Origin: an uncultured archaeon
Lineage (GTDB): Archaea > Thermoplasmatota > Penumbrarchaeia > JASLWR01
Assembly: GCA_964423515.1 (NCBI GenBank)
Contig: CAYRFL010000007.1
Location: forward strand, 1,448 to 65,447
Length of the DNA: 64,000 nt
Reading direction: 5' to 3'
Made by a program: the position numbers and the translations under genes. A model generated the notes under the pieces. It did not search any database and had not been told where the DNA came from. It saw nothing but the letters and a program-made list of their open reading frames with translations. How positions within the stretch are numbered: position 1 is the first letter of the stretch; the number at the start of each line of letters is the position of its first letter. This document shows positions 1-64,000 of the stretch, in pieces.

Positions 1-26
1 GGGCAAGGGCATATTATTTTCGAGAA

Positions 27-329
27 GTGAGATGCGCGAGGTGTTTTGACATGACCGACTATATCGCAGGAAAGGTAAGAAGGATCATCGATTCTCGCAG
101 CTTCGAGGTGAAAGTGGATTTCCGCGAGAAGAAGAACAGCGACATCTACCTCGATAACGAGGTGGTGAGACTGGCGGATTACAGGATGCCCATCCTCGGA
201 AGGGACAGAAAGAAGGTGGATCACCGCACGCTGAGACACAGGGTGTGGAACAGGTACGTGGTCCTCAGGGTCATAGGCAGGGATGACGACGACAAGGTGA
301 TCGCACATATATCCAGGGTTACGATGTGA
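27..329 (+). CDS. small hypothetical protein (basic, 100 aa)
   Basis: ORF-track ORF ending in TGA. An internal ATG at 51 (MTDYIAGK...) is an alternative start. The pattern GKVRRIIDSRSFEV...VRLADY loosely recalls an SNase/OB-like fold, but no catalytic motif is seen. Confidence 0.45.
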   Translation: MRCARCFDMTDYIAGKVRRIIDSRSFEVKVDFREKKNSDIYLDNEVVRLADYRMPILGRDRKKVDHRTLRHRVWNRYVVLRVIGRDDDDKVIAHISRVTM

Positions 330-496
330 TTTTAATAATCCTTCGGAATGCTGACGGGAAAAAATCGAAAAACATTGTCATTTATGTCAATGCTCTGATA
401 TAAAAATATGATTTAAGGTCAGTGGAGTGACATTAAATCCATTCTGCACAGGTGCTTACGTCAGCTCTGATTATAAAAACATACAACCTGACAAGC

Positions 497-529
497 GATA
501 AAAAATATAAAGGGGGGCCGGAGCCCCCC
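497..529 (-). terminator. GC hairpin plus T-run just 3' of the giant gene stop
   Basis: On the minus strand GGGGGG-CTCCGG-CCCCCC (512..529) is followed by TTTATATTTTTTAT. It lies about 20 nt after the TAG at 551..553. Confidence 0.35.
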
Positions 530-550
530 ATCGCCCCCTTCTCACCTTCC

Positions 551-3500
551 CTAATCCTGGTAGCGGTCCCAGTCCACATCGTCCTCGTTGTTCTCCAGGT
601 CGTCCTCCCAGCTGTCCTCCACCGGCTCCGGTCCCTTTCTCTTGCGTACGAACAGCAGGATGATGAACACCACCGCGAACACGGCGACGATAACGCCAAT
701 CACCACCAGCGTGGTCGAACTCCCGCCGTTCGGATCCTCGCCTTCCAGGTCCTTCTGCTGGGTCATTGGTGCGAATATGGTGAAGTGGGTAACGTTGGCG
801 GATACTATGTTGCGGTCCGCGTCAACCTCGGTGTTCTCACACACCTGCCACCCTTCGCTGTCCTCGTCCCAGTAGTAGAGCTTCAGGTCCTCCTCGTCCA
901 CATCGTCCGGTACGTCGGCGTCCTCGTAGTGCACCTCCACGTAGAACCAGTCCAGGTCACCGTCGATCTCGGCGATGATGAAGTTGCCGATTATCAGGCT
1001 GCCCTCGGGAACGTCGGCCCTCGCCTCTTCGGGAATATCCCTCTCCTCCACCCACTTCCAGCTCACGGTTCCCTCGCCCTTGAACTTGCACCGCACCTTC
1101 CTGCCCTGCCGGTTCTCGAACTCGGCCTCCACCACCTCGTCCTTCTCGATAGGTATGGTGGCCTCCTCCTTCTCATCGAAGTCCTCGTACCTGATCTCGC
1201 CGGTCTCCTCGTCCACAACATCGGGGACGGCGTAATCGCCTCCCGGAGGGGTGAACAGGTTGGCCTCGCCCACGAAATTGGGGTCGTGGAACACCCTGTG
1301 TGCTACCGGATAGAGGTACCCGCCCTTCATCATGAAACCGAAGAAGACGCCCTTCTCCATTTTCTTGTGTCGCACCCAGTCCACGAGGTTCACCACCTTG
1401 TCAACACCGTGCACCTGGAAGTAAGCGGGGACCGTGTAGGAGTCGTTGCTGTTGGCCTCGGGCCATATCTCCACGTCGGACACCCAGTTCATTCTGCCAA
1501 CGCGTTGCCAGTTGTCTGCGAAGTTGATGGTGTTCCGCTCTATCGCCTTGGCGTCTATGATGTCCATGACCTTGATCATCCTGCCTATCTCCTCGCGGTG
1601 AAGCTTCTCCAGGAGAGCCACGATATCCTCCTTTGTAATGTTGTACTCCTCACCGTGCCTGTAGGCCCACTCCAGGAGGTATCTGATATCTTCCTCCCCG
1701 AGGTGCTTGTGCTTGAATGCCCACACCAGCATTGCGGCGAACTTCTCCTTACTGATGAGCCCGTCGCCAATTGCTTTGACCAGGATGCGGGCCACCTCCT
1801 TCTCGGACAGTTTTCCTTCACGGTGAACCTGGAGCAGCACGAAGATGAGGTCCTCGCCCGCGAGCACCCCTTCCTCGAAGAGCTTCCCAAGGAAATGATG
1901 GATGAACTCTCCGTCGAGCACGCCGTACTTGTGACCCAGGATGAGCACGAAGGCAACCTCCTCGAGCTTCAGCTCCTCCGAAGCCAGAGCAAGCCTGACC
2001 AGCTTGATGAAATCCTCGCGATCCAGCTCACCTGCCTTGAAGGCCTGGACAAGAATCTCGGCCAGGTCCTCACGCTTGAGCTCTCCCGCGGTGTAGGCCT
2101 TGAAGAGCACCCACTTCACATCCTCCATGGTGAGATTGCCCAGTTTGTAGGACATCATGAGAAGCCAGCGGATATCGTCCCGGCTGAGCTCGCCCAGCTT
2201 GTAGGCTTCGATTATCAGCCATTTGAGGTCCTCGCGCGTTAGCTCACCGTCGCGGTAGGCCCTGGAAAGAAGCCAGCGAAGGTCCTCGCGCGTCAGCTCA
2301 CCCTTCAGATGGGCATGTACCAGCAGCCAGCGGAGGTCCTCGCGCGTTAGCTCACCGAGTTTGTGGGCCCTGAAGAGGATCCAGCGAAGGTCCTCGCGCG
2401 TCAGTTCACCATCCTCGTACGCCCGCGCCAGGAGCCAGCGAAGGTCCTCGCGCGTCAGGTTTCCCAGCTTGTAGGCGGTTATGATGATCCACTTGAGATC
2501 GGAGCGGTTCAGCTCGCCTTTCCGGAATCCCTCGAAGAGCACCTTCCTAAGGTCATCGAGGCGGAATTCGCCGTGCATAAGGTCGGATATCAGCATCCAT
2601 CGCAGAGTACCGCGATCGATGATGCCCTTCCTGTACAGCGTGAATATAAGCCAGTTCAGGTGCTCGTGCTTGAGCTCGTTTCTAACGTACATCCCAATAA
2701 GGAGCCACTTGAGCTCGAAATCGCTCAGCTTTGAAGCGTTGCGGAGCTCCATTATTATATGAAGGATGTCGCCCTCGTTCAGCTTATCGGCGCGGTAGCA
2801 TTCGACCACGAGCCATCTGAGAAAGCTGATGTTTATCTGGCCCTCTTCAAAGGAGCGGTTAAGGAACCACGCCAGGTCCCGGTGGGAAAGCTCCCTGTCG
2901 AGCAACATCCTCAGGAGATCCTCGAAGGGCATATCGCCCAGGTGATGGCTCTGGAACAGTATCCATCGGACCTCTTCCCTGGTGAGCTCGCTCGCGGCAA
3001 GTGCTGAGAAAAATATCCATCGGACCTCCTCGTGACTCAGATGGTTCCAGTGCCTGGAATCCACGAAGAACCAGCGAAGGTCGTCGAGATTGAGGCGGCC
3101 GTCCCCGTATGCCTTCAACACCAGTAACTTCAGGTGCAGAAGGTCGATCTCCTCGTTCATGTAGGCGCTTATAAGGAGCCACTTGTAATTGCCGAGGGGT
3201 TCCTGGAGGGTTTCGTTCTCCAGGACGGCCACGGTCAGGTTGTAAAGGTCCGGGAAGGACAGGTTACCCTTCATGTGCGCGATGAAAATGGCACGACGAA
3301 CGTCGTCCCTTCCCATGATGTGATGGACGTATATGGCAACGATGTTCTCGAGCCACCTGGGGTCGGAGCCATTGTTGGCCCGCCGGGTGATGTTCTCCCA
3401 GACCATGTGATATTCTGGAGAAGGTCTCGTGAGCTCCGCGGGGTCCGTGTCGCCAAGGGCACCGCCCTCCTTGAGGTCCGCCACGATCAGTCCTACCGTT

Positions 3501-6500
3501 TCACGGTCCAGCTGCCCGTACAGGAACGCAGTTCTAAGCAATTCCTCGATCTCGCGATCGTTCATCCATCCCTTCCCATGGGCAAAGAGAAGGGCGTCAA
3601 GGACCGAATCAAGGGTGAAATTCCCCTTCACGTAGGGACCGACGAGAAGATACCGCAGGTCGTGGATGTCCATTCCGGGATGTTCCCCCTCCCCGGGACG
3701 GTCGGCCCCGGCATATGCCGTCATAATGATGATGCCGGCGTCCCCGGCCGAGATGATCTCGAGGTCGTGGGCATGAAGGACGAATCCGAGTATCTCACGC
3801 CTGGTCAGAAGGTGCATGTCATAGCCCATGAACAGCAGGTTGCCGATATCTCCGGTATCTATCTTTCCGTCGGAGTAACCAATCAGGATCATACCCATCC
3901 ATTCCTCAACCGACACAATCTCGAGCTTGAAGGCCATCAGCATGAGGTGAAGCATCTCCTCCTTCTCGGCGCCTCCGTCATCATGGGACCTGAAGACGAG
4001 GTGAAACCACTCCTCCCGGGTTATTATCCCTTCTTGATAGGCCCCGGTAAGTATGTGTATCCATTCCTCCGGCCGTAGCTCGTCGTGCTTGTAGGCGAGC
4101 CAGAGTATGTTAAGAAGCTGCGTTCTGTTGATGATGTCGTTGTTGTGAGCGTGAATGAGGACGGCCACGAAATCCTTGTGTGAAAGCACCTCCATATGGA
4201 GTGCTATTATCATTATCCTCAACCAGTGCTCCTCATCTATGACGCCGTGTTTGTAGAGAAGCGAGAAGAACCTGACGAACTCGTCCCTCTCGAGACCGCC
4301 CTTCTCGTACACCTCCATGAAGAGATGGACCAGGCACTTCTCGTCCAAGAGCTCCTTCATGTGCAGCTTCAGTGCGATATGGATCCAATCCTCCTCGGTG
4401 AGGATGCCGTGGAAATAGAGGAGGGTCATGACGAAAAGCACGTCCTCGGGCGATGCCCCGTCACGGTGGACCTTGTCCATTATCTCCGCAAGGACCTCGC
4501 GCTCTATCCGCCCTTCCTCATAGACCCTTAGAAGCACCTTCACCCATTCCTCCTTCGAGAGCCAACCCTTCCTGCGGAGCTCTATCAGCGTGTCTATCCA
4601 CTCCTCCTTGGAGAACGCGTCCTTTCCGCCCAGTTCCGTCAGGATATAGACGAAGTCCTCGCGGCTCAGAAAGCCCTTCTCGCGGGCAAATACCAGCATG
4701 TCGAGGAATTCCTCCCGGTGGACGTATCTCCGCTCGTAGGCGATCAGCAGGAGTCCCACCAGTTTCTCCTTGTTTATCACGTCGGCTTTTACCATCTCCA
4801 CGAGTATCCATACGAGCTCCTCGCCGGCGATTATTCCATGCGCCTTGGATTTGAAGAGGAGTCCGATTATGTCCTCATCGGATATGGTTCCCGACTTGTA
4901 CAGGGAGAGAAAAACATCCCTCAGATCGTATTTGGTTATCTCGTGGTGCTTGTAGGCATCCAGGAGCCTCTCGAAGAACTCGCGCTGGCCGATCTTTCCC
5001 TTCTCCAGCTCTCCTGCGAGCTCCCGTATCTCCTTTCTAGCTTCCGGATTGATGACCACCGGCCCTCCCCTCTCCTCCTTGTCCTCTATCTTGTGCTTCC
5101 TCTCGTTCTCGTCGGCGTATTCCGCGTGGCCGCCGCCTTCGAGCATGTCCAGCAGTTCGCCCTTCAGCCAGCTGGCCACGTAAGCGGACAGATGATTTCC
5201 CATCAGCGTGTGGGTCTCGAGCATCAGCATGGAGTTGCCGGGATATTCCTTTCCGGAGGGCACCGGCTCCCTGTCCCACCCGACTATGTCGTGGTCGAAC
5301 TTGAAATCGGCTGTTACTGCCTTGCCCTCGAAGCTCTCCTTTCCTCTCAGCTTCGTTTTAATTCCATCCTCGGTGACATTGACGTCGTACTGGGGGATGT
5401 CCTCCATGGAGACGTTCTCCACCGAGACCTTCACGCGGAAGGTGAACTCTACCTTGTCGAGATGAGCGCGACCGGCGGAAGCATCGTCCACGTTCTCCTC
5501 CTTTTCATCCTCTTCGTTCTTCATGTCCATGAAGCGCCGGTAAGGCAGGTCCTTCCTGGTGAGCTTGAACTCCCATATGCGATGGTTCTCCCCGGACTGC
5601 TTCAGGGCGGGCCTCTGGAGATCCCATGCGCCCGCAAGGTCCACGGTCTTTAACACCGGTTCGTGGGTCTCCTTCAGTTCCGGTCTTTCCCGGGGCTCGT
5701 GGGGTTTCTTGTCCTCCTCCCCGGGTTTCTCGTTAGGGTCCCCGGGTTTCTCATTCGGATCCTCAGGCTTGTCATCCTGGTTCTCGGGTCTTTCGTTAGG
5801 GTCCCCGGGCTTCTCATTCGGATCCTCGGGTTTATCATCCTGGTTCTCAGGCCTTTCGTTCGGATCCCCGGGCTTCTCATCGGTATCTCCGGGATTCTCA
5901 TCCGGCCCTTCCCCGGCCTGGCGTGTTGGGCCCTCGTTCTTGGGATCTTCCTCATCCGATCCACCTTCATTGTCCCCGGGTTTCTCCTCCCCTTCCCCGG
6001 GCTTTTTATCGTTCTCGTCCGGTCCATCCGGTTCTATCTCGTAGAAATCGAAAGCGCTGTTGTTGTTGATGTCCTCGAACTCCATGATATAATCGAGGCG
6101 CTGGGCGAACACGGTCTGTACGGGTATACCGACCTTCTCCTCCACCTTGACGTTGCCCTCGCGGTCCTTCTTGCTCACGTTCGCAACGCCCAGATACCTC
6201 GTGTACATGGACACTATTGTCACGGCATTGGGGTTTTCTTCAGTACCGTAAACAACTGCGAACCACGAATCGCGGCCCACCCTCACCGCGACGTAATCGC
6301 CTCCCCCGTAGTCATCGGTGGTGCCTGTTTCCAGCTTGGCATCCCCCATGCCGGGAAGCTTGTCCCGGGGCGGAACGTCGCTTTCATTGGTCTTGTCATT
6401 TTCGTCGGGCCTTCCCGAGCCATCGGAATCGGTCCCGTCTTCATTCTTGCTCCCGTCGTTCGTATTCTCGAATGCAGCCACCACGCTGGCACCTATACCG

Positions 6501-6562
6501 CCCATTAGCAGTACGAGCACCAACATCACTGCCATCAATCGTCCGAGCTTTACACTTTTCAT
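551..6562 (-). CDS. giant exported, membrane-anchored 18-residue-repeat protein (2003 aa)
   Basis: N-terminal hydrophobic signal/anchor LMAVMLVLVLLMGGIGASVVAAF, then an acidic Pro-rich spacer, then about 1000 aa of 18-aa repeats (GELTREDLRWLLxRAYxx). A C-terminal beta-rich domain ends in NVTHFTIFAP (PGF-pre-PGF-like), followed by a TM helix LVVIGVIVAVFAVVFIILLFV and RKRK. Stop codon is TAG. Confidence 0.9.
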   Translation of the reverse strand: MKSVKLGRLMAVMLVLVLLMGGIGASVVAAFENTNDGSKNEDGTDSDGSGRPDENDKTNESDVPPRDKLPGMGDAKLETGTTDDYGGGDYVAVRVGRDSWFAVVYGTEENPNAVTIVSMYTRYLGVANVSKKDREGNVKVEEKVGIPVQTVFAQRLDYIMEFEDINNNSAFDFYEIEPDGPDENDKKPGEGEEKPGDNEGGSDEEDPKNEGPTRQAGEGPDENPGDTDEKPGDPNERPENQDDKPEDPNEKPGDPNERPENQDDKPEDPNEKPGDPNEKPGEEDKKPHEPRERPELKETHEPVLKTVDLAGAWDLQRPALKQSGENHRIWEFKLTRKDLPYRRFMDMKNEEDEKEENVDDASAGRAHLDKVEFTFRVKVSVENVSMEDIPQYDVNVTEDGIKTKLRGKESFEGKAVTADFKFDHDIVGWDREPVPSGKEYPGNSMLMLETHTLMGNHLSAYVASWLKGELLDMLEGGGHAEYADENERKHKIEDKEERGGPVVINPEARKEIRELAGELEKGKIGQREFFERLLDAYKHHEITKYDLRDVFLSLYKSGTISDEDIIGLLFKSKAHGIIAGEELVWILVEMVKADVINKEKLVGLLLIAYERRYVHREEFLDMLVFAREKGFLSREDFVYILTELGGKDAFSKEEWIDTLIELRRKGWLSKEEWVKVLLRVYEEGRIEREVLAEIMDKVHRDGASPEDVLFVMTLLYFHGILTEEDWIHIALKLHMKELLDEKCLVHLFMEVYEKGGLERDEFVRFFSLLYKHGVIDEEHWLRIMIIALHMEVLSHKDFVAVLIHAHNNDIINRTQLLNILWLAYKHDELRPEEWIHILTGAYQEGIITREEWFHLVFRSHDDGGAEKEEMLHLMLMAFKLEIVSVEEWMGMILIGYSDGKIDTGDIGNLLFMGYDMHLLTRREILGFVLHAHDLEIISAGDAGIIIMTAYAGADRPGEGEHPGMDIHDLRYLLVGPYVKGNFTLDSVLDALLFAHGKGWMNDREIEELLRTAFLYGQLDRETVGLIVADLKEGGALGDTDPAELTRPSPEYHMVWENITRRANNGSDPRWLENIVAIYVHHIMGRDDVRRAIFIAHMKGNLSFPDLYNLTVAVLENETLQEPLGNYKWLLISAYMNEEIDLLHLKLLVLKAYGDGRLNLDDLRWFFVDSRHWNHLSHEEVRWIFFSALAASELTREEVRWILFQSHHLGDMPFEDLLRMLLDRELSHRDLAWFLNRSFEEGQINISFLRWLVVECYRADKLNEGDILHIIMELRNASKLSDFELKWLLIGMYVRNELKHEHLNWLIFTLYRKGIIDRGTLRWMLISDLMHGEFRLDDLRKVLFEGFRKGELNRSDLKWIIITAYKLGNLTREDLRWLLARAYEDGELTREDLRWILFRAHKLGELTREDLRWLLVHAHLKGELTREDLRWLLSRAYRDGELTREDLKWLIIEAYKLGELSRDDIRWLLMMSYKLGNLTMEDVKWVLFKAYTAGELKREDLAEILVQAFKAGELDREDFIKLVRLALASEELKLEEVAFVLILGHKYGVLDGEFIHHFLGKLFEEGVLAGEDLIFVLLQVHREGKLSEKEVARILVKAIGDGLISKEKFAAMLVWAFKHKHLGEEDIRYLLEWAYRHGEEYNITKEDIVALLEKLHREEIGRMIKVMDIIDAKAIERNTINFADNWQRVGRMNWVSDVEIWPEANSNDSYTVPAYFQVHGVDKVVNLVDWVRHKKMEKGVFFGFMMKGGYLYPVAHRVFHDPNFVGEANLFTPPGGDYAVPDVVDEETGEIRYEDFDEKEEATIPIEKDEVVEAEFENRQGRKVRCKFKGEGTVSWKWVEERDIPEEARADVPEGSLIIGNFIIAEIDGDLDWFYVEVHYEDADVPDDVDEEDLKLYYWDEDSEGWQVCENTEVDADRNIVSANVTHFTIFAPMTQQKDLEGEDPNGGSSTTLVVIGVIVAVFAVVFIILLFVRKRKGPEPVEDSWEDDLENNEDDVDWDRYQD
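1880..5000 (-). repeat. in-frame 54-nt (18-codon) tandem repeat array, roughly 50-60 units with a few interruptions
   Basis: aggtcctcgcgcg recurs at 2226, 2280, 2334, 2388 and 2442, an exact 54-nt period. The flanking units are diverged but keep the same 18-aa periodicity in translation. Confidence 0.8.
5731..5890 (-). repeat. 63-nt (21-codon) tandem repeat encoding an acidic Pro-rich spacer
   Basis: Units start at 5731 and 5794, with a partial unit at 5857. The translation is PGDPNERPENQDDKPEDPNEK repeated. Confidence 0.8.
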
Positions 6563-6826
6563 GCTATCACCTTACGATGGAAATGTCGATCTTCTACCCT
6601 TTGTACCAATTGGAGCCTATATAAACTGTGGGCGAAGTTATGCGGAATATATATCATCGAAGAGCATGGGTGTCGGGAGTAAAAAACCTCACCAATGTCC
6701 ACCTCACAACCGACAATGAAGATACGGAAAAGTCTTAATCCTTGTAGCAAACACTCAGGTTCCTCCGGGGCACCCACGAGCAGAAAAAGGCGATCGGATA
6801 TTCTATTTTCGTAGCAAAGAGGGCGG

Positions 6827-7648
6827 TCACATCTCCTTTCCGCATTTCTGGCATTTCGTGTAGCTGCCCACGGGTATCCTCTCCTTGCACAACTTGCAGA
6901 AGAACTTCTTCTTGCAGGATATGCATCTGGTGGCCATGAGTGGAAGGGGTTGGAGGCACTTCGGGCATCTGAACGTCATACCGCAGTGTCGGCAGCTGGT
7001 GGAATAACCGGATATTGTCTCGCTGCACTTGGTGCAGGGAACCTCGAACTCACCGGAGCATGTTCTGCACCTGCCGCTGCCGCCGCACACCTTGCATTTT
7101 CTGCGCAGTATTCCGCTCCTGCCCTTTCCCCTGCAATTACGGCAGCGGAGGTCGTTCCGGCAGTCGGGACAGTACATGAGGTATTCGTTCCGGTTGCGCT
7201 TGATCTCGTCGTTCTTCCTTTTTTCCATATCGAGGAACTCCTCCTCGGAGACATCCTCCACGAACTCCTTTTCCTCGTCGTACCTGAAAGTGCCGTCGAA
7301 ATCCACCTCGTGCACGCCGTCAACCCCCACCACCTTCACGTTATCGTAGGTTATGACTCCCTTCTCCTCCTCGCGGTCCACCTCAGATACCACGGAAGAC
7401 ATGTCCCATAGATCTACCTTTTCGGAAGCCTGAAAGCTGACCAGGTCCGCCTCTCCCCAGTCCTTCACAACGTCCTCCTGGTGGGTTTCCTCCACCACCA
7501 GTATGTTGGAATCGAGCCATCCCTCCTCTTTCCCTTCGGAAGAAGATAGGGCATCCTTTCCCCCCGTTTCATCCTCCGGCAAGGTCCCCGGACCCCCGTC
7601 TTCCGGGGCGAGCTTCACTGCTTTTCTCTTGACGACCTTTTTTCCCAT
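6827..7648 (-). CDS. cytosolic multi-zinc-ribbon protein with acidic N-terminal half
   Basis: The C-terminal approx. 120 aa hold about 10 CxxC pairs (CPDCRNDLRCRNCRGKGRSG..CKVCGGSGRCRTCSG..CTKC..CRHCG..CPKC..CISC..CKLC..CQKCG). The ATG at 7648 follows GGTGAAAAAGGG and a TTAAATATTT box near 7690. The TTG at 7687 given in the ORF track is less likely. Confidence 0.75.
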   Translation of the reverse strand: MGKKVVKRKAVKLAPEDGGPGTLPEDETGGKDALSSSEGKEEGWLDSNILVVEETHQEDVVKDWGEADLVSFQASEKVDLWDMSSVVSEVDREEEKGVITYDNVKVVGVDGVHEVDFDGTFRYDEEKEFVEDVSEEEFLDMEKRKNDEIKRNRNEYLMYCPDCRNDLRCRNCRGKGRSGILRRKCKVCGGSGRCRTCSGEFEVPCTKCSETISGYSTSCRHCGMTFRCPKCLQPLPLMATRCISCKKKFFCKLCKERIPVGSYTKCQKCGKEM

Positions 7649-7811
7649 CCCTTTTTCACCAGCCGTTATAGCTCCATGCACGCGCAAATATTTAACTGAA
7701 TCGATGATATGATTTTATCAAAAACCGGGGTAGAAGGAAGCCTGTCTTCCCGGATCAAATACGATATGGTCCATTAAGAAGCATGATCATTTTTACGACG
7801 TCAGTGCAATG

Positions 7812-7833
7812 ATTGTGCCAATCTGTTTATATA
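7812..7833 (+). promoter_or_regulatory. ATTGTGCCAATCT motif fused to a TATA-like box (GTTTATATA)
   Basis: Lies about 24-45 nt upstream of the ATG at 7857, implying a leaderless or short-leader transcript. The same 13-mer abuts the TATA-like boxes at 56678..56707 and 63780..63809. Confidence 0.4.
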
Positions 7834-7856
7834 CAAGATATTGATATTCTTTTCCC

Positions 7857-9167
7857 ATGGACCTAAAACGGGGAACATCGGGCCTCATCCTGGTACTTCT
7901 TATCGCTTCGTTCATGTATGTGTCAGGGTTCCCACAGGCTATCACCTTCGGAGATGCCTCCGTCTCCCCGGCACAAATCGTGGGAGTTGAGGGTGAGGAG
8001 GCGAGCCGGGACACCATAACGGTGGACGGCAGCGGTGGAGGAGACCACGCGACCATCGGAGACGCCCTTCTCGCTGCCCAGACGGGTGACACCATTCTCG
8101 TGGCGGCGGGCATCTATCACGAGAGCCCCGTCATAGACTCCGAGGTGACCCTCATGGGCTCCGGAAGCGATTCCACCTTTCTGGTCTCCGATGCCCCAAG
8201 CGTTGTGGAGATAAGGGCCAGGAACGTTCTTCTCAAGGGCTTCAACATCACGGCCGAGCATCCGGGATCATCCGGGGCAGGCGTCTCCACCGAGAGTACG
8301 GACAGCTGCTCCATCGAGAACGTGACCATATCGAACAAGACGATAGGTATCCGGCTCAACAGCTCCCGGAGCATCATCATAATAAACAACAGAATGAAAC
8401 GCAACGGCATTCTCATAGAGGGAGATGCTCTGGCACACTGGAACACGCATACCATAGACACCTCCAACCTGGTCAATGGCAAGATGGTCCATTACTGGAA
8501 GAACGGGAGCGGGGGGAAGGTGCCGGACGACGCGGGGCAGATAATACTCACGGACTGTACCGGCGTCAGCGTGGAGAACCAGAACACCAGCGATACCAAC
8601 GTGGGCATAGATCTGTACAACTGTATGAATATGAATATCAAGGAATGCCACAGCGACGGGAACGACCCGTACGGAATGCGGATTCAATCTTCCACGGGTA
8701 ATGAGATAGACAACAACTCCATGTGCCGAAACGCGCTCTCGGGCATCATATGCGGCGACGGGGATACCATAACTTCGAACGAATGCAGCCGAAACGGCCT
8801 TTACGGCATCCGTTGCGGGAACCAGAACGTGATCCGCTCCAACACGTGCAGCTCCAACGGCCTTACCGGCATTTACTGCGGGGACTGGAACGAGCTCCGC
8901 CATAATGGTTGCGAATCCAACCAGCTCTCGGGTATACATCTATATTACGCCAGCCAATGCACCCTTAGGAACAACACCTGCAGGGGAAACACTGCGGCAG
9001 GGTTGATACTCAATACCTCCAACGATAACACCATCCTTGAGAACGACCTCTCATACAACGCGCTGGGCGGGACCGAGTTCCTTGACTCCTACGACAATAC
9101 CGTGACAGGAAACACAATGGAGCACAATGCAGACGGCGTTCTGCTCTCCGGTTCACATTCGAACTAG
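7857..9167 (+). CDS. secreted right-handed parallel beta-helix (NosD/PbH1-like) protein, N-terminal part; ends at an in-frame TAG
   Basis: Signal-like LILVLLIASFMYVSG, then a DGSGGGDHATIGDALLAAQTGDTILVAAGIYHE cap, then many Nx[IL]xxNx repeats. The reading frame continues unbroken past the TAG at 9165..9167. Confidence 0.8.
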   Translation: MDLKRGTSGLILVLLIASFMYVSGFPQAITFGDASVSPAQIVGVEGEEASRDTITVDGSGGGDHATIGDALLAAQTGDTILVAAGIYHESPVIDSEVTLMGSGSDSTFLVSDAPSVVEIRARNVLLKGFNITAEHPGSSGAGVSTESTDSCSIENVTISNKTIGIRLNSSRSIIIINNRMKRNGILIEGDALAHWNTHTIDTSNLVNGKMVHYWKNGSGGKVPDDAGQIILTDCTGVSVENQNTSDTNVGIDLYNCMNMNIKECHSDGNDPYGMRIQSSTGNEIDNNSMCRNALSGIICGDGDTITSNECSRNGLYGIRCGNQNVIRSNTCSSNGLTGIYCGDWNELRHNGCESNQLSGIHLYYASQCTLRNNTCRGNTAAGLILNTSNDNTILENDLSYNALGGTEFLDSYDNTVTGNTMEHNADGVLLSGSHSN

Positions 9168-9275
9168 TTTCGCTCCAATGTCATCGGTCCCAACGACAAT
9201 ACCGGAATAACGCTCCTCGGCTCGGAGAGAAACGACATCATAAACAACACGTTCATCTCGAACGTCGACTACGGG

Positions 9276-11330
9276 ATGGCTGCCGACATCGATTCCCGTG
9301 AGAATCTCATTTATGACAACAATTTCCTCGATAACAACGGCGACGGCGTGCAGGCCACCGATAACGGCACTGACAACAGGTGGAACACCTCCACCGGCGG
9401 TAATTACTGGTCGGACTGGATGACGCCGGACGATAACGGCAACGGAATAGTCGATGAACCCTACGAACTGGACGGGGACGCGGGAGCCAGCGACCTGCTG
9501 CCATTGACCGACGTTCCCTCCAACCCCATAGTAAGGGCCGACGCAGGCAGTGACATCACTGTGAACCAGCACCGCGAGGTGACCTTCAACGGCACGGGCT
9601 CCTGGGCAAACGCAGCCATCGTCAACTTCACCTGGAGCTTCGAATACGGGGGGATCGGCGTTCATCTATACGGGGAAAGACCATCCTTCCTGTTCCACGA
9701 TGCAGGAACCTACTCGGTGGACCTGCGGGTGCTGGACGCCCGGGGAAGGAACGACACGGACAACATGACCGTGAACGTGCTGGACACCGAGGCCCCGGTG
9801 GCATTGGCGGGACCGGATACGGTGATAAACAGGGGCGAGGCCTATCGTTTCAACGGAAGCGGCAGCACCGACAACACGAAGATAACGAACCTGACCTGGT
9901 CCTTCGAGTACGGTGGCGACGAGGTTCGCCTCTACGGGACGGATGCTTCATTCATTTTCGTCGTTCCCGGCATTTACAATATAACGCTGACGGTCATCGA
10001 TACCGGCGGCAACGTTCACCGGGATTATCTCACGCTCACGGTCCGAGACTCCGACCTTCCCATTGCCAGGGCGGGGAAGGACGTGACCGTGGAGCAGTAC
10101 GACAGGGTGAGCTTCGACGGCGGCACCAGCTTCGCCGTGGGATCGGCGAACCACACCTGGTCCTTCGAGTACGAGGGCAAGGATATCATTCTGTACGGTC
10201 CCACGGGCAGCTTTACATTCGTCGAGCCCGGGGAGTACAACGTCACCCTCAACGTCACCGACGGACAGGGAAGGTGGGACCTCGATCACCTCCTCGTGAC
10301 TGTAGAGGACGTCACTCCCCCGGTGGCGGAAGCGGGAACGAACAGAACGGTGAGCCCGGGGGATACGGTGGAGCTCGACGGGAGGACCAGCCGAGACAAC
10401 GTTGGTATCGACAATTACACCTGGACCATAGAGAGGAACGGGAGCGAGCTGTCGCTTTATGGCCCCCAGGTAACGCATCTCTTCGGCCTGCCCGGCATAT
10501 ACGGCGTTGCCCTTACCGTGAAGGACGAAGGAGGGAACAGCGACACCGACGAGATATTCATCAACGTGACGGGAGAAGGAACGGACGAGCCGGATAACGG
10601 CGACGGGAACGAGAGCGATTCCGACGGCGACGGCTGGAACGATACGACCGAGGAGAAATGCGGCACCGATCCTTACGACAACACGTCGTTCCCGGAGGAC
10701 ATGGACGGAGATGGAATACCCGATAAGCTGGACGGAGACATAGACGGTGACGGAGTTCCGAACGAGAAGGACGCCTACCCCAGGGACCCGGATAGATGGG
10801 AGAAGGAATCACACCTCCAGACCATACTGATCTTCGTGGGCCTGGGTCTTGTGCTGCTGATAGCGAGCATACTCGTGTACAGCAAGCTGAAGGGCCGGGA
10901 TATTCTCAGCAACGAGAAGAGGCAGATGATAGTGGATTACATCAACGAGCACCCCGGGGAGCATTACAGGGAGATCAAACGAAAACTGTCCATGCCCAGC
11001 GGCACGCTGCGCCATCACCTGAGAACCCTGGAGACCGCCTCAATGATAAGGGGCCATCGGGACGGTAAGTACCTGTATTATTTTCCGTACTCCGTGAGGA
11101 ACGTGCCCCCGGTGCTCACCCCTGCCCAGAAGGAGATCGTGGAGACCATCGGGAAGAGGCCGGGGCTCACGGCCCGGGAACTGGCCAAGAGCATGGGAAA
11201 GACCAGGAGGGCGGTGCATCATCACCTGTCCGAGATGTCCGATCTGGGCATCGTCCGGCCCGAGGCGAACGGTAAGGGCTCGTGCTGGCACCTGTCGGAA
11301 GGAGAGTGGAAGGGTGGGGAGCTTACATAG
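9276..11330 (+). CDS. beta-helix end + PKD domains + acidic Ca-binding-like DxDxDG repeats + TM + two cytoplasmic winged-helix domains (frame is open from 9168)
   Basis: Same frame as 7857..9167. Contains GGNYWSDWMTPDDNGNGIVDEPY, four to five PKD-like modules (WSFEYGG...LYG...G.Y.V.L.V.D), DSDGDGWND..DMDGDGIPD..DIDGDGVPN, a TM helix ILIFVGLGLVLLIASILVY, then INEHPGEHYREIKRKLSMPSGTLRHHLRTLE and LTARELAKSMGKTRRAVHHHLSEMSDLGIV. Confidence 0.8.
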   Translation: MAADIDSRENLIYDNNFLDNNGDGVQATDNGTDNRWNTSTGGNYWSDWMTPDDNGNGIVDEPYELDGDAGASDLLPLTDVPSNPIVRADAGSDITVNQHREVTFNGTGSWANAAIVNFTWSFEYGGIGVHLYGERPSFLFHDAGTYSVDLRVLDARGRNDTDNMTVNVLDTEAPVALAGPDTVINRGEAYRFNGSGSTDNTKITNLTWSFEYGGDEVRLYGTDASFIFVVPGIYNITLTVIDTGGNVHRDYLTLTVRDSDLPIARAGKDVTVEQYDRVSFDGGTSFAVGSANHTWSFEYEGKDIILYGPTGSFTFVEPGEYNVTLNVTDGQGRWDLDHLLVTVEDVTPPVAEAGTNRTVSPGDTVELDGRTSRDNVGIDNYTWTIERNGSELSLYGPQVTHLFGLPGIYGVALTVKDEGGNSDTDEIFINVTGEGTDEPDNGDGNESDSDGDGWNDTTEEKCGTDPYDNTSFPEDMDGDGIPDKLDGDIDGDGVPNEKDAYPRDPDRWEKESHLQTILIFVGLGLVLLIASILVYSKLKGRDILSNEKRQMIVDYINEHPGEHYREIKRKLSMPSGTLRHHLRTLETASMIRGHRDGKYLYYFPYSVRNVPPVLTPAQKEIVETIGKRPGLTARELAKSMGKTRRAVHHHLSEMSDLGIVRPEANGKGSCWHLSEGEWKGGELT

Positions 11331-11609
11331 AACCCAACCATGAAATTATCTCTGTTCTTGAAAGCCGCTCTCGACATCTCTGATCAAAGCTACAGTGATC
11401 TTTCACAGGCGGCACAGACGATTTTGTTTCACTGACCCCCTCTTGTTCTCTTTATATACCAATAGACCGATCCATTCTTGCTTACAATAGGAGGAGTGAG
11501 AAAATGAACGTAAGCGGAGAACAAAACGAGATTGAACCAAGGTACGGTATTAATAAAAAAATGAACCGGGAAAAACATTTCAACCATTTCCAGCAGGGGG
11601 GCGGTCCGC

Positions 11610-12074
11610 GTGAGCGTTATACTGTTCGAGCGTGACGTCTTCGGTAAGCTTGCGGACTGGCTCAGGATGAAGGACATGGGCCGGGATCCCTTCTTCGATA
11701 CCTTCACCTACGAGGAGAAGGCGCAGCTGTACTGGACAGAGAACAGGATATGGGCGGGAAGGGATTTCGATCCCGGGAAGCACCGCGAGTCGAAGCTGGC
11801 GCGGTGGACCGACAGGCTCTTTCTGGCCAACCAGCTCGCCTATTACTATACGTACGACGAGGACGGCCCGGAGCTGCTAAGGCTGCGGGAAGAGGACATC
11901 AGAAGCGGCCCGGGCATGACGGACGACGGGATCCTCGAGCTCCTGGAGGGGGTACATTACAACGTATACACCAACGGCGGGAACTGCTTTCTCGGGAATA
12001 AGGATGAAAAGAAGCTCAGATGGTACATACGGCAGCTGAAGGACAAGATACTGGGAACAGTGAAGGGGAGATAA
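11610..12074 (+). CDS. hypothetical protein (154 aa), start uncertain
   Basis: Compositionally coding ORF with a GTG start in the track. An alternative ATG (MKDMGRD) is near 11667. I cannot name a family. Confidence 0.55.
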   Translation: MSVILFERDVFGKLADWLRMKDMGRDPFFDTFTYEEKAQLYWTENRIWAGRDFDPGKHRESKLARWTDRLFLANQLAYYYTYDEDGPELLRLREEDIRSGPGMTDDGILELLEGVHYNVYTNGGNCFLGNKDEKKLRWYIRQLKDKILGTVKGR

Positions 12075-12117
12075 ACACTGATTCACCGATGGAAAAGTAT
12101 TTTTTCATCTAGAGTAT

Positions 12118-12366
12118 ATGGATAATTGTGATGCAATGAATGTTCATGCCGTCACTGTCGGCCCCAAGGGCAAGATAACCATACCTAAGGTGTACAGGGA
12201 GGAATATCATCTTCTTGAGGGTATAAAAGCCATTATGCTCCCTACCGAGGAGGGAATACTCATTAAACGCAAGGCCGTTTCCCTGCGAGGAATATTTGCT
12301 GGAAAGATAGATACGACTGGTTTCGAGACCGACATTCGCACTCTGAGAAAGGAATGGGTGCAATGA
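12118..12366 (+). CDS. AbrB/MazE/SpoVT-type antitoxin-like DNA-binding protein
   Basis: VTVGPKGKITIPKVYREEYHLLEG matches the swapped-hairpin AbrB motif. An alternative start is at 12136. No toxin gene follows. Confidence 0.7.
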   Translation: MDNCDAMNVHAVTVGPKGKITIPKVYREEYHLLEGIKAIMLPTEEGILIKRKAVSLRGIFAGKIDTTGFETDIRTLRKEWVQ

Positions 12367-12457
12367 CGTCTCGAAATAAGGTCCGGTAACAATAAACGGA
12401 TACTCTGGGAAAAATCATATACGACTTTCTACTCGAAATCCCGAACCTTGAGCCCGT

Positions 12458-12820
12458 TCACCGCTTCTTTACATTTCGTCCCTTCCCCTTCCGCGCCTTC
12501 GCCCTCCGTGCGGCATTGAAGGCTTTCGTCGCCCATGCGGCCAGCAGGTCCCCGTTCTCCAGAACGTCGTCCGGCACCTCGTAGTATGACATGGAGGACT
12601 TACCACCATACGGACGGAACGGACCCATGCCTCTTTCCTCGAAATCGGGGCGGTTCCGATCGTCCGCCTTTAGATAGAACCTGTCACCGTCGTCGATGAG
12701 GGCGAACATAACTCCCTCGAAGTAGATGCCGGCACCGCCGAACATCTTCCGCGCGCTCACCCCGCCGAACGTCGAAAGCTGGTCGCAAACGTATTCGATA
12801 TATCCATCGGATGCTGACAT
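12458..12820 (-). CDS. TfoX N-terminal domain protein
   Basis: SARKMFGGAGIYFEGVMFALIDDGDRFYLKAD is typical of TfoX_N, and the tail is basic. Confidence 0.8.
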   Translation of the reverse strand: MSASDGYIEYVCDQLSTFGGVSARKMFGGAGIYFEGVMFALIDDGDRFYLKADDRNRPDFEERGMGPFRPYGGKSSMSYYEVPDDVLENGDLLAAWATKAFNAARRAKARKGKGRNVKKR

Positions 12821-12845
12821 TATCTCATTCCCTATTGACTATAAC

Positions 12846-15161
12846 CTAACCCGTCGTCCTCTCCCTCAATGTCTTTTCCGTGTCCACCTTCCTCGAATAT
12901 CTTATGGGGATGATGGAGGACAGGAGCACGAAGGCAATACCTGAAACCAATGTAATTATCGTAGCCCCCATTATGAAGATCACGGGATAGGTGAACAGTA
13001 TCTTGGCCATCACGATGGCGAACAGCTTCGCAAAAAGGTACGCCAGGGGAACGCCCACCACACCTGCCAGCAGACCAAGGACCGCCATCTCCACCAACAG
13101 GCTCTTGGCCACCTGCCACTTGGAGATGCCAAGGGTATTCAGGGTGGCAAATTCAATGTCCCTCTCCATGGTGGAGATTATCACTGCGGAGCCCGACACC
13201 ACAAAGGTAATTATGGCGCTGATGAAAAAGAAACCATAGAAGATCCCGTTCGCCTGCTCGAGGAGATCGTCGAAAGATTGAACTATCTGCTCCTTGACGG
13301 AAACCTTGGTGACGGCGGGATTCAGGCGAAGCTGTGTGGCACGGTCTTCCGTAAGTTCCGGGTCCTTCATTTTGATATATGCTCCGGTGCAGTTCTCCGG
13401 TGGAAAGAAAACCTCAAGATTGTCCTGTTTCGTATATACTGCCTGCTGGACAATATCATTGACAATGGCGCTCACAATAAGATCTTTGGATGCTGGCCCC
13501 ACCTCAAGAGAGATCATATTGCCGACATCAACATCCAGCTCATCTGCCACAGTATTGGTTATCACGGCCTTATTTAGATCCACCTTTCCTTCCATGACCT
13601 GAAAATCTCGCACCCGTTCAATTTCTTCACAGCCCATAAATGTGGCGCCAGTGGATTCGGTTCTATAACTCACCGCCCCGTTTATACCTGTATACGGAAT
13701 AACATATTCTGTGTCATTACTAAAGAACGGGTCAAGCTCATCCACCGATTCCACGGGCACGGGTTCGAAAAAATCTGCCCTCATATCCCAGGTTTGTGAA
13801 TCAACACCACCCCTTATGTAGCCCCACGCCGAATCGATCATCACGAGCCACGAACCAGCCATACCAATGGTCATTCCCACAACCAAAACAGTTATTCCCA
13901 GCCTTGCAGGGTTCCTGGAGATGTTCCGGAAACCCATAAGTGTGGTCCTGGAAAGGAAGGACGGTCCGAACTTCAGGGTCGTTATCTTGCTTCTGGGCTT
14001 GTAGTCCAGTGCTTCCCTTACGGTGGCCCTGGTTATTAGGGCGACAGGGATGGCAACAGATAAAAGGACCGTGGCCAGAGTATAGATGATTCCAAGGATG
14101 AACGGCATGGGGGATAGAGGGAACGCGATCTCGATGCTTCCGATCATCTCCATGGTAACGGAGGTTATTCCGTAGGTGAAAAGGAATGATATGATAATTC
14201 CAAATAAAAGACCCACTCCCGCCAGTACTAGACCCATGAGCATGTATGCCCTCACTATCTTTCCCCTTGAATAACCCAGGGACATCAATACGCCGATAAA
14301 CCTGCTGTCGTTGAGTACCAGCCGGTACGAGGTCATCATGACGGATATAAAACCCACGAGCATGAAGATAACGGAGATCATGGGCATCATGTAGTTCATC
14401 TTGTCCACGCCCATCTGCATAAATATCACTGTGAAATGGTCTTTTTGAAGGGTAACACTCTTTACCTGGAGAGCCTCCAATGAGCCCACTAGGACATCAT
14501 GGTCCTGACCGTCCTCCATGATCATGACGAGGTCGTTCACACCCGATACATTGATTATGCTCTGAAGGTCCTCCAGATCCATATACAGGGCCACCACGTT
14601 CCCGGGGATCGGGACCGATGTTTCCGCCATGTACCCGGCCAGGGCATATTCAGCGTTCTTGACAACACCGGTGATGTTCATTTTCACTTCCTTTCCGGAG
14701 ATGAGAAATGTCCCCACTTCACCGGTATCCGCGCCGTATGCCTCCATGCCTGCTATCACCACCCCCTCGTGGGATTTTTCAAAAAGATGGCCGGAATCGA
14801 TGCTCATCACATTGATATCCTGGCGCGCCGGATCTTTCATACCAATGATAAAAGCCGGATAGGTCTCACCCTGATACGTATATAAGCCCATCACCTTGAG
14901 GCGCATATCATAGGTTTTCAACCCCTGATCTTTCAGGATGGGCTCCATATCACTCTGGTTAACCGGCCCGGAGAATTCGACGAAAATGTCCGGCATTTTG
15001 GAATTTTCCAGCATTGTCTCGGAGCTGTAATCGAACACGTCGGCGGAATAGAGCCCGGTGATGAATGTTGCGACAGCCATGGCCACCACGAACGAAATAC
15101 CCACAGTGCGACGTTTCATCCGTCCGATCTTCCTGAGAACCATCAAATTGATCTTTTCCAA
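12846..15161 (-). CDS. ABC transporter permease, MacB/FtsX-type with duplicated FtsX modules
   Basis: 771 aa. Two blocks each consist of a TM helix, a large extracytoplasmic domain and three TM helices. Lies directly downstream of the ATPase gene. Confidence 0.9.
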   Translation of the reverse strand: MEKINLMVLRKIGRMKRRTVGISFVVAMAVATFITGLYSADVFDYSSETMLENSKMPDIFVEFSGPVNQSDMEPILKDQGLKTYDMRLKVMGLYTYQGETYPAFIIGMKDPARQDINVMSIDSGHLFEKSHEGVVIAGMEAYGADTGEVGTFLISGKEVKMNITGVVKNAEYALAGYMAETSVPIPGNVVALYMDLEDLQSIINVSGVNDLVMIMEDGQDHDVLVGSLEALQVKSVTLQKDHFTVIFMQMGVDKMNYMMPMISVIFMLVGFISVMMTSYRLVLNDSRFIGVLMSLGYSRGKIVRAYMLMGLVLAGVGLLFGIIISFLFTYGITSVTMEMIGSIEIAFPLSPMPFILGIIYTLATVLLSVAIPVALITRATVREALDYKPRSKITTLKFGPSFLSRTTLMGFRNISRNPARLGITVLVVGMTIGMAGSWLVMIDSAWGYIRGGVDSQTWDMRADFFEPVPVESVDELDPFFSNDTEYVIPYTGINGAVSYRTESTGATFMGCEEIERVRDFQVMEGKVDLNKAVITNTVADELDVDVGNMISLEVGPASKDLIVSAIVNDIVQQAVYTKQDNLEVFFPPENCTGAYIKMKDPELTEDRATQLRLNPAVTKVSVKEQIVQSFDDLLEQANGIFYGFFFISAIITFVVSGSAVIISTMERDIEFATLNTLGISKWQVAKSLLVEMAVLGLLAGVVGVPLAYLFAKLFAIVMAKILFTYPVIFIMGATIITLVSGIAFVLLSSIIPIRYSRKVDTEKTLRERTTG

Positions 15162-15176
15162 TGGATCAGCTCCTTC

Positions 15177-15860
15177 CTATTTCTCCTCTGCCAGGACTCC
15201 CTTGCGCAGTATCAATGTCCGGTCCACGTACTGCTTCAGCCTGGGATTGTGGGATACGATGAGGAATGTCATTCCAAGGTCATGCTGGAGCGTGTTCATG
15301 AGCTTCATGATCTTCTCCTCCCGGTCCTCGTCCAGGTTCCCGGTGGGTTCATCAGCCAGTATTAAAGCCGGTTCTTTTGCCAGGGCCCGGGATACAGCCA
15401 CCCTTTGCTGCTCCCCTCCCGATAGCTCCTGGGGGAAGTTGTTGATCTTATCCTTCAGCCCCACCAGCTCCATGTACTTCATGGCCCTGTTGCGCACTTC
15501 GGCCTTGCCCTTGATGAGGTTCTCCAGCCCCAGCTCAACGTTCTCCAGGGCCGTGAGGGTGGGTATGAGGTTGTAGAATTGGAAGATGAAGCCCACGTGG
15601 TCCCGCCTGAAGCCAAGAAGGGACTTCGTATGCATTTTCATCAGGTCCTGGCCAGAAACCTCCACTCCCCCTGAATCGGACTTATCGATGCCTCCAAGAA
15701 TATTGAGAAGTGTGGTCTTGCCGCTGCCCGACGGTCCCATGATCATAACCATTTCTCCCTTTTTCAGACCCAGGTCCAGTCCCTTGAGGACCTCGGTGGT
15801 TTCGCTTCCGGTCTTGTAGCTCTTGAAAAGGTCTGTGATCTCTACCGTGTTCATGTTCAT
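15177..15860 (-). CDS. ABC transporter ATP-binding protein (MacB/LolD-like)
   Basis: Walker A GPSGSGKTTLLNILGG, signature [15 protein letters not shown], Walker B ILADEPTGNLD. The ATG at 15860 is preferred over the GTG at 15890. Confidence 0.9.
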   Translation of the reverse strand: MNMNTVEITDLFKSYKTGSETTEVLKGLDLGLKKGEMVMIMGPSGSGKTTLLNILGGIDKSDSGGVEVSGQDLMKMHTKSLLGFRRDHVGFIFQFYNLIPTLTALENVELGLENLIKGKAEVRNRAMKYMELVGLKDKINNFPQELSGGEQQRVAVSRALAKEPALILADEPTGNLDEDREEKIMKLMNTLQHDLGMTFLIVSHNPRLKQYVDRTLILRKGVLAEEK

Positions 15861-15959
15861 CACCGCGATCATAACGGTGAGTGTATGCACTTTTTAGTAA
15901 AATATGTTTCTCCCGTACATGTAGGGTAGTTTAAATACTGTCGCCGCTTTATACCTCTC

Positions 15960-16613
15960 ATGCGAAAGATGATAATCCACCTGGAACCAAACTCCATTGC
16001 CAAAACAATGAACAGCGATTTCCTGAACAAGGTAAAGGGAATGGAGCTACTGGAAATGATCAAGCTGGATTTTGAGCGAGGGTTGAAAATGGTTCTGGTG
16101 GACCTGGAAATGAAACCGGGGCTTACACCGGATGATATTAAAGTACCCCGTGGCTCAAAAAAACAGATCACGATACTGCGTCAGGATGGAGATCACTTCA
16201 TATGCATAATCTCCGTGACAATACCCAAAGCCATGAAAATAATTATGTCAAAATTCAACTTGGATGTAGCCTGGACAACACCCTGCCTCTATGATGGAAA
16301 AAAGGTGGTCCTGTCAGTATTAGGCGACCAGAATAATCTGAAAAAACTGCTCAAAGCCACAAAATTCCTGGGAAAAGTAACAGATGTATCCTATCAAAAG
16401 GGAGTATACCAGGAACACAACCTTCTGTCCGTACTCACCGACAAGCAGAGGGAGATCATAATTGCCGCAAAGCGCGGCGGGTATTACGAGTATCCACGAA
16501 GGACGGACGCGGGGGGCCTTGCAGAGAGCGTGGGCGTGTCCAAGGCCACGGTGATAGAGCATCTGAGAAAGGCGGAAGGAAGGTTGATGGCGAACATTCT
16601 GGCGGGGTATTGA
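15960..16613 (+). CDS. HTH_10 (bat-type) transcriptional regulator
   Basis: The C-terminus LTDKQREIIIAAKRGGYYEYPRRTDAGGLAESVGVSKATVIEHLRKAEGRL is the archaeal bacterio-opsin-activator-type HTH. The gene is divergent from the ABC operon. Confidence 0.75.
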   Translation: MRKMIIHLEPNSIAKTMNSDFLNKVKGMELLEMIKLDFERGLKMVLVDLEMKPGLTPDDIKVPRGSKKQITILRQDGDHFICIISVTIPKAMKIIMSKFNLDVAWTTPCLYDGKKVVLSVLGDQNNLKKLLKATKFLGKVTDVSYQKGVYQEHNLLSVLTDKQREIIIAAKRGGYYEYPRRTDAGGLAESVGVSKATVIEHLRKAEGRLMANILAGY

Positions 16614-16726
16614 AAGCGGGAACAGGCCCCCTTGGAGTCCCTTCGAACTCTTCCAACATACTAATCTATTTATAAGCACCCAATGCCTCAATTTACTCTC
16701 TGAAGGTAATCACATTTATTCCAAAA

Positions 16727-16802
16727 TTCCGAGCAGGTGAGCGGGGGTGAGGCGCGAGCCAGCGCAGGAATTTGGGTGGGGGCTTGGGATGGCCTCATCC
16801 TG
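16727..16802 (+). repeat. intergenic repeat family 1, copy A (G-run rich)
   Basis: About four-fifths identical by eye to the reverse complement of 63903..63967. The shared core is GAGCCAGCG..GGGTGGGGGCTTGGGATGG. Confidence 0.6.
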
Positions 16803-16966
16803 AAAACAATCCCATCACAGTTAAACTGCACGGAGAAACTAAGATAAGATAATATTAAAAACTGATATAGCTAAATATAACAATAAGGAGTTTTGTAGAT
16901 TATAATTTAAAATACTAAAGTAAAACCAGCATAGCAAGGTACATCAAGATGGGGAGTTAATTTTAC

Positions 16967-17536
16967 ATGATAAGAAAGATGCTTTATGCATTTATGGTAT
17001 CGTTCGTATTCACGATTGTCATACTCAATGTTCCCGTTATGGAGGCATATCCCGCTGGGCAAGCTGATTGGTACGCTATTAAAGGCGGAGTTATCGAATA
17101 TACCGTTATAGAAAAGGAAAAAGAAGGTCGGTCAATTAGTTATAAGATCGAGTTGGAAGTATTGGATGTAGAATGTACAAACAACCACAATATTACAAAA
17201 TCGATAAAAATAGGAGAACGAATAACTGCAAATGGAGCTTATATGTACGAGTATTGGAACGATACAATATTATTATATGCCTCTTTGCCCGTTGATAATC
17301 ACAATCCCGATGATCTGCAAAGAGGGAGTGTAATTAACGGGACAATAGCTGTTTTTCCAGAAAATATTCATATCTGGGTTGATGACATCGATTACTCGGC
17401 AGAATATGACTATTCTAAACCTCAAGATTATGGCATATTATATTTTGTAACAAGAATTTTAATCCTATTTGTTGTAACAGCGATGGTTATTGGTTTGTTC
17501 AAGTTCCAACAGAGAAAAAAGTCTAACGATCCATGA
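16967..17536 (+). CDS. hypothetical membrane protein in an AT-rich islet
   Basis: Has an N-terminal and a C-terminal hydrophobic helix. The DNA is markedly AT-rich compared with its neighbours. Confidence 0.55.
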   Translation: MIRKMLYAFMVSFVFTIVILNVPVMEAYPAGQADWYAIKGGVIEYTVIEKEKEGRSISYKIELEVLDVECTNNHNITKSIKIGERITANGAYMYEYWNDTILLYASLPVDNHNPDDLQRGSVINGTIAVFPENIHIWVDDIDYSAEYDYSKPQDYGILYFVTRILILFVVTAMVIGLFKFQQRKKSNDP

Positions 17537-17538
17537 AA

Positions 17539-19191
17539 TCAATATTGATATGGTGAAGGACAATTCACCCCTCCCTTCAGCACCTCCAGCATCATCCTCT
17601 TCATCTTCTTTTTCGTACCGTAGTCGTACACCACCTTCACCTTCTCCTTCGTTTCGGGGTGCATTCCGGTCCAGTACATGCACGTCGATGGCGTCATGGG
17701 CGTCGGAGTGAACAGCTGGAACTGCTCCACGTTCCGAAACTCGCGGGCCCTCTCCACAAGATGCCGCATCTCTTCCATGTCATCTCCCGGATGACCGATC
17801 ATGAAATAGTACCGGAGCGACATTCTCTTCCCGGTCGACAGCTCGTCCCACAGCCCCACGAAATCGTCAAAGCGGGAGTTGTCCTTGTTCATCAGGGCGA
17901 GGACCGGCCCGGAGAAATGCTCGGGAGCTATCTTGAGGGTGCCGGAGACGTGATGATCCACCAATTCCCTCACGTATTCCCTGCTCCGTAGTGCAAGGTC
18001 GTATCGTATCCCGCTTCTCACGAATATTTTCTTGACGCCCGGGACCGCCCGCGCCTCCCTCTGGAGCCGGATCAGCTTGTCGTGGTCAAGGTTCAGGTTC
18101 CGACAATCCATGCAATCATCACGACAGATCTTCTCAGAACCCGTATCGTGGCCCGTAACGCCACCCATATCGCAGCCCGTATCGCCACCCCTGTCGAAAC
18201 CTCTCCGGCAGTCCATCCCGTACATGTTGGCCGAGGGGCCGCCCAGGTCGTCGATGATCCCCCTGAAACCGTGATGCGATGCCAGACCTTCGATCTCCCG
18301 GAGTATGCTTTCCCTCGATCTCGAGATGATGCGATCGCCCTGCAGTAATCGCAGAGCGCAGAAGTTGCAGTTCCCGATGCACCCGCGATGGGTCACAACG
18401 CTGAAACGGGCCATCTTCAGCCCGGATTCCGGATGAAGCTTTCGCGTAAATGGCAGGGAATAGATTCGGTCAAGGTCCTCGGTGGTGTATTGTGGATACC
18501 TGTACTGGACCACGTAGTTGTTGTTGTACTCCTGGGCCAGGTCCCTGTCATTGGTGAGCCTGGCGGTCATCTCGCAGAATTTTTCCGGGTCGCCCGATAC
18601 CTCGCGAAAGGACGGCAGCTTCTCGGCGGAGCCAGGATCCTTTCTCAGTATGCACGTTCCCTCGATTCCGTCGAGACTGGCAGCGCCCGAGAGCCTCGAG
18701 GCAATCTCCACAATCTGCTTCTCGCCATTACCGTAAACGAGGATGTCGGCCCGGGAGTCCAGAAGGATGCTCCGCCTCAGCTTATTGTCCCAGTAATCGT
18801 AGTGCGCGAAACGCCGCAGCGACGCCTCCACGCCGCCCAGGACCATGGGGATGCCCTTGTACTTCCTCTTGATGAGATTGCAGTAGACGATGACCGCTCT
18901 ATCGGGGATCTGCCCGATCCGGTTGTGTTCGTCGCGGATCCGTTTACGCTTCATGGGAGTGTAGTTGTGCACCATTGAGTCAATGGAACCGGACGTGACG
19001 CCGAAGAACAAACGGGGGGGCCCGAGACGGGCGATGTCCTCCGCACTCTCCGGCTTCTCGATAATGCCGATGCTGTACCCTTCCGCATCCAGAACCCTTG
19101 CTATCACCCCCGCTGGCGACAGAGGGTGGTCGTCGTAGTACTCCGCGGTAACGAGGATGATGTCGTTCTCGGTGCCGGTTCGGGTTATCAT
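17539..19191 (-). CDS. ygiQ: YgiQ-family radical SAM protein
   Basis: The N-terminus LVTAEYYDDHPLSPAGVIARVLDAEGYSIGIIEKPE and the radical SAM core HRGCIGNCNFCAL fit the family. It carries a Gly/Asp/Cys-rich insertion. Confidence 0.85.
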   Translation of the reverse strand: MITRTGTENDIILVTAEYYDDHPLSPAGVIARVLDAEGYSIGIIEKPESAEDIARLGPPRLFFGVTSGSIDSMVHNYTPMKRKRIRDEHNRIGQIPDRAVIVYCNLIKRKYKGIPMVLGGVEASLRRFAHYDYWDNKLRRSILLDSRADILVYGNGEKQIVEIASRLSGAASLDGIEGTCILRKDPGSAEKLPSFREVSGDPEKFCEMTARLTNDRDLAQEYNNNYVVQYRYPQYTTEDLDRIYSLPFTRKLHPESGLKMARFSVVTHRGCIGNCNFCALRLLQGDRIISRSRESILREIEGLASHHGFRGIIDDLGGPSANMYGMDCRRGFDRGGDTGCDMGGVTGHDTGSEKICRDDCMDCRNLNLDHDKLIRLQREARAVPGVKKIFVRSGIRYDLALRSREYVRELVDHHVSGTLKIAPEHFSGPVLALMNKDNSRFDDFVGLWDELSTGKRMSLRYYFMIGHPGDDMEEMRHLVERAREFRNVEQFQLFTPTPMTPSTCMYWTGMHPETKEKVKVVYDYGTKKKMKRMMLEVLKGGVNCPSPYQY

Positions 19192-19380
19192 CGGGACCTT
19201 TATACGGCTCTATGGATTTAGAATTATTGGAGGGACAGTGATTCAACTGACGGAGGAATGAGATTCGTTTCTTAATCGGAACGAATGATCGGATATTCGT
19301 TTCAAAATCAGAACAAATGTTTCGGGGAAGCATTTATGATCAAGCGGCATATGTATTTTATTTCAGCCGGACAGACTGAA

Positions 19381-19629
19381 TCAATATACCTTTCCCCTGT
19401 GCCCTATCCTCAACACTAAAACCCCATCCCCCATCTTCGCGTATATCACCCGGTAATCGCCGATACGATACTTGTACAATCCCCTGTACTGGCCCTTCAA
19501 AGGGCTTCCCGCATCCGGATTCTCCGAGAGAGCTTGTTCCAGCTTGTCCAGAATTCTTCCTATCTGGGATTTATCGATATTCTTCAGATCCCTTGAAACG
19601 GATGACTTGTATTCCACCTTAGACGCCAA
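19381..19629 (-). CDS. RelE/ParE-family type II toxin
   Basis: 82 aa. The C-terminus YRIGDYRVIYAKMGDGVLVLRIGHRGKVY is typical, and the gene overlaps the upstream antitoxin by 11 nt. Confidence 0.85.
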   Translation of the reverse strand: MASKVEYKSSVSRDLKNIDKSQIGRILDKLEQALSENPDAGSPLKGQYRGLYKYRIGDYRVIYAKMGDGVLVLRIGHRGKVY

Positions 19630-19837
19630 GTCGTTCCCTCAGTTCTTTGCCGGAAATGACCTCGTCATCCTTGTCATGCAGGCGTTCGAACGCGATCATG
19701 TAATCCGCATACTCAAGGAGATAGGTTTCGATGGACTTCCTTATCAGATACGTTCTCGTTCGATCCAGGGTATCGGCTAATCGATCCAACTCCCCGGCCG
19801 TATCATCGGGTAAGCGTATGCATATGGAGGTGCTCAT
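19619..19837 (-). CDS. ribbon-helix-helix antitoxin
   Basis: STSICIRLPDDTAGELDRLADTLDRTRTYLIRKSIETYL is an RHH fold pattern. The gene is coupled to the RelE gene. Confidence 0.75.
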   Translation of the reverse strand: MSTSICIRLPDDTAGELDRLADTLDRTRTYLIRKSIETYLLEYADYMIAFERLHDKDDEVISGKELRERLGV

Positions 19838-19970
19838 TGTTTCACCACGTATTTCATTGTATTACAAGTATATTAATGTATTACGTCGCAATGCATATAT
19901 GAAAGAAACTCCATTGTAAAAGGATATGATTAAAAGCTGATTCCTCCGTTGCACCTGTGCGTTCGATGGA

Positions 19971-20672
19971 TTACGCCAAATCTTTTTCCCCCGCTTCGAG
20001 ATCGATTTTCTCCAATCTGTACATTCCAATGTAAACGCTGACGTATGATAAAGATTGAAAAAGAGAATATGCGGTTATCGTTGTTAATACGATTATCACG
20101 GATGCCTGCACGTTTTTTATCAAGAAGTCATTATCGATAATGAACAGGACCCCATTCACGATATAGAAAAGAATAAACAGGGTACTCACGAAAAACGATA
20201 GAAATGCGGTTATCTTTATCGATCTCCTGTTCGGTAGAGAATATTTTAGTTTCGACAAATGGCTGACGTACAACATGTTTCCGATTCCAAGGACCATGGA
20301 AATGATTATCATAGGCAATAGGGTCCAAATCCATTTTTTGCCGTTGAGTACCTCGTCCAATATTATCAATAATATCGGCAATAGGATGGCGCATCCAATT
20401 GTTATTTTCGTTGCCATCAGTACCTTCGTTGCATGTTCATCGTCGAAATCATGCCTTCTTGAACAAAGGTACAACATACCAACGATATAGCATATCAACG
20501 AAAGGATTGTCAGGAAAAATGCCAGAACCAATAACTCCGCTCCCTCATCGCTTATGCCCCCAAACAACAGATATAATACTATTAGAACCCCCTCCAGCGT
20601 AAAAAAGTAAAACGCAAGGGCATTCAAAAGGTAGCCACTTCTACTTGGATATCGATTAGCCATTTGCACCAT
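19971..20672 (-). CDS. multipass membrane protein in an AT-rich islet (hypothetical)
   Basis: 233 aa with about 6-7 hydrophobic helices and AT-rich codon usage unlike the neighbouring genes. Confidence 0.6.
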   Translation of the reverse strand: MVQMANRYPSRSGYLLNALAFYFFTLEGVLIVLYLLFGGISDEGAELLVLAFFLTILSLICYIVGMLYLCSRRHDFDDEHATKVLMATKITIGCAILLPILLIILDEVLNGKKWIWTLLPMIIISMVLGIGNMLYVSHLSKLKYSLPNRRSIKITAFLSFFVSTLFILFYIVNGVLFIIDNDFLIKNVQASVIIVLTTITAYSLFQSLSYVSVYIGMYRLEKIDLEAGEKDLA

Positions 20673-20710
20673 CTATAACTGCCTCTTTCTAATCTTATGA
20701 TATAGAATAT

Positions 20711-20858
20711 AAGGTCGGCTATCGCCTCCCACGAGGGCCCTTGCCCTCGTTGTTTAGCATTATCTTATCTTTCTGTTAATTTTTGTAAAAGGGCCTGTAT
20801 GCGCGTACACCACCCCTTTGCCCCTCCCCCGCTACCAGGCCCTTTTACTAAAGAGAGC
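20711..20858 (+). repeat. intergenic repeat family 2, copy A (hairpin-rich element)
   Basis: Aligns with 53385..53528. Contains the hairpin ACGAGGGC-CCTT-GCCCTCGT (20731..20750) and a 13-bp inverted repeat GTAAAAGGGCCTG / CAGGCCCTTTTAC (20785..20797 and 20836..20848) around a C-rich loop. Confidence 0.6.
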
Positions 20859-20885
20859 AAGTAGAACGGTAATTTCAGATTCACC

Positions 20886-23800
20886 CTACCCCAGCTTTCC
20901 CTTCACGCCGCAGCTCGGGCACTTTATCTTCCTGGCGTTCTTCTCGATGTAGAAAGTGGCATCGCACTTAGGGCATTCCACCTTCTCTCCCGCAGCTTCC
21001 TTCTTCGCCCTTCCAAGCGCCTCGTCCAGCGTGACCTTCTTCACCGGCTCGCGTACCGCTTCTCGTGCCGCCTTCACCGCCTCCTCACTGGCCGGGGGAA
21101 GCCTCTTGATGGTGGCCCTGTGCTTGGCCAGGAGCTTCTCGTATTCGCTCTTCTTGATGTCGCCCTTGGCCTTGCAGTGCGGGCAGGTGATGTCCTTGTA
21201 TGTGTTGGTCATGAAGGCCTTGTCGCACTTGGGGCATCTAATCCTCACGCCGGTCTCCATCGGGTCGGCTGCGGTGGACGCGGGTAGCGTCGGCTGCTTC
21301 GCCAGTGCCGCAGGTGACGGAATCTTCTTAGCTTTGGGCTCCTTCCTGGCCGGCTCCTCCTCTGGTTCCATTGCGCGCTTCAGCGCCTTCTCGATCCTCT
21401 CCCGAAGGATGGGAGGCACCGGTGTGTTGGTCTTTCCCCCCGTACCGCATTGCGGACATTCCATCACGAGGGGCCTCTCGCCATAATCCTCCACCTCGAA
21501 GGCTGCGCCGCACTTGGGGCAGAGTATGGGCTGTTTTACCGGATCTATGAGGTCCCTGATGGGTATCTTCGGTTCCGCTGCCGCGGTCCTCGTCACCGCC
21601 TCGGTTCCGTACAGGTCCTCCGAATCGTCCCCGCCATCGGATACACCCAACTCTTCCACGTCCGTATCGGCCCCCAGTTTTCCTTTACCCGTCTTCGGTT
21701 TTCTCTTTCTCCTTATCACCAGGAAATATCCGGCTACAAGTATCACTAGAACTATTATCGCCATTCCGCCGTACTGGGCGAATTCGCCCTCCGGGAGGAA
21801 CGGTATTATCTTGAGGCCTCCACTATCATCGTCATCGTCATCCCCGGTTGCCGCCGGCCTGGTCAGGGTCACGTTCACGGAATCGTACGCAACATACTGC
21901 GGATACTTGTCGCTTCTGAGCTCCACGTAGATATCGTAATCGCCAGCGGACCTAAGGGTAAACTCATGCTCGATATCATCGAAATCCTCCGTGAAGGTCT
22001 CGGAATCCACCTCCTCGTCGCCCTTCCTGAGCGTAACGATGACCTCGTCGATGAAATTGCCCTCGGCGGAGCACCTCACGGTGAAGGTTATCTTTACTTT
22101 CGTCCATTTTTTTCCGTTCGAGGGCTCCGTGATCTCTATGCTCGGGGTGTCCAGCTTCACCTCTTCCTCCTTCTCGAGTATGAGTAGCGTCATGGTGGCG
22201 CTGTGATTGCCGCCCCTGTCGTCATCCACCGTCAGAGTTATCTCGTATGTACCGGGAGTATCGTACACATGCTCCACTTGCTCGGTCCCAGCATCCATGC
22301 CGTCCCCGAGATCCCAGCTGTAGGACAGGCCATCCTCGTCCGCGTCGGTGGAAGCGGCGGCGGTGAGGGTCACAATATCTCCCTCGTATATGTCCTCGGT
22401 ATTGACAAGGGTTATCACAGCCTCCGGCGGCGTGTTGATCAATACCAGGAGCGTATCGTTGTCCATGGCGCCCGAACTGTCGGTCACGGTGAGCGTCACC
22501 TCGTACTCGCCTGCCTCGTCGTACTCATGGGTAGGGATCTTCCCCTTTTCCGTTCTTTCGTCACCCATCTTCCAGGAGTATGTGAGGTTGTCCGTTTCAT
22601 CGCCGTCTATCACCCCGTTCCCGTCGATATCGTCATCGGGATCGTAGCTGGCGGAGGCGTCGAAGGCCAGTTCCTCGCCGATATTGGCCAGCATGTCCTC
22701 CCCTGCCTCGGCCACGGGCCCAAGGTTATGAATCTCGATGATAAGGTCCGCCTCGTCGCTGGCGGTCCCGCCCCTGCCGTCCTGCACCCATAGAACCACG
22801 ATATATTCACCGGGGCTCTCGTAGATATGGGTTACCTCGGGGCCCTCTTCGTCTATCTCACCGTCGCTCTCGAAGTCCCACTGAAAGGTGAGCTCGTCCC
22901 CGTCCTCGTCGTACGAGGAAAGACCGTCGAAGGAGAGTTCCTCGTCCACAAAGCCGCTCACGTCTCCCATGAGAACAGCTACCGGGGGCTCGTTCACAGT
23001 GATATCCACGCTGTCGGTGTCGTTGGCCCCGAAGGGATCTGAAACCGAGAGGTTCACGGTGTAGGTCCCGCGGCTGGTGAACTTGAATGAGGGGGATTCG
23101 CTCTGGGAATCGATCACCCCGTCGCCGTCGAAATCCCACTTGTAATAAAGCCTCTCATCGTCGCTGTCCGACGAATTCCCTGCAAAGAATCTGATCGTCT
23201 GATTCACGTTTATGAGCTTCTGGTTGCCCACTACCTCGATCTTTGCATGTGGCTCCCTGTTAACGGCAATGGTAACGTCGATCGTATCGGTGTCGTTGGC
23301 CCCGCTGGGATCCTCCACCAGAAGTGTGGCCGTGTAGCTGCCAGCCTCGTCGAAGGCGTGGTCCGCGGTCTTGTTATGATCGTCCCATACCCCATCACTC
23401 TCGAAGTCCCACATGTACGACAGCGTATCGCCGTCCTCGTCGGTGGATTCCCCTCCCTCGAAGGTCAGTTCCTCCCCCACCCGGGCCTTCCCCTCGTCGC
23501 TGACGTTGGCTTTGGCATTGGGGGGATGATTGGGGGTCATGGTCACCGTTATGGTGGCCTCGGCTGTTGAGCTGGCACCGTGGATGTCTGAAACGGTGAG
23601 TGTGATGTTATGCATTCCCTCCGGCATTATCCGTGAGAAGGAACGCTGATTCGATAGCTGGCCCAGCTTGTCGGAACGCCATTCGAAGGTGTCGAGTTCC
23701 TCGTTCCCGTTGGGGTCGGTGGTATGGGTGCCGTCGAAAAGTATTGTATCGGATGTGAAGTAATTCTCTCCGTCCGCCGGAGAGCTGATGACCGCATGGG

Positions 23801-26141
23801 GCGGTGAATTTCCCGAGAAGGAGAGAGCGTATACGTCCTTGTTGCCGTAATCGTCGGAATCCCAGGTCACCCAGAAGTTACCTGCGCCGTCCTGCAGTAT
23901 GCACGGGTCCGTGTTGTCCGACATGTCCGTGGGCAGCTCCTTCGACTCCGAAAAGTCCACCAGGTCGGTGGACTCGGTGAGGAACACGGTGTCAGAATCG
24001 TCGGAATAAACGAGTCGGAACATCCCCGAAATGTCACGGAACAGATGCGGGTGATGATTCCCGGTCACGGTATAGGTTATCCTACGGGGCGTGGAAAAGT
24101 TGAACTCATTGTAGAACACCGTCTTCCATATCTCGTAATTTCCCGTCCGGTCGCTGGAAAAGATGACGGATACGTTGCCATCGGGCCCCTCGGTGAGGGA
24201 GGGCTCGCAGTTCATGGAAAGACCCGTCGCAGCCGTCTTGGGCACCGAAAGAGAGAAAACGTTGTTGCCGTGGCTTATCCTCACGGCGGATCCCACCGGC
24301 TGGGGCTCGTCGATATCGTACGCCAGGAATATCCTCCCGTCGGGCCGCTGATACAGCATCGGATGCCTCTCATCGTAGGGACTGGAGGTCACTTTGATGG
24401 ACTCGGACCAGTATCCTCCCCATCGTGAGTGCTTTATATAGATGTCATAGTTCCCTCCAATATCGCTGGCATAGGCTACGACGTACGTCAGATTGTCAAG
24501 CTGAAGGAGGCTGGGCTCCCTCTCCGAGGACGAAGCGGAGGTCACATTGATCGGAGCCGCCCAATCGACCCCGTTCACAGAGCTCTTCAGGTATATGTTC
24601 CGGTCGCCGTCCCGCTGACTCGACCACGCGCACCAGAATACACCGTAGCTGTCGAATATGGTGCTGGACTCGACGTCCACCGAGCTGTGGTCGGTGATGT
24701 GCTTGGGCCTCGATATCTCCTTGATGACCAGGAGCCGTGAATCCGAATCGGACCAGCTGCCGTTGTCATCCCTGACGCGAAGGGATATGGTGTGGTTACC
24801 GGTGGTAAGGGATGTGGTGGAAAAGTCCTGCTGGTTGGATATTACCCCCTCGATAGACGAGCTCCACTTCCATTCCGATATGCTGCCGTCGTCCTGGCCC
24901 TCTCCCGTGAACTCCACCCGATCCAGCTTGAACGCCGGGTTGGGAGTTATCGATACAATGCTGCAGGTGGGTCTCGGATTGACCCCGGAATTGTCCACGG
25001 TGACCTGCACAGACTGGACATCGGACTCCTCCAGGGAATCGTTGGACTTTGCCGAGATGACATGAGGCCCGTTCGCAACGAGTGTCGTATCCCAGTTCAG
25101 AAGCCAATTCTCCGTACCCACCGTCCTGTGCCACATCCCCCCGTCGAAGCTTACCCATACGCTCTCCACGGAGCCGTCATCGCTGGCGGTTCCCTGCACC
25201 GTTACGGTGGAGTTCACGGTGTCGCCGTCGTTCGGATTCGTAATGCTAACACCGGGTTTCTCGTTCTCCGCCACCACCACGAACGACGCATCCGTATCCG
25301 TGGCACCGTCATCGTCCGTCACCCTCAGCGTCGCCTGGTAGTTACCGGCAGCGGAGTACCTGTGTGACGTGTGGCCGCTGGTCTCGGAGGACCAGTCGTA
25401 TCTGCCGTCTCCCTCGAAATCCCATTCGTACAGCACTATGTATCCATCCTGGTCGGAGCCGCTTCCGCGCAGCTCTGCTGTTTCGCCCTCCCTGATGCTG
25501 ATATCGGAGCCGGCATCGGCCACTGGATTGAAGTTAGCCTCGGCATAGTCCACGTCCATGGAAGTATCGTACCTCTGGGAATCATACAGTAACTGTACGT
25601 TGCTGCTGGACGTGTTGGCGATGATCTCCAGGGACATCCTTTCGTCCTGCAGTATATCCGATGTGGGGATATCGTCGGTCAGTAGATAGGTCCTCGCCAT
25701 AACGGGAGGCAGGAAATAATGCGTCTGCTGGGACTCCTTTATCACCCGGCCGCCGCCCTTCAGTATGAACTTCATATCCAGAAGTGCCACGGGCAGGGCG
25801 CCCGCGTTCCTGAGAGTGTACCTGTAGGTCACTGTGCCGCCTACCCTTGCCCTCGATTCCGGAACTGTGTAGCTCCACTCTCCAACCGTGGGCCAGGGGT
25901 CCAGTATGGACGCTCGGGGAATGGAAATGGTGTTGGCGGTATTGCCGGCAGGTGGCTCCATCGAGAGGGTGCTCTGGCCCTTGAGATAGAATGTCACCAT
26001 CCCCCTGCTCGGGCCGTCACCGGACTCGGATACCGCTGGCACGGAGAATACTGTCAGCAGAAGAAGGAATACCGTGAATGCCGAAACGGATGATCTGAAT
26101 GTCGTATGCGCACTAGAAAATCGTAATGATAGCGATCCCAT
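20886..26141 (-). CDS. giant surface protein: signal peptide, about 10 PKD domains, BNR/sialidase-like beta-propeller region, TM, cytoplasmic tail with three zinc ribbons
   Basis: Signal FTVFLLLLTVFSVPAVS. Repeated PKD signatures (YxWDFxxDG...H.Y...G.Y.V.L.V.D..G). DRNIYLKSSVNGVDWAAP and GNYDIYIKHS propeller-like repeats. TM helix MAIIVLVILVAGYFLVI followed by RRKRK. Tail motifs CPKCG..CPQCG, CPKCD..CPHC and CPKCD..CPSCG. Confidence 0.9.
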   Translation of the reverse strand: MGSLSLRFSSAHTTFRSSVSAFTVFLLLLTVFSVPAVSESGDGPSRGMVTFYLKGQSTLSMEPPAGNTANTISIPRASILDPWPTVGEWSYTVPESRARVGGTVTYRYTLRNAGALPVALLDMKFILKGGGRVIKESQQTHYFLPPVMARTYLLTDDIPTSDILQDERMSLEIIANTSSSNVQLLYDSQRYDTSMDVDYAEANFNPVADAGSDISIREGETAELRGSGSDQDGYIVLYEWDFEGDGRYDWSSETSGHTSHRYSAAGNYQATLRVTDDDGATDTDASFVVVAENEKPGVSITNPNDGDTVNSTVTVQGTASDDGSVESVWVSFDGGMWHRTVGTENWLLNWDTTLVANGPHVISAKSNDSLEESDVQSVQVTVDNSGVNPRPTCSIVSITPNPAFKLDRVEFTGEGQDDGSISEWKWSSSIEGVISNQQDFSTTSLTTGNHTISLRVRDDNGSWSDSDSRLLVIKEISRPKHITDHSSVDVESSTIFDSYGVFWCAWSSQRDGDRNIYLKSSVNGVDWAAPINVTSASSSEREPSLLQLDNLTYVVAYASDIGGNYDIYIKHSRWGGYWSESIKVTSSPYDERHPMLYQRPDGRIFLAYDIDEPQPVGSAVRISHGNNVFSLSVPKTAATGLSMNCEPSLTEGPDGNVSVIFSSDRTGNYEIWKTVFYNEFNFSTPRRITYTVTGNHHPHLFRDISGMFRLVYSDDSDTVFLTESTDLVDFSESKELPTDMSDNTDPCILQDGAGNFWVTWDSDDYGNKDVYALSFSGNSPPHAVISSPADGENYFTSDTILFDGTHTTDPNGNEELDTFEWRSDKLGQLSNQRSFSRIMPEGMHNITLTVSDIHGASSTAEATITVTMTPNHPPNAKANVSDEGKARVGEELTFEGGESTDEDGDTLSYMWDFESDGVWDDHNKTADHAFDEAGSYTATLLVEDPSGANDTDTIDVTIAVNREPHAKIEVVGNQKLINVNQTIRFFAGNSSDSDDERLYYKWDFDGDGVIDSQSESPSFKFTSRGTYTVNLSVSDPFGANDTDSVDITVNEPPVAVLMGDVSGFVDEELSFDGLSSYDEDGDELTFQWDFESDGEIDEEGPEVTHIYESPGEYIVVLWVQDGRGGTASDEADLIIEIHNLGPVAEAGEDMLANIGEELAFDASASYDPDDDIDGNGVIDGDETDNLTYSWKMGDERTEKGKIPTHEYDEAGEYEVTLTVTDSSGAMDNDTLLVLINTPPEAVITLVNTEDIYEGDIVTLTAAASTDADEDGLSYSWDLGDGMDAGTEQVEHVYDTPGTYEITLTVDDDRGGNHSATMTLLILEKEEEVKLDTPSIEITEPSNGKKWTKVKITFTVRCSAEGNFIDEVIVTLRKGDEEVDSETFTEDFDDIEHEFTLRSAGDYDIYVELRSDKYPQYVAYDSVNVTLTRPAATGDDDDDDSGGLKIIPFLPEGEFAQYGGMAIIVLVILVAGYFLVIRRKRKPKTGKGKLGADTDVEELGVSDGGDDSEDLYGTEAVTRTAAAEPKIPIRDLIDPVKQPILCPKCGAAFEVEDYGERPLVMECPQCGTGGKTNTPVPPILRERIEKALKRAMEPEEEPARKEPKAKKIPSPAALAKQPTLPASTAADPMETGVRIRCPKCDKAFMTNTYKDITCPHCKAKGDIKKSEYEKLLAKHRATIKRLPPASEEAVKAAREAVREPVKKVTLDEALGRAKKEAAGEKVECPKCDATFYIEKNARKIKCPSCGVKGKLG

Positions 26142-26561
26142 CTTTATTCCTCCGGGACTGTTTCCCAGGGTTATTTAATGGCCAATCCAACCTATTCAGA
26201 GCCTGGCCGTACCCTTACCCGAATACGCATATATAATTATTACCCAATCTTGTTATGCACAGGGCTATTCCCTCGAATATACCGGGCGTGGTATCCCGAA
26301 TTAGTTTCACTCCCCTCTTTTTTCGTTAACTCGTGATCAGCACGAGATGGGATTTGATTGTCGTTCTGAAGCTTTCGTTAGATACGTTTTCTTCAACAGG
26401 AGGGCCTGCGACGCAAGAAACGCAGGCCCGATACCATGATACCAATATATATAAAAAGAAGGGGGCGTGGACCCGTAGGGCCGATTCTGCTTCATCATAT
26501 ATGAAAAGGGACGAGCAATTATTTAGAGTGGCAGTCCATGGGGGCGGTCTCGAAGCGATGA

Positions 26562-26678
26562 ATGGGCAGGGGCCGGTATTCACGCGGGATCGAACAGGTA
26601 TTCGAATTCAAGTCGGGAATGCTCGGTATCGAGTGTAACAACAAGATCACAATATCATCGGGGATGAACTCAATATGA
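26562..26678 (+). CDS. candidate upstream ORF 1 (38 aa) copying the RNase R N-terminus
   Basis: Encodes MGRGRYSRGIEQVFEFKSGMLGIECNNKITISSGMNSI. Its TGA overlaps the next ATG as ATGA at 26675..26678. Below the ORF-track size cutoff. Confidence 0.3.
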   Translation: MGRGRYSRGIEQVFEFKSGMLGIECNNKITISSGMNSI

Positions 26679-26820
26679 GGAACGGGCGAGGAAAAGAATT
26701 CAGGGTGGGAACGTTCGATATCGAGCATTACAACAAGATTACAATATCATCAGGGACGGACTTACAATGAGGAATGGTCAGGTATTCGAATTCAAATCGG
26801 GAACGTTCGGTATCGAGTAT
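26583..26820 (+). repeat. 92-nt tandem repeat (about 2.6 copies) spanning the RNase R start
   Basis: ATGAGGAA occurs at 26675 and 26767. GGTATTCGAATTCAA(G/A)TCGGGAA..TCGGTATCGAGT occurs at about 26597 and about 26781. Confidence 0.8.
26675..26770 (+). CDS. candidate upstream ORF 2 (31 aa) copying the RNase R N-terminus
   Basis: Encodes MRNGRGKEFRVGTFDIEHYNKITISSGTDLQ. Its TGA overlaps the RNase R ATG as ATGA at 26767..26770. Confidence 0.35.
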   Translation: MRNGRGKEFRVGTFDIEHYNKITISSGTDLQ

Positions 26821-29800
26821 CCCGACAACATCGCGATATTCCTGGGAAGGTCGAGAAAGGGGAAGAAACACTCCATCGTAGCCTTCACGGTGAGAGGAAA
26901 GCAGTATATGAGGCCCAGATACGTTTCAAAGAAAAAGATAAACTGGCCTGACGTGAAGGATGAGCTCTATGATACGTTCCGTTTGACGGAATCCCTCAGG
27001 GACATTATCAGAAACTTGCGTGGAAAGAAGGGGGGTGGAGGAAAAGGAGCGGAGGGGGGGGTATCCGGCAGGAGATTTAAGATCCTGAAGATATCGGGAA
27101 AGCATGTCATTCCCAAACATACCTCGGCCAGGGAAATATGGCTTGCATCCAATTCGATGAAGACCGCAAGTCCCGGGAAGTTGGCCTCCAATTATCTGGG
27201 CTCCCAATCGGTGAGCTCGGGACAGTTGGAGAGGATCGGGGCCATCGTTCGAAGCAGCATGGATGACGGGCTTCCCTACTTCAGGCGGGCCAGAAAAAAT
27301 AGAACTGAATTCGAAATGATGAGCAAGGAGGAATACACAGCCATAAACGACGATATCAAGGCTCTCTACAGATTGAGAAGCGAGCTCGAAGGATACAAGG
27401 TGGGGAAAGGAGAAAGACTGTTCCCATCGGTCCACCCAGCTGAGATGTCTCTTGAGAAGTGCTTTATGGTGTTTTCGGATTTCGATAGTGGCACCGATGG
27501 ACGACATTCCGGGATCATGAGCTCCATTTGCAGATGGACCGAGGAATTCATCAGACATGACGGATGGATAGGTCCCGTGGGTCTGGGCGGAACGAAGGTA
27601 CTGAAAATGGAAGAGTTCGACCTCGATCCCTTTCTTCGGGATATGGCCGGAACAGTGACGAACCTCAAGAAATGTTCCCATACGACCCTGTTCACTGCAT
27701 TTCTCATAGCACTTGGTTTATGGACGAAGGAGAGGGCAATGAGGGTATACATGCAGAGGTTCGTGGAAACCGGTATATTCGATTTCAAGCTCAAATATCC
27801 CAAGATTGCCCACCGGGATGCAATGTTTCGCCGACGGGAAGTTGGGATACTGGAAGTTGGCGAAGAGGGGGCAGCATATCGAGAGTCGGAGAACCCATCT
27901 TATGATGATGAGAGCGGATCTGCGAACGAGGGAGCAGCATATCGAGAGTCGGAGAATCCATCTTATGATGAAGAGAGCGGATCTGCGAACGAGGGAGCAG
28001 CATATCGAGAGTCGGAGAATCCATCTTATGATGAAGAGAGCGGATCTGCGAACGAGGGAGCAGGCTATCATTGTAGGCAGAATAGAAGGAACCTGAGAGA
28101 CCTGTTTACCGTAACCGTGGACCCGCACGATGCAAAGGATTTCGATGATGCTATCTCCATCGTCGAGCAGGACGGACGGGCCGATCTCTATGTGCACATA
28201 GCCGATGTATCTCACTATGTGGAAAAGGATACTCCTCTGGATGATGAGGCATTGTACCGGGCGACCAGTGTGTATCTACCGGATACGGTCCTGCCAATGC
28301 TGCCCGAGATACTCAGCAATGATCTGTGCTCCCTGAGAGCCGGGGAGGACAGGCTGGCAGTGACCACTCACATGGTTTTCGACCGGGAAAGGGAGCTTGT
28401 TGATTTCGACATCTTTCCATCCCTCATTTCGGTGGATTCAAACCTATCCTACGATATGGTGCTGGAGGATTATGACGATGGAAGACAACCCTTCGCAAGA
28501 TGGATCGAGTTCAGCGAGGAACTGAGAAGGAAGCGAAAAGAGCTTCACCTACAAACGAGCGAGATGAAGATACACATCAGGGACAACGTCGTGAAGACCT
28601 CGGTGAAACGAGAGAACCCGGCCACCAGGATGATAGAGACGTTCATGGTCACCACCAATGAGGTCATAGCGATGTACATGACGGCATATACGGGCTCGCT
28701 CGCATACAGGATCCACGGCCTGCCGGACGTGGCCGACCTGGGACTCTATAACGCTATAGCCGAGAGGATGGGACTCGAGGTGGTCACTTTTGACAAGGAC
28801 ATTATAAGGAGGGAGGAGGAGAGGAAGGAGAGCAGGTCATATGAAGGATCGGGCATGAGCATCGGGGATGGGATACTTCGAACCGGTACATTGAAGATAA
28901 CGGTTGATAACGAAGTTCCCAATGAGCTGAGGGAAGTTCTAGGATTGGGAGCAGTGAACGAAAGGAACGGGGACGGAAACGAAGAATGGGATGAGAGAGG
29001 GAGCGAAGGAAGACAAAGGGGAATGAGAAAACGGGGATCGAGGGTGAGAAATGAAGCAGAGAAATATCGGCTCGAACTGCGTGATATCCTTTCCGAACGA
29101 GGGGGGGATATCGATCACTTTCATGCCGGACAGGATATGATCGGGCAGGAACAGGATATGATCGGACAGGAACAGGATATGATCGGACAGGAAAGGGGGA
29201 TGGATAGACAGGAACAAGGGATGGATGGACAAGAACGAGGGATGAAAGGGCGGGATAAATACTATGTATATAGATTGAAGCAAAGGATTGAAAAGGAGCT
29301 TTCGAAGCGCACGGATCTGACCAAAAGAGATTTCCTTCTGGATCGATTGAATGAGATCCTGGAAAGCGTTAACGGCGCCGATATGGACGAGGGATTAAGG
29401 GAGCTTCTTAACATACAGGTGCTCAGAACGCTTCAACTGGCGCTCTACAGCACCGAGAACATTGGTCATTTCGGTCTCGGTTCGAACTGCTATCTTCACT
29501 TCACATCGCCCATCAGAAGATATGCCGATCTCATGGTGCACAGGATCCTCAAGGATATCTTCAATTTGGTTGATAAGGACGGGCGCGGCGGGGTGGATCA
29601 TACTGACGAGGGATTCTGTACAATGGAGGAAGCGGAGGGAATATCCTATACAATTGAGGAAGCAGAGGGAATATCCTATACAATTGAGGAAGCAGAGGGA
29701 ATATCCTATACAATTGAGGAAGCAGACGAAATATGTGAAAGATGCTCCGATCAAGCCAGGGGAGCAGAACGCTTTGAGCGTAGCATGAATGACATATGTC

Positions 29801-30210
29801 TGCTCCTGGACGTGATTTTCGATGAGAATAAATGGTCCGCGAAGTACAGAGGGATAGTGAGCGGGATTATATCGGCAGGTGTTTTCGTAACGTTGGAGAA
29901 CAAACTCGATGGATTCATTCCTACAAGGAAATTGGCGAAAAGCGGAGTGCACATCAGCGATGATGGAACACAAATGGTATATGATGGACGAAGAAAGGAG
30001 AGAGATTGGAAAGCAAGGAAGCACTCAAAAGCAAGGAGAAAGGGGCGGAAGGGAACAAAAGTGAAAAAAGAACGAGGAGGAGGACAGGAGTGGAAAGGAG
30101 AGAGCAAAGATGCCTTTCTTTCCATAGGTGATTCCGTCATCGTTCGGGCCAAGAGATTTCTGATCGAAAGAGGACAACTGGACCTGAAACTGATCAGTAG
30201 GTTGGGTTGA
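26767..30210 (+). CDS. rnr: RNase R / RNB-family 3'-5' exoribonuclease with long N-terminal extension and repeat insertions
   Basis: RNB motifs DPHDAKDFDDAISI, YVHIADVSHYV, SVYLPDTVLPMLPEILSNDLCSL and HFGLGSNCYLHFTSPIRRYADLMVHR, with a C-terminal S1-like YRGIVSGIISAGVFVTLENKLDGFIP. Confidence 0.9.
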   Translation: MRNGQVFEFKSGTFGIEYPDNIAIFLGRSRKGKKHSIVAFTVRGKQYMRPRYVSKKKINWPDVKDELYDTFRLTESLRDIIRNLRGKKGGGGKGAEGGVSGRRFKILKISGKHVIPKHTSAREIWLASNSMKTASPGKLASNYLGSQSVSSGQLERIGAIVRSSMDDGLPYFRRARKNRTEFEMMSKEEYTAINDDIKALYRLRSELEGYKVGKGERLFPSVHPAEMSLEKCFMVFSDFDSGTDGRHSGIMSSICRWTEEFIRHDGWIGPVGLGGTKVLKMEEFDLDPFLRDMAGTVTNLKKCSHTTLFTAFLIALGLWTKERAMRVYMQRFVETGIFDFKLKYPKIAHRDAMFRRREVGILEVGEEGAAYRESENPSYDDESGSANEGAAYRESENPSYDEESGSANEGAAYRESENPSYDEESGSANEGAGYHCRQNRRNLRDLFTVTVDPHDAKDFDDAISIVEQDGRADLYVHIADVSHYVEKDTPLDDEALYRATSVYLPDTVLPMLPEILSNDLCSLRAGEDRLAVTTHMVFDRERELVDFDIFPSLISVDSNLSYDMVLEDYDDGRQPFARWIEFSEELRRKRKELHLQTSEMKIHIRDNVVKTSVKRENPATRMIETFMVTTNEVIAMYMTAYTGSLAYRIHGLPDVADLGLYNAIAERMGLEVVTFDKDIIRREEERKESRSYEGSGMSIGDGILRTGTLKITVDNEVPNELREVLGLGAVNERNGDGNEEWDERGSEGRQRGMRKRGSRVRNEAEKYRLELRDILSERGGDIDHFHAGQDMIGQEQDMIGQEQDMIGQERGMDRQEQGMDGQERGMKGRDKYYVYRLKQRIEKELSKRTDLTKRDFLLDRLNEILESVNGADMDEGLRELLNIQVLRTLQLALYSTENIGHFGLGSNCYLHFTSPIRRYADLMVHRILKDIFNLVDKDGRGGVDHTDEGFCTMEEAEGISYTIEEAEGISYTIEEAEGISYTIEEADEICERCSDQARGAERFERSMNDICLLLDVIFDENKWSAKYRGIVSGIISAGVFVTLENKLDGFIPTRKLAKSGVHISDDGTQMVYDGRRKERDWKARKHSKARRKGRKGTKVKKERGGGQEWKGESKDAFLSIGDSVIVRAKRFLIERGQLDLKLISRLG
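27865..28053 (+). repeat. 3 x 63-nt in-frame repeat (EGAAYRESENPSYD[DE]ESGSAN)
   Basis: Units start at 27865, 27928 and 27991 and are nearly identical. Confidence 0.9.
29128..29253 (+). repeat. 6 x 21-nt in-frame repeat (QEQDMIG / QERGMD variants)
   Basis: The unit GGACAGGATATGATCGGGCAG repeats with progressive divergence. Confidence 0.85.
29621..29730 (+). repeat. 3.6 x 30-nt in-frame repeat (EEAEGISYTI)
   Basis: CAATTGAGGAAGCAGAGGGAATATCCTATA is repeated. Confidence 0.9.
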
Positions 30211-30689
30211 AAAAAAGATAGAAAGAAAGGACATGTAGTTGAAACACGGGGAAGACTGGGAAATGAGGGGGGCCCCTCTGTTTCCTTTGGAATTATTATT
30301 TGGGAGGGGGAAGAAGGAGAAAAGGGGAAGGAGGGATTCTCGAGCCGAAAATCTCAGTTAAAGAATATAATACAATTAAATATAAATAAAACTAATCTTA
30401 TCATCGAATGGGAGGTTATTGTCTATTAATATAACATATATATACTTATTGTATAATATTCATAATAATTAATATAATGTTTATTTCATCTCTCTCCCCA
30501 CTCACCCTTTTTATTGCTTCCCAGTGGAAACAAGGGGGTCCCCCCTTCTATTTTTTAACAATCAAAAATAACTTCTTTTCTTCGTTTCTCTTCGTATTGT
30601 AGTAAGTTTCATCACTATAAAACCCAAAGAACGTTATTTATAAGAAGATATGGTTTTGACGCCCATCCAATTGATGGAATAATGAAGGG

Positions 30690-31973
30690 ATGATATACTT
30701 GACGCAGCTCGAAGATGCTGGAAGGGGAGTTATTACTCCGGAAATGTTGACCGTTGCCGATAACGAAGGAATGCATGTTGAAAATCTGTGTTCACTCGTA
30801 TCCCGGGGCTTCGTTGTGATACCGGCCAATATCAATCATAAGGGTCTTCGTCCCATAGGTATCGGAAAACAGCTTCGCATAAAGATTAATTCCAATATTG
30901 GCACAAGCCAGAACCGGTGTTCCATCGATAACGAGCTTGAGAAATTGAGGATCAGCATCGAAGCCGGGGCTGATACTGTCATGGACCTTTCCACCGCGGG
31001 CGATCTGGATGGGATACGCAGAACGATAATCGCCCATTCATCGATCCCGGTTGGCACCGTACCCATATATCATGTGATGGTGGAGCGTGACGAAACGGAA
31101 CATATCAGCGGAGACGATATGCTCTCGTCGGTGCGAAAGCACGCCGAGCAGGGCGTGGACTTCGTCACCGTTCATTGCGGTGTCACAGCCGATTGCATCT
31201 CCCTTCTGGACAGCAGGCTCCTGGGTGTCGTCAGCCGAGGCGGTTCATTTCTGGTCTCCTGGATGCGGATGCACGGGAAGGAAAATCCACTGTATGAGAG
31301 GTATGACGAGATCCTGGACATTGCCAGGGAATATGATGTCACCCTCAGTCTCGGCGACGGCCTTCGTCCGGGGTGCCTGCGGGATGCCACTGATGAGGCG
31401 CAACTCCACGAGCTAAGGGTACTCGGAAGCCTTGTTGAAAGGGCCAGGGAAGCGGGTGTACAGGTCATGGTGGAGGGCCCGGGCCACGTTCCGCTGGACC
31501 AGATCAGGCGCAACATCGAGCTTCAGAAGGAAATTTGCGCGGGAGCTCCCTTCTACGTGCTTGGCCCCCTGGTCACCGACGTGGCTGCCGGATACGATCA
31601 CATCGCAGGCGCCATCGGCGGGGCTCTGGCGGGATATTTCGGAGCGGATTACCTGTGTTATGTCACGCCGGCAGAGCATCTGAAGCTCCCCGAAGCACAG
31701 GACGTATGGGAGGGAGTAATGGCCTCGAGGATTGCAGCCCATGCAGCCGATATCGCAAGGGGTCTTCCGGGGGCCCGGGACTGGGACGACAGGATGTCTG
31801 CCGCAAGAGCCCGCCTTGACTGGGAAGCGCAGATACGAGAAGGAATGGATCCCAAGAAGTCGAGGCTCTACAGGGAGCAGTCCAGCATAGGGAAGGACGA
31901 CGTATGCACCATGTGCGGGAAGTACTGTGCCATCAAGCTACACAGGGCCAAGGCTCTGAAGGAAGCAGAATAG
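30690..31973 (+). CDS. thiC: phosphomethylpyrimidine synthase ThiC (short archaeal form)
   Basis: 427 aa. ITPEMLTVADNEG, KINSNIGTS, DTVMDLSTAG, VTVHCG, VSRGGS, MVEGPGHVP and the C-terminal CTMCGKYCAIK cluster motif are present. Confidence 0.95.
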   Translation: MIYLTQLEDAGRGVITPEMLTVADNEGMHVENLCSLVSRGFVVIPANINHKGLRPIGIGKQLRIKINSNIGTSQNRCSIDNELEKLRISIEAGADTVMDLSTAGDLDGIRRTIIAHSSIPVGTVPIYHVMVERDETEHISGDDMLSSVRKHAEQGVDFVTVHCGVTADCISLLDSRLLGVVSRGGSFLVSWMRMHGKENPLYERYDEILDIAREYDVTLSLGDGLRPGCLRDATDEAQLHELRVLGSLVERAREAGVQVMVEGPGHVPLDQIRRNIELQKEICAGAPFYVLGPLVTDVAAGYDHIAGAIGGALAGYFGADYLCYVTPAEHLKLPEAQDVWEGVMASRIAAHAADIARGLPGARDWDDRMSAARARLDWEAQIREGMDPKKSRLYREQSSIGKDDVCTMCGKYCAIKLHRAKALKEAE

Positions 31974-32140
31974 GCTCTAGGTCCACAGGTCCAAGACTCT
32001 GAAGGAAGGGGTCCAGGTTCAAGGCTCAGAAGGGACGTTATCAGGTTCAAGCTCGCAAGCATTAAGGACCATTTATATATTGTTTAGGTTATACCCCAGA
32101 GCAATTTGTTCCAGGTGAGAAGAGAGCAGAGGGAAAGGGC

Positions 32141-34063
32141 ATGGCCGGACGCATCTCCACTTTCTATAAAAGGTTCCCGAAGGTCTACTGGACAGCCCTT
32201 AGTTTCGAACTGCTCGAGAGAGGGGCATACTATTCCATGATGCCCATCCTGGTCGTCCATTTTTACTGGAATGTCGGATTACCGAAGGAACTATGCCTTT
32301 TACTCACTGTGTTTATGTACCCTTTCCAGTATGCAATGCCGATATTTACCAGCGCCTTGGCTGAGAAGGTCGGTTATAAACGACAGATGATCTTTGGTTT
32401 TGCAGTGCTGACCGGAGCATATATTTTCCTTTCCATTGCCTATGATAAAACAACTGCGATCATTGGAATGATGTTGATCGGATTTGGTATCGGATGCTAT
32501 AAACCACTCATATCATCGACCATCGCCAAATCGACGGATCAAAAGGACAGAAACGTCGCCTACAGCGTCTATTACTGGATAGTGAACTTTGCAGCGACCT
32601 TCTTTGCTCTGACTTGGGGATTGCTAATGTTGTTCGAGGTCATTCCGAAATCAGCATTTCCATGGATATTCAGGGTCAGTGCCATATACTTCCTGGTGAA
32701 CATAGGGGTCGCATTATTCGTCTTCACGGAGGTTCCAAGAAGCGGTCAGGTAAAGACATTGAAAGATGTGACTTCCAACATCGGTACTGCATTCAAAGAT
32801 AGAAAATTCGTTCTCATGATGCTGCTAATCGCAGGGTTCTGGGCGCTCTATTCCACCACCCTTGCCCCTTTTATCATGATCATGTACGGATACCACTTCT
32901 TACCTTTATGGCTCCCGGTAATTCTTCTGGGAGTGATCAATCCGGGTACCATTATACTATTGGGTGGACCTCTGTCAAAGTTTGCCGAGAAGATAGAATC
33001 CATCAAATTGTTGATGGGTGGAATTTTTATATATCTAATAGGTTTAACACTGATCACTTTTGGCTTGGAAATCCTGCCATTGGTCTTTGTGGGAATGATA
33101 ATCTATTCGATCGGGGAGTTCATGGTGGCTCCCGGTTACCTTGCATTTGTCTCAAAACTGGCACCCAAGGAAAAGGTATCCGCGTATATCGGATGTAATT
33201 TCCTTGCATCCTTCACAGGCATATTCGGTGGGGCTTTGATTTTCGGTCTCGTGGCCAGTATTGTTGGTGTGAACATGGCCAGGCCCCATTTCTTCTATGG
33301 CCTCCTGATGGGATTCGGTATAATTATATTAATTTTATTTATCGCATATAACAAGGCGTGGGGACAAGAAATAATTGGAAGGGCAAAGAAGATCGAGGCC
33401 ATGGAAAAATGCTGTGAGGTGGGGGATCTGGAGGATAAGACGGCGGGGAAGGAACCTTTCCTCTTTCGGATATTCGACAAGAGGCCCACTCCGTTCATAG
33501 CTGCCGCACTCATACCGATCATTCTCATTGGCACCTACACAATGGGAACGAATGTGTTCTATCCTCCCGATGATGATGACGACGGTCCCCCTCTGTTCAA
33601 CATCGAGGATTATGACCTTCTGGAGGCCCGCCCCATCGTGGTAAACGAGTATGCCACCGAGGGCCAAACCTTCGAGCATATGGAGAACATCTCGGAAAAA
33701 ATGGTAGGAAACGTGACCTTCAAGCTTACCTGGACCGACGAGCCCGATCAGGGTAGGATAGGTCCGGCGCCGTACCACGAGAACCAACCGGACAGGTTCA
33801 CGGTGGAGGTTACCGGCCCAAGCCCCGATCTCATTGACTCGGATTCCAAGTCAAATTCCTATGGACAGCAGGGAGAGATAGAGTTCACGGTAAGGGTGCC
33901 TGTTCGTAAGGATGGGGCGCTGAACGGCACCGGGGACTGGGCTATCACGATAACGGTGGAGGCGGGCGATCACATGCCCATGGGTCCGGGATTTATATTC
34001 CCTGATGAAGGCAACGATTTCACCCTCGAGATCACGTACGAGTATTACGTCAAACAGAAGTGA
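32141..34063 (+). CDS. MFS transporter, POT/PTR2 (peptide) type, with about 190-aa C-terminal soluble domain
   Basis: FELLERGAYYSMMPIL resembles the ExxERFxYYG POT motif. About 12-14 TM helices run to approx. residue 450, followed by the acidic linker PPDDDDDGPP and a beta-rich domain. Confidence 0.8.
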   Translation: MAGRISTFYKRFPKVYWTALSFELLERGAYYSMMPILVVHFYWNVGLPKELCLLLTVFMYPFQYAMPIFTSALAEKVGYKRQMIFGFAVLTGAYIFLSIAYDKTTAIIGMMLIGFGIGCYKPLISSTIAKSTDQKDRNVAYSVYYWIVNFAATFFALTWGLLMLFEVIPKSAFPWIFRVSAIYFLVNIGVALFVFTEVPRSGQVKTLKDVTSNIGTAFKDRKFVLMMLLIAGFWALYSTTLAPFIMIMYGYHFLPLWLPVILLGVINPGTIILLGGPLSKFAEKIESIKLLMGGIFIYLIGLTLITFGLEILPLVFVGMIIYSIGEFMVAPGYLAFVSKLAPKEKVSAYIGCNFLASFTGIFGGALIFGLVASIVGVNMARPHFFYGLLMGFGIIILILFIAYNKAWGQEIIGRAKKIEAMEKCCEVGDLEDKTAGKEPFLFRIFDKRPTPFIAAALIPIILIGTYTMGTNVFYPPDDDDDGPPLFNIEDYDLLEARPIVVNEYATEGQTFEHMENISEKMVGNVTFKLTWTDEPDQGRIGPAPYHENQPDRFTVEVTGPSPDLIDSDSKSNSYGQQGEIEFTVRVPVRKDGALNGTGDWAITITVEAGDHMPMGPGFIFPDEGNDFTLEITYEYYVKQK

Positions 34064-34282
34064 TCGGCTGCAACCGATCTCCTGTTTACTTCATTTTCGT
34101 TACTTCTCGGTGTATTTTTTATCTTCTAGGAATTTCAAACTAGCCAGTCGTTTACTCCTTTATATAGGCTCAGTTCCTGCTTTAGTGACCGAAGGTCGCT
34201 CATCCCGAAGGGATAATGGGGGGATGGGGGGTGGGCGGCTCCGCATTTACGTAGAAAATGTGGTTTTTCATTCCGTGGAAAA

Positions 34283-34341
34283 AATATATATACTACTGTG
34301 AAGTTTACACTACTGTTGAGTTTGCAGTACTGTGGGCAATA
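34283..34341 (+). promoter_or_regulatory. TATA-like box followed by three 17-nt direct repeats (candidate PadR operator)
   Basis: AAATATATATAC is followed by TACTACTGTGAAGTTTA (34291), CACTACTGTTGAGTTTG (34308) and CAGTACTGTGGGCAATA (34325). The block lies about 70-120 nt upstream of the operon's first ORF. Confidence 0.35.
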
Positions 34342-34408
34342 ACGTAGCTTCCTGCCGCCTGCGGCCCTGCGCCTCTGCCAACGAGAAGGAATGTGATGGG
34401 GTGATGAA

Positions 34409-34564
34409 ATGGCCGAGATGATAAGAAGTACAATGCTCCTGGCTGCCGTTACCGCGACCGGAACGCTGCTGTTTTTCAGCTCAAGGGACATTTCACTGTT
34501 GGATACACTGTTATCCACAGCCGGTAACGCTCTGTCCTCCTTCGTTAAAGGGGTGAGTTCATGA
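34409..34564 (+). CDS. small membrane protein (51 aa), translationally coupled to DUF4097 gene
   Basis: Encodes MAEMIRSTMLLAAVTATGTLLFFSS... Its TGA overlaps the ATG at 34561 as ATGA. Not in the ORF track because it is under 60 aa. Confidence 0.4.
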   Translation: MAEMIRSTMLLAAVTATGTLLFFSSRDISLLDTLLSTAGNALSSFVKGVSS

Positions 34565-35499
34565 AACAAAGACACAAACCTTTCCTGATGTTAACGCTTC
34601 TCTTGATAGTGGGCATGATAGTGTGGACCGGGGCTGCCATCTCCCTCGGTTTTCTCAAAAAGGAGACGGAGATCTTCCAGCAGACATATGAGGTGGAGAA
34701 CGGAACTTCTCTTCAGGTGATCAACAAGCATGGCAAGATCACGTTGAAGGAATGGTCCGAGGATTCTATCGAGGTCTATGCCCTGAAGAAGACGTACTGG
34801 GGAAGGGAAGAGCTGAAAAAGATAGATATCGTTGTCGATCAGGGCAGCGATTTCAAGGTCAAGACGGATTGCAACGAGAGATTTCCCTGGGTTTCCGTAC
34901 ATATCAGGATGAACATTCCGGAGAACATTACAGTGAACAGGATCGAAGCCTCGAACGGGGACATCCATCTCGAAGGGATCACGGGGGATACGACGGTCCA
35001 CACCTGCAACGGCGATATCACGATCACCGATCACACGGGCAGCATCACGGCCGATACTTCCAACGGCGACATCCGTTTGGAGGACATGACTGGCGACGTG
35101 GATGGGGAAACCTCCAACGGAGATATACGCGCGGAGAACGTTGCCGGGGTGATCTCGGCATCCTCCAGCAATGGCGCCATCACGGTCAAGGACTCCCAGG
35201 CCGTCAATAAGATAGAGACCAGCAACGGCCCGATAAGCCTGGAATTCACGAATGTGATGGAGAATGGTTGTCACATCACGACTTCCAACGGCTATGTAAA
35301 GTTATACATTTCACTGGCCCTCAATGCAGACCTCAAGGTAAAGACCTCCAATGGCGAGATAGAGCTGCACAATGATCTGACTGTGATGATCTCCAAGATA
35401 TCCGATGACCAATTGAACGGTCATCTGGGGGAAGGAGGGCCCGAGATATACGTCAGGACCAGCAACGGGGATATCGATCTGTACGGGAGGGGGATGTGA
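34561..35499 (+). CDS. DUF4097-type putative adhesin/beta-helix protein with N-terminal TM anchor
   Basis: TM helix LMLTLLLIVGMIVWTGAAISLGF, then repeated SNGDI.. units (ASNGDIHLEGITGDT, CNGDITITDHTGS, TSNGDIRLEDMTGDV, TSNGDIRAENVAG, SSNGAITVKD). Confidence 0.8.
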   Translation: MKQRHKPFLMLTLLLIVGMIVWTGAAISLGFLKKETEIFQQTYEVENGTSLQVINKHGKITLKEWSEDSIEVYALKKTYWGREELKKIDIVVDQGSDFKVKTDCNERFPWVSVHIRMNIPENITVNRIEASNGDIHLEGITGDTTVHTCNGDITITDHTGSITADTSNGDIRLEDMTGDVDGETSNGDIRAENVAGVISASSSNGAITVKDSQAVNKIETSNGPISLEFTNVMENGCHITTSNGYVKLYISLALNADLKVKTSNGEIELHNDLTVMISKISDDQLNGHLGEGGPEIYVRTSNGDIDLYGRGM

Positions 35500-35547
35500 T
35501 GATACGCGAGGAGGAAGGGGTATGACAATAAATGAGGAGGAAGGGGT

Positions 35548-36021
35548 ATGAAAATGGAAAATAATGCAGGCAAGGCCAGATCCGGAGTAAGGACCAGATT
35601 CATGTCCGGAAATGGACTGCTCACGGCCATACTCGTCGGAATGGTACATAAGGGTGTGCCCCCCAGGAAGAGGGATGCCAAGTTCGAGAAGGACGTGATC
35701 ACCGGATTGATATCGCTCATACTGCTGGCGATAACGGCCAAATCCGGAAAGCCCATGTACGGTTATCAGATAGCCCAGCAGATGAAGAGCGACGAGAGTA
35801 CCGCCATCGAGCTGAAGCAGGGAACCATCTACCCCGTCCTGCGCTCCCTGGAGAAGAAGGGTCTTCTCAGAAGTGAGATAAAGGCATCGAGCTCGGGGCC
35901 CGCCCGGAAGTACTACAGCATCACATCCCAGGGAAAGCAGAAACTGGGAGTATGGACGGATACGTGGATGAGGACCAGGAAATTCGTCGATAAAGTGTTG
36001 GAGGGTGGTATAAATGGATAG
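35548..36021 (+). CDS. PadR-family transcriptional regulator
   Basis: YGYQIAQQMKSDESTAIELKQGTIYPVLRSLEKKGLLRSE...ARKYYSITSQGKQKL fits the family. The true start may lie further downstream. Confidence 0.85.
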   Translation: MKMENNAGKARSGVRTRFMSGNGLLTAILVGMVHKGVPPRKRDAKFEKDVITGLISLILLAITAKSGKPMYGYQIAQQMKSDESTAIELKQGTIYPVLRSLEKKGLLRSEIKASSSGPARKYYSITSQGKQKLGVWTDTWMRTRKFVDKVLEGGING

Positions 36022-36904
36022 ATACAGCAGCATCAAGACCTACCTGAGGGACCTAAAGAGGCACCTCAAGGGGGCGGACCCGGCCCTCACCGCCGATGCC
36101 CTGGACGATGCGGAGGAGCATCTCGGTGAAATGGTGAGCGCCCTCCTTTCCAGCGGGGAGTGCGGTACGAGGGAGTCAGCGCTGTCCACCGCAGTGGAGC
36201 AGTACGGCTCTCCCAGGGCGATAGCGGTGGAATACCTCCGCCGGGACGAGAGCAACAAGAAAAAAAGGAGCCGGAAGCGCGAAAGCAGGGAGAGCAAATC
36301 GCTCATCCGCAGGATCACGGGCGTATATGCGGAAGGAAGGACGTACAAGAACATGCTGTATCTATTCCTTATGTTCCCCCTGGGGATCCTATATTTCGTC
36401 TATATCATTACCGGTTTTTCTGTCAGCATGGGCCTTCTGGTGACCTTCATTGGAATACCCCTTCTGATACTGTTCCTCCTGAGCTTCGGGGGCATCGCCT
36501 GGTTCCAGGGAAGGCTCACCGAGGTGCTTCTGGGCATACGGATGCCTCGCAAGAGAAGAAAGTTCAGGGCCAAGGGAACGCTATGGACGAGGTTAAAGCT
36601 GAGTTTCAAGAATCCACGCCTGTACTCGTCAATGCTCTACCTGTTTCTGATGTTTCCCCTTGGGATCATCTACTTCGTGATGACCATAACGATGATATCC
36701 ACCTCCATAGCGCTGGTGCTATCTCCAATAGCATATCTGTTACGGGAGAGCCTTGACCTGCCGGGAGGCATGCCGGGCCCTCTGTGGTTCCAGCTCGTGA
36801 CCATGCTGGTGGGGCTCATCATGCTGACCTGGTCGCTGCACCTGGTCAACCTACTTGCGCGGCTGCACGGGAAGATGTCCAAGAAGCTGCTACTGAGGAG
36901 ATAG
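36014..36904 (+). CDS. DUF1700/HAAS-domain membrane protein with duplicated 2-TM sensor module (PadR partner)
   Basis: N-terminus YLRDLKRHLKG..ADALDDAEEHLGEMV...EQYGSPRAIAVEYL. The block MLYLFLMFPLGI[LI]YFV occurs twice. The gene overlaps the padR stop by 8 nt. Confidence 0.75.
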   Translation: MDRYSSIKTYLRDLKRHLKGADPALTADALDDAEEHLGEMVSALLSSGECGTRESALSTAVEQYGSPRAIAVEYLRRDESNKKKRSRKRESRESKSLIRRITGVYAEGRTYKNMLYLFLMFPLGILYFVYIITGFSVSMGLLVTFIGIPLLILFLLSFGGIAWFQGRLTEVLLGIRMPRKRRKFRAKGTLWTRLKLSFKNPRLYSSMLYLFLMFPLGIIYFVMTITMISTSIALVLSPIAYLLRESLDLPGGMPGPLWFQLVTMLVGLIMLTWSLHLVNLLARLHGKMSKKLLLRR

Positions 36905-36934
36905 GTTCGACCAAACCGATGAATCGACGAGAGG

Positions 36935-38011
36935 TTGCCCTCCATGACGGCAGACAATGAATACACGGGAATGCTGGATGAATCCATACTGAGCTTGTTC
37001 AGGAGAACACTGAGGTTCGCCGGCAGCCCCGCTCTACTCCGCTTCCTGATAACCACTGCGGCAAACCAGAAGAAGGCCTCGAAGAGAAGGGCAAAATGGG
37101 GCAAGAATGGGTTACGCGTGCCCCCCTTCATGATAGCGAGCATCACCCGGAAATGCAATCTCCACTGCAAGGGGTGCTATTCACGGATACTGAACAGCAC
37201 TGAAAAGGAAGAGATGACCACGGACGATTTCAGGAGATTGTTCGAAGAGGCCGGGGAGCTGGGGATATCCATCATACTTCTGGCCGGAGGTGAGCCCTTC
37301 ATTCGCCCCGACGTCATAGAGATGGCCGGGAAGTTTACCGATATCATCTTCCCCGTGTTCACCAATGGTTTACTTTTAGATGACCGGATGCTTGACAGTA
37401 TCAAGGGAAAGAGGAATATCATACCGGTGCTCAGCCTGGAAGGTGGGCGAAAAGAAACGGACGGCCGCAGGGGTTTGGGCGTTCACGGGGCGATTTCGGA
37501 AGTCATGGCCAGGCTGGAGGACAGGAAAAAAATATACGGCGTATCCATCACGGTCACCACATCCAACCTCGCGGACGTAACCGATCCGGGATTCATCGGG
37601 GAACTGGCGGACGGGAAGTGCAGGTTGTTCTTCTTCGTCGAGTATATACCGGTAAAGGAAGGGACCGAGCACCTGGAGATAGGCGCATCCGACCGAAAAA
37701 TGCTTCTCTCGGCCCTGGAGGCACTGGAGGATCGCCATCCTTCCCTTTTCATCGCGTTTCCGGGTGACGAGGAGAGATTCGGCGGCTGCCTTTCGTCGGG
37801 GCGGGGATTCGTTCACGTCAGCCCGTCGGGGGATCTGGAGCCGTGCCCCTTCGCTCCCTATTCGGACCGCAACATCAGGGAAATGGCCCTCAAGGATGCC
37901 CTGCGCTCTGCGCTCCTCGGCACGATACGCTGCAGTCGCGAGAGATTGAACGAGGTGGAAGGAGGATGTGCGCTCTGGAAAGAGCGTGCATGGGTTCGTT
38001 CGCTGCTCTAG
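36935..38011 (+). CDS. radical SAM protein with C-terminal Cys-containing (twitch/SPASM-like) region
   Basis: CNLHCKGC (CX3CX2C), LLAGGEPF, and C-terminal GGCLSSGRGFVHVSPSGDLEPCPFAP. Paralogous in layout to 56898..58376. Stop codon is TAG. Confidence 0.85.
   Translation: MPSMTADNEYTGMLDESILSLFRRTLRFAGSPALLRFLITTAANQKKASKRRAKWGKNGLRVPPFMIASITRKCNLHCKGCYSRILNSTEKEEMTTDDFRRLFEEAGELGISIILLAGGEPFIRPDVIEMAGKFTDIIFPVFTNGLLLDDRMLDSIKGKRNIIPVLSLEGGRKETDGRRGLGVHGAISEVMARLEDRKKIYGVSITVTTSNLADVTDPGFIGELADGKCRLFFFVEYIPVKEGTEHLEIGASDRKMLLSALEALEDRHPSLFIAFPGDEERFGGCLSSGRGFVHVSPSGDLEPCPFAPYSDRNIREMALKDALRSALLGTIRCSRERLNEVEGGCALWKERAWVRSLL
37961..38005 (+). repeat. direct repeat, left copy (last codons of the radical SAM gene)
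   Basis: 37970..38005 is identical over 36 nt to 43690..43725 (GCGCTCTGGAAAGAGCGTGCATGGGTTCGTTCGCTG). GGAGGATG lies just upstream in both copies. Confidence 0.9.
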
Positions 38012-38152
38012 CCCGGGTCGGGAATTGGACAAGTTCTATCTTTATTTAGATAGGTTCGGAGCTCGAGGATTCGATCAGTCGCGGGATTTGCTGGCATTAT
38101 TCAAGACAGTATCTCTCGAGACGCGGAACGATAAAGGTTAGATGATGCAATA

Positions 38153-40711
38153 CTACAACCTTGGATCGACCGCTTCGCTCTCCATGGCCAATACGGCAAA
38201 TACGCATTCATGGATTTGTTTTAAGGGTCGTTTTTCAATGAAGCGTTCGAGAGCTTCAATTCCAAGAACGAACTCATTGATGGCCAGCTTCCGCTTCTTT
38301 CTCAAGAAGCGTTTCTTCAAACGTTTTAAATTATTTGTATCCGTATAATCCGGGCCATATATTATTCGAAGGTATTCCCGCCCCCGACATTTGATGGCAG
38401 GCTGAATTAGATTCCCCTTGTTTCGAGTCTTATATTCTATAGGTTTAATAACCATACCTTCCCCCCCTGCCTCTGTCAATTCTGTCCACCATTTGACTGT
38501 ATCTCCAATACTGTCTTCGTCGTCGAGGTCTGTGATGTGATACGGAGTTTCTTTGAATAAGGAGGGATCCGATTTTACTATCTTGCCAATGTGTTCCATA
38601 TGCCAGATGTGGTTTTTATCGGTGTGGACTTTACCCTCTGTTGCCATGATATGGAACGGAGCCAACTTGATACCGTTCAATCCCTTGACTGAAGTGCAAT
38701 AATGATGATAGGTGGAAATATATTTCTTGATATTATTATGCTTCTTTTGAAAGGTTCTTTCAATTTTATCGATATCAAGTCCCCTCTCACTGCCCTTGTG
38801 AAGGAGGGGCATTATCTCCGACAAAGAATAATCTCCAGTGGTCCCAGTGGCCGCGTATTGGTCAATTATCAGATTATTTGCCTTCAATGACCAGGGCATG
38901 AGTTCGCAATCCAAACAAACCCAGTCGGTTTCGAACTTTTCCCAGAAACCCAGAGAGGTTAACACTGCCCCAATCCTTTGGAGAAACTCGTTTTCCAGCT
39001 CTTTTTCATCGAAGAAACGTCTGCCGGTACGGGTATAGCATATTCCAATTTCGTCGCCAAGAATCCCGAATCGGGTTCGGGATACCTCGGCATCTTTGCA
39101 TACGATGACTATTGTCCTTGAACCCATGTGTTTCTCTTCGCAAATGACCTTCCGGATTCCCTTCTTTTTGTAGTACTTTAGAGCCTCATCAGGGTGTTCC
39201 AAATATTCATCAAGATCGGTGGTATCCGGGGGTGACATCGTCGGTGGAAGGTATATCAGCCACTTTGGATTAACAGCATAGCGAGTCATTACCTCAAGTG
39301 CGGCAATGGAGTTCTCTTCCTGAACGATTACCTTTTTTTTGTACCTAGTATGAACGATAATCTTTCCGGACACGTCCGAGAGATCCAACACATCATCATG
39401 CTCCTGCTGTAAAGACAACAGGGGTTTTACTTCCACCAGCGGTTTAATTGGCATATAGTATACCCGCTTTGCCGAAACAGATACAACATCATTCTCAGGG
39501 TATCTCAATGCAGTTAATTTTCCACCAAAAACACAACCTGTATCGATATTGATGGTATTGTTCAACCATTCCGGTTCAGGGACTGGTGTGTGGCCGTATA
39601 CAACAATTGCCTTACCTTTGTATTCCGAAGCCCAGCTGTACCTAACCGGCAGCCCATAATCGTCGATTTCCCCGGTGGTTTCACCGAACAGGCAAAATGA
39701 CCTCACGGCTGCCGAGCCGCGTCCTTGCATATCCTCCCTCAGTCCAGCATGTGCTACGACAAGGTTCCCACCGTCAAAAACGCTATGGCTTACCAGATTT
39801 CCAATGAACACCAGGATTGCATCCTTGACAGATGCATCTATACCTTTTAGTTCTTCAAGTGTCTCCGCCAGGCCATAATCCGTTTTCACCCTATGTCCTT
39901 TCAAAGTCCTTTGCAGTTTTATGTCATGATTTCCCGGAACACAAAAGGCGATTCCACTGTTTACCATCCACATGACCAACCTTAGGACAGTCAGTGAAGA
40001 GGGACCTCTGTCAACCAGGTCTCCAAGGAATATGACCCTACGACCGCCTGGATGACTTATTCCTTTTAAATCTCCATGGTGTGTGAACTCAAGGATATAC
40101 CCTAACTTGTCCAGTAATTCGATCAATTCGGTATGGCATCCGTGGATGTCACCTATGATATCGAATGGAGGCCTTTCATGCTTTTTATTGTTGAAAAGGG
40201 GTTCAAGGATGATCTTGACGTTTTCAATATCATCGGGTTCCAGAATGAAGCGATGTCGAAAACCCTCCCTCTTTATCTGTTTCAGAGATCTCTTGAAATC
40301 ATGAAATTGATTTGAAATAAAGTGTGAGCCAAAATCTCTATCGTCGCGGTCTTTATGCCGTTGTTTCAACGTTGATTCGGGAACGTTGAATCCGATGATA
40401 ACAGGAAAAAAATGATAATCTTTGGCCAATATGACCAATGTCTTTCTTGATGAGGGTTTAACGTTTGTAGCATCGATTACAGTTAATTTACCTCGTTTCA
40501 ATCTCTTTGCCGCAAGAAAATGGAGCAGATCAAACGCATCAGCAGTCGCTTCCATCGAATTTTCATCGTCCGACACCAAGGCCCGGCATCTATCGGATGA
40601 TATTATCTCGGTTTCCTTGAAATGGGTGTGTGCAAAATGGGTTTTTCCCGAACTGCTCGGGCCCATCAATAGGATGAATGAAAGTTCCGGTATCCTGATA
40701 TCCATGTTCAA
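38153..40711 (-). CDS. pnkp: polynucleotide kinase-phosphatase Pnkp (kinase + metallophosphatase + ligase-like adenylyltransferase)
   Basis: P-loop GPSSSGKTHF. Calcineurin-type motifs GDIHGC, GDLVDRGP and GNHD. Ligase motif-I-like EEKHMGSR. 852 aa, with a 4-nt overlap with hen1. Confidence 0.85.
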   Translation of the reverse strand: MNMDIRIPELSFILLMGPSSSGKTHFAHTHFKETEIISSDRCRALVSDDENSMEATADAFDLLHFLAAKRLKRGKLTVIDATNVKPSSRKTLVILAKDYHFFPVIIGFNVPESTLKQRHKDRDDRDFGSHFISNQFHDFKRSLKQIKREGFRHRFILEPDDIENVKIILEPLFNNKKHERPPFDIIGDIHGCHTELIELLDKLGYILEFTHHGDLKGISHPGGRRVIFLGDLVDRGPSSLTVLRLVMWMVNSGIAFCVPGNHDIKLQRTLKGHRVKTDYGLAETLEELKGIDASVKDAILVFIGNLVSHSVFDGGNLVVAHAGLREDMQGRGSAAVRSFCLFGETTGEIDDYGLPVRYSWASEYKGKAIVVYGHTPVPEPEWLNNTINIDTGCVFGGKLTALRYPENDVVSVSAKRVYYMPIKPLVEVKPLLSLQQEHDDVLDLSDVSGKIIVHTRYKKKVIVQEENSIAALEVMTRYAVNPKWLIYLPPTMSPPDTTDLDEYLEHPDEALKYYKKKGIRKVICEEKHMGSRTIVIVCKDAEVSRTRFGILGDEIGICYTRTGRRFFDEKELENEFLQRIGAVLTSLGFWEKFETDWVCLDCELMPWSLKANNLIIDQYAATGTTGDYSLSEIMPLLHKGSERGLDIDKIERTFQKKHNNIKKYISTYHHYCTSVKGLNGIKLAPFHIMATEGKVHTDKNHIWHMEHIGKIVKSDPSLFKETPYHITDLDDEDSIGDTVKWWTELTEAGGEGMVIKPIEYKTRNKGNLIQPAIKCRGREYLRIIYGPDYTDTNNLKRLKKRFLRKKRKLAINEFVLGIEALERFIEKRPLKQIHECVFAVLAMESEAVDPRL

Positions 40712-42189
40712 TCATCCTCCCGGGATTTGTGTTTGAACACCGCCATCTGGGTGGGAGATCCGAATTCGGAATGAACATCGCCTATTGATTGGAGCGTTAC
40801 AGAGTAATCATAATCGGAACCGACCCGTTCCACCCATGAAGTGAATTGATCTCTTGACCATTCGAAACGATGGTCAGGATGACGGTACTCCGAAGGATTT
40901 TCTAATCCATAGACCGGATTGTACTCTCTATTGGGCGTTGTCAAGATCACATTGACAGGTCTGGCGAATTTGAAAACCACCTTCTCAAGATCGATGAGCC
41001 GATCCGGGTCAATGTGCTCGATCACCTCAAGAATCACAGCGATATCGGATCCCTTTAACCGTTCATCGCGATAGAGGAGTGACCCATGAATAAAATCTAT
41101 TCTCGCCTTCATCTTTGGCGACATCTCGTCCATGTACAGTCGGGCCTTTGCGCGTTGTAAGGATCGATACGATACATCCATACCAATTATTTTAGGAAAT
41201 CTGCTATATTTCAACCTTAGTTCAATAAGTCTGCCATCGCCACAACCCAGGTCAAGAACTTTTTTCCCACCCAATTGCCTTAGCGTTTCCATTACTGCTC
41301 GGTATCTCTGCTGATTCAGGTTCTCGGTGATGTTCGATTTTACTGGATTTGAGCTCACTTCATCATTATGATTTTGATTCTCATCCGCCAGTAATCGATC
41401 TAAGGCCATCTGCGTAAGGGTTCTGATATGTTTTAGAAAATACTTGGTAATGACCTCGACCTCCGGATGAGCGGGGAGCCAATCGGAACCTTTCTCCAAT
41501 AAAACGTCCACATTCTGCTTGGATATCCAGTAATGTCTTTGTCTGTCGAAGACAGGTATCAATATATGAAGCTGAGAGAGGAGATCTTTTAGGAGAATTT
41601 TGTTTGTCAATGCTATCGAGTAATAGTCGCTATCCCCCCATTCAGGATTTATCGGGTCGACAGGCAACCGATGTATATCCAGGTCGTATCCAAGCGGTTC
41701 GAACATTCGTCTGATGAATTCCTCTCCGCCTTTAACATTGATTGGAGATAATTTACATCGAAGGGGCATTTCGATATCTGTAAGTTCCGGCCTCGCTTTA
41801 CAATTACCATTCATTGCAGTTCCATATACTTTCGAAATGGCACTGCTCATGAAGGACGAAGCCACATATGGCCTGTCATTGACATAATGTTTCAGCAAGG
41901 AGTAATCGACCGGGATTCTCAGAACCCTGACAAGATCGATATTGTTGATGTCGATCAGTAGCGTCGCCGTGCATCTTTCTTCTGTGGCTTCGGGGTAAAA
42001 GACCACTGCTTTTCCCCCAGAGATATTGAATGACTGCACCTTGTCAGGATGCTTGTGCAGTAGATAACCCAAATCGGTTGCCGGTGAATGTGTTGTCGTG
42101 ATAGTTAACTCCAATCTACCTAACTCCAATTCCATAAAACCAATTACTGTAAAAGACAATAGGGCGAGCGATTTTAAATATTGTGTCAA
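40708..42189 (-). CDS. hen1: 3'-terminal RNA ribose 2'-O-methyltransferase Hen1 (bacterial type, with N-terminal ligase-activating domain)
   Basis: SAM motif VLDLGCGDGRL and metal/active-site motifs ILEVIEHID and HPDHRFEWSRDQF. 493 aa. Lies immediately upstream of pnkp and is coupled to it. Confidence 0.85.
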   Translation of the reverse strand: MTQYLKSLALLSFTVIGFMELELGRLELTITTTHSPATDLGYLLHKHPDKVQSFNISGGKAVVFYPEATEERCTATLLIDINNIDLVRVLRIPVDYSLLKHYVNDRPYVASSFMSSAISKVYGTAMNGNCKARPELTDIEMPLRCKLSPINVKGGEEFIRRMFEPLGYDLDIHRLPVDPINPEWGDSDYYSIALTNKILLKDLLSQLHILIPVFDRQRHYWISKQNVDVLLEKGSDWLPAHPEVEVITKYFLKHIRTLTQMALDRLLADENQNHNDEVSSNPVKSNITENLNQQRYRAVMETLRQLGGKKVLDLGCGDGRLIELRLKYSRFPKIIGMDVSYRSLQRAKARLYMDEMSPKMKARIDFIHGSLLYRDERLKGSDIAVILEVIEHIDPDRLIDLEKVVFKFARPVNVILTTPNREYNPVYGLENPSEYRHPDHRFEWSRDQFTSWVERVGSDYDYSVTLQSIGDVHSEFGSPTQMAVFKHKSREDD

Positions 42190-42308
42190 TAAGCTCGAGA
42201 ATCGTGAACAACATGTTACCCTAACGTTTTGGTTTAACAGTACAACAAATATGCAAATTTATACAAGATGTGGAAATCGGATTAAACACCACATTTAAAT
42301 CAGAGATT

Positions 42309-43541
42309 TCACAACAAGACCGCTGGCAGGGAGAGTACTGGCGTTTCCTTCACCATTTTCCTTTCGAAAACATCGTAATTCACGAACAATCCAAAGGGAG
42401 GATCATAGGTACTGACGAAGGATCTGAAAGCTTGTGTCAGCCTTGGCGTCGCCTTTATCTCGATGGGAATTCCATCGAGTATTAGATCCACCTCCGCTTT
42501 CGCTTTAGTCCTCCAGTAATTGATCTTTCCACCTCTCAAGAGAAGCTGGGTGAAAACGTGGTTCTCGAGGAGAAAACCCTTTTCCCTGTGGAATCTGAAA
42601 TCACCTACAAGAGCGTTCCTTAAACCGTTGTCCAGAAAACATACCTTTGGCATCTTCCTTATCTCGGTTGACAGGTTCTTGTAGAATGGTCTGATACGAC
42701 GAATTATGAAGCTGTTTTCCAGTATATTTATTATCTCTGCAACCTTCATTTTATCGATCTTCAGATGATTGGATATTCTATTCTCATTTAGCATCTTTCC
42801 GCTATGAAATGCTAAGTACTGCAGTATCCTTAAAGCGCTGTCGCGGAAGGCCTGGCCGTACATCTTCAATATGTCTTTTTCTATGTACAGCGTGATCAGC
42901 TGCCTTAAAAGCAACTCTTTCTTGCTCAAGTCCTCCAAAAGCACTATCCTAGGGAAACCTCCATACGTCATGTATTCTTCTAGCATCTCGTTAAGATCAC
43001 CTATGACCATGGTATTCTTCAGTTCGTAATCCGGCGAGAAATCGAACTTGACCCTCTCACGCTGACTTGAGAGACCGGGATTCCTTGCTCTAAGGAACTC
43101 CGAGAACGAGAAGGGTTGGAGTTCGAAATATACCACTCTACCGACGAGGGATGCGCCAAGCCCCCTTACGTCAAGGGAACTGCTCCCCGTGATGATGAAT
43201 TTGACCCTTTCGCCGTACCTATCGAACAATACCTTCAGGCGGCTACCTGCCTTCTCTATGTACTGAACCTCGTCAAGTAGAAAGAGATATCTTTCGCCAT
43301 CGATAAGAAATCTGTCGATATATCTTTTCGGATTCCGCTGGAATTCAAGCCTTTCCATTTCATCATCGAAGTCCCTATATATCAGGTGGTTAGGAGAATA
43401 TTTCCCGTCTCGCATCAAAACATCTGCAAGATGCTTAATAAGGGTCGTCTTTCCACACTGTCGGGGCCCGATAACGGCGATAATCTCTCTCTCGTCGAGC
43501 CAGTGTTTGATTGTATTTTCGAGCTTCCGGCTTACGTACAT
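42309..43541 (-). CDS. AAA-family ATPase with DUF4143-type C-terminal domain
   Basis: Walker A IGPRQCGKTTL and Walker B LFLLDEVQY. The C-terminal region GKINYWRTKAKAEVDLI is typical of the AAA_14/DUF4143 family. Confidence 0.85.
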   Translation of the reverse strand: MYVSRKLENTIKHWLDEREIIAVIGPRQCGKTTLIKHLADVLMRDGKYSPNHLIYRDFDDEMERLEFQRNPKRYIDRFLIDGERYLFLLDEVQYIEKAGSRLKVLFDRYGERVKFIITGSSSLDVRGLGASLVGRVVYFELQPFSFSEFLRARNPGLSSQRERVKFDFSPDYELKNTMVIGDLNEMLEEYMTYGGFPRIVLLEDLSKKELLLRQLITLYIEKDILKMYGQAFRDSALRILQYLAFHSGKMLNENRISNHLKIDKMKVAEIINILENSFIIRRIRPFYKNLSTEIRKMPKVCFLDNGLRNALVGDFRFHREKGFLLENHVFTQLLLRGGKINYWRTKAKAEVDLILDGIPIEIKATPRLTQAFRSFVSTYDPPFGLFVNYDVFERKMVKETPVLSLPAVLL

Positions 43542-43641
43542 TATTTCATTTAATGCTACGAAAGTATATCTCTCTTTCGTTTAAATCCTACTCTTTTACA
43601 AATTTTACATAAAAAAGTAGTTGTCTTTCGGTCCATGTTAA

Positions 43642-43734
43642 TCTCCGGGAAACATAGGGGAAGGGCTTCGCGGGCTGGAGGATGGCTGCGCGCTCTGGAA
43701 AGAGCGTGCATGGGTTCGTTCGCTGGTTCACTGA
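43642..43734 (+). pseudogene. orphan 3' fragment of a radical SAM gene (right direct repeat)
   Basis: Translates ..GEGLRGLEDGCALWKERAWVRSLVH*, compared with the intact gene end ..RERLNEVEGGCALWKERAWVRSLL*. A stop codon lies at 43639, so there is no upstream coding body. Confidence 0.5.
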
Positions 43735-43792
43735 GAGGATGATGGTGTCTTTCGGGTCTTTCCGTATATACGCATCCCGTGTGTAATTGTAC

Positions 43793-46261
43793 TCAGCTCG
43801 TCCTTTCCCTTATGACGTCGGCGATGTTGATCCTGGCAATGTATCTTATAGTGAACAGTGACACGAGGAGTACGACGAAAGCGATCATAATAAAGCCGAA
43901 AAGGAAGCCAAGCCAGGAGAAGACGATGGTCAGTTCCCAATCGAAATCTGTAACCGCCTGCATCATGTACGCTGCCAGTCCGTATCCCCCTGCCGTTCCC
44001 ACCAGAACACCGAAAATGGTGATGAAACCCCCTTCGATGAATATCAGATGGCCAAGCCTTCGGAGGGGTGTACCCAGGGTCTTCATGGTGGCGTAGTTCC
44101 TTCTGTTCTCCTGGGCGTTGATCCTGAAGAGATTGTATATGATGGCTCCGGCCAATATCATGCTTATGAGCCCCATTATGACCATCATGCCGATAATGAG
44201 GTTGTAGTACTGTGCCAGGACATTTTCCCTGTCGGAGATGTGGCTCACCGCCCGGACACCGGGGACGGTTATCAGATCGTTCTCCATGTCGGTGTCGTCC
44301 CCCCCGCCCTCAGTACTCAGATATACCACGTTCACAAGCCCTTCCAGCTTTGTCGTGTCCTGGATGAATGCAAGGTCCGTGTACACGTAGGGGCCAAGTA
44401 TGTTATCCTGCACTCCCGAAACGGTCACGGTGACCTCCGTCATGTTCAGACCGGCAGGTCCCATCACGGGCATCTCCAGCACCAGTTCATCATCGACCCC
44501 GGCTCCCAATTCTTCCGCCAGCGTTTCCGATATAACGAGCTTCCCCGGCTGGACGGAACCCGATTTCATCTTCAGGTCATAGGCTTCTGTTATATCCTCC
44601 AGACCATATACCAGGGCCTCTTCCGAACCTGAACCGTCGATTATCTTTGTGGGGAGCATTATTCCCGAGTTCGTGTCCGTTATCACGGTGAAGTTCTGAT
44701 GCCATTCATCGGCCCCGATCTGGGATTGAAATCCCTCCAGGGTCACCTCGTAATCCCACTTTAGGTCCTCGGTCGATTGATCCAGGATCGCCACGATGGA
44801 TTCCAGCACGATGGCAAAGCTGAGAAACAGGGAGAGCGCCAGGGCCACCCCGAACACAGTGGAAAATGTTCTTCGGGGTGTTCGCAAGAGGTTCCTGAGG
44901 GTGAGCTTGAGGGGTACGGGTAGCTTTCCCATCTTTCCTATTCTGGTGGCAACACGGCCCACCTTCTTCTTGCTTATACCTTCACGGGATTGGATTGCGT
45001 CTATGGGTTTGATCCGAAGTGCTCTCCAAGCGGGGAATATGGTGAAGACCAGGCAGAGGGCCATGCATATAAGGCTGGCCGAGAGGAAATGATACCATGA
45101 GAAGGCGCCCTTCGTCACGGTGAAATCGTAGAGGTCGTCCAGAAGGTCCATGAACGCACCGTTGATAGGTACGGATAGAAGCATTCCAAGCCCCGTTCCC
45201 AGAATGCCTATAAAGAGACCGATGAAACCGAAGTACCTTATAACAACGCCGTTGGGCAGGCCCAGCGCCTTGAATATTCCGATCTGTGTACGGTGGGTCT
45301 GGATCATTCTTCTCAGGGCGATGACCAATCCAAATGCCGCCACCCCGAAGATGATCATGGGAAATATTGCCGTGTTCTCCCTGTCGTTCTTCAGGTCCTG
45401 GTACATGAAGAACCTGGAGGGATTATCCTCCCTGGGGGTGAGCTTGACAGGTATGCCTGCGTTCTCGAATACCGTCTCCAGCCTTCCCTGGAACTCATCC
45501 AGCTCCTCATAGTCCTTCAGGGTGAGTACGATGTCGTTGACCGTCGTGTTGTTGGGTACATATCCCAGGTAAAGCTCCTGAGCGGTATCCATAGGCAGCA
45601 TGACCACGCCGAATGAGTATTCCGATGGGAACATTGCCCCTTCGGGGATCACGAAGAAGTACTCGGGGACGCTGGCATCCTCGAGCACATCCAGCTCGAA
45701 GTTCTGGGTTCCCTTTATCACGTTTACCCTGTCCTGGCCAGGATCTATGTCATAGGCCCTGGAGAACTTCCGCTCGATGAAGCATTCGCGGGCATTCGGT
45801 GCCGAGAACGTTTCAGGCTCTTCGGAAAAGAACAGCGGTACGTTCACGACAAGGTCTCTTGAAGCCCCCGTATCATTGAATGTCATATACCCGATGACCT
45901 GGCCCTTTGTGATCTTCATCTCACCACCGTCGTGGTGGTTAAGAAACACATCGTAGCTCAACCGGTATTCGATCATATCCACATCCCGGGCCAGGCCGGA
46001 ATCCTCCATGAGGGCACGGATGTCCGTAAGGTTCCGGGTTATCCCGTACTGGAACTGCACCTGAAGGTCCATGAACCGGCTGTCGTCGTATATCTCCTCC
46101 AGTATGAGCTCACGGGCATCGATCATGTTGTACATGGGTCCGTAGGAGGCCACCCCCAATCCCAGTATCAGGATCAGGAAGAGGTATTGGACCTTGTGCT
46201 TCCACACTTCCCGGATACCTTTCTTAATGAACGTTTTTTTCATAGTATCCCTCCCTACCAT
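43793..46261 (-). CDS. ABC transporter permease, MacB/FtsX-type (duplicated)
   Basis: 822 aa with the same architecture as 12846..15161. Overlaps the ATPase gene by 7 nt. Confidence 0.9.
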   Translation of the reverse strand: MVGRDTMKKTFIKKGIREVWKHKVQYLFLILILGLGVASYGPMYNMIDARELILEEIYDDSRFMDLQVQFQYGITRNLTDIRALMEDSGLARDVDMIEYRLSYDVFLNHHDGGEMKITKGQVIGYMTFNDTGASRDLVVNVPLFFSEEPETFSAPNARECFIERKFSRAYDIDPGQDRVNVIKGTQNFELDVLEDASVPEYFFVIPEGAMFPSEYSFGVVMLPMDTAQELYLGYVPNNTTVNDIVLTLKDYEELDEFQGRLETVFENAGIPVKLTPREDNPSRFFMYQDLKNDRENTAIFPMIIFGVAAFGLVIALRRMIQTHRTQIGIFKALGLPNGVVIRYFGFIGLFIGILGTGLGMLLSVPINGAFMDLLDDLYDFTVTKGAFSWYHFLSASLICMALCLVFTIFPAWRALRIKPIDAIQSREGISKKKVGRVATRIGKMGKLPVPLKLTLRNLLRTPRRTFSTVFGVALALSLFLSFAIVLESIVAILDQSTEDLKWDYEVTLEGFQSQIGADEWHQNFTVITDTNSGIMLPTKIIDGSGSEEALVYGLEDITEAYDLKMKSGSVQPGKLVISETLAEELGAGVDDELVLEMPVMGPAGLNMTEVTVTVSGVQDNILGPYVYTDLAFIQDTTKLEGLVNVVYLSTEGGGDDTDMENDLITVPGVRAVSHISDRENVLAQYYNLIIGMMVIMGLISMILAGAIIYNLFRINAQENRRNYATMKTLGTPLRRLGHLIFIEGGFITIFGVLVGTAGGYGLAAYMMQAVTDFDWELTIVFSWLGFLFGFIMIAFVVLLVSLFTIRYIARINIADVIRERTS

Positions 46262-46974
46262 TCCAGGTCCTTGACGCTCATGGGTTTCACGTTCCGCTCC
46301 TCTCTGAGGATCTCCCCGTCCCTTAGATAGAGCACCTTGTGGGCGATCTTGGCCAGCTCCTTGTTATGGGTGACGATGAGCACCGCCCTGCCCTTGTCGG
46401 CAAAGGACACGAGAAGCTCCAGTATCATCTTTCCCGTGGTGTAGTCCAGTTCGCCCGTGGGCTCGTCTGCCAGAAGTATGTTCGGATCCTTGGACAGGGC
46501 CCGGGATATGGCCACCCTCTGCTGCTCGCCGCCCGATAGCTGGAAGGGATAGTGGTTCTCCCTGCCATCCAGTCCCACCATCTCAAGGAGCTTTCTGGCC
46601 TTGCCCCTGGCCTCCCTGCCGCTCATGTCCATGACGTATTCCAGTACGAACTCTATGTTCTCCACCGCCGTGAGGTTCGGTATGAGGTTGAAGAACTGGA
46701 ATATAAAGCCGATTTTCTTCTGCCGGTATCTGGTCAGCTGTCTCTGGCTCAGCCCGGCGATCTCGTTTCCTTCAACCCTGATGGAACCCCCCGTGGGGCT
46801 GTCTATTCCGCCGATCTGGTTAAGAAGGGTCGTCTTTCCGCATCCGCTCGGGCCGAGGATCACCGTTACCTGATCCGGCTCTATCGTTAGGCTTACATCC
46901 CTGAGTGCTCGGACGATCACCTCGCCCATCTTGTACTCCTTGGACATGTCCTCTATCTCGATGATGTGTCTCAT
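46255..46974 (-). CDS. ABC transporter ATP-binding protein
   Basis: [31 protein letters not shown] and [11 protein letters not shown]. Confidence 0.9.
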
Positions 46975-47645
46975 TGGTTCACCTCCAGTTTACGCAGCAG
47001 TTCATCGTAATACTCCTTCAGAAGTCCGGGCCTGGTTCCAAGTATCCTCTCGTCGATATCGAACACCGCCTCGATGAGCTGCCTGTCGGCAAGCTTGTCC
47101 ATCGTATGCGAATGCCTGCCCTCGAACACGGCGCCGGAAATGCCGAGAAGTGCGATCCCGGTTTCCCGGGGATACCTGACGTTGAACGATCCTTCGGCGT
47201 TGCCCTCCTCGATGATCCTTTCAAGGTATGGAGCGACCAGTGGTATGACCTTCTTCTCTATCTTGAGGTGGATGTGGGCGTTTCTTTCCTCGTGAATATA
47301 TTCCATGAGACGTTCTCGCCCCTTCCCCATGTTTGCGAAGCTGGCCGATGCGGCAACTATCCTTCCGAGGGCATCCAGTTCTCCACGCTCCATGATCGCG
47401 TCCAGCACGGCCCTGATCTCTTCGACGATCCTTTCCATGAGCGCATCGAGAAGCTCGCTCTTGGAGCTGAAGTAATGATAGAAAGTGCCCTTGGCGATCC
47501 CCACATGGTCGATTATCGCCTGGATGGACGTCTCGTCGTAACCCTTCTCACCGAAGAGCCTCTCGGCGGCATCCAGTATCTCCTTTTTCCGTACGTCGTG
47601 TCCCTTGGTAATGCGGATCATGCTGACAACTCCCGGACGTTCCAT
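46971..47645 (-). CDS. TetR/AcrR-family transcriptional regulator
   Basis: KEILDAAERLFGEKGYDETSIQAIIDHVGIAKGTFYHYFSSKSELL. Has a 4-nt overlap with the ATPase gene. An alternative start is at 47621. Confidence 0.85.
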   Translation of the reverse strand: MERPGVVSMIRITKGHDVRKKEILDAAERLFGEKGYDETSIQAIIDHVGIAKGTFYHYFSSKSELLDALMERIVEEIRAVLDAIMERGELDALGRIVAASASFANMGKGRERLMEYIHEERNAHIHLKIEKKVIPLVAPYLERIIEEGNAEGSFNVRYPRETGIALLGISGAVFEGRHSHTMDKLADRQLIEAVFDIDERILGTRPGLLKEYYDELLRKLEVNQ

Positions 47646-47651
47646 CGCACT

Positions 47652-47668
47652 CGACCGACCGTCGGTCG
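47652..47668. promoter_or_regulatory. perfect 8-1-8 palindrome between the TATA-like box and the tetR start (candidate TetR operator)
   Basis: CGACCGAC-C-GTCGGTCG lies at 47652..47668, with TTAAATATA (minus strand) at about 47670..47679. Confidence 0.4.
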
Positions 47669-47804
47669 GTATATTTAATTGAAGGTATATAGGATTTGTG
47701 GTAAGATGGTCAAAATGGAGAAAACGGATTATAATGATACGTTTTTCTGTAATCGGACCTAATCGAGAATTCTTCTTGCTTCCAACAGAATAGACCGAGG
47801 GGTC

Positions 47805-48605
47805 TTGTGCTTATTATTAAAAAGATATAAAATTCCTGACCACTATACCCTATTCCATGGCCTTCCTTTCCGAAGGCCGGGTGAAACATTGAAAGAAAAG
47901 ATCATATCCATACAGGACCCAATAGAAACAGAATACAGTCCGAGACAGTGGGATATACTGTCGACAATGCGTGGAAAGGCCCGGGAGATCTGCGACATTT
48001 TTTCTCTCCCTTCATCCGTTTACGGCTCCCTGGCCAGGGGTGATGTTCATTCTAAAAGCGATATTGATATAATTGTTTACTCGGTGGAACCCACCTATAT
48101 TATCGATACTGCGTTGGAAATGGCGGGGCTTATCCCTGAAAGCAGGGTGCTGATACAGGCCTGTCCGAATACTGTTCCCAAGGCCGTCTGGAACCTGGAG
48201 GACGAGGTGAGCATTACCGTTCCCCTCCTGGATCTCAACAGGCGGGAACTGGAGTTCTTCTCTTTCGGGGGGAATCTGAGCTTCGAACGGGATAATCCGG
48301 ACTCATTTGTAAGGAGAGTACCGGGTGTGGATAAAAAGCTCCTGTTGATAACACCGACTGAGAATGGGCATAAGGCTGAAAGCATCATTGGCCAGGAGAA
48401 AAAGGTTTCCACGATCCTGTGTATCTCCCCTGACGTGGTGGGTGAGAGGATCAGGGTGCTTAGCCGCCGGGACCGCATCGGAAGGACCGGTGTTTTCATC
48501 ACCAGGCCCCTGAATCCGGATGAGAGTTTTGAACAGGTGCTCAGGGAGCTAACCGACAGGAACTCTACGGTGAGACGTCAGGTAGCATATCGGAACATAA
48601 GGTGA
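47805..48605 (+). CDS. Pol-beta-superfamily nucleotidyltransferase domain protein
   Basis: YGSLARGDVHSKSDIDIIVY is the GS..D.D NTase motif. The start is uncertain (TTG in the track). Confidence 0.7.
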   Translation: MCLLLKRYKIPDHYTLFHGLPFRRPGETLKEKIISIQDPIETEYSPRQWDILSTMRGKAREICDIFSLPSSVYGSLARGDVHSKSDIDIIVYSVEPTYIIDTALEMAGLIPESRVLIQACPNTVPKAVWNLEDEVSITVPLLDLNRRELEFFSFGGNLSFERDNPDSFVRRVPGVDKKLLLITPTENGHKAESIIGQEKKVSTILCISPDVVGERIRVLSRRDRIGRTGVFITRPLNPDESFEQVLRELTDRNSTVRRQVAYRNIR

Positions 48606-48609
48606 TGAT

Positions 48610-49245
48610 ATGAGGGGAGAAAAAGCAACCCGAGTTCAGAGTCAATTCGATCTCCATGTCCATTCCACCGGCTCCTTCGACTCAAAGCTCAGACCCAGGC
48701 AGATATTAACAAAAGCCAGGAACCTCGGCCTCAGTGGAATATCCATCACCGACCATGACAGATTGACAGAGGTACAAAATCCCTATCCCGATCTGTTGCT
48801 CATTCCGGGTATGGAGATCCGAATCTACGATCAGGGACTATGTCCTTCCTGGGGCGCCGATCTGCTTGCACTAGGGATCGAGCATGAAGTGGAAACAGGC
48901 CGGGGTCTGTTCTCCACCATCGAAGCCATCCATGATGCCGGGGGAGTGGTTGTGGTCCCCCACCCATTTTCCTCGAAAGATGAATTTCCCGCTCTAAACG
49001 AGGGGGTGTACGATATTGCTCATCTTGTGGAAGGGATCGAGGTATTGAACCAGAAAAAACACCTGGACAATGTCAGGGCAAGAAAGTTATCTGAAACCTT
49101 TAACTTGGCCAAAATTGGTGGTTCAGATGCACACGAGTTGGAGTATCTGGGCAGGGTGGTGACTGTTTCAGAGGCCATCCACTCAAGCGAAGAACTGCTG
49201 GTGGCGATCCGCCACAGGAGATGTAGGGCGCTGAAGGTCTTTTAG
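48610..49245 (+). CDS. PHP-family metal-dependent phosphoesterase
   Basis: FDLHVHSTGSFDS, ISITDHD, VVPHPF and GGSDAHE. Confidence 0.8.
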   Translation: MRGEKATRVQSQFDLHVHSTGSFDSKLRPRQILTKARNLGLSGISITDHDRLTEVQNPYPDLLLIPGMEIRIYDQGLCPSWGADLLALGIEHEVETGRGLFSTIEAIHDAGGVVVVPHPFSSKDEFPALNEGVYDIAHLVEGIEVLNQKKHLDNVRARKLSETFNLAKIGGSDAHELEYLGRVVTVSEAIHSSEELLVAIRHRRCRALKVF

Positions 49246-49346
49246 GAACTGAAAGAAGTACATGCGTATCATCAAACCGTAAAACCTATTTCTCACCATC
49301 CCCAATAACCATAAAGATACTTCCAATTTAACGGGAGCCGATAACC

Positions 49347-49961
49347 ATGGCAAAATTCAAGGAATTTCTGAAGACCACCCTTCTCGGAGGTCTGGGCGTC
49401 CTGCTGCCGACCATGATAATAGTACTGGTATTCACCGGCCTGTTCAGGTATATTGGGGGAAAGCTGAACCCCCTTTCGGAGCTGTTGTTCGGGAATGTCG
49501 TCATTCCGGACACGCTTGCTGATATCATCACGGCGCTCATCATCATACTGGCCTGCTTTCTCGTGGGTGTGATAGTAAAGACCAGGGTGGGAAAGGGTAT
49601 CTTCCGGTTCATCGAGAGAGAGATGCTCAGGAAGATACCGGGCTACAGCATAGTGAACGAGACCATCAGCCACTTCACCACGGCCAAGAAGACCCCCTTC
49701 TCCAAGGTTGCCGTGATAAGGCCCTTCGACAGCGGGGCCCTTCTCACAGGCTTCATAACCGATGAGCATCCCGACCACAGCTACACCGTGTTCGTGCCTA
49801 CGGGGCCGAATCCCACATCCGGCAACATCCTGCACCTGGCTGGCGAGAACGTGTTCATAGTGGATGTGTCCGTGGAGGAGGCGATGAAGTCCATCATCGG
49901 ATGCGGGGCCGGTTCGAGCAAGATAATGAGGAGCTACAGGAAGAAGTACCAGACAGGTTAG
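49347..49961 (+). CDS. DUF502-family membrane protein
   Basis: Two N-terminal TM helices and the conserved VFVPTGPNPTSGNILHL...VDVSVEEAMKSIIGCG. Confidence 0.8.
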   Translation: MAKFKEFLKTTLLGGLGVLLPTMIIVLVFTGLFRYIGGKLNPLSELLFGNVVIPDTLADIITALIIILACFLVGVIVKTRVGKGIFRFIEREMLRKIPGYSIVNETISHFTTAKKTPFSKVAVIRPFDSGALLTGFITDEHPDHSYTVFVPTGPNPTSGNILHLAGENVFIVDVSVEEAMKSIIGCGAGSSKIMRSYRKKYQTG

Positions 49962-50147
49962 ATCGGAAGGGTCTGGAGATAGGTCAGATAGGAAGGACCC
50001 GAAGTAAGGTTAGATCGGAAGGGCCCGAAGGCAGGTCATATCGGAGAGACTCGAAGTAAGGTTAGATCGGATGGGCCCGAAGGCAGGTCATATCGGAGAG
50101 ACTCGAAGTTAGGTTAGATCGGAAGAACCCGAAGGCAGGTTCGAAGG
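49956..50147 (+). repeat. 52-nt tandem repeat, about 3.7 copies (each unit made of two related 26-nt half-units)
   Basis: GGTTAGATCGG occurs at 49956, 50008, 50060 and 50112. The array starts at the DUF502 stop codon. Confidence 0.85.
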
Positions 50148-50264
50148 ATGAAGTGGACGAACTCTGGCATGGATATTTTCGAGAGTGATTCCTAAAGAAC
50201 AGGAATACTGCGCATGTCGTGGGCGGTATTAATTTTATATATCCGCAAAACCAATAGACAATGG

Positions 50265-50762
50265 ATGCGAAAGAGTCCGGTATTGACCGTACTTGCCGTC
50301 CTTCTGCTCCTGGGCGGCCTGGGCATTTTCATATTCTCTGCCGTAAGGGGAGATTCGGAGTTCCACCTTTTTCTCATCATACCGGTGATATCGAGCCAGG
50401 ATCCCCTGGGAATCGTGGGCATGCTCATGTTCATGGCCGGTCTCATCATGTTCCCCATCGCGCGTTTCATGGGCCATGTTGGCGACATGGGCAGGAGGGA
50501 AGAACAGGCATACCAGGGAGGCGAGTTCGGAAGCGATAGATTCGGGAGCGGCGAGTGCGAAAAAGGAGATGTATCATATCGTGGGAACGTTAACGTCGGC
50601 CGTGAACACTCCAAACCCAGGATCGGCGGCGTCGTGTTCATCGGTCCCATACCCATAGTATTCGGCTCGGAGCGTGGCATCGCCAGATGGATGATACCGG
50701 CTGCAGCGGCCCTGGCGGTTATAATGGTTCTCATGATGGTCCTGCCGCTGCTGGTAATGTAG
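50265..50762 (+). CDS. DUF131-like archaeal membrane protein
   Basis: Three TM helices and IGGVVFIGPIPIVFGS. The ATG at 50265 (MRKSPVLTVL) is preferred over the ORF-track start at 50214. Confidence 0.6.
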   Translation: MRKSPVLTVLAVLLLLGGLGIFIFSAVRGDSEFHLFLIIPVISSQDPLGIVGMLMFMAGLIMFPIARFMGHVGDMGRREEQAYQGGEFGSDRFGSGECEKGDVSYRGNVNVGREHSKPRIGGVVFIGPIPIVFGSERGIARWMIPAAAALAVIMVLMMVLPLLVM

Positions 50763-50841
50763 GGGCAATTACTGCGCTTCCAGATGCATTGTTATGATAG
50801 AATTTCATTCAGTGGATATTCCATCCTAATCAATATTCTCT

Positions 50842-52956
50842 TCAGGCCACACCGGGCGGACGTGCGATCAGGTCAGGTGCTTTGTTTTCCCTGGGATCCT
50901 CGCTCTCCCCCTCGCCCACCTTATCTCCGACAACCGAATCCCGGCTCATCGCTGCCATTGCATCGCGCAAAGGTTCATTGCTGCGGGTGACCTTATTTCC
51001 CATGACCCTCAGGAGCCCCCTGGCACCGCATACTCTGCACTTTATCGTAGTGGGTCTTCTGGACGTATATATATCGATTGTGGCGCCGCACCTGCAGGGA
51101 GCCCGATACAGTACCTTTTCCTTCTTTCCGCGTTTGCTTCCTCGGCTTTTTACATCCTTATCTTCCATTTCCCCTCGGCGGTAACGGATAGTATGATGAT
51201 AATATCTGGGTGAACCCCGATGTTCCCGCGATGATATGAGCCCCGCCATTTTCAAGTTCGCCAGGTGTGTCTTGGTCACGGTTCTCTTCAATCCCAGGGC
51301 TTTCCTCAGTTCGCGGACGTTTGCCCCGGGATGTTCTTTGATGTAATTCTCAATCCCCTTCCTTTCATTACCGGTCAAGGCAACGAAGATCACGAATAAG
51401 ACACACAGGAGGATCAGGAGCACTACCCCTATAAGAACTGGTAAGAGAGTTGTGGGATCGGAGGTCTCCTCGTCGTCTTCCCCCGACCTCTCCGGATCGC
51501 GTGGATATGCATCTTCTTTGTTCGAATATCCGTCGCCGTCCAGATCGAGTGGTGTCGAAACAGGATTCATCGGGTCGCTCCCAGCCTCCTTCTCTGCGGC
51601 GTTCGTCCACCCGTCGTCGTCGGAATCGGCCAGCTCGTCCGGCAGGGGTGGCTTGGTGAAATCCATTGGCGGAAGCTCGACGGGAGGTTCCGCCATAGGC
51701 AACAGGTCGAAGGCACCGCCCTCGCCGTCCATGGTATACGGGGAGTCGACGATGCCGTTCCCATCGTCGTCCGGTCCAGTCCAGTCGGACCAGTGATTCC
51801 CGCCGCTTTCATCGTTCCAGTCGTTGTCGCCGTCGTCGGTGGCCTGTCCGTTCTCCCCGGCGTTCTGTAGAAACGAATTGGAGTGGAATGAATTTCCGGA
51901 TGTGCTTGAGGCCGCCCTGACGCCGTGAACGTTGCCCCCGAAGACGCATTCGGATACGGTATTTTCCTCAGAGTACTTTAGGAGCATTCCGTACCTCCCG
52001 TTGTCCGCCGACAGGATGTTCTTCAGTACGCTGCGATAGCAATGGTACAGGTGAAGCCCGTTATCGCCGTTCCTGGCTGCCGTACAGTTCAGGACCGCAC
52101 TGTCCGTGCTCATGACGTATATCCCGTCCATGTCGTTTCCGGAACAGTTGCATTCCCTCATCGTCACGGAGTTGGAATCGAATATGTATATGCCGCTCTT
52201 GCCGTTGTCATTGCACGTATAATTATCCAAAAGCAGGTCATTGGACAGCCAGTACGCATAGAATCCGTGATTCAGGTTCAGGTTGCACGTACCGTCCGCG
52301 AATACGTTGTCGTAGGAGTAGAACAGGTGTATGCCCGTACCACCGTTCTCGTCGCAGCGGCAGCCCCGTATCTCGTTACGGACCGCTCCGCCCATGATCA
52401 TCCCGACCCAGCCGTTCCGGGAGAGGTTACACGACCGGATGAGGTTGCCGCTGGAGTTGGTGATGGATAGCCCCATAAGATTGCCGGTACAGCGGCATTC
52501 GGCTACCGTGTTGTTGCCGGATCGTATGAGAATACCATTCCTGGCGTTCCGCGCGGTGATCCCGCGTATGGTTATGTTGTCGGCTGCCAGTTCGAGGGCA
52601 TATTCTCCGCCCATACCGTCGATTATCGCCTCCTGTCCTTCCTCTTCCGGACCGTTCACTGTCTGACCGTTCTTCGCTGGTCCGTTATCCTCCGGGCCCA
52701 GTATGGTCAGGGGCCGGTCGATCACGACGTTCTCGAGGTAAGTCCCGGGTCTGATGCGTATGGTATCGCCGTCCGTGGAGCCTTCGATGGCCGAGCTGAT
52801 GTTGAGATAGTCCCCGCTTCCGGATATGTCGACTATCAGTTCGCGCATAACCCTTTTCGATCCCGCTCCCGGCCGTGTTTCACCCTCCGTGGATGAAGGA
52901 AGGATGACGAGCATAATTACGAGGGCGGCCAACGGTAATATGGTCCGGGCATCCAT
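50842..52956 (-). CDS. surface beta-helix (PbH1) protein + TM + cytoplasmic winged helix + zinc ribbon
   Basis: Start MDARTILPLAALVIMLVILPSSTEG. PbH1 repeats, GGNHWSDWTGPDDDGNGIVDSPY and DSDDDGW..DLDGDGYSN. TM helix LLPVLIGVVLLILLCVLFVIFVAL. Then IKEHPGANVRELRKALGLKRTVTKTHLANLKMAGLI and CRCG..x15..CRVCG. Confidence 0.85.
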   Translation of the reverse strand: MDARTILPLAALVIMLVILPSSTEGETRPGAGSKRVMRELIVDISGSGDYLNISSAIEGSTDGDTIRIRPGTYLENVVIDRPLTILGPEDNGPAKNGQTVNGPEEEGQEAIIDGMGGEYALELAADNITIRGITARNARNGILIRSGNNTVAECRCTGNLMGLSITNSSGNLIRSCNLSRNGWVGMIMGGAVRNEIRGCRCDENGGTGIHLFYSYDNVFADGTCNLNLNHGFYAYWLSNDLLLDNYTCNDNGKSGIYIFDSNSVTMRECNCSGNDMDGIYVMSTDSAVLNCTAARNGDNGLHLYHCYRSVLKNILSADNGRYGMLLKYSEENTVSECVFGGNVHGVRAASSTSGNSFHSNSFLQNAGENGQATDDGDNDWNDESGGNHWSDWTGPDDDGNGIVDSPYTMDGEGGAFDLLPMAEPPVELPPMDFTKPPLPDELADSDDDGWTNAAEKEAGSDPMNPVSTPLDLDGDGYSNKEDAYPRDPERSGEDDEETSDPTTLLPVLIGVVLLILLCVLFVIFVALTGNERKGIENYIKEHPGANVRELRKALGLKRTVTKTHLANLKMAGLISSREHRGSPRYYHHTIRYRRGEMEDKDVKSRGSKRGKKEKVLYRAPCRCGATIDIYTSRRPTTIKCRVCGARGLLRVMGNKVTRSNEPLRDAMAAMSRDSVVGDKVGEGESEDPRENKAPDLIARPPGVA

Positions 52957-53035
52957 TATAAGAAAGATACGCAAGGATTCTATATATTGTCGACGGTGAT
53001 TAGTTCGATAAAAGTCGAAGCCTTTCGAGTAACGG

Positions 53036-53265
53036 TTTGCCGATGCCCGTTGACACTCCGCAAACCCCTTCGGGCTTTGCTGCACCCTCGGCATGTATAC
53101 CTACGGGTTCACGCCTCGGCACCCGCAGGGTAACGCCCCGAGGGTGCAGGGGCATATTATGCCCCGGAGTGAAACGGGCAAATACAGGCGTATCTTGATA
53201 CGCCAGGACCCGAAAGGACCAGATGCATCTCTGATGCATAGGATTTTCAGCTTGACAATGTGTGC
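53036..53265. other. densely hairpin-forming non-coding region (possible structured RNA or long 5' leader)
   Basis: An 11-bp inverted repeat 53081..53091 / 53138..53148 encloses a 9-bp stem-loop. Hairpins lie at 53060..53080 (C-UUCG-G loop), 53149..53165, 53187..53204 and 53223..53239. A closing helix pairs 53036..53051 with 53173..53182. Confidence 0.3.
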
Positions 53266-53384
53266 CACATCGCGTGGAACCGCAGATGCGGCTTCATAAA
53301 ATGGGCTGGTCGTTTGATTGGTGAGGTTGATATTTAGATGTTTGGACCGCTCGTTCGTCATGTTTTCGCCCCTTCCCACCCAAT

Positions 53385-53528
53385 AGGTCGGTGTTTCACC
53401 GACCACGAGGGCAGGCCCTCGTCCAATCTCTTGACGATTATTATTTCCTATTTGATATCGGGCCTGTATTCGCCTACACCACCCCTGTTCCACCCCCCGG
53501 CTACCAGGCCCTCTTTGTTGAAGAGAGT
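53385..53528 (+). repeat. intergenic repeat family 2, copy B
   Basis: Hairpins GGTCGGTG-TTT-CACCGACC (53386..53404), ACGAGGGC-AG-GCCCTCGT (53405..53422) and GGGCCTG...CAGGCCC (53460..53511). Aligns with 20711..20858. Confidence 0.6.
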
Positions 53529-53549
53529 TTGTTGAATACCTCTATCAGG

Positions 53550-53918
53550 CTAAAACGGAACTTCAAAAACATACCACACGGCCCTACCGTCCTTCCTGAC
53601 CTCCCGTATCACTCCCATATCCGACAGCGTCCGCAGATGATAGTGCACGGTCCTTACGGACCTGCCCCCTCCCTCGGCTATGGCCCTGGCATCGATCCCA
53701 GGATGTTTTCGAATAATCTTCACGATGATCTCCTGTGCCGGCGTGAGATGGGGTCCGCATCGTGTCTGTCCCGCGCGATAGTAGAGCCTGTACTTCCCCT
53801 GTTTTTCCGACACGATCATCCCGGCTTCCATGAGCTTTTCGAGGTGATATTTCAGCGTGCCGGAACCGATGCCGAGATTCCTTTCCAGCTCCCGAAAATG
53901 CTCCCCCGGGTGCTTCAC
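53550..53918 (-). CDS. stand-alone tandem winged-helix (ArsR-like) protein, homologous to the cytoplasmic tail of 9276..11330; start unresolved
   Basis: KHPGEHFRELERNLGIGSGTLKYHLEKLMEAGMI and LTPAQEIIVKIIRKHPGIDARAIAEGGGRSVRTVHYHLRTLSDMGVI. The domain homology (RIWRRIV) continues upstream of the GTG at 53918. Confidence 0.8.
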   Translation of the reverse strand: MKHPGEHFRELERNLGIGSGTLKYHLEKLMEAGMIVSEKQGKYRLYYRAGQTRCGPHLTPAQEIIVKIIRKHPGIDARAIAEGGGRSVRTVHYHLRTLSDMGVIREVRKDGRAVWYVFEVPF

Positions 53919-54122
53919 TATTCTTCTCCAGATCCTTTGTCGGTTGGCGCATTTCCAGAATGTGTTTTTTTTGGTACTCGATGTAACTTCCAGTGTGATC
54001 AGTATGTGTCATACCCCCGGTACGAATAAAGGATCATGTGTCCAGCGCTGCGATGAGCATTGATGAATAAAAAAGAGAAAGGACGGAGTTCCATACTCCG
54101 CCGCTTCTCGAAATTCCACTTC

Positions 54123-56558
54123 TCAATCGCTCTTTCGTACGGCCAGCGCCTTCTTCTCGTCGCCCGCCTCATAGCCGGCATCGTTCCCGTCGGAATCCGG
54201 TCCCTCCATCTCCTCCTGCTCGTCCAGAGGATTCCAGGATCGACTTCTGTTGGAGCTGTTGGTGTCATCGTCCTCCTCGGGCTCCTCCTCCGGTTCGGGG
54301 TCCGGCTCGTATTCATCCCCACCGTCGTTCTCGGGATTCCAGACGTTCTCGTCGTCCACCTCAACCAGAAAGCAGGTGTACTTCGTGAGAAAGTTGTACT
54401 GGCAGGAGAGCTCGATCACCCGCTCCCGCAGGTCCTGTCTCTCGCCGAACACCTCCATCTGCTCCAGTATGTTCTCGATCTGCTGGTATGCCCAGAGCCT
54501 GGCCACGAAGGGATTGCGGTTATCGCCCGACAGATAGATAGTATCCGTGAACCTTCGCTGGCCGTTCCTGCTCCGGGCATCGATTATGATGTCGATGGAA
54601 TCCGCTTCTACGAACCTTCCCGTTATCACTATGTCGGTTCCTGCGAAGAGATAGTCGGCGCTGGTCCTCGAAACGTCGCCGACCTCGTCGGAGAAGCTGA
54701 AGGTCAGCTGCTGAAGCAGCGGAGTGGATATGGTCTTGTAGAAGTCGGTTATCTGGGACGTGGCATCGCCATACTCGCTTATCTTGATCCCCTGGCCGAA
54801 GTTTTCCATGGATATCGCTCTGAGGAAATCGAAGTCCACGTCGCCGCCGAATCCCAGACAGAACACCGACGCGTGCATGGTATTGGCGCTCATGATATTA
54901 TCCCGGATCCTTGCGAGGGTCGTCTCTCCGGACGTGGGCTGTCCGTCCGTGAGCAGCACTACAATGGGGATGTAGTTGCTGCCAACGCCTTCGAGAAGAC
55001 CCATGGCGTCCAGGGCCGCCTGGTTGAAGTTCGTCCCGCCCGATGCGCTCATGCCGTTTATGAAGTTGACCGCGCTTGCCTTGTTCGTCTCGCTGGCCGC
55101 CATCATACCGGAGCTGTACTGGCTCACCGAGCTCGAGAAGGTGAGTATGTTGAACATGTCGTCCCCGGGCAGGTCGTCCACGATGTATGCGAAGGCGTTC
55201 CTGACCTGCGCTATCTTGTTTCCCGACATGGACCCGGACCGATCGATGACGAAGATTATCTGCTTGGGCACCGGCGCTTCCTCGAGAGCCGTGGCCGACG
55301 GGGAGAATCGGAGCAGGAAGTGGCCCTCGTCCCCGTTCTCGTGCACGGTCACGTCCCCCTGCAGGGCCGGCTCTCCCACGGTGTATCCGATGTTGAGGTC
55401 ATCCAGGCTCCACCTTGCCCTGCTTGTCCTCATACCCGCCGCCTGTGCCTCCGTGACCGTAAGATTCGAATGATATATCGGACCGGAGACGCCAAGATCG
55501 GAAAGCCCGCTCTGATGATATATGTCGAGTATGGTTATCAGCTCCTTGATCTCCTCGTTGGAGTTTATACCATGGAGGGGTACGGTATATTGGAACTCCC
55601 CGAGGTATCTGGCGAGGAACTTCTCGTACCGCAGATTGATCCCCATCACGGAGTTGGGGGGGACCCTGACGTTCATCTGAAGGCTGTCATCGTCGAGCCA
55701 CTGGATGAACACGGCCATGATATCGGGCCCGGTCATCTCGCTGACCTCGTCGGTCTTGGAGAATATCTTCGAGTAGTAGATAGCACCGTTCAGCTCCATC
55801 GTGAGGTTGGAGAGCATCGCGCCCTCCGGTATGGTGACCACGAAGCTCTTTTGCGTTATGTTCTGGCCGGGATTGCTCAGGCCGAACTGTATGTCGGTAA
55901 CGGCGTAGGAGTTGTCTATCGCCAGTTCGACCTTGAGGCGTGAGAGCTCGGTATCGTGGGACGTGCAGCCCCATCTCTCGGGGTAATCGAAAGGGTAGTC
56001 GATCTTTTCCGCGTTCGCATTGTTGATCGTACCATTGCCCTCCGCCTCCATTTGCTCCTCTTCCTCCTCCGTACCGGTGTCGCTTCCGTCATCGCCCGGA
56101 TATGACAGGTTCTCCTCGGGCTCCGTATCCTCCTTTATCGTCTCATTCTCTAAAGCATTTGGTTCGGGGCGGGGCGAAGAATACTCGAATTCTACCGAGG
56201 TATCGTTGTTTGCATCATCGTCGGCATCGTCCGCGTCCCCGTCGTCGGATTCTTCGCAGGGGACCTGCGGTGCGATTCCCTTATCATCATCGGTATCGGT
56301 CTTCTCCGGTTCGTTCCAGTTCGATTGGAATTCTCCGTTATCGCCGGAATAGGCATCCTTGTGATCGTACAGGTCCGCTTCTTCCTTGGATTCGATGCTC
56401 GGAGCAAGGTCATTTGTTCCGTCCTTATGCTTCATGTCCTCGACCACGGAGCTCCCGGAGGAGCTGCCCGTGGTACTCATGTACGTGATATAGGCCATGT
56501 TGGCGGCCAGCAGTACGAATACCACTATCATGGGTACGTAACTGATCTTTCGCTTCAT
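54123..56558 (-). CDS. VIT + von Willebrand factor A domain surface protein with N-terminal TM anchor and acidic linkers
   Basis: MKRKISYVPMIVVFVLLAANMAY. VIT-like LKVELAIDNSYAVTDIQFGL...LSNLTMELNG. vWA MIDAS motif IFVIDRSGSMSG. The ATG at 56558 is preceded by AAAGGAGGT. Confidence 0.9.
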   Translation of the reverse strand: MKRKISYVPMIVVFVLLAANMAYITYMSTTGSSSGSSVVEDMKHKDGTNDLAPSIESKEEADLYDHKDAYSGDNGEFQSNWNEPEKTDTDDDKGIAPQVPCEESDDGDADDADDDANNDTSVEFEYSSPRPEPNALENETIKEDTEPEENLSYPGDDGSDTGTEEEEEQMEAEGNGTINNANAEKIDYPFDYPERWGCTSHDTELSRLKVELAIDNSYAVTDIQFGLSNPGQNITQKSFVVTIPEGAMLSNLTMELNGAIYYSKIFSKTDEVSEMTGPDIMAVFIQWLDDDSLQMNVRVPPNSVMGINLRYEKFLARYLGEFQYTVPLHGINSNEEIKELITILDIYHQSGLSDLGVSGPIYHSNLTVTEAQAAGMRTSRARWSLDDLNIGYTVGEPALQGDVTVHENGDEGHFLLRFSPSATALEEAPVPKQIIFVIDRSGSMSGNKIAQVRNAFAYIVDDLPGDDMFNILTFSSSVSQYSSGMMAASETNKASAVNFINGMSASGGTNFNQAALDAMGLLEGVGSNYIPIVVLLTDGQPTSGETTLARIRDNIMSANTMHASVFCLGFGGDVDFDFLRAISMENFGQGIKISEYGDATSQITDFYKTISTPLLQQLTFSFSDEVGDVSRTSADYLFAGTDIVITGRFVEADSIDIIIDARSRNGQRRFTDTIYLSGDNRNPFVARLWAYQQIENILEQMEVFGERQDLRERVIELSCQYNFLTKYTCFLVEVDDENVWNPENDGGDEYEPDPEPEEEPEEDDDTNSSNRSRSWNPLDEQEEMEGPDSDGNDAGYEAGDEKKALAVRKSD

Positions 56559-56677
56559 TTTCCCTACCTCCTTTTTCCAGGTCTCGTCAGGTCGACAGAG
56601 GACCTCCCGGCAATGCCGGAAAACCATACTGCCCACCCGGTTCACCCGTCTACGATAAAAAGAGAGGTCGGAGGGTA

Positions 56678-56707
56678 TTATAATAAAGATTGGCACAATA
56701 ACTTCCA
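56678..56707 (-). promoter_or_regulatory. shared promoter block TGGAAGTTATTGTGCCAATCTTTATTATAA (minus-strand reading)
   Basis: 30 nt identical to 63780..63809, at the same approx. 120-nt distance from the ATG. Contains a TATA-like TTTATTATAA. Confidence 0.4.
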
Positions 56708-56729
56708 CGACCCCGGGGCACACGTGTGT

Positions 56730-56781
56730 ATTGTCAACGGTGCGAAGTTTGAAAGTAATTCAAAGTTCGCAGCTTGACAAT
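56730..56781. promoter_or_regulatory. 52-nt imperfect palindrome in the divergent intergenic region
   Basis: ATTGTCAA (56730..56737) pairs with TTGACAAT (56774..56781). GCGAAGTTTGAA (56742..56753) pairs with TTCAAAGTTCGC (56759..56770) with one mismatch. Confidence 0.35.
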
Positions 56782-56897
56782 GTTCGCGGGATCGCAGCCC
56801 GTAGGGACCGATTCCGCTGAATAAATGAAAAAAGGGATTAAGGAAATTATTTAATTGGTGTGGAACCTATCCTGTACCCCTGAAGGGAGGGATCCGA

Positions 56898-58376
56898 TTG
56901 GTCAAGTTCTTAACCGGCATGTCAAAGGAATTCGTAATGCTGAAGATGTTCAAGAAGAAGGAGGTCCGGAACCTCGATAAGAAGTTCCTCTTCTATCTGA
57001 GGGAATCCTCGAAATACGAGAAGTTCGTGGAGATCGACGGAAAGGTGGTGATGAACTCCCAGATGCCGCCCTTCGGCACGGTTGCATTCGACAGGTTCAT
57101 CAGCAGGATATCGCAGATGAAGAAGGGTGAGAAGTTCCCCCTGTCATGCAACATAGCGGTGACCAACCGATGCAACTATGACTGCTGGCACTGCAGCAAC
57201 TGGGGCCGCGAGGAGATCGAGGATTTTCCCCTGGAACTACTGAAAGACACCATCTGGAAGCTTCAGGACATGGGCAATTCCTTTATCGGCCTTACCGGGG
57301 GGGAGCCCACTCTCAGGGACGACCTCGAGGAGATCGTGGAGGCCATCGGCGACAAGTCACATACCATACTTTTCACCAACGGCGAGCGTTTGCCTTACGA
57401 GAGGGCCAGGGAATTGAAGAGGAGAGGTCTCTTCAGCGCTTCCATCAGCCTCGACCATCACACGGCCGAGGTACACGACAGGCTTCGCGGATACGAGGGA
57501 GCGTTCGACATTGCCGTGAAGGCCATCAAGGCCTCCAACAGGGCGGGTCTCTATACCATCGCGGGGGCGGTCCCGACCAGGGAGATGATAAACGCGGGGG
57601 AGGTGCCGGAGTATTATCGGTTCCTCAAGGATATCGGAGCGCACGAGGTGAGGGTCCTGGCGCCGATACCCACGGGGAGGCTGGTGGGAAACCAGGAAGC
57701 GAGATGGTGCGGCAGGGACGAGGAGAAGCAGATGTGGGAATACCACAAGAAGCTCAACAAGGATAAAAATTATCCCAAGATCAGCGAGTATTCGTATATC
57801 GAGAGCGAGGGGATACTTGGATGCATGGCCGGCACCTATCACATGTTCATCGAGAACGACGGCACGGTAACTCCCTGCGACATGATCCCACTCTCGTTCG
57901 GGAACGTGAAGGAGGAAGGGATCGAGGCCGCCTACAGGGCTATGTCGGAGAGGTACCAGATTCCAAGGCACGTATGCTATGTTCGGGCGGCACACGCCCT
58001 CTTCAAGAAGGGATTCGACAAGGAGGGACGTTTCCCGCTCTCCAGGGAGACCGCCATGGAGATCACGGGCAAGGTGAGGAACCGCAGAATGCCGGAGTTC
58101 TTCAAGAAGCTCGGAGTGCCCGAACCGGTGTTCGAGGAGAAGGTGGCAAAGAAGCCCAAAAGGGAGAACATCGACCTTCGTGGATTGGAATGCCCCGAGC
58201 CCGTATGGAAGACCCAGGACCGGATATGGGATATGGAGGCGGGAACCCTTGAGGTGCTAGTGGATAACGAGGATTCCAGGGACAACGTGAAAGCCACGGC
58301 CCAGGACGAGGGTTGGAGCGTGAAAGTACAGAACAAGGATGACGGGGAATACCTTTTGATACTGACAAAGAAGTGA
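56898..58376 (+). CDS. radical SAM enzyme (twitch/SPASM-like auxiliary Cys region) fused to a C-terminal TusA/SirA-like domain
   Basis: CNYDCWHC (CX3CX2C), LTGGEPTL and GCMAGTYHMFIENDGTVTPCD. The C-terminus IDLRGLECPEPVWKTQDRI..LEVLVDN carries the TusA CPxP motif. The TTG at 56898 follows GGGAGGG. Confidence 0.85.
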   Translation: MVKFLTGMSKEFVMLKMFKKKEVRNLDKKFLFYLRESSKYEKFVEIDGKVVMNSQMPPFGTVAFDRFISRISQMKKGEKFPLSCNIAVTNRCNYDCWHCSNWGREEIEDFPLELLKDTIWKLQDMGNSFIGLTGGEPTLRDDLEEIVEAIGDKSHTILFTNGERLPYERARELKRRGLFSASISLDHHTAEVHDRLRGYEGAFDIAVKAIKASNRAGLYTIAGAVPTREMINAGEVPEYYRFLKDIGAHEVRVLAPIPTGRLVGNQEARWCGRDEEKQMWEYHKKLNKDKNYPKISEYSYIESEGILGCMAGTYHMFIENDGTVTPCDMIPLSFGNVKEEGIEAAYRAMSERYQIPRHVCYVRAAHALFKKGFDKEGRFPLSRETAMEITGKVRNRRMPEFFKKLGVPEPVFEEKVAKKPKRENIDLRGLECPEPVWKTQDRIWDMEAGTLEVLVDNEDSRDNVKATAQDEGWSVKVQNKDDGEYLLILTKK

Positions 58377-58387
58377 GGGGATTTGAT

Positions 58388-58978
58388 ATGACGGAGGAAC
58401 TTGACCTGAGGGGCCTGAAGTGCCCGGAACCCGCCATCAGGACCGGGAAGGCCCTGCGGAATTCGGACGACCTCCTGGTGGTGGTGGATGACGAGACGGC
58501 GATTCAGAACATCTCCCGCGGCGTCAAGGCCCGCGGATACGAGGTGGACGTGGAGAGGTCCGGGAAGGACTGGTACATGCGCATCACCCGGGTCGAGGGG
58601 ACGTCCGGGAACGAGGTGGAGTTCGATCTTTCCTGTGCATTGGGTCCCACGATCCTCTTCTTTCCGGCAGATACCATAGGACGGGGGGACGACGAGTTGG
58701 GCGGGATATTGGTAAACTCCATAATATATTCCCTCCTTGAGCTTGAGAGCAGACCGGATGCCATCATATTCATGAACAGCGGCGTCAGGCTCGCGGTGAA
58801 GGGGGCCCGGCCCCTGGATGACCTGAAAAGACTGAACGAGGAAGGCGTCGATATCCTCGTATGCGGGACCTGCCTGGACTATTACGGCCTGAAGGATGAT
58901 CTGGCCGTAGGAGAGATATCCAATGCATATACCATCTCCGAGACCCTCCTTGGGGCCGGAAAGGTAGTGAGATTCTGA
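58388..58978 (+). CDS. yedF: YedF-like protein (TusA-like N-domain + DsrE-like C-domain)
   Basis: MTEELDLRGLKCPEPAIRTGKAL, then ILFFPADTIGRGDDELGGIL...IIFMNSGVRL...ILVCGTCLDYYGL. The ATG at 58388 follows GAGGGG. The track's GTG at 58373 overlaps the upstream stop codon. Confidence 0.8.
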   Translation: MTEELDLRGLKCPEPAIRTGKALRNSDDLLVVVDDETAIQNISRGVKARGYEVDVERSGKDWYMRITRVEGTSGNEVEFDLSCALGPTILFFPADTIGRGDDELGGILVNSIIYSLLELESRPDAIIFMNSGVRLAVKGARPLDDLKRLNEEGVDILVCGTCLDYYGLKDDLAVGEISNAYTISETLLGAGKVVRF

Positions 58979-59026
58979 GCCGGCGCACCGTCATTTTTGG
59001 AAAGATGCTCCTTTCGGGTGTGGATG

Positions 59027-60180
59027 ATGATATATTTCGATAATGCGGCGACTGGTTGGCCCAAGCCCAATTGCGTAATGGAGGCCATGAACGATTTTCT
59101 CGTCAACGTGGGCGCCAATCCGGGCCGCTCGGGCCATCGCCTTTCCGTGGAGGCAGGCAGGATCGTCTATCGTGCCCGGGAGAACGTCGCCAGGCTGTTC
59201 AACCTTGAGGATCCCCTGCGGGTGGTATTCTGTTCCAACGCCACCGCCGCCCTGAACCTGGGGATCAGGGGCATACTGGGAAAGGGCGATCACGTCATCA
59301 CCGGCAGCATGGAGCACAACTCGGTGATGCGCCCCCTTCAGGATGTCGGCCGCGAGGGAGTGAAGACAACGGTGGTCCAATGCGACGCCGAGGGTTTCCT
59401 CGACGCGGAGAAGATAAACGAGGCCATAAGACCAGATACGAGATTGATCGTGCTGAACCACGGTTCCAATATCGTTGGAAGCCTTGCCCCCGTAAGAAAG
59501 GTGGGAATCATCGCCCGTGACGCGAACGTACTGTTCATGATCGACAGCGCCCAGACGGCGGGATGCGTTCCCGTCGATATGGAAAGGGACAATATCGACA
59601 TGGTCGCCTTCACCGGTCACAAGGCTCTCATGGGCCCCCAGGGCACGGGCGGTCTCGTCATCGGCAGCGGCGTGGACGCGGGTCGCATAGAAAGAATGGG
59701 ATCGGGTGGGACTGGCAGCAGGTCCGAATCCGACGTTCACCCGGATTTCCTCCGGACAAGTACGAGAGCGGGACCCTCAACACCGTGGGTCTTGCCGGGC
59801 TTGCCGCAGGGATCGGATACGTTCTGGATCGAGGGGTGGAGCATATTCACGAGAAGAACACGGGTCTCGTAAGGAGGTTCATCCGGGGTGCTGCGGGCGT
59901 GGAAGGATTGAAACTGCATGGATGTTCGGAAGGTCGGGATAGGACCGCCACGGTCTCGTTCACCATGGATGATCTGTCACCGTCCGAACTGGGGCTGATA
60001 CTTGACGATGAATATGACATAATGAGTCGTGTGGGGCTTCACTGCGCTCCCAATGCGCACAGGACCATAGGTACGTTCCCGCAGGGGACCGTGAGGTTCG
60101 GCATGGGCTATTTCAACCGTCCGGAGGAAGTGGATGCTGCCATAGAGGCCCTGGGCGGTCTCGCGGTGGAAGGGCGATGA
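59027..60180 (+). pseudogene. class-V aminotransferase: cysteine desulfurase / selenocysteine-lyase-like, interrupted by an apparent -1 frameshift near 59752
   Basis: MIYFDNAATGWPKP, PLP-lysine FTGHKALMGPQG and active-site GLHCAPNAH. Frame 1 ends ..SESDVHPDFL and frame -1 continues PDKYESGTLNTVG. Joined, they give the expected DFLPDKYESGTLN. Confidence 0.75.
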
Positions 60181-60313
60181 TAGGGATGAGAATGATCGGG
60201 TGAGCAGGGATGGACTTCATGAAGCACGGAGTCAGCGGCTCCGCACGAGACTGTCGTGGATATACGTGATGAGGATATCACGAAACCCGGCTCCGGTAAA
60301 CAGGTGAGCAGAG

Positions 60314-60547
60314 ATGGACGATGATTATCTGGTGATCCTATTCGATTCCACAAACGGTGCCATTCGGGCCGAGCAGGTCGCGATCGATGCGGGGTTCGAG
60401 GTAAGATTGATACCGACGCCCCGTTATATCAGCACGGATTGCGGGGTGGTGCTGCGGATCCGGGAGAGGGACCGTGACGGGGTACTGAAAGAATTCCGTG
60501 CGAGGAAGGTGGACCACAACGAGGTCGTCCGTGCCAGGCCGAAATAG
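60314..60547 (+). CDS. DUF3343-like putative Se/S carrier protein
   Basis: 77 aa. The pattern LVILFDSTNGAIRAEQVAIDAGFEVRLIPTPRYISTDCGVVLRI, with its single conserved Cys, fits the family. Confidence 0.75.
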   Translation: MDDDYLVILFDSTNGAIRAEQVAIDAGFEVRLIPTPRYISTDCGVVLRIRERDRDGVLKEFRARKVDHNEVVRARPK

Positions 60548-60613
60548 AGGGAAATCGATATTCGTATGCCCGGCACGGCCCATATTCGATTCGATTATTC
60601 CATCACTGTTCCA

Positions 60614-63600
60614 TCACACACGTACCCGCTTTCTCCTGATACGAACCCTTCTCCCCATCGGCCTCTTTGTGTGTCCGTTCCCCGATGTTTTCCGGTCTTT
60701 CCGGTCTTTCCCGGTGGATATCTCCCTGACGCTCTCGATTCTTAGGTTTCGCTTTTCGTTCACTCTCGCCGACCACTTTCTCATTCTCACGACGAAAGCG
60801 CCCAGGAGAAGAATGCCGGAGGCCGCGATCACGGCCAGCACCGGCAACCAAATATGTCCGTACTTCGTTCCATCGTCCTCAAGGCCGATCCCCTCCGTCT
60901 CCCCCTTCGTTCTTTTTCCGTTCGTTTCATCCTGACCCTCCGTTCCCGTATCGTTCTTCTTACCATCCTGTTCGTACGGGAGATTTGCCGGGAGGGGCCT
61001 CGAGAGGTTGTCCCCGGTTACGTCTTCCGTGCTCACGTTTATTTCGGTGGGCTGCGCCCCCGTTACCGTGACCTTCACTGTATCGCGGTGGGTTTGCCCG
61101 TCCAGGTTGGTAACCGTGAGGGTGATGTAATATTCTCCGGGGGTGGTGAAGACGTAGGTAGGCGAGCTGCCTCCGAGGCTTATTCTGTTGCCCTCGTACA
61201 CGAAGGTCCACTGAAAGCTCTCAATGCCGACTGCGTCGCTGCTCCCGCTCCCGTCCAGCAGAACGTACTGTCCCGTATCCACCGTGACGTCCTGCCCTGC
61301 ATCGGCGACGGGCGTCGATATCACTGCCGGAGGCTCATCGTCTCCGGTGACGTTCACCCATATGACGTCTCCCGCCCAGTTCCCCTTCGCATCCCTCACG
61401 ATGAGGGTCACCGTGTAATTTCCCGCCGTATCGAAGTTGAAGGTGGCGTTGTAACCGGAAAGTACGATGCAGTTTCCTCCGTACTCCAGCTTCCAGACGT
61501 ATTCCGGAATGCTCGCGAGCTCACCCGTTACGGACCCGTTGAAATACACCGGCTCGCCCACATCCACAGTGCGATTATGACCAGCATGTGCGTGGAATAT
61601 GGGCATGGGCCTGACGCTCACGAAGAGCCGGTCGAGATCCCACTTTCCACCGGAATCGGTGACGTTGAGGGTAATGGGATACATGCCGGCCGCGTCGAAG
61701 GTGAAGGAGTTTTCGGCCCCGTAGAGGGCTACGGGCTCGCCGGCGTACACCAGATTCCAAGTATAGTTCACGATCCCTATGTCGTCGAAGCTGTCGGCGG
61801 CATTCAGCATTGCGGTATCACCCTCGGTTATGAAGAGATCCTGACCGGCCCTGGCCATTGGGCGGTTGTCGGTTACAACGGTGATGAAGATATCGTCCTG
61901 CCCTTCGTTTCCCATCGCATCTCTGACCAGCAGTTTGATCCTGTACTTTCCCGGGATCGAAAAGAAGCATTCCTGATTTTCGGCATTGTAGACGTGTCTC
62001 TCGTCGTCGTAGTTGAAGGACCAGTCGAAATAGGTGATGCCAACGTTGTCGAAGCTCTTCGAGGCATCCAGAACGAACGGCCGGTCGTTCGGGATCACCA
62101 TGTCCGGGCCCGCGTCTGCCAATGGCGGGTCGGTATCCTTGACGCTCACTATCACGAGGTCGCTGTCGGTCTCGCCCAGCAGGTTCTCCACGGTCAGACT
62201 GATCCGATAATCGCCCACCTCGTGGAACATGAAACCGGGCCTGGCGCCGTATATCCGGTACTGTTTCCCCTGGTAGCGGAAGTTCCATGTGTAATTGATA
62301 ATGGTGTAGCAGCTCTCGCTTCCAAGGCCGTTAAAACCCACGTACCTGTGCTGTCCCGTCGTTATAACGGAGCCTGCACTTGCCGTGGGCGTGGCATTCT
62401 CGATGCCAAGGGGTCTGCAAAGCGGAAAGTGGTCGTAGTTGTCCGCGCTGCCCAGTATTTCGTAGGACATGTTCCAGACCCTGGAATCGTTGCTGGCATC
62501 GGGATACTTTTCTGCGTAGTCCGACCAGTAGTTCCCGGCATAGGGAAGGTTCCAGATGTTGTTGTTGTAGCTGCTGTTGTCGTATACCATTATGGGACGC
62601 TGCCGGTATATGTGGAAGGTGTTGTATGCGATGGTGTTGTCATGCGAGCCGGCCTCGAGGGATATGTCGGCCACCTTGTGCTCCTTGCAGGTGTTGTTCA
62701 GGATGAGGTTCTTGCAGCCTACCAGTTTTATCCCCTCGAAATTGTTGGCTATCTCGTTCCCGAGAATGAGGTTGAAATTTCCATGAAAGACGGTTCCGGT
62801 GGAGTACAGGTACGTGGAGTCGAAGACGTCGTAATACGAGAAATAGTTCGATCTCACGGTGTTGCGGATTATCCTGTTGAAATCTCCCACAAGGTTCATT
62901 CCGTAGCCGCTGTTGTTGGTGACGACGTTGTCCTCCAGGGTGTTGTGATCGGAGTTGACCATGCCTATCCCGGTGGCGTAGAGGGGCTTTTGGCGCCCGT
63001 CCTCGCCCTTCTCGAACCACTCGTTGGCACAGCAGTGATTGTTCCGCACCTCGTTTCCGTGGGAATCCCAGAGGAGCAGCCCGTATCCGCCGTATCCGTC
63101 ATCATGTCCGCATCGGCCGCCGTTGGACCGGCACTGGTTGTCCCGTATGACCGAGTCTCTCACGCCGGACAGGCGAATACCACAGTGAAAGTTGTCCGAT
63201 AGCGTGTTATTATATATCTCACAGCCTTTGCAGCCCTCGAGGAGCATTCCCGTTTCCGCGCTGAAGACCTCGAAGCCGCTGACGTTCACGTGATCCGCCC
63301 TGACGAGTATGCCGGTGCCGAGATCGCCGTCTATCCGGGTCCTGCCGGTACCGCGCAGGGTGACTGTCCGGTCGATGACCACGTTCTCGAGATAGAGTCC
63401 TTCGCTGACGAGAATGGTATCTCCGGGCCCGGCGTTCTCCACGGCAGCCTGTATCGTATGGAAGTTACCCATGCCGTACAGGTCGACCAGGATCACGCCG
63501 GAATCCCTGGTGCCGATGTCGTTCTCGTTGTCATTGTAATTGCAGTTCCCGTTCTCCTTGCATCCCCCTGCCCCGGCAGCGACGTGCTGGAGGCAGATGG

Positions 63601-63661
63601 CCAGTACGAGTCCGATCATAATATACGCGATCTTTCCGCTCATTTCGTTAGTTCTGCTCAT
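60614..63661 (-). CDS. surface beta-helix (PbH1) + five to six PKD domains + TM + short basic tail
   Basis: The ATG at 63661 is preceded by GAGGTGA. Signal KIAYIMIGLVLAICLQHVAAGAG, PbH1 repeats, GNYWSDYAEKY, and PKD modules (YTWNFRYQG..YG, FDWSFNYDD.., YTWNLVYAG.., YVWKLEYGG.., FQWTFVYEG..). TM helix IWLPVLAVIAASGILLLGAFVV. Confidence 0.85.
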   Translation of the reverse strand: MSRTNEMSGKIAYIMIGLVLAICLQHVAAGAGGCKENGNCNYNDNENDIGTRDSGVILVDLYGMGNFHTIQAAVENAGPGDTILVSEGLYLENVVIDRTVTLRGTGRTRIDGDLGTGILVRADHVNVSGFEVFSAETGMLLEGCKGCEIYNNTLSDNFHCGIRLSGVRDSVIRDNQCRSNGGRCGHDDGYGGYGLLLWDSHGNEVRNNHCCANEWFEKGEDGRQKPLYATGIGMVNSDHNTLEDNVVTNNSGYGMNLVGDFNRIIRNTVRSNYFSYYDVFDSTYLYSTGTVFHGNFNLILGNEIANNFEGIKLVGCKNLILNNTCKEHKVADISLEAGSHDNTIAYNTFHIYRQRPIMVYDNSSYNNNIWNLPYAGNYWSDYAEKYPDASNDSRVWNMSYEILGSADNYDHFPLCRPLGIENATPTASAGSVITTGQHRYVGFNGLGSESCYTIINYTWNFRYQGKQYRIYGARPGFMFHEVGDYRISLTVENLLGETDSDLVIVSVKDTDPPLADAGPDMVIPNDRPFVLDASKSFDNVGITYFDWSFNYDDERHVYNAENQECFFSIPGKYRIKLLVRDAMGNEGQDDIFITVVTDNRPMARAGQDLFITEGDTAMLNAADSFDDIGIVNYTWNLVYAGEPVALYGAENSFTFDAAGMYPITLNVTDSGGKWDLDRLFVSVRPMPIFHAHAGHNRTVDVGEPVYFNGSVTGELASIPEYVWKLEYGGNCIVLSGYNATFNFDTAGNYTVTLIVRDAKGNWAGDVIWVNVTGDDEPPAVISTPVADAGQDVTVDTGQYVLLDGSGSSDAVGIESFQWTFVYEGNRISLGGSSPTYVFTTPGEYYITLTVTNLDGQTHRDTVKVTVTGAQPTEINVSTEDVTGDNLSRPLPANLPYEQDGKKNDTGTEGQDETNGKRTKGETEGIGLEDDGTKYGHIWLPVLAVIAASGILLLGAFVVRMRKWSARVNEKRNLRIESVREISTGKDRKDRKTSGNGHTKRPMGRRVRIRRKRVRV

Positions 63662-63779
63662 TTCGCTCACCTCTTGCTGTGGGCTCCCGGTCGATGGATT
63701 CGCGAGGGACCGGCACCGCCGGAACAACCTAGCGAACTCCGGGTTCGCCCGCCTATGATAGCAAGGAGGCGAGAGGACG

Positions 63780-63809
63780 TTATAATAAAGATTGGCACAA
63801 TAACTTCCA
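63780..63809 (-). promoter_or_regulatory. shared promoter block (second copy)
   Basis: Identical 30-mer to 56678..56707. The downstream leader also aligns, including the hairpin CCGGC-N3-GCCGG at 63710..63722 versus 56607..56619. Both hairpins lie 49 nt from their ATG. Confidence 0.4.
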
Positions 63810-63902
63810 TGAATCGGGGTGGGACATTGATGCAACGGAGCGTAGCGAGCGCAGATATGATGGGATAAAGATCCGCATGGTAAGGATTGGTTCCAGGTAG
63901 GA

Positions 63903-63967
63903 CCATCCCAAGCCCCCACCCGATTTCTCCGCTGGCTCGTGCCACTCCCCCACGAGCCTGCTCGAAA
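63903..63967 (-). repeat. intergenic repeat family 1, copy B (inverted orientation)
   Basis: Its reverse complement aligns with 16727..16802. Confidence 0.6.
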
Positions 63968-64000
63968 TCGATAGTATGAGAGGATTGGACGGCCTTTAGT

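Follow-up and report, generated by a model that had tools for sequence, protein, structure and literature searches.

Transmembrane transcription regulators (TTRs) unite a transmembrane (TM) region and a DNA-binding domain, and 1,384 archaeal examples have been catalogued (Demey et al. 2023; PMC10269533). On one polypeptide they combine a TM segment with a DNA-binding domain inside the cell and a further domain outside the cytoplasm, most commonly in a single-pass arrangement, with HTH_20 and HTH_24 among the DNA-binding domains listed; the text of that census mentions neither a Thermoplasmatota family nor PKD or beta-helix domains (PMC10269533). The prototypes are ToxR, TcpP and CadC. In ToxR and CadC, an N-terminal OmpR-type winged helix (wHTH; Trans_reg_C) lies inside the cell and a C-terminal sensor in the periplasm. 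Characterised archaeal membrane-bound one-component factors include ArnR and ArnR1 of Sulfolobus acidocaldarius, which control surface structures (PMC6396743).

The reading frame at 7857..11330 of the window, by which we mean the whole 64-kb stretch of DNA analysed here, is predicted to encode both features that define a TTR, a DNA-binding domain and at least one TM segment in the same protein. The original prediction had held that such proteins are not a described regulator class, a view that the TTR catalogue does not support (PMC10269533). On our best reading, the class is known and what this locus adds is a reversed topology and a tandem-wHTH tail. Unlike ToxR and CadC, the protein has a cleavable signal peptide, an N-terminal ectodomain built of large adhesin-like arrays and a C-terminal DNA-binding module, a tandem ArsR/MarR-type pair separated from the membrane by a linker of about 10 residues; Pfam finds no Trans_reg_C match in the product, which places it outside the ToxR/CadC-like group. 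In ArnR the HTH is N-terminal, the TM helices are C-terminal and a large ectodomain is lacking. The domain order here is the opposite, the tail has no sequence relationship to ArnR and the lineage, Thermoplasmatota, is a different one.

Two further groups of proteins invite comparison. With ArsR/SmtB proteins and archaeal ArsR-like regulators (Phr, 2p4w; PH1932, 1uly; 5duk), the first winged helix (wHTH1) shares the signature xGTLxHHLxxLE, a score above the NCBIfam ArsR/SmtB cut-off (NF033788; 59.5 against 55 bits) and the SmtB fold. In the AlphaFold2 (AF2) model, however, the alpha5 helix that serves dimerisation and metal binding in ArsR/SmtB proteins is absent after the wing of wHTH1, its place being taken by a linker and a second wHTH on the same chain, and the TM helix is fused at alpha1; the model thus has an ArsR-type wHTH but not the alpha1/alpha5 homodimer with alpha3N/alpha5 metal sites. 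The product also resembles substrates of regulated intramembrane proteolysis such as Notch, Spitz (cut by rhomboid) and SREBP/ATF6: by prediction it is of type I, crosses the membrane once and joins a large ectodomain to a cytoplasmic domain related to transcription. An intramembrane protease gene adjoins the orthologs but is unlinked in the window and at most family loci, and, because the family is prokaryotic, release is not needed to reach DNA, unlike in those substrates.

Table 1. Features of the tethered regulator gene, its promoter element and its paralogs in the window.
Feature	Position	Strand	Evidence or remark
Promoter element ATTGTGCCAATCT, core GTGCCAATCT, 42 nt from the downstream ATG; putative operator for the tandem wHTH	7812..7824	+	
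TATA box TTTATATA, directly 3' of the element	7826..7833	+	Sequence; like arrangement in 20+ related loci
Coding frame, tethered regulator	7857..11330	+	1157 codons; interrupted by a single TAG
Sec-type signal peptide MDLKRGTSGLILVLLIASFMYVSGFPQA	7857..7940	+	Read from sequence; hydrophobic segment at residues 7-25
NosD-type right-handed beta-helix ectodomain	8034..9416	+	Pfam NosD 3e-39, Beta_helix 5e-35
In-frame TAG in a beta-helix repeat (SHSN*FRSN)	9165..9167	+	Identical TAG in a second public assembly, L057
Four PKD domains	9522..10571	+	Pfam PKD_4 3.6e-48, 4 stretches
Acidic DxDxDG (TSP3-like) juxtamembrane stretch, outer side	10572..10811	+	Sequence pattern
Single TM helix LQTILIFVGLGLVLLIASILVYS, 23-mer	10815..10883	+	Kyte-Doolittle 2.93
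wHTH1, ArsR/SmtB-type; recognition helix SGTLRHHLRTLE	10914..11087	+	Pfam, NCBIfam, AF2; 5duk_A 3e-16
wHTH2, MarR/HTH_24-type	11121..11294	+	Pfam, AF2
Paralog: signal peptide, beta-helix, TSP3-like stretch, TM, one wHTH, disordered end	50842..52956	-	Pfam, phmmer, sequence
Paralog TM	51376..51450	-	
Paralog wHTH	51196..51369	-	Pfam and NCBIfam scores below cut-offs; phmmer against tail 2e-8
Paralog CxC..CxxC putative zinc ribbon	51025..51096	-	Sequence
Free tandem-wHTH paralog	53550..54012	-	Tail match E 2.5e-31, ~40% identity; directly downstream of the VIT-VWA gene
Second exact element copy	56687..56699	-	Abuts a TATA box, upstream of a VIT-VWA surface-protein gene (54123..56723)
Third exact element copy	63789..63801	-	Abuts a TATA box, upstream of 60614..63919, which encodes a NosD/PKD type-I surface protein whose tail is basic

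The domain order of the product (Table 1) bears out what had been read from the sequence alone, namely a signal peptide, beta-helix, PKD domains, acidic region, TM helix and two wHTHs, and both peptide strings quoted for the wHTHs in the original prediction are found. Pfam places HTH_HVO_0163_N at residues 1019-1079 and HTH_24/HTH_5/HVO_A0114 at residues 1085-1140. The first of these (PF24266) scores 49.1 bits in the full protein and 57.4 in the tail alone, against a gathering threshold of 31 bits, and HTH_24, HTH_20 and HTH_5 exceed their Pfam cut-offs as well. The acidic stretch outside the membrane may, from its sequence pattern, be of a calcium-binding nature.

A type-I, single-pass topology is predicted, with the ectodomain outside and the basic tail in the cytoplasm. 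This out-TM-in layout, also proposed originally, is supported by the signal peptide, the extracellular-type domains, the computed pI of the ectodomain (4.2) and the tail (9.8) and the charges flanking the TM segment across the family, where the ectodomain side carries a net negative charge and the tail side a net positive one. Modelled with AF2 from a 27-sequence alignment (pLDDT 90), the tail forms two canonical H-H-H-wing modules, as the original prediction of a wHTH fold anticipated, preceded by a long helix that spans tail residues 2-34 and includes the TM segment. In Foldseek searches, the single domains superpose on SmtB/ArsR structures at 0.9-1.4 A rmsd, with values of about 1 A for SmtB and MarR. 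The model leaves only about 10 residues, a short rigid link, between the membrane interface and wHTH1, and a gap of this size could hinder DNA binding while the protein is tethered.

The tail is far from rare, contrary to the original idea of an unusual architecture; in a survey of related sequences it defines hundreds of Thermoplasmatota protein clusters. A full HMMER profile scan of 1.84e9 representatives returned 615 clusters at E<=1e-30. This exhaustive scan was needed, as a word-indexed homology search with the tail gave only three short matches. Nearly all of the top 150 clusters are long proteins, and in 143 of their 150 representatives a TM segment lies just before the C-terminal match, most also having an N-terminal hydrophobic segment. 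HTH_HVO_0163_N was present in every one of 58 long members sampled, while their ectodomains vary (PKD in 19, NosD in nine and CARDB in seven, with He_PIG, Cadherin_4 and Big_9 also found). Members with a source name or located in genomes belong to Thermoplasmatota, Thermoplasmata, Methanomassiliicoccales and Proteinoplasmatales. A juxtamembrane motif, Y-[ST]-[RK]-[LI]-[KR], follows the TM helix throughout the family, with the tyrosine in 141 of 143 tails; across the same 143 tails, the wHTH1 recognition helix is nearly invariant and that of wHTH2 more variable. One subfamily of about 336 aa, with a Big_1 Ig ectodomain, a TM segment and two wHTHs, immediately precedes, in the same direction, an Opp-type peptide ABC operon (SBP_bac_5, two permeases and an ATPase) at 17-24 loci. 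The family is apparently both large and uncharacterised: HVO_0163 turns up in the literature only in an acetylome paper, two Makarova papers on dark matter or membrane proteins do not describe the family, and literature searches on Thermoplasmatota, beta-helix and HTH returned nothing relevant.

Upstream of the gene, the spacing from TATA box to ATG implies a leaderless or near-leaderless transcript. Exact copies of the element abutting this TATA box number just three in the window, each at the promoter of a surface protein, and the orthologs L001, L003 and L004 carry it unchanged, although the flanks have diverged. Generalised to GTRCMAATYT, the motif abuts the TATA box in family loci too: in 332 kb of these loci it occurs 26 times on the strand of the family gene and not once on the opposite strand, with 5.1 expected per strand. 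These loci were fetched via two peptide patterns; one subfamily is over-represented among them, and several are close relatives. As many as 22 of the 26 sites lie 42-43 nt before the ATG of a family gene, or in the promoter of the adjacent transporter, and 1-3 nt 5' of the TATA box. A similar half-site often lies one helical turn upstream of GT[AG]C[AC]AAT[CT]T. The window has GTGCAAT upstream of GTGCCAAT, and a member of the subfamily of about 336 aa has a TACAAA-N6-TACAAA site. Motif variants follow recognition-helix variants by clade, a correlation that is confounded by phylogeny. The motif had been put forward originally as a candidate target of the tail, and its family-wide, strand-specific association with these genes strongly reinforces that suggestion.

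The association has its bounds. Two of four other long members sampled (L053 and L054) lack the motif in the 90 nt next to their starts, one-mismatch versions are not enriched in the window (15 seen against 18.7 expected), and no weaker sites were found there before the paralog or other surface genes. A metagenome scan with a long motif-plus-TATA pattern gave 15 loci, of which a single one, L042, which duplicates the ortholog locus, was related; the others appear to be chance matches, for the most part in DNA rich in A and T. Alternatively, a different factor could bind the motif, or it could serve these operons as a lineage-specific promoter element.

Taken as a whole, the evidence leads us to favour, with a probability of a little under 60%, the view that 7857..11330 is one of a large family, in Thermoplasmatota, of single-pass transmembrane regulators of type I whose tandem wHTH binds an element abutting the TATA box. 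A Sec signal peptide would export the variable ectodomain, here a NosD beta-helix and four PKD domains, and the single TM helix would run straight into the first helix of the ArsR-type wHTH. As a second winged helix follows the first, the extreme C-terminus would be a cytoplasmic tandem DNA-binding module. This module might bind GT[AG]C[AC]AAT[CT]T beside the TATA box, perhaps while still tethered, and so control transcription initiation at its own gene and at neighbouring surface or transport genes. The input from outside, which we infer together with the direction of regulation, may be the binding of a polymer or surface by the ectodomain, or its clustering. Regulation of transcription from the membrane is a prediction from sequence, with indirect support from the Opp synteny and the promoter-element association. 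In the window, the predicted regulon would comprise the gene's own promoter (7812), the VIT-VWA and free tandem-wHTH genes (56687) and the NosD/PKD paralog (63789).

The winged helices might instead be one of several interchangeable cytoplasmic tails borne by the organism's type-I surface proteins and serve partner docking, oligomerisation or nucleoid tethering, the last being the DNA anchor at the envelope that was raised originally; tandem winged-helix adaptors such as ScpB and ESCRT-II would be comparable. Other type-I surface proteins of the window do bear different tails (20886..26141, 60614..63919 and 551..6562), and sequence-specific regulators with distinct regulons would not usually keep wHTH1 nearly invariant over hundreds of paralogs that differ in their ectodomains. 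The best whole-tail Foldseek matches are likewise tandem-WH adaptor or scaffold proteins (TFIIIC, ScpB, SelB, ESCRT-II), but at a TM-score of about 0.3, and they do not discriminate function. We consider such a tail distinctly improbable: profiles assign both domains to the DNA-binding ArsR/SmtB/MarR families, wHTH1 above a curated cut-off, the single domains superpose closely on SmtB and MarR, and the adjacency to an ABC operon and the strand-specific promoter element fit a local regulator and are unexplained by anchoring. A different doubt concerns this genome alone. Gene callers divide the frame at its TAG into products of 436 aa and 684 aa, and the stop would part the signal peptide from the TM helix and tail, so the intact protein may not be made here. 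TAG terminates 15 of the 41 long ORFs in the window and is thus an ordinary stop, which makes pyrrolysine or other TAG recoding unlikely, and the presence of the identical codon in an independent assembly weakens the case for an assembly error. The gene may therefore be a recent pseudogene, or two split genes, and the apparent frameshift in the free tandem-wHTH paralog and the frameshift within wHTH1 of the L001 ortholog point the same way. Yet the 2,160 nt 3' of the TAG hold no further stop or frameshift and every domain is intact, even the 36 codons before the next ATG continuing the beta-helix repeat; the promoter element upstream is preserved, the orthologs L003 and L004 are uninterrupted, and readthrough or strain polymorphism may be involved. 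Loss of the tethered regulator in this genome is possible, though on the doubtful side, and is compatible with the explanation at the level of the family.

Proteolytic release would be a variant of the favoured explanation that differs in the activation step: a rhomboid would cut the type-I protein within its TM helix, shed the ectodomain and free a soluble tandem wHTH, much as with Notch or Spitz. The substrates that rhomboids favour are of type I, span the membrane once and contain residues that destabilise the helix, and the outer half of the TM helix has positions rich in G and A (GLG in the window; G, A and V are commonest at tail positions 13-15). A short rigid link to wHTH1, as modelled, would favour release before DNA binding, and the free tandem-wHTH paralog can be taken as showing that the module works untethered. 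In L001, L003 and the more distant L004, a rhomboid gene starts 45-70 nt past the ortholog's stop on the same strand, but L001 and L003 are apparently one population, so this adjacency amounts to only about two independent observations. No rhomboid homolog was found in the 64-kb window with phmmer, and no rhomboid or other intramembrane protease lies beside any of 30+ further family loci, nor in L053, L054 and L056. No archaeal rhomboid substrate has been established (PMC9263693), and we judge release by proteolysis to be unlikely. Bolder still is a Notch-like pathway in the ortholog group, in which the rhomboid adjacent in the relatives would cut an adhesin-like type-I receptor and free the tandem-wHTH factor to switch on a surface-protein regulon through GTGCCAATCT and the TATA box. 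We hold this to be a long shot; if true, an archaeal rhomboid would for the first time have a natural substrate and a physiological role, and a whole Thermoplasmatota family of tethered transcription factors, gated by contact or ligand and with an operator that can be predicted, would be defined.

Next to nothing is known of how uncultured Thermoplasmatota regulate transcription, and under the favoured reading, regulation by a TATA-abutting element from the membrane, the family would be a large set of one-component receptors in which a single conserved DNA-binding tail serves widely differing extracellular domains. With the candidate operator set against the TATA box, regulons would be predictable from sequence alone. 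Peptide uptake, to which the family has a conserved link, is a key trait of Thermoplasmatota in sediments and the sea, the reversed-topology tail offers a test of how a DNA-binding domain about 10 residues from the membrane reaches a promoter, and one ortholog group provides a candidate substrate for an archaeal rhomboid. Should the motif assignment be wrong, what is left is a domain fusion of an ordinary kind within a known class.

The window also encodes relatives of the tail. The paralog at 50842..52956 matches its original description as a TM helix with one wHTH and a zinc ribbon, although the ribbon is putative and the wHTH scores below the Pfam and NCBIfam cut-offs; Pfam adds a weak TSP3_bac match. 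Its AF2 tail model from a single sequence (pLDDT 51) is uninformative, and the GTGCCAATCT element, weaker sites included, is absent upstream. The soluble protein reported to consist of the two wHTHs does match the tail, but the ORF as given, 53550..53918, is 5'-truncated: the annotated GTG start at 53918 cuts off helix 1, and homology extends upstream to about 53972 without an in-frame start. An ATG at 54012 lies in a different frame beyond an A8 run (53965..53972), probably separated from the ORF by a frameshift in that run, and the missing helix is present in the intact homolog P0014. The phmmer match and this comparison support the proposal that tethered and free versions of one wHTH module coexist. 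We also considered the zinc-ribbon protein at 6827..7687 as a homolog of the double-zinc-ribbon neighbour of the Opp-linked subfamily, but the similarity is driven only by cysteines. Among other type-I surface proteins of the window, 20886..26141 ends in three zinc ribbons, 60614..63919 in a basic tail and 551..6562 in an acidic one.

The tethered gene (7857..11330, plus strand) comprises 1157 codons in a frame that is continuous apart from a single TAG at 9165..9167. Its product matches NosD/Beta_helix, four PKD domains and two C-terminal helix-turn-helix families in Pfam, and the first helix-turn-helix also scores above the ArsR/SmtB cut-off of NCBIfam. The original prediction of a signal peptide, beta-helix, PKD domains, transmembrane (TM) helix and two ArsR-like winged helix-turn-helix (wHTH) domains is confirmed, coordinates and sequence strings included; the interpretation attached to it is partly supported. 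We consider the protein most likely to be a membrane-tethered one-component transcription regulator and a member of a Thermoplasmatota-wide family, with a probability of about 0.58. As had been expected, the tail models as wHTH (AlphaFold2, 27-sequence alignment, pLDDT 90), with a single long predicted helix formed by the TM and juxtamembrane segments and then two canonical three-helix-plus-wing modules. Single tail domains overlay SmtB, ArsR and MarR at about 1 A, and the whole tail matches the tandem winged-helix proteins TFIIIC, ScpB, SelB and ESCRT-II weakly (TM-score about 0.3). The top PDB sequence match is 5duk_A (3e-16), labelled "putative DNA binding protein". The ectodomain has a pI of 4.2 and the tail a pI of 9.8.

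Coordinates of the tethered gene's domains, its paralogs and the rhomboid genes beside its orthologs
Feature	Position	Strand	Content or source
Signal peptide	7857..7940	+	
Acidic DxDxDG stretch	10572..10811	+	
TM helix	10815..10883	+	
wHTH1	10914..11087	+	
wHTH2	11121..11294	+	
HTH_HVO_0163_N	residues 1019-1079 of tethered protein		Pfam
HTH_24/HTH_5/HVO_A0114	residues 1085-1140 of tethered protein		Pfam
Paralog	50842..52956	-	signal peptide, beta-helix, TM, one wHTH, CxC..CxxC segment
Free paralog	53550..53918	-	matches tail of tethered protein, 2.5e-31
Rhomboid protease gene, L001	6246..6836		
Rhomboid protease gene, L003	6531..7121		
Rhomboid protease gene, L004	~6606..7214		

The copy of the tethered gene in the source genome is interrupted by a stop codon. 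TAG ends 15 of the 41 long ORFs in the window, and the TAG at 9165 should therefore stop translation, parting the signal peptide from the TM helix and tail. It divides the gene into calls of 436 and 684 aa and falls at a variable position in the beta-helix repeat, which goes on through 36 codons to the next ATG; the 2.1 kb 3' of the TAG are otherwise intact. An independent public assembly of the same gene (L057; ENA ERZ23499064) has the identical TAG at 2782..2784 and the same 436-aa call, which argues against a one-off assembly error as its origin. The orthologs in loci L003 and L004 carry no interruption, and that in L001 has a frameshift within wHTH1.

The predicted alignment of the free paralog with the tail was recovered, as were the TM helix, wHTH and zinc-ribbon-type segment of the paralog. 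Homology of the free paralog continues 5' of its GTG start, with no start codon in frame there; an upstream ATG (54012) is one frame off, beyond an A8 run (53965..53972), and the missing helix 1 is present in an intact 156-aa homolog, P0014. This pattern suggests a frameshift or homopolymer error in the A8 run. Several type-I surface proteins of the window, all encoded on the minus strand, end in a single C-terminal TM helix and a cytoplasmic tail that differs from protein to protein: short and acidic in 551..6562, strongly basic in 60614..63919, a wHTH with a zinc ribbon in the paralog, and in 20886..26141, which has 6 PKD domains ahead of it, a 275-aa tail bearing three CxxC..CxxC zinc ribbons. 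Surface proteins with cytoplasmic tails of a nucleic-acid-binding type may thus be more widespread in this organism.

A word-indexed search with the tail returned three short matches only; a profile run exhaustively against 1.84 billion representatives returned 11,722, with 615 at E<=1e-30. The best 150 of these 11,722 are nearly all 300-1568 aa long and match at the extreme C-terminus, with a hydrophobic helix just N-terminal of the match in 143, a median TM-to-wHTH1 distance of 16 residues and, in most, an N-terminal hydrophobic segment. Across the best members, the TM flanks are net acidic before and net basic after the helix. Of 58 long members, all carry HTH_HVO_0163_N and 57 HTH_24, with varying ectodomains (PKD in 19, NosD in 9, CARDB in 7, also He_PIG, NPCBM_assoc, Cadherin_4, Big_9 and DUF11). 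The nearest relatives (tail identity 56-57%) share the order beta-helix, four PKD, acidic stretch, TM and two wHTH. Two segments hardly vary among 143 tails, the juxtamembrane P-L-Y-[ST]-[RK]-[LI]-[KR] and N-G-T-L-x-[YH]-H-L, the recognition helix of wHTH1; wHTH2 varies more. The named members and 35 genomic loci come from Thermoplasmatota, Thermoplasmata, Methanomassiliicoccales or Proteinoplasmatales MAGs, besides a single weak match in haloarchaea. Database labels are "winged helix-turn-helix transcriptional regulator" or "beta-helix repeat protein" only. Locus L054 holds two large, divergently oriented members 2 kb apart (295..4560, minus strand, 1421 aa, PKD-rich; 6604..9948, plus strand, 1114 aa, NosD/PKD), so one genome can hold several paralogs.

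The short, rigid link modelled between membrane and wHTH1 is, besides a rhomboid gene adjacent to the orthologs, the main argument that the tail might be released by proteolysis. The rhomboid gene lies 3' of the ortholog, on the same strand and 45-70 nt past its stop, in L001/L003 and L004; the L001 and L003 matches score identically, so these loci apparently represent one population. Rhomboids prefer substrates of type-I topology, which the tethered protein would show. However, neither the window nor any of the other 30+ family loci has a rhomboid, nor do the surroundings of the family proteins P0019, P0027 and P0030, and natural substrates of archaeal rhomboids are not established (PMC9263693). 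Proteolytic release therefore stays a minority hypothesis that we regard as unlikely, and a rhomboid-gated, Notch-like release is more doubtful still.

The tethered regulator had also been taken for an undescribed regulator class, which is wrong at class level: transmembrane transcription regulators, with a TM region and a DNA-binding domain in one protein, are already defined, with 1,384 counted in 367 archaeal species (Demey et al. 2023, PMC10269533), and ArnR/ArnR1 are membrane-bound archaeal factors (PMC6396743). HTH_20 and HTH_24 each make up about 1.2% of the census's DNA-binding domains; its text and accessible supplements do not mention PKD or beta-helix, and its main text does not discuss Thermoplasmatota. 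Unlike the prototypes, the family has a reversed topology (signal peptide, N-terminal ectodomain, C-terminal DNA-binding module), a tandem ArsR/MarR-type module joining the TM helix almost directly, very large adhesin-like ectodomains, and an expansion across the lineage in which one tail and an element beside the TATA box are conserved. Our literature search found no paper on the tandem-wHTH-tail family.

The predicted tail would probably bind the GTGCCAATCT-TATA element in three promoters, that of its own gene and those of two other surface proteins. Exactly three copies of ATTGTGCCAATCT occur in the window, each directly abutting a TATA box: one before the tethered gene, one before the VIT-VWA gene that lies ahead of the free paralog, and one before the gene of a type-I surface protein with NosD and PKD domains. 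The element is invariant 5' of the orthologs despite diverged flanks, and a related one (consensus ATTATACAAAAcgccGTACAAATCTgcTTTTATA) occupies intergenic regions of the Opp-linked subfamily, whose members adjoin an ABC-transporter operon. In 332 kb of family loci, fetched with two peptide patterns and over-sampling one subfamily, the degenerate core GTRCMAATYT has 26 sites on the strand of the family gene and none on the opposite strand (5.1 expected per strand). Twenty-two of the 26 lie 42-43 nt 5' of the family-gene ATG or, in the transporter promoter, 46-191 nt past the family-gene stop, each with a TATA box 1-3 nt to its 3' side; the 42-43 nt spacing also holds in the window. A close variant, GTTCAAATCT-TTATTTATA, precedes P0030 (5.2-Mb Thermoplasmata genome). 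The Opp-type site consists of two ACAAA copies in direct orientation, twelve bp apart, and the 7857 promoter reads GTGCAAT-N4-GTGCCAAT; a head-to-tail winged-helix pair would be expected to target a direct repeat. Motif variants track recognition-helix variants clade by clade, a pattern confounded with phylogeny. The motif is absent within 90 nt of the start in two other long members, a metagenome scan for the long pattern re-found the ortholog only, and one-mismatch sites show no enrichment in the window. A conserved promoter of the form ATTATACAAAA-N4-GTACAAATCT-N2-TTTTATA, with the ACAAA repeat at a 12-bp period, separates the ~336-aa family gene from the SBP_bac_5 gene in L013 and ~20 loci related to it.

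Opp-linked members (about 336 aa) have an Ig-like Big_1 ectodomain, a TM helix and two wHTH, and their genes lie directly 5' of, and co-directional with, an Opp-type operon (SBP_bac_5, two permeases, ATPase) in 17-24 loci of several lineages. This gene neighbourhood and the cis element indirectly support a role of the tail in regulating transcription. The SBP_bac_5 binding protein of this peptide transporter also carries a Big_1 Ig domain. Divergent from the tethered gene is a gene for a Cys-rich multi-zinc-ribbon protein (6827..7687, minus strand), and a double-zinc-ribbon (DZR) protein takes the matching position in 23 Opp-linked loci (e.g., L013 4295..5344, minus strand); the two are similar at the Cys-pattern level only, and we rejected homology. 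The window has a TfoX_N-domain gene some 1 kb 3' of the tethered gene (12458..12820, minus strand), and L053 has another (13225..13554) beside the distant member P0027; this may reflect residual synteny or a functional link.

Elsewhere in the window, 38153..42189 (minus strand) encodes Pnkp (a kinase-phosphatase-ligase of 852 aa) and Hen1 (493 aa), an RNA-repair pair characteristic of bacteria. The pair lies in a stretch with a G+C of 0.44-0.45 against about 0.55, is followed by an AAA_14/DUF4143 ATPase, and may be a horizontally acquired island. The decapeptide EEAEGISYTI is perfectly repeated three times in tandem near the C-terminus of an RNase R/II-like RNB-domain protein (1147 aa; 26767..30210, plus strand). 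The genes at 34561..36904 (plus strand) resemble a membrane signalling cassette of the PadR-HAAS type, with a Toastrack (DUF4097) protein, then a small protein, then a membrane protein with HAAS + "Sensor".

Follow-up and report, generated by a model that had tools for sequence, protein, structure and literature searches.

How did genes for bacterial-type RNA repair come to lie below a radical SAM gene, between two copies of a perfect direct repeat, in the chromosome of a microbe that is probably an archaeon? The locus belongs to a 64-kb stretch of DNA (64,000 nucleotides, here called the window) from an uncultured marine microbe of the anoxic water column. No rRNA, tRNA or ribosomal protein gene was found in the window, and the domain of the host was inferred from archaea-associated Pfam and NCBIfam families and from the relatives of one gene; on these grounds it is probably archaeal, and it may have affinity to Thermoplasmata. 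The answer that we regard as moderately probable is that positions 38006 to 43725 are a composite islet in a variable slot below the radical SAM gene, with two modules that have been exchanged among lineages, the repeat being the footprint of an insertion. The lineage of the window is referred to as A, and its three sister lineages as B, C and D.

The radical SAM gene (36944 to 38011, plus strand) encodes a 355-aa protein of the MoaA/NifB/PqqE/SkfB type (Pfam Radical_SAM, 6e-14, and Fer4_12), with the ATG at 36944 probably the true start. This exact protein is encoded on at least 15 metagenome contigs, its 90% cluster has one member, and the gene has host-like synonymous divergence. The repeat, GCGCTCTGGAAAGAGCGTGCATGGGTTCGTTCGCTG, occurs in two exact copies in the window (37970 to 38005 and 43690 to 43725, both plus strand) and had no match in 100 shuffles. 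The left copy supplies the last codons of the gene; it translates as ALWKERAWVRSL, followed by L and the stop that closes the ORF, and an 11-bp hairpin occupies its 5' half (fold of -18.7 kcal/mol, z of -2.7). The right copy is the perfect core of an orphan radical SAM 3' fragment (43645 to 43737, plus strand), whose translation ends in GLEDGCALWKERAWVRSLVH before a stop, and in which the reading frame is already closed by a stop 18 codons ahead of DGC. These translations agree with the earlier note on this DNA, which had described an intact gene, a perfect 36-nt repeat and an orphan copy behind a stop codon. Duplication of its 3' end has left the radical SAM ORF whole. Imperfect similarity runs 19 nt further upstream (from 37951), giving 55 nt at 87%, and the repeat as a whole is bimodal, with a core identical at 36/36 positions and a degenerate 45-nt arm upstream that is 44% (20/45) identical to the radical SAM gene of lineage A itself and 60% (27/45) identical to that of lineage C. 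The nearer likeness of the arm to lineage C than to lineage A is weak evidence.

The pnkp gene (38153 to 40705, minus strand) encodes an 850-aa polynucleotide kinase, 2',3'-phosphatase and RNA ligase that scores 1307 bits against TIGR04075 (cut-off, 750 bits), and hen1 (40708 to 42135, minus strand) encodes a 475-aa protein with an N-terminal ligase-activating domain and a 3'-terminal RNA 2'-O-methyltransferase domain, at 616 bits against TIGR04074 (cut-off, 340 bits). The pair noted earlier is thus present, at coordinates that differ because those given before were of longer ORFs with TTG starts; 2 nt separate the hen1 stop from the pnkp ATG, closely preceded by GGAGGA. Pnkp has the Pfam domains AAA_33, Metallophos and PNKP_ligase (2e-170), the motifs GPSSSGKT, GDIHGC, GDLVDRGP, GNHD and KHMGS, and matches to 4drf, 3ty8, 4j6o and 4gp6, solved domain structures of the C. 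thermocellum Pnkp type; Hen1 has Hen1_L (3e-100) and a methyltransferase domain, with PDB matches 4dqz and 3jwg. Judged by sequence, both are bona fide, full-length members of the bacterial-type families with intact catalytic motifs. By homology, Pnkp would phosphorylate 5'-OH ends, remove 2',3'-cyclic or 3' phosphates and seal the break, and Hen1 would activate the ligase and 2'-O-methylate the 3'-terminal ribose, so that the repaired junction would resist renewed cleavage. A role in counter-defence is speculative; the window ORFs that were scanned yielded no candidate for a ribotoxin.

The bacterial type that the earlier note had assigned to the pair is borne out by these scores and by its relatives. 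The closest named relatives of the cassette are all bacterial, at about 50% identity, mostly from Bacteroidota and some from Planctomycetota; Hen1 forms a clade of its own at 85 to 86%, its next matches are at 54% or less, and the named entries among 120 listed matches are all bacterial. As in the two-component systems of Clostridium thermocellum and Anabaena variabilis, Pnkp has three domains and Hen1 two, hen1 precedes pnkp in tight coupling, the catalytic motifs are all present, the equivalog cut-offs are far exceeded, and the matches to C. thermocellum-type structures are strong. The differences are that the host is probably archaeal, that identity to any named bacterial homolog is only about 50%, and that a TATA-like box seems to precede the operon. 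In the region upstream of hen1 (42136 to 42308, minus strand), a conserved TTTAAAA at 42173 to 42179 (minus strand), 38 to 44 nt ahead of the hen1 ATG, may be such an archaeal element, in place of a clear sigma-70 promoter.

The ATPase gene (42309 to 43541, minus strand) encodes a protein that combines an AAA+ ATPase, a winged helix and a PD-(D/E)XK nuclease domain (Pfam AAA_14 and DUF4143, as noted before). It resembles PDC-S01 (COG1373) over the full length of the PADLOC HMM (1.6e-70), with ATPase, nuclease and conserved motifs alike, and is this known, unvalidated single-gene candidate for phage defense. PDC-S01 joins an ATPase to a PD-(D/E)XK nuclease; it is overrepresented in Archaea and has been kept in Thermoplasmatota (PMC12988326). 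Walker A/B and the residues E350/D352...E361-x-K363 are invariant across 35 homologs. The nearest named relative is from a Thermoplasmata archaeon (57%), and others are from DPANN and Euryarchaeota. Since the ATPase is archaeal in affinity and a known defense candidate, it is not part of the bacterial package.

That the cargo consists of separable parts is indicated by the sister lineages, in all of which the slot has the same position and in which its contents vary. Lineages B and D have the order radical SAM gene, Pnkp-Hen1, H+-PPase, without ATPase, orphan fragment or repeat. Lineage C has radical SAM gene, ATPase, PPase, and there the ATPase alone is bracketed by a repeat of its own (109 nt, 84%), the copies of which are 1446 nt apart and were seen in about 10 assemblies; the left copy takes in 27 nt of native spacer and adjoins the ATPase stop. 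Positions 36960 to 42247 of the window align continuously (blastn) to contigs L014/L016. The spacer between the radical SAM and pnkp stops (38012 to 38152) is homologous in a three-way alignment of lineages A, B and D and is therefore part of the Pnkp-Hen1 module, whose right edge lies at about 42247; there the alignment ends, and lineages A, B1 and B2 diverge, with alternative continuations beyond CCAGTACAACAT. On the ATPase side, positions 42308 to 43621 match positions 3775 to 5089 of contig L019 (85.9%, blastn), so that the ATPase upstream (promoter) region (43542 to 43644, minus strand) is collinear with lineage C as far as 43621, with collinearity stopping about 50 nt short of the orphan fragment. 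Because the slots of the sisters are filled differently, the cargo comprises two separable modules, with the repeat traveling with the ATPase module. The single discrete island of the earlier note is therefore not supported in that form.

The codon composition of the cargo is foreign. G+C between the repeats is 0.41 to 0.48 versus 0.52 to 0.59 in the flanks, as had been observed before, and the window has other low-G+C patches, so the islet does not stand alone in its low G+C. The mean GC3 of 32 other ORFs is 0.68 (sd of 0.10); Pnkp (0.47) and Hen1 (0.48) lie below it at z of about -2, and the ATPase (0.56) at z of -1.1. Rather than one arrangement with native composition, which had been named earlier as contrary evidence, we found arrangements that differ and composition that is non-native in all lineages. 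Synonymous differences (pS) of host genes give the order (A,(B,(C,D))). The pS of the cargo is about half that of the host in each pair, with nonoverlapping bootstrap intervals: between A and B, 0.31 to 0.34 for Pnkp/Hen1 versus 0.59 to 0.67 for the host; between B and D, 0.18 to 0.21 versus 0.39 for the PPase; and between A and C, 0.37 for the ATPase versus 0.52 to 0.75 for the host. Together, the foreign codon composition and the halved synonymous divergence suggest exchange between lineages.

We therefore favor, as stated, a composite islet. Its first module would be a hen1-pnkp operon of bacterial ancestry, and its second an archaeal-type PDC-S01 gene with an orphan radical SAM 3' end on its promoter side, both gained, lost or exchanged in the four lineages after these had split. 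The islet encodes no recombinase, and in lineage A it appears to be fixed: all fetched contigs of that lineage have its junctions, the 90% cluster of the radical SAM protein has one member, and the predicted protein of an empty site had no match. The direct repeat may have been left by an insertion or duplication at the 3' end of the radical SAM gene that kept the host ORF whole; its topology is what a single crossover (Campbell-type) with a portable copy of that gene end would give. The perfect 36 nt would then be a crossover or conversion tract upon an older, degenerate fragment, a reading that suits the bimodal repeat no less well than a recent duplication of an att site would.

A rather unlikely alternative is vertical inheritance with differential loss, from an ancestor with radical SAM gene, Pnkp-Hen1, ATPase and fragment; lineages B and D would have lost the ATPase and fragment, lineage C Pnkp-Hen1, and gene conversion would have homogenized the core of an old duplication. 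In its favor, the host tree and the cargo topology (A,(B,D)) agree, the ratio of cargo to host pS varies little around 0.5, every lineage has the slot at the same position, and lineage A appears to be fixed for the islet. The low cargo pS could also mean that synonymous change was slower in vertically inherited cargo. However, in every pair the cargo has a significantly lower pS than the host genes beside it, and Pnkp/Hen1 GC3 stays at 0.46 to 0.48 in A, B and D, without drift toward host values that differ between A (0.69 to 0.76) and B (0.55 to 0.66). Three independent losses would also be required, including reciprocal ones in the sisters C and D, and the 27-nt native spacer beside the ATPase stop in lineage C is not produced by a simple deletion of Pnkp-Hen1.

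Less probable still is the entry of Pnkp-Hen1 and ATPase as a single island at the radical SAM 3' end, mediated by an integrase that acted in trans or was lost, with the 36 nt as att core. As in tRNA-gene islands and archaeal integrated elements that regenerate a 3' end, cargo of foreign composition lies between direct repeats, one of which is a functional gene end and the other an orphan fragment. The perfect repeat, the sharp 3' boundaries, the intact target ORF and the use of the same target gene in lineage C are all in keeping with this, and the orphan end, RSLVH, is plausible as a native terminus, judging by homologs ending in SLIH, SLVK or SLLVHNK. Unlike in such islands, however, the target is a protein-coding gene, and no integrase or recombinase was found in the islet, where the earlier note had reported none either, or among the scanned large ORFs of the window. 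The cargo is modular between sisters, with Pnkp-Hen1 at the same place without a repeat in B and D; the repeats are unlike between lineages (36 nt perfect versus 109 nt at 84%); and the core of each right copy resembles the gene of its own host. No empty site or circular form is on record: the predicted empty-site protein ending in RSLVH had no match among 15 billion proteins. Of horizontal acquisition by site-specific integration, as proposed earlier, the foreign codon composition and bacterial relatives uphold the first part; the second is not supported in that form, as no recombinase, empty site or circle was found and a crossover or conversion tract accounts for the bimodal repeat at least equally well.

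It is very unlikely that mobility comes from the PDC-S01 ATPase-nuclease itself, as a selfish gene of the homing type; such a gene would cut near the hairpin at the radical SAM 3' end, insert with duplication of its target and at times take Pnkp-Hen1 along. ATPase, promoter and orphan fragment occur together in A and C in the same order and with similar spacing, the lineage C repeat encloses no gene but the ATPase, the motif of the nuclease does not vary, and the 36-nt core begins within the 11-bp hairpin. Set against this, homologs (59 to 76% identity) at three evaluable loci (L034, L035/L036 and L038; a fourth, L039/L040, is short of upstream DNA) had no flanking repeats in a seed search or in Smith-Waterman comparison with shuffles; duplication of the end of a neighboring gene beside the ATPase thus sets the window and lineage C apart from these relatives. 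The AlphaFold model (pLDDT of 92) matches only generic AAA+ folds (clamp loader, Orc and STAND), and the family is otherwise viewed as a defense candidate. Finally, an origin of the repeat in faulty assembly, through a contig join that was collapsed or duplicated, is hardly credible, and nothing was found in its favor. The repeat is only 36 nt long, and both copies are spanned, with the same flanks as in the window, by at least three metagenome contigs that were assembled independently, with different pipelines and from different samples (L002 from JGI 3300009374, L004 from ENA ERZ23499057 and L012 from JGI 3300009008; L004 at 99.97% identity to the window across 13.1 kb). The left junction is present on eight more of the fetched contigs, the same radical SAM protein is encoded on more contigs than were retrieved, and lineage C has a homologous but different repeat.

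Pnkp1-Rnl-Hen1 clusters have been reported on Borg extrachromosomal elements of Methanoperedens; there, too, RNA repair genes with bacterial relatives are found on accessory or mobile DNA in an archaeal setting (PMC11208441). The Borg clusters consist of three proteins, Rnl being a ligase of its own (PMC11208441), whereas the ligase in the islet is fused in Pnkp (the two-protein type), and the islet genes are chromosomal and confined to 5.7 kb. Rather than a new kind of system, the composite islet would represent a case of gene transfer, in which a bacterial RNA repair pair and a candidate defense gene have come to share a hotspot in a probable archaeon.

The islet at 38006-43725, which is bounded by the two copies of a 36-nt direct repeat, is best described as a bacterial-derived hen1-pnkp operon together with an archaeal-type PDC-S01 gene, occupying a variable slot that follows a radical SAM gene. 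Its three genes all lie on the minus strand: pnkp (38153-40705; identified by Pfam and TIGR04075), hen1 (40708-42135; Pfam and TIGR04074), and a gene for an AAA_14+DUF4143 ATPase (42309-43541; Pfam and PADLOC). A gap of 2 nt separates the hen1 stop codon from the pnkp ATG, and a GGAGGA stands shortly upstream; the two genes are adjacent in one operon, a layout that recurs in sister lineages B and D, which are represented by metagenome contigs. A scan for sigma-70 promoters and terminators gave matches at chance level only.

Over its full length, Pnkp matches the NCBIfam equivalog TIGR04075 with 1307 bits (cut-off, 750). Its Pfam domains, AAA_33 (residues 13-144), Metallophos (182-389), and PNKP_ligase (470-846; 2e-170), make up an N-terminal P-loop kinase, a central binuclear metallophosphoesterase, and a C-terminal adenylyltransferase/ligase. 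The motifs sought were GxxxxGK(T/S), GDxHG, GDxxDRG, and GNH(D/E), and a ligase lysine nucleophile in KxxG; the protein contains the P-loop GPSSSGKT, the phosphoesterase motifs GDIHGC, GDLVDRGP, and GNHD, and the ligase motif EEKHMGS, and these align with the solved ligase-domain chain 4drf_A. Hen1 matches TIGR04074 with 616 bits (cut-off, 340) and in Pfam gives Hen1_L (3e-100) and methyltransferase domains, corresponding to a ligase-activating N-terminal domain and a C-terminal SAM-dependent 2'-O-methyltransferase; its translation includes the SAM-binding LDLGCGDG as well as EVIEH. Strong matches to solved C. thermocellum-type structures were obtained for Pnkp (ligase domain with Hen1-N, 4drf; phosphatase, 4j6o; kinase, 4gp6) and for Hen1 (N-terminal domain, 4dqz; methyltransferase, 3jwg). 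RNA repair by the two proteins (healing, sealing, and 2'-O-methylation) would follow from this strong family membership. The dN/dS ratio between lineages is 0.14-0.21, indicating that Pnkp and Hen1 are under purifying selection, and because their catalytic motifs are also intact, the pair is likely in use in the host.

In the third protein, AAA_14 is fused to a DUF4143 PD-(D/E)XK domain, the architecture of PDC-S01, and residues 1-381 match the PADLOC PDC-S01 model PDLC04789 (1.6e-70). The earlier note's assignment of Pnkp, Hen1, and a DUF4143 ATPase is correct. The Walker A/B residues and E350/D352...E361-x-K363 of the ATPase are invariant (35 homologues), and the only structural matches of its confident AlphaFold model (pLDDT, 92) are to generic AAA+ folds, namely those of RFC clamp loaders, Orc1/Cdc6, and STAND proteins. 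DUF4143 is catalogued as a PD-(D/E)XK nuclease (PMC3424549). A 2026 survey ranks PDC-S01 as the fourth commonest defense candidate in prokaryotes, enriched in Archaea and retained in Thermoplasmatota; it remains a candidate, experimental validation not being reported (PMC12988326).

The ancestry of this cargo is mixed, since the named relatives of Hen1 are bacterial and the nearest named ones of the ATPase archaeal. Apart from its own small clade at 85-86% identity, all matches of Hen1 are at 54% or below, and every named match among the 120 listed is bacterial; most are Bacteroidota (Flammeovirgaceae, Rapidithrix, Fulvivirgaceae, Porifericola, Catalinimonas, Zhouia, Salegentibacter, and Chitinophagales) and some Planctomycetota. 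The nearest named relative of the ATPase is from a Thermoplasmata archaeon (57%), followed by DPANN and euryarchaeal bins. The host itself is likely archaeal, judging from Archaea-typical protein families in the window and the sister contigs: HTH_10, HTH_HVO_0163_N, HVO_A0114, DUF131/TIGR00304 (above cut-off), and AF_1625_C. The window contains no rRNA, tRNA, or ribosomal protein genes and gave 0 matches in an Rfam scan; a search of genome contigs with the radical SAM protein returned a single match, distant and from Planctomycetota.

The islet was also rightly noted to be more AT-rich than its surroundings, with a G+C content of 0.41-0.48 between the repeats versus 0.52-0.59 in the flanks. 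Against 32 other window ORFs (mean GC3, 0.68; sd, 0.10), GC3 is 0.47 in Pnkp and 0.48 in Hen1 (z about -2) and 0.56 in the ATPase (z -1.1). Composition alone does not single out the islet, because the window has other low-G+C patches. Two ORFs without Pfam or PADLOC matches, 16967-17536 (+; 189 aa; GC3, 0.33; z -3.4) and 19971-20672 (-; 233 aa; GC3, 0.49; z -1.8), were rated more deviant than Pnkp/Hen1 and may be other foreign genes.

The 36-mer GCGCTCTGGAAAGAGCGTGCATGGGTTCGTTCGCTG occurs exactly twice in the window, at 37970-38005 and 43690-43725; 100 dinucleotide-preserving shuffles gave no match. Ungapped similarity reaches 19 nt farther upstream, giving 55 nt at 87%. The left copy provides codons ALWKERAWVRSL of the 355-aa radical SAM protein, whose most likely start is the ATG at 36944 and whose end, ..RSLL*, is at 38011. 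The right copy translates as ..GLEDGCALWKERAWVRSLVH* and is an orphan fragment; an in-frame stop lies 18 codons upstream. The islet is bracketed by direct repeats, one of which completes the target gene; in an integrated element they would stand as attL (..GGAGGATGT-core-CTCTAGCCC) and attR (..GGATGGCTGC-core-GTTCACTGA); the predicted empty-site junction, attB, would read ..GGAGGATGT-core-GTTCACTGA, and the predicted circle junction, attP, ..GGATGGCTGC-core-CTCTAGCCC. The host radical SAM ORF remains whole through the duplication of its 3' end. Homologous radical SAM proteins end in ..SLL, ..SLIH, ..SLVK, or ..SLLVHNK; because these ends vary, neither ..SLL* nor ..SLVH* can be called native, and the choice between the two was dropped, both kinds being present among homologues. 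The 5' half of the core forms an 11-bp hairpin, AUGUGCGCUCU-GGAA-AGAGCGUGCAU (-18.7 kcal/mol; z -2.7), and the left boundary of the repeat falls within its stem.

Both junctions are present with identical flanks in three independently assembled contigs of lineage A, the window's own lineage (L002, JGI 3300009374; L004, ENA ERZ23499057; L012, JGI 3300009008), which rules out an assembly artifact. The claims of the earlier note, that the exact repeat is real and that its right copy is an orphan with a stop upstream, hold. L004 is 99.97% identical to the window across 13.1 kb, and at least 15 metagenome contigs encode a radical SAM protein identical to that of the window.

Homologue searches and contig look-ups, in samples like those of lineage A, recovered three sister lineages, B, C, and D, whose sample names suggest an origin in the anoxic marine water column. 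The source samples are JGI 3300009374, 3300009008, 3300007511, and 3300008627, together with the ENA runs SUTE22-1 / SCRA20-1. In lineage B (radical SAM protein 79% identical in aa), the order is radical SAM, Pnkp-Hen1, and H+-PPase, without the ATPase; lineage D has the same layout. In lineage C (radical SAM protein 80% identical), the order is radical SAM, ATPase, and H+-PPase, without Pnkp-Hen1, and this arrangement was seen in about ten assemblies. There, the ATPase gene alone is bracketed by a direct repeat of its own (109 nt, 84%, spacing 1446 nt), which spans 80 nt at the end of the radical SAM gene, the stop codon, and 27 nt of spacer. A search of lineages B and D for a radical SAM fragment in the interval from hen1 to the PPase gene found none. 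Sequence 3' of the lineage A ATPase gene was also compared with the lineage C radical SAM-PPase spacer, and the similarity was not significant against shuffles (p 0.12-0.24).

The window aligns with lineage B without a break over 36960-42247 (84.9%), compared with just 68.7% in the upstream PadR and sensor genes, and its identity to lineage C is 85.9% over the ATPase gene and promoter region (42308-43621). The islet therefore consists of two modules, found apart in the sister lineages, with the repeat tied to the ATPase module. Three continuations follow CCAGTACAACAT, some 110 nt upstream of hen1: the ATPase in lineage A, the PPase in B1, and, in B2, 117 nt of unassigned sequence at the end of a contig (L016 7939-8055; L016 is the same contig as L021). 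This edge is represented in lineage B by L016, L020 (9714-10000), and the end of L014, and one lineage B contig stops exactly at the CCAGTACAACAT point, which marks a module edge prone to recombination. Lineage A shares no synteny with B, C, or D on the right side of the islet. The window has two pairs of ABC ATPase and FtsX permease genes (12846-15890 and 43793-46974, both minus), and a related pair in lineage B lies upstream, not downstream, of the radical SAM gene, so the neighborhood has been rearranged between lineages.

Synonymous differences (pS, Nei-Gojobori, with bootstrap intervals) give the host order (A,(B,(C,D))). Between A and B or C, host pS is 0.52-0.75, that of Pnkp/Hen1 (A-B) 0.31-0.34, and that of the ATPase (A-C) 0.37; between B and D, host pS is 0.39 and that of Pnkp/Hen1 0.18-0.21; B and C (host, 0.36-0.43) and C and D (host, 0.20) have no cargo gene in common. 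In every pair compared, cargo pS is about half of host pS, with non-overlapping intervals. The simplest reading of these values is that the cargo modules probably moved between lineages after their divergence. Vertical descent, as the alternative, would require a slower synonymous rate in the cargo and three losses. It would agree with the three-taxon cargo topology, which is congruent with that of the host, and would leave to be explained both the reciprocal losses in C and D, which are sisters, and the absence of compositional drift in the cargo, Pnkp/Hen1 GC3 being constant at 0.46-0.48 in A, B, and D, with host GC3 at 0.69-0.76 in A and 0.55-0.66 in B.

In topology, the islet corresponds to a single-crossover insertion via a portable copy of the radical SAM gene end, with, in order, the host gene, the cargo, and a fragment with a foreign-like left arm and a right part running into host DNA. 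The lineage A repeat is bimodal: the core is perfect, and the 45 nt upstream of it in the right copy are 44% identical to lineage A's own gene and 60% identical to the lineage C gene, which is a weak difference. In the core, right copy and gene agree at 36/36 positions within A, 32/36 within C, and 24-26/36 between A and C, each right copy thus resembling its own host gene. A crossover or gene-conversion tract would fit this combination of a perfect stretch and an old, degenerate fragment. No identity step is visible at the repeat core between A and B or D.

A single island, placed by integrase-mediated site-specific integration, is possible but unproven. The bimodal repeat is also compatible with a recent att-type event, and the flanking duplication has the form that integration would leave; the modularity seen in the sister lineages counts against it, Pnkp-Hen1 and the ATPase not forming one unit across genomes, and does not support the one discrete island of the earlier note as stated. 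That no integrase is present was correctly stated there: neither the islet ORFs nor about 40 other window ORFs belong to integrase, transposase, or recombinase families, and the ATPase has a generic AAA+ fold. No empty site was found, all retrieved lineage A contigs being occupied, including those returned by a look-up of the FtsX permease; the predicted empty-site protein (...RSLVH) is absent, by exact look-up, from a collection of 15 billion proteins, and the radical SAM protein is alone in its 90% cluster. The islet appears to be fixed in the sampled lineage A population, and all sister lineages carry some module in the slot. That the PDC-S01 ATPase is its own mobility enzyme has a low probability: it is bracketed by a repeat in lineage C, but relatives with 59-76% identity at three evaluable loci (L034, L035/L036, and L038) are without flanking duplication by either a seed-based search or Smith-Waterman alignment against shuffles, which gives no support to the idea that DUF4143 ATPase genes generally carry target duplications, and a fourth locus (L039/L040) has too little upstream DNA for a firm test.

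A more ambitious proposal, which we regard as highly improbable, is that of an integrase-free cassette exchange slot, with cargo carried on DNA that has a portable gene end and entering by a single crossover at the hairpin core. The RNA-repair operon and the nuclease-ATPase gene would then travel between related archaeal lineages, crossover at the hairpin-containing core would regenerate the host gene every time, and the cut that starts the exchange might come from the PD-(D/E)XK nuclease of PDC-S01. What we describe is no new type of system, and its mobility mechanism is unproven.

Other repeats were seen near PDC-S01 homologues elsewhere. In L040 (also L039), a 72-nt direct repeat (1562-1633 and 2527-2598; 89%) surrounds an unannotated 221-aa gene just downstream of a 60%-identical homologue in another lineage. 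In L038, two 128-nt copies (4475-4602 and 4636-4763; 97%), 161 nt apart, sit in a 730-nt gap upstream of a 59%-identical homologue, which is convergent with a UvrD/PD-(D/E)XK helicase-nuclease gene.

No ribotoxin candidate was detected among the scanned window ORFs. To the right of the TetR-ABC-FtsX genes, a nucleotidyltransferase-domain protein (47805-48605, +) gives weak matches to the MntA antitoxin and PDC-S09; no HEPN partner was observed, and the next gene encodes a PHP-domain protein (48610-49245, +). A class-V aminotransferase (cysteine desulfurase-like), adjoining TusA/DsrE and radical SAM-TusA genes, is split into overlapping ORFs (58997-59872 and 59563-60180, both plus) that cover profile positions 1-215 and 244-370, either through a frameshift in a pseudogene or through a sequencing error. 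Large NosD or PKD beta-helix proteins (window 9276-11330, +, and 50842-53094, -; L012 343-711) carry C-terminal HVO_0163-type and HVO_A0114-type helix-turn-helix domains, an unusual fusion of surface repeats and DNA binding.

The two-protein Pnkp/Hen1 system has been characterized as bacterial. Hen1/Pnkp occurs on 24 bacterial plasmids (72,556 plasmids searched). Phage records gave no full-length Hen1/Pnkp match, and no relatives of the ATPase were found in viral contigs; Pnkp has two distant relatives there, one of them beside Hen1. The latter is in L043 (IMG/VR UViG 2225789004_000003), a 100-kb viral-collection contig with adjacent Pnkp (41%) and Hen1 (38%) homologues at 8001-11924; the other (52%) is at the end of the contig L042. 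RNA repair genes are already known in an archaeal setting from the Pnkp1-Rnl-Hen1 clusters of Borg elements, which are of the same general kind as the Pnkp/Hen1 pair of the islet (PMC11208441).

The locus places a two-protein Pnkp/Hen1 system in the chromosome of a probable archaeon, where it is established and has been kept in three of the four sister lineages. For uncultured microbes of marine anoxic zones, it also offers a small natural case of modular cargo turnover at a single chromosomal slot, and its value lies mainly in this placement of the repair system in a probable archaeon and in the clean natural series of alternative cargo states. The RNA-repair operon adjoins a candidate nuclease defense gene, which could guide experiments on RNA-damage conflict in archaea. 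If, on the improbable cassette-exchange reading, a cut by PDC-S01 started the exchange, part of this very abundant family would be selfish homing genes instead of, or besides, defense genes.

Follow-up and report, generated by a model that had tools for sequence, protein, structure and literature searches.

A radical SAM-TusA fusion as candidate end user of a sulfur or selenium relay in Thermoplasmata

Within the window (the whole 64-kb stretch of DNA analysed here, from an uncultured archaeon), a radical SAM enzyme carrying a C-terminal TusA domain (rSAM-TusA) is clustered with YedF, a class-V PLP lyase and a DUF3343 protein. We consider it moderately probable, on gene content and residue conservation, that these genes form a chalcogen trafficking operon in which the radical SAM enzyme is itself the end user, forming C-S or C-Se bonds by radical chemistry. 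The fused enzyme may thereby reveal the recipient of a long-unassigned S/Se shuttle system. The sulfur or selenium hand-off read into these genes by the initial annotation is supported, as far as sequence goes, by an invariant carrier cysteine (C432), a cysteine confined to the fused clade (C271), and GGCMG tails in sister proteins, one of which has relay genes nearby. The order of the relay steps, docking at the auxiliary cluster, insertion into a substrate over other uses of the chalcogen, the substrate, and the choice between sulfur and selenium are inferred.

The four genes are co-directional, as initially annotated, with intergenic gaps of 11, 48 and 133 nt in gene order, and profile HMMs bore out each domain call (Table 1). 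HMM E-values of this size and the presence of the same set at 12 further distinct loci (11 with the fusion, one without) exclude a chance gene set. Homologs start at the same residue as rSAM-TusA (MVKFLTG), and a GGAGG lies 7 nt 5′ of its TTG start in what may be an archaeal promoter and ribosome-binding region; the sigma-70 consensus, with which this upstream region was also scanned, is uninformative for archaea.

Table 1. Coordinates of the genes and motifs discussed, as positions in the window.
Feature	Position	Strand	Description
Possible archaeal promoter/RBS region	56847-56890	+	AT-rich TTATTTAA box 56847-56854; GGAGG 56886-56890
rSAM-TusA	56898-58376	+	492 aa, TTG start; radical SAM/twitch enzyme with C-terminal TusA domain
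CX3CX2C motif CNYDCWHC (C92, C96, C99)	57171-57194	+	Binds SAM-cleaving [4Fe-4S] cluster
C271, RWCG motif	57708-57710	+	Cysteine restricted to TusA-fused clade
Twitch (half-SPASM) region	57822-57977	+	C309-x12-G322-x4-C327 plus C360
TusA domain, residues 421-491	58158-58370	+	Carrier cysteine C432 at 58191-58193, LECPEP motif
YedF	58388-58978	+	196 aa; TusA and DsrE-like domains (Pfam)
YedF motifs	CPEP 58421-58432; CGTC 58862-58873	+	In TusA and DsrE-like domains, respectively
Class-V PLP cysteine desulfurase/selenocysteine lyase	59027-60180	+	TIGR01977 (EF2568/SclA) family; frameshifted
DUF3343/Se_S_carrier	60314-60547	+	77 aa; conserved C43 in PTPRYISTDCG

Three Pfam domains are found in rSAM-TusA: Radical_SAM (E 8e-23, residues 88-220), SPASM (33 bits against a cutoff of 21.5, residues 309-347) and TusA (PF01206, E 1e-15, 57.6 bits against a cutoff of 28.6, residues 424-491). 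AlphaFold models the protein with a pLDDT of 94 and a pTM of 0.90, and gives the C-terminal domain the beta-alpha-beta-alpha-beta-beta order of a TusA fold; with a score above threshold, a TusA-like model and a carrier cysteine conserved in homologs (C432, P433 and P435 are invariant in the 23 fused homologs aligned), the earlier assignment of this domain holds, and the CNYDCWHC motif, auxiliary-cluster cysteine region and CPEP cysteine claimed with it are all present. The fused domain best matches the small TusA encoded next to YedE in related loci, at 72-84 bits; the N-terminal domain of YedF gives 26-37 bits. C92, C96 and C99 are invariant across 83 aligned family members, as are, family-wide, C309, C327 and C360, which are predicted to serve one auxiliary Fe-S cluster; rSAM-TusA lacks the other half of a full SPASM domain (CX2CX5CX3C). 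Since only these three auxiliary-cluster cysteines are invariant, the cluster would have an open iron site. C271 occurs in 22 of 22 fused versus none of 61 unfused aligned members, making it a candidate relay cysteine or fourth auxiliary-cluster ligand, and C84 is nearly restricted to the Thermoplasmata clade. The enzyme falls outside any family of known function, in keeping with the initial annotation: an NCBIfam search matched no curated family (best, AhbD, 109 bits against a cutoff of 500), none of the solved structures searched was close (best, SkfB, 26% identity), and the fused enzyme was not described in literature pairing radical SAM with TusA, YedF or DUF3343.

The partner proteins likewise score above their cutoffs (YedF, TIGR03527, 187 bits against 110; the DUF3343 protein, PF11823, 68.7 bits against 25), and their catalytic residues are all conserved across loci, with both YedF motifs kept in nine loci and the DUF3343 motif PTPRxxSxDCG, including its cysteine, in 11. 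The PLP enzyme is indeed a class-V enzyme with an HCAP cysteine but is not the single open reading frame originally called, as a 1-nt deletion had been overlooked. Its span of 1154 nt is not divisible by three and is covered by two overlapping frames (58997-59872 and 59563-60180). In five homologs the DFLPDK codons read GAT TTC CTN CCG GAC AAG; the window has GATTTCCTCCGGACAAG, and by this alignment one base is missing at about 59750-59752. With that base re-read, the lyase is 384 aa, equal in length to intact homologs, and scores 452 bits on TIGR01977 (cutoff 377); both the PLP lysine K199 (TGHK), encoded in the first frame, and the GLHCAP cysteine, encoded in the second, are intact. If the deletion is not an artefact of sequencing, the operon may be impaired in this genome.

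The fusion itself is real and old, judging from about 28 clusters of full-length fused proteins (59-78% identity), every one from uncultured Thermoplasmata, drawn from four independent data sources (JGI, ENA, NCBI and Logan). In a genome scan, all five fused loci came from Thermoplasmata/Thermoplasmatota MAGs or an unclassified archaeon, and three unfused relatives from one Methanomassiliicoccales and two Thermoplasmatota MAGs. The relay neighbours recur with the fusion, as the initial annotation would have it: among loci with sufficient flank, relay genes adjoin the fused enzyme in all 11 other distinct fused loci examined, in three arrangements. The order of the window (rSAM-TusA, YedF, lyase, DUF3343; type A) is shared by L001, L006, L007, L010, L016 and L018; type B (YedE, an optional TusA, rSAM-TusA, lyase, DUF3343) is found in L002/3, L008, L009 and L014, with rSAM-TusA directly after YedE and no free TusA between them in L008; and L017 carries this gene set on the opposite strand within a 6-kb span, together with DsrE proteins. 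Gene order has been reshuffled at least three times with linkage kept, and outside the module the flanks vary from locus to locus. M28 peptidase, GNAT and polyprenyl synthetase neighbours are also conserved, with no obvious role.

In unfused sisters, the TusA position is occupied by an acidic tail with one to three GGCMG(A/S)L repeats, which AlphaFold leaves disordered in a sister protein (pLDDT <50) beside a confident core, suggesting that a mobile cysteine is the conserved feature. One unfused relative (L012, 52% identical) has YedE, TusA, lyase and DUF3343 about 1.5-4 kb upstream. No relay genes were found near a close unfused Methanomassiliicoccales relative (L004) or several bacterial relatives, so the ancestral reaction of the family need not use an external chalcogen donor. 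In members from outside Thermoplasmata, the predominant neighbour is a class-I methyltransferase instead of a relay, and one wider-family member (L019) adjoins a rhodanese-TusA protein.

In the mechanism that we propose, the PLP lyase would move S or Se from cysteine or selenocysteine to its own active-site cysteine, and in related loci YedE, a membrane protein, would provide a second entry route together with a small TusA. The persulfide or perselenide would then pass via DUF3343 and YedF to C432 on the tethered TusA domain, and this mobile cysteine would offer its terminal S/Se at the active site of the radical SAM enzyme, most likely docking at the open iron left by the three cysteine ligands of the auxiliary cluster, perhaps through C271. 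A SAM-derived radical would activate a substrate that the gene cluster itself does not encode, leading to formation of a C-S or C-Se bond. No small ORF or precursor peptide is conserved at the loci, and nothing in the flanking genes examined points to the substrate.

Parts of this scheme have precedents. That YedF, DUF3343 and the lyase mark selenium/sulfur trafficking, as initially annotated, agrees with the YedE/YedF/DUF3343/SclA set of Lin et al. 2015 (PMC5322559), which comprises the same four families (TIGR04112, TIGR03527, PF11823 and TIGR01977) in the same tight clustering; the bacterial genes accompany selD and have no defined acceptor, whereas here a radical SAM enzyme is added to the cluster. 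YedF has been described as missing from archaea, and their YedE as split in two (PMC5322559), yet YedF occurs in this archaeon and the YedE of related loci is a single gene. In thiosulfate uptake by YeeE/YeeD (TsuA/TsuB), including a natural YeeE-YeeD fusion (PDB 8k1r), a YedE-family membrane protein is likewise paired with a small TusA-type partner whose cysteine accepts the incoming chalcogen, and it is the small TusA partner of YedE, comparable to YeeD, that the fused domain most resembles; the YedE here, however, scores only 30 bits on TsuA models, below their cutoffs of 400 and 645. A cysteine tail is also seen in ArsL of arsinothricin synthesis (bioRxiv 10.1101/2024.02.01.577332), where C-terminal RCCLKC holds As(III) for radical C-heteroatom bond formation, paralleling the TusA domain and the GGCMG tails, and ArsL, like the wider family of rSAM-TusA, is partnered by a class-I methyltransferase. 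ArsL cleaves SAM to a 3-amino-3-carboxypropyl radical. It is nevertheless a member of another family (NF040542, which does not rank with the best matches of rSAM-TusA), with CX3CX2C at residues 194-201, a single cluster and no twitch domain.

The TusA-TusBCD-TusE-MnmA relay and the Rhd-TusA-DsrE2 relay of sulfur oxidisers, in which a TusA-fold CPxP cysteine hands persulfide to DsrE/TusD-type proteins, end at a PP-loop thiouridylase or DsrC/sHdr; YedF here unites both folds, but delivery would be to a radical SAM enzyme that has the final carrier covalently joined to it. Like rSAM-TusA, MiaB/RimO/MtaB, LipA, BioB and AbmM have a radical SAM cluster and an incompletely Cys-ligated auxiliary Fe-S cluster, and form a C-S bond at an unactivated carbon, as we propose here. 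They lack a fused persulfide-carrier domain or a lyase/YedF/DUF3343 operon, and rSAM-TusA differs in turn: UPF0004 and TRAM domains are absent, neither BioB nor LipA is among its best-scoring models, and AbmM is a remote match. The best sequence and structure matches, SkfB, CteB, SuiB and anSME, share the CX9-15GX4C half-motif of rSAM-TusA, but at 17-26% identity, and rSAM-TusA has no conserved precursor peptide and only one predicted auxiliary cluster.

If rSAM-TusA, like BioB, LipA and AbmM, inserts sulfide taken from its own auxiliary cluster, the relay might instead rebuild the enzyme, with TusA, YedF, DUF3343 and lyase re-sulfurating the cluster after each turnover. An auxiliary cluster with only three invariant cysteine ligands resembles the sulfur-donating clusters of LipA and MiaB, which have three-cysteine ligation; the twitch radical SAM sulfurtransferase AbmM matches distantly (8wm2, rank 49 by structure; sequence E 2e-4); and an adjoining dedicated desulfurase suits repair equally well. 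Known Fe-S cluster repair, however, runs on scaffold carriers (NfuA, IscU) rather than TusA-type persulfide carriers, and the adjacency of the selenium-clade transporter YedE would be left unexplained. This alternative, which we consider unlikely, differs from direct hand-off in the last step alone, a difference that sequence cannot separate. Reverse flow, in which the radical SAM enzyme frees S or Se from an organic or unreactive compound and loads its own TusA, then YedF/DUF3343, for general assimilation, seems to us less likely again. TusA-type carriers can transfer both ways, sequence cannot tell direction, and Methanococcus responds to selenium starvation by inducing YedE, TusA and a system that demethylates methyl-selenides, but the cluster already has two entry points (YedE and lyase) with no other obvious consumer, leaving the radical SAM enzyme as the only candidate sink; the linkage also holds in loci lacking YedE, and radical SAM C-S or C-Se lyases are not known to feed assimilation.

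A maturase of the SkfB/CteB/anSME type, making a thioether or other modification at a carrier cysteine (its own TusA or tail, DUF3343 or YedF) rather than delivering a chalcogen to a small molecule, is improbable to much the same degree as reverse flow. The nearest solved relatives (SkfB, SuiB, CteB, anSME) are thioether-forming and cysteine-oxidising maturases, the substrate cysteine in CteB binds the open iron of the auxiliary cluster, and the repeated GGCMG tails look like fused core peptides; against this, a fused substrate would allow one turnover only, a conserved precursor ORF is absent, many bacteria carry DUF3343 and YedF with no rSAM-TusA enzyme, and the likeness is generic (17-26% identity, TM about 0.46). 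The least probable reading is that the linkage is inherited gene order, with TusA structural or regulatory and the radical SAM reaction unrelated to S/Se trafficking. The fused loci are not independent, as one clade, collapsing to a single 50%-identity representative, holds them all, and the peptidase, GNAT and synthetase genes are conserved there as well; yet linkage survived the reshufflings, flanks beyond the module differ, neither the carrier cysteine nor the CPxP motif varies, and the cysteine tail of the sisters is an independent solution at the same position.

As to the element carried by the proposed relay, we lean slightly, at little better than even, to selenium, since the relay components all come from selenium-linked families. 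The YedE of related loci scores 450 bits on TIGR04112 (seleno_YedE), EF2568/SclA, the founding member of TIGR01977, is specific for selenocysteine in vitro, and YedE was found confined to SelD-containing organisms (Lin et al. 2015, PMC5322559). Unlike that set, the present genes come from an archaeal class, Thermoplasmata, not included among known selenium users; no selD, selA/B or tRNA-Sec was found in the window, nor selD among the loci with gene annotation. DsrE2-like neighbours at L008, L012, L013 and L017 resemble sulfur relays and also count against selenium, and the SelD-like, TusA and COG2210 sets of Crenarchaeota are thought to handle sulfur.

Four co-directional genes had been described here in the initial annotation, namely a radical SAM enzyme with an auxiliary-type cysteine region and a C-terminal TusA domain, a YedF-like protein, a class-V PLP enzyme and a DUF3343-like protein. 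The ORF listing bears out this arrangement, and profile searches of each ORF uphold the Radical_SAM, SPASM, TusA, YedF, lyase and DUF3343 assignments (see the table). YedF scores 187 bits against TIGR03527 (cutoff 110), with CPEP (TusA) and CGTC (DsrE-like) motifs found in the window and in eight related loci; DUF3343 scores 68.7 bits against PF11823 (cutoff 25), and its cysteine motif PTPRxxSxDCG is kept in 11 loci. Below, the relay genes are YedF or YedE plus TusA, the lyase and DUF3343, which together with the fused radical SAM-TusA enzyme make up the module; L-numbers denote gene loci of homologs, P-numbers individual homologous proteins, and residue numbers are those of the window enzyme.

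Coordinates of the module genes, of related features in homologous loci and of other genes in the window
Locus	Feature	Position	Strand	Remarks
Window	rSAM-TusA (fused enzyme)	56898-58376	+	492 aa, TTG start; Pfam Radical_SAM, SPASM, TusA
Window	YedF	58388-58978	+	TusA and DsrE-like domains; TIGR03527
Window	Class-V PLP lyase	59027-60180	+	TIGR01977 after repair; two overlapping ORFs
Window	DUF3343/Se_S_carrier	60314-60547	+	77 aa; PF11823
L012	Tail-type sister enzyme	7088-8506		
L013	Tail-type sister enzyme	4914-6368		
L002	YedE	8339-9628		
L002	~127-aa conserved protein	7470-7853		
L012	~127-aa conserved protein	5982-6398		
L017	~127-aa conserved protein	6795-7178, 9037-9411		
L002 / L003	319-aa protein	17389-18348 / 7786-8745		EF-Tu domain 2 match only
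Window	Apparent single gene split by TAG	7857-11330	+	In-frame TAG at 9165-9167
Window	Beta-helix/PKD proteins	50842-53094; 9276-11330	-; +	C-terminal winged-helix domain (HVO_0163-like)
Window	YgiQ-like radical SAM	17539-19191	-	Radical_SAM_N and DUF3362
Window	ThiC	30690-31973	+	
Window	Radical SAM of unknown type	36935-38011	+	358 aa
Window	Pnkp/Hen1 RNA-repair pair	38153-42189	-	852 aa and 493 aa

The fused enzyme begins at a residue shared with the starts of its homologs (MVKFLTG). Its Radical_SAM domain (PF04055, residues 88-220, E 8e-23, 81.8 bits against a cutoff of 29.5) has the cluster motif CNYDCWHC (C92/C96/C99) and the SAM-binding motif T133-G-G-E-P137, both invariant or nearly so. 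The SPASM match (PF13186, residues 309-347) is above threshold and covers profile positions 1-44 of 67; the enzyme has only the first half of the motif (C309-x12-G322-x4-C327) and C360, no CX2CX5CX3C block is seen in it in alignments or by motif reading, and the full seven-cysteine SPASM pattern (CX9-15GX4C ... CX2CX5CX3C ... C) is incomplete. Because the second SPASM half is missing, the domain is twitch-like, with one auxiliary cluster. C92, C96, C99, C309, C327 and C360 are invariant across an 83-sequence family alignment, and the last three therefore supply the auxiliary cluster with three constant ligands; judged from this pattern, the cluster probably has an open iron site. In the same alignment C271 (in RWCG) occurs in 22 of 22 fused members and in none of 61 unfused ones, and C84 occurs in most Thermoplasmata members and in no others.

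The C-terminal domain matches TusA well above the cutoff (PF01206, residues 424-491, E 1e-15, 57.6 bits against 28.6), and its LECPEP motif supplies C432, which is invariant, together with P433 and P435, in 23 fused sequences. AlphaFold predicts a beta-alpha-beta-alpha-beta-beta fold for this domain (pLDDT 84-94), and the whole window enzyme, TusA included, is modelled at pLDDT 94 and pTM 0.90. The fused TusA aligns at 72-84 bits with the small TusA proteins next to YedE, against only 26-37 bits with the TusA half of YedF.

The class-V PLP enzyme had been read as a single ORF with an HCAP active site; the family and the active-site cysteine hold, and the single ORF does not, because the gene carries a 1-nt frameshift. 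Its span is 1154 nt, and at ~59750-59752 the window has GATTTCCTCCGGACAAG, one base fewer than the GATTTCCTNCCGGACAAG (DFLPDK) of five homologs. Re-reading this one base yields a lyase of 384 aa, equal in length to intact homologs, that scores 452 bits against TIGR01977 (cutoff 377), while either half by itself falls below the cutoff. Both the PLP-lysine motif TGHK and the group-II active site RVGLHCAP (the RxGxHCA cysteine) are present. At 358.8 bits the repaired protein is below the cutoff of 525 for the SclA model NF040779, and it belongs to the broader TIGR01977 family (EF2568/SclA-type), outside the SclA model itself. The frame beyond the missing base has kept its perfect conservation, which means that the base was either lost recently or miscalled during sequencing of a C run. 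The 64-kb window contains two disrupted genes, the other being a beta-helix repeat gene split by an in-frame TAG, so for this genome both assembly quality and pseudogenization are possible. In that second gene NosD/beta-helix repeats span the stop, with profile positions 71-162 matched upstream of it and 158-209 downstream, and four PKD domains and a C-terminal HTH come next; the TAG could be a nonsense mutation or could be read through.

Both the fusion and its gene linkage recur across genomes. A protein search (JGI, ENA, NCBI, Logan) recovered full-length fused proteins (59-78% identity) in ~28 clusters; a genome scan found five fused loci, in four Thermoplasmata/Thermoplasmatota MAGs and one unclassified archaeon, and three unfused relatives, in one Methanomassiliicoccales and two Thermoplasmatota MAGs, while a metagenome scan added one useful locus. 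In a HMMER search over 1.84 billion representatives, one full-length 50%-identity cluster aligns through TusA; nearly all remaining matches stop by residue ~405-414, and three longer ones are short fragments of fused proteins. The fusion is therefore confined to one narrow clade of a family of ~244 clusters (E ≤ 1e-30). A word-index search with a 94-residue linker-plus-TusA query, which does not survey other TusA fusions, gave no matches.

We matched the window proteins against ORFs from all six frames of every retrieved locus, read the precomputed Pfam lists alongside, and find the relay genes in three layouts. Type A, consisting of rSAM-TusA, YedF, lyase and DUF3343, occurs in the window and in L001, L006, L007, L010, L016 and L018, except that L018 is without the lyase and that the contigs of L001 and L006 stop at the lyase, placing the DUF3343 position beyond their ends. 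Type B, consisting of YedE, a small TusA, rSAM-TusA, lyase and DUF3343, occurs in L002/L003, L008, L009 and L014, with YedE and the fused enzyme immediate neighbours in L008. In L017 the module genes lie within 6 kb, mostly on the opposite strand, and are joined by a 127-aa HTH-like protein and two additional DsrE proteins. Far from being unique to this genome, the linkage is thus seen in many loci, while flanking genes outside the module vary from locus to locus; at ~60% protein identity, a linkage that outlasts rearrangement is better explained by selection than by inheritance alone.

The nearest unfused relatives (P0030, P0032, P0037-P0041; 50-55% identity) have, in place of TusA, an acidic low-complexity tail with one to three copies of GGCMG(A/S)L. 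In the AlphaFold model of P0040 the core exceeds pLDDT 93 and the tail is disordered, with pLDDT <50 from residue 444. We know of no comparable carrier motif. Of two such tail-type loci, L012 has YedE, a small TusA, the lyase and DUF3343 ~1.5-4 kb upstream of the enzyme, and L013 keeps DsrE-like neighbours. In L004 (Methanomassiliicoccales), the one locus examined whose sister enzyme lacks both tail and TusA, no relay genes lie nearby. The strongest argument that the C-terminal cysteine delivers to the active site is that there are two mobile-cysteine solutions at this one C-terminal position, each near relay or DsrE-type genes.

Homologs outside Thermoplasmata (35-42% identity) come from Omnitrophota, Deltaproteobacteria, Spirochaetota, Clostridia, Asgard and DPANN MAGs. 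A class-I SAM methyltransferase recurs as their partner; it adjoins the enzyme in L005 and L020 and is fused to it N-terminally in P0140 and P0199 and C-terminally in P0143, P0164, P0175 and P0190. A GNAT gene lies beside the enzyme in L019, L024 and L025 and downstream in Asgard-type loci, a divergent rhodanese-TusA gene is near the enzyme in L019, and nothing informative was found in the flanks of L021-L023. The relay link looks like a specialization of the Thermoplasmata branch.

The enzyme falls in no curated radical SAM family of known function: every NCBIfam score is below its cutoff, the best match being AhbD (109.5 bits against 500), and the 25 best models are all 3- to 15-fold below theirs. 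Among solved proteins the nearest are twitch/SPASM enzymes of a generic kind (SkfB at 26% identity, SuiB, BlsE, CteB, viperin, MoaA and anSME), and the sulfurtransferase AbmM ranks 49th among solved-structure matches. Full-text searches found no radical SAM-TusA enzyme described, in agreement with the initial annotation, which knew of none characterized with this architecture.

Several known radical SAM activities were considered as alternatives. A methylthiotransferase of the MiaB/RimO/MtaB kind was rejected, as Pfam finds neither UPF0004 nor TRAM and no such model is among the 25 best NCBIfam matches. A RiPP maturase (sactisynthase-like) would be expected alongside a conserved small ORF; an all-against-all comparison of small ORFs from 14 loci returned only known genes and their antisense shadows, which sets the fused enzyme apart from a typical RiPP maturase. 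ArsL, the arsinothricin enzyme with a single cluster and RCCLKC at its extreme C-terminus (NF040542; bioRxiv 10.1101/2024.02.01.577332), was suggested by the methyltransferase, GNAT and MFS genes that accompany wider-family members and by Cys-rich motifs near column 271. It was rejected as a family assignment: the RCCLKC motif is absent and the 25 best NCBIfam matches do not include NF040542. ArsL is useful as a mechanistic analogue only, since its cysteine tail keeps As(III) in place while a C-As bond is made. We also weighed thiolation in the synthesis of methionaquinone, a methylthio-naphthoquinone whose pathway enzymes have not yet been identified in the literature: a polyprenyl synthetase adjoins the enzyme in L008, L012 and L013 and UbiE-like methyltransferases are fused to wider-family members, but the synthetase is missing from type-A loci and the best 120 homologs include no named cultured Thermoplasmatales protein, and we consider this role very improbable.

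With the TusA fold and its cysteine conserved, the gene order recurrent and the radical SAM enzyme outside families of known function, the comparative evidence supports the proposal of the initial annotation that a chalcogen relay would end at the radical SAM enzyme. What such a relay would carry, in which direction and to which substrate, and how its last chemical step would proceed, we infer rather than observe. As to the element, type-B YedE reaches 450 bits against the putative selenium transporter TIGR04112 (cutoff 200) and only 30 bits against the thiosulfate transporter TsuA, and YedF and the lyase meet the selenium-linked models TIGR03527 and TIGR01977. EF2568/SclA, the founder of TIGR01977, prefers selenocysteine, with cysteine a competitive inhibitor, and YedE was reported only, and YedF almost only, from SelD-containing organisms (Lin et al., PMC5322559). 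A chain of transporter, lyase and carrier would also suit a scarce, toxic element better than sulfur in a sulfidic habitat. On the other side, no selD, selA/B, yedE or tRNA-Sec lies within the 64-kb window, and no selD in the gene-annotated loci or scanned flanking ORFs. SelD-bearing archaea have been reported only from Methanopyrales, Methanococcales, Halobacteriales and Methanomicrobiales, with selenocysteine decoding also in Asgard. DsrE2-like neighbours recall the relays of sulfur oxidizers and were counted for sulfur, a Crenarchaeota set of SelD-like, TusA and COG2210 genes is thought to act on sulfur, and DUF3343 has no selenium-specific subfamily (PMC5322559). The SclA H99/H100 position reads His-Asn in the lyase, which is not diagnostic for selenium because SclA H100 mutants, including H100N, change selenocysteine kinetics <2-fold. 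Overall we lean slightly towards selenium. YedE is here one gene of ~370-430 aa (L002, L008, L009, L012, L014 and L017), and full-length YedF is present too; a 2015 survey had reported two separate genes for YedE in archaea and no archaeal YedF.

YedE, YedF, DUF3343 and the EF2568/SclA lyases were flagged as selenium- or sulfur-trafficking proteins more than 10 years ago and still have no known destination; the enzyme to which the last carrier is fused here is a candidate for it, in a form testable with four or five purified proteins. The known kinds behind this locus are sulfur-inserting radical SAM enzymes and TusA relays. Whether the inserted sulfur in radical SAM enzymes comes from a sacrificial cluster or an external donor is an old debate, and an enzyme that brings its own persulfide carrier, or a sister whose flexible tail bears the cysteine, lends itself to addressing it. 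Should the element be selenium, selenium biology would extend to Thermoplasmata, possibly with SelD-free chemistry, and if SelD is absent as well the system would be categorically new. The boldest form, which we think unlikely, is that these Thermoplasmata use selenium without selenophosphate, by a selenium-specific relay from YedE import or an SclA-type lyase through DUF3343 and YedF to a TusA perselenide, from which the radical SAM enzyme would form a C-Se bond directly; if true, it would be a fourth, SelD-independent selenium-utilization trait and the first case of a radical SAM enzyme that inserts selenium, within an archaeal class for which selenium use is not known.

Other genes in these regions merit mention. 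Orthologous genes for an M28 peptidase, a GNAT acetyltransferase and a polyprenyl synthetase recur near the enzyme among L004, L008, L012, L013, L014 and L017, one of which is without relay genes, and none are in the window; they may be a hint of substrate or inherited synteny. Within type-B relay clusters a conserved ~127-aa protein matches no Pfam or NCBIfam model, has an N-terminal PCE, SQY(L/T)HGVRG and C-terminal cysteines, and may be a regulator. The 319-aa EF-Tu domain 2 protein, ~6 kb downstream of its cluster, may be a SelB-like factor as in archaea lacking selenocysteine. The window itself has three other radical SAM genes, and in L018 a YgiQ-like gene is directly upstream of the fused enzyme. 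The window also encodes a bacterial-type RNA-repair pair in an archaeal context (a Pnkp kinase-phosphatase-ligase and a Hen1 methyltransferase) and surface-type beta-helix/PKD proteins that unusually pair an extracellular-looking domain with a DNA-binding HTH.
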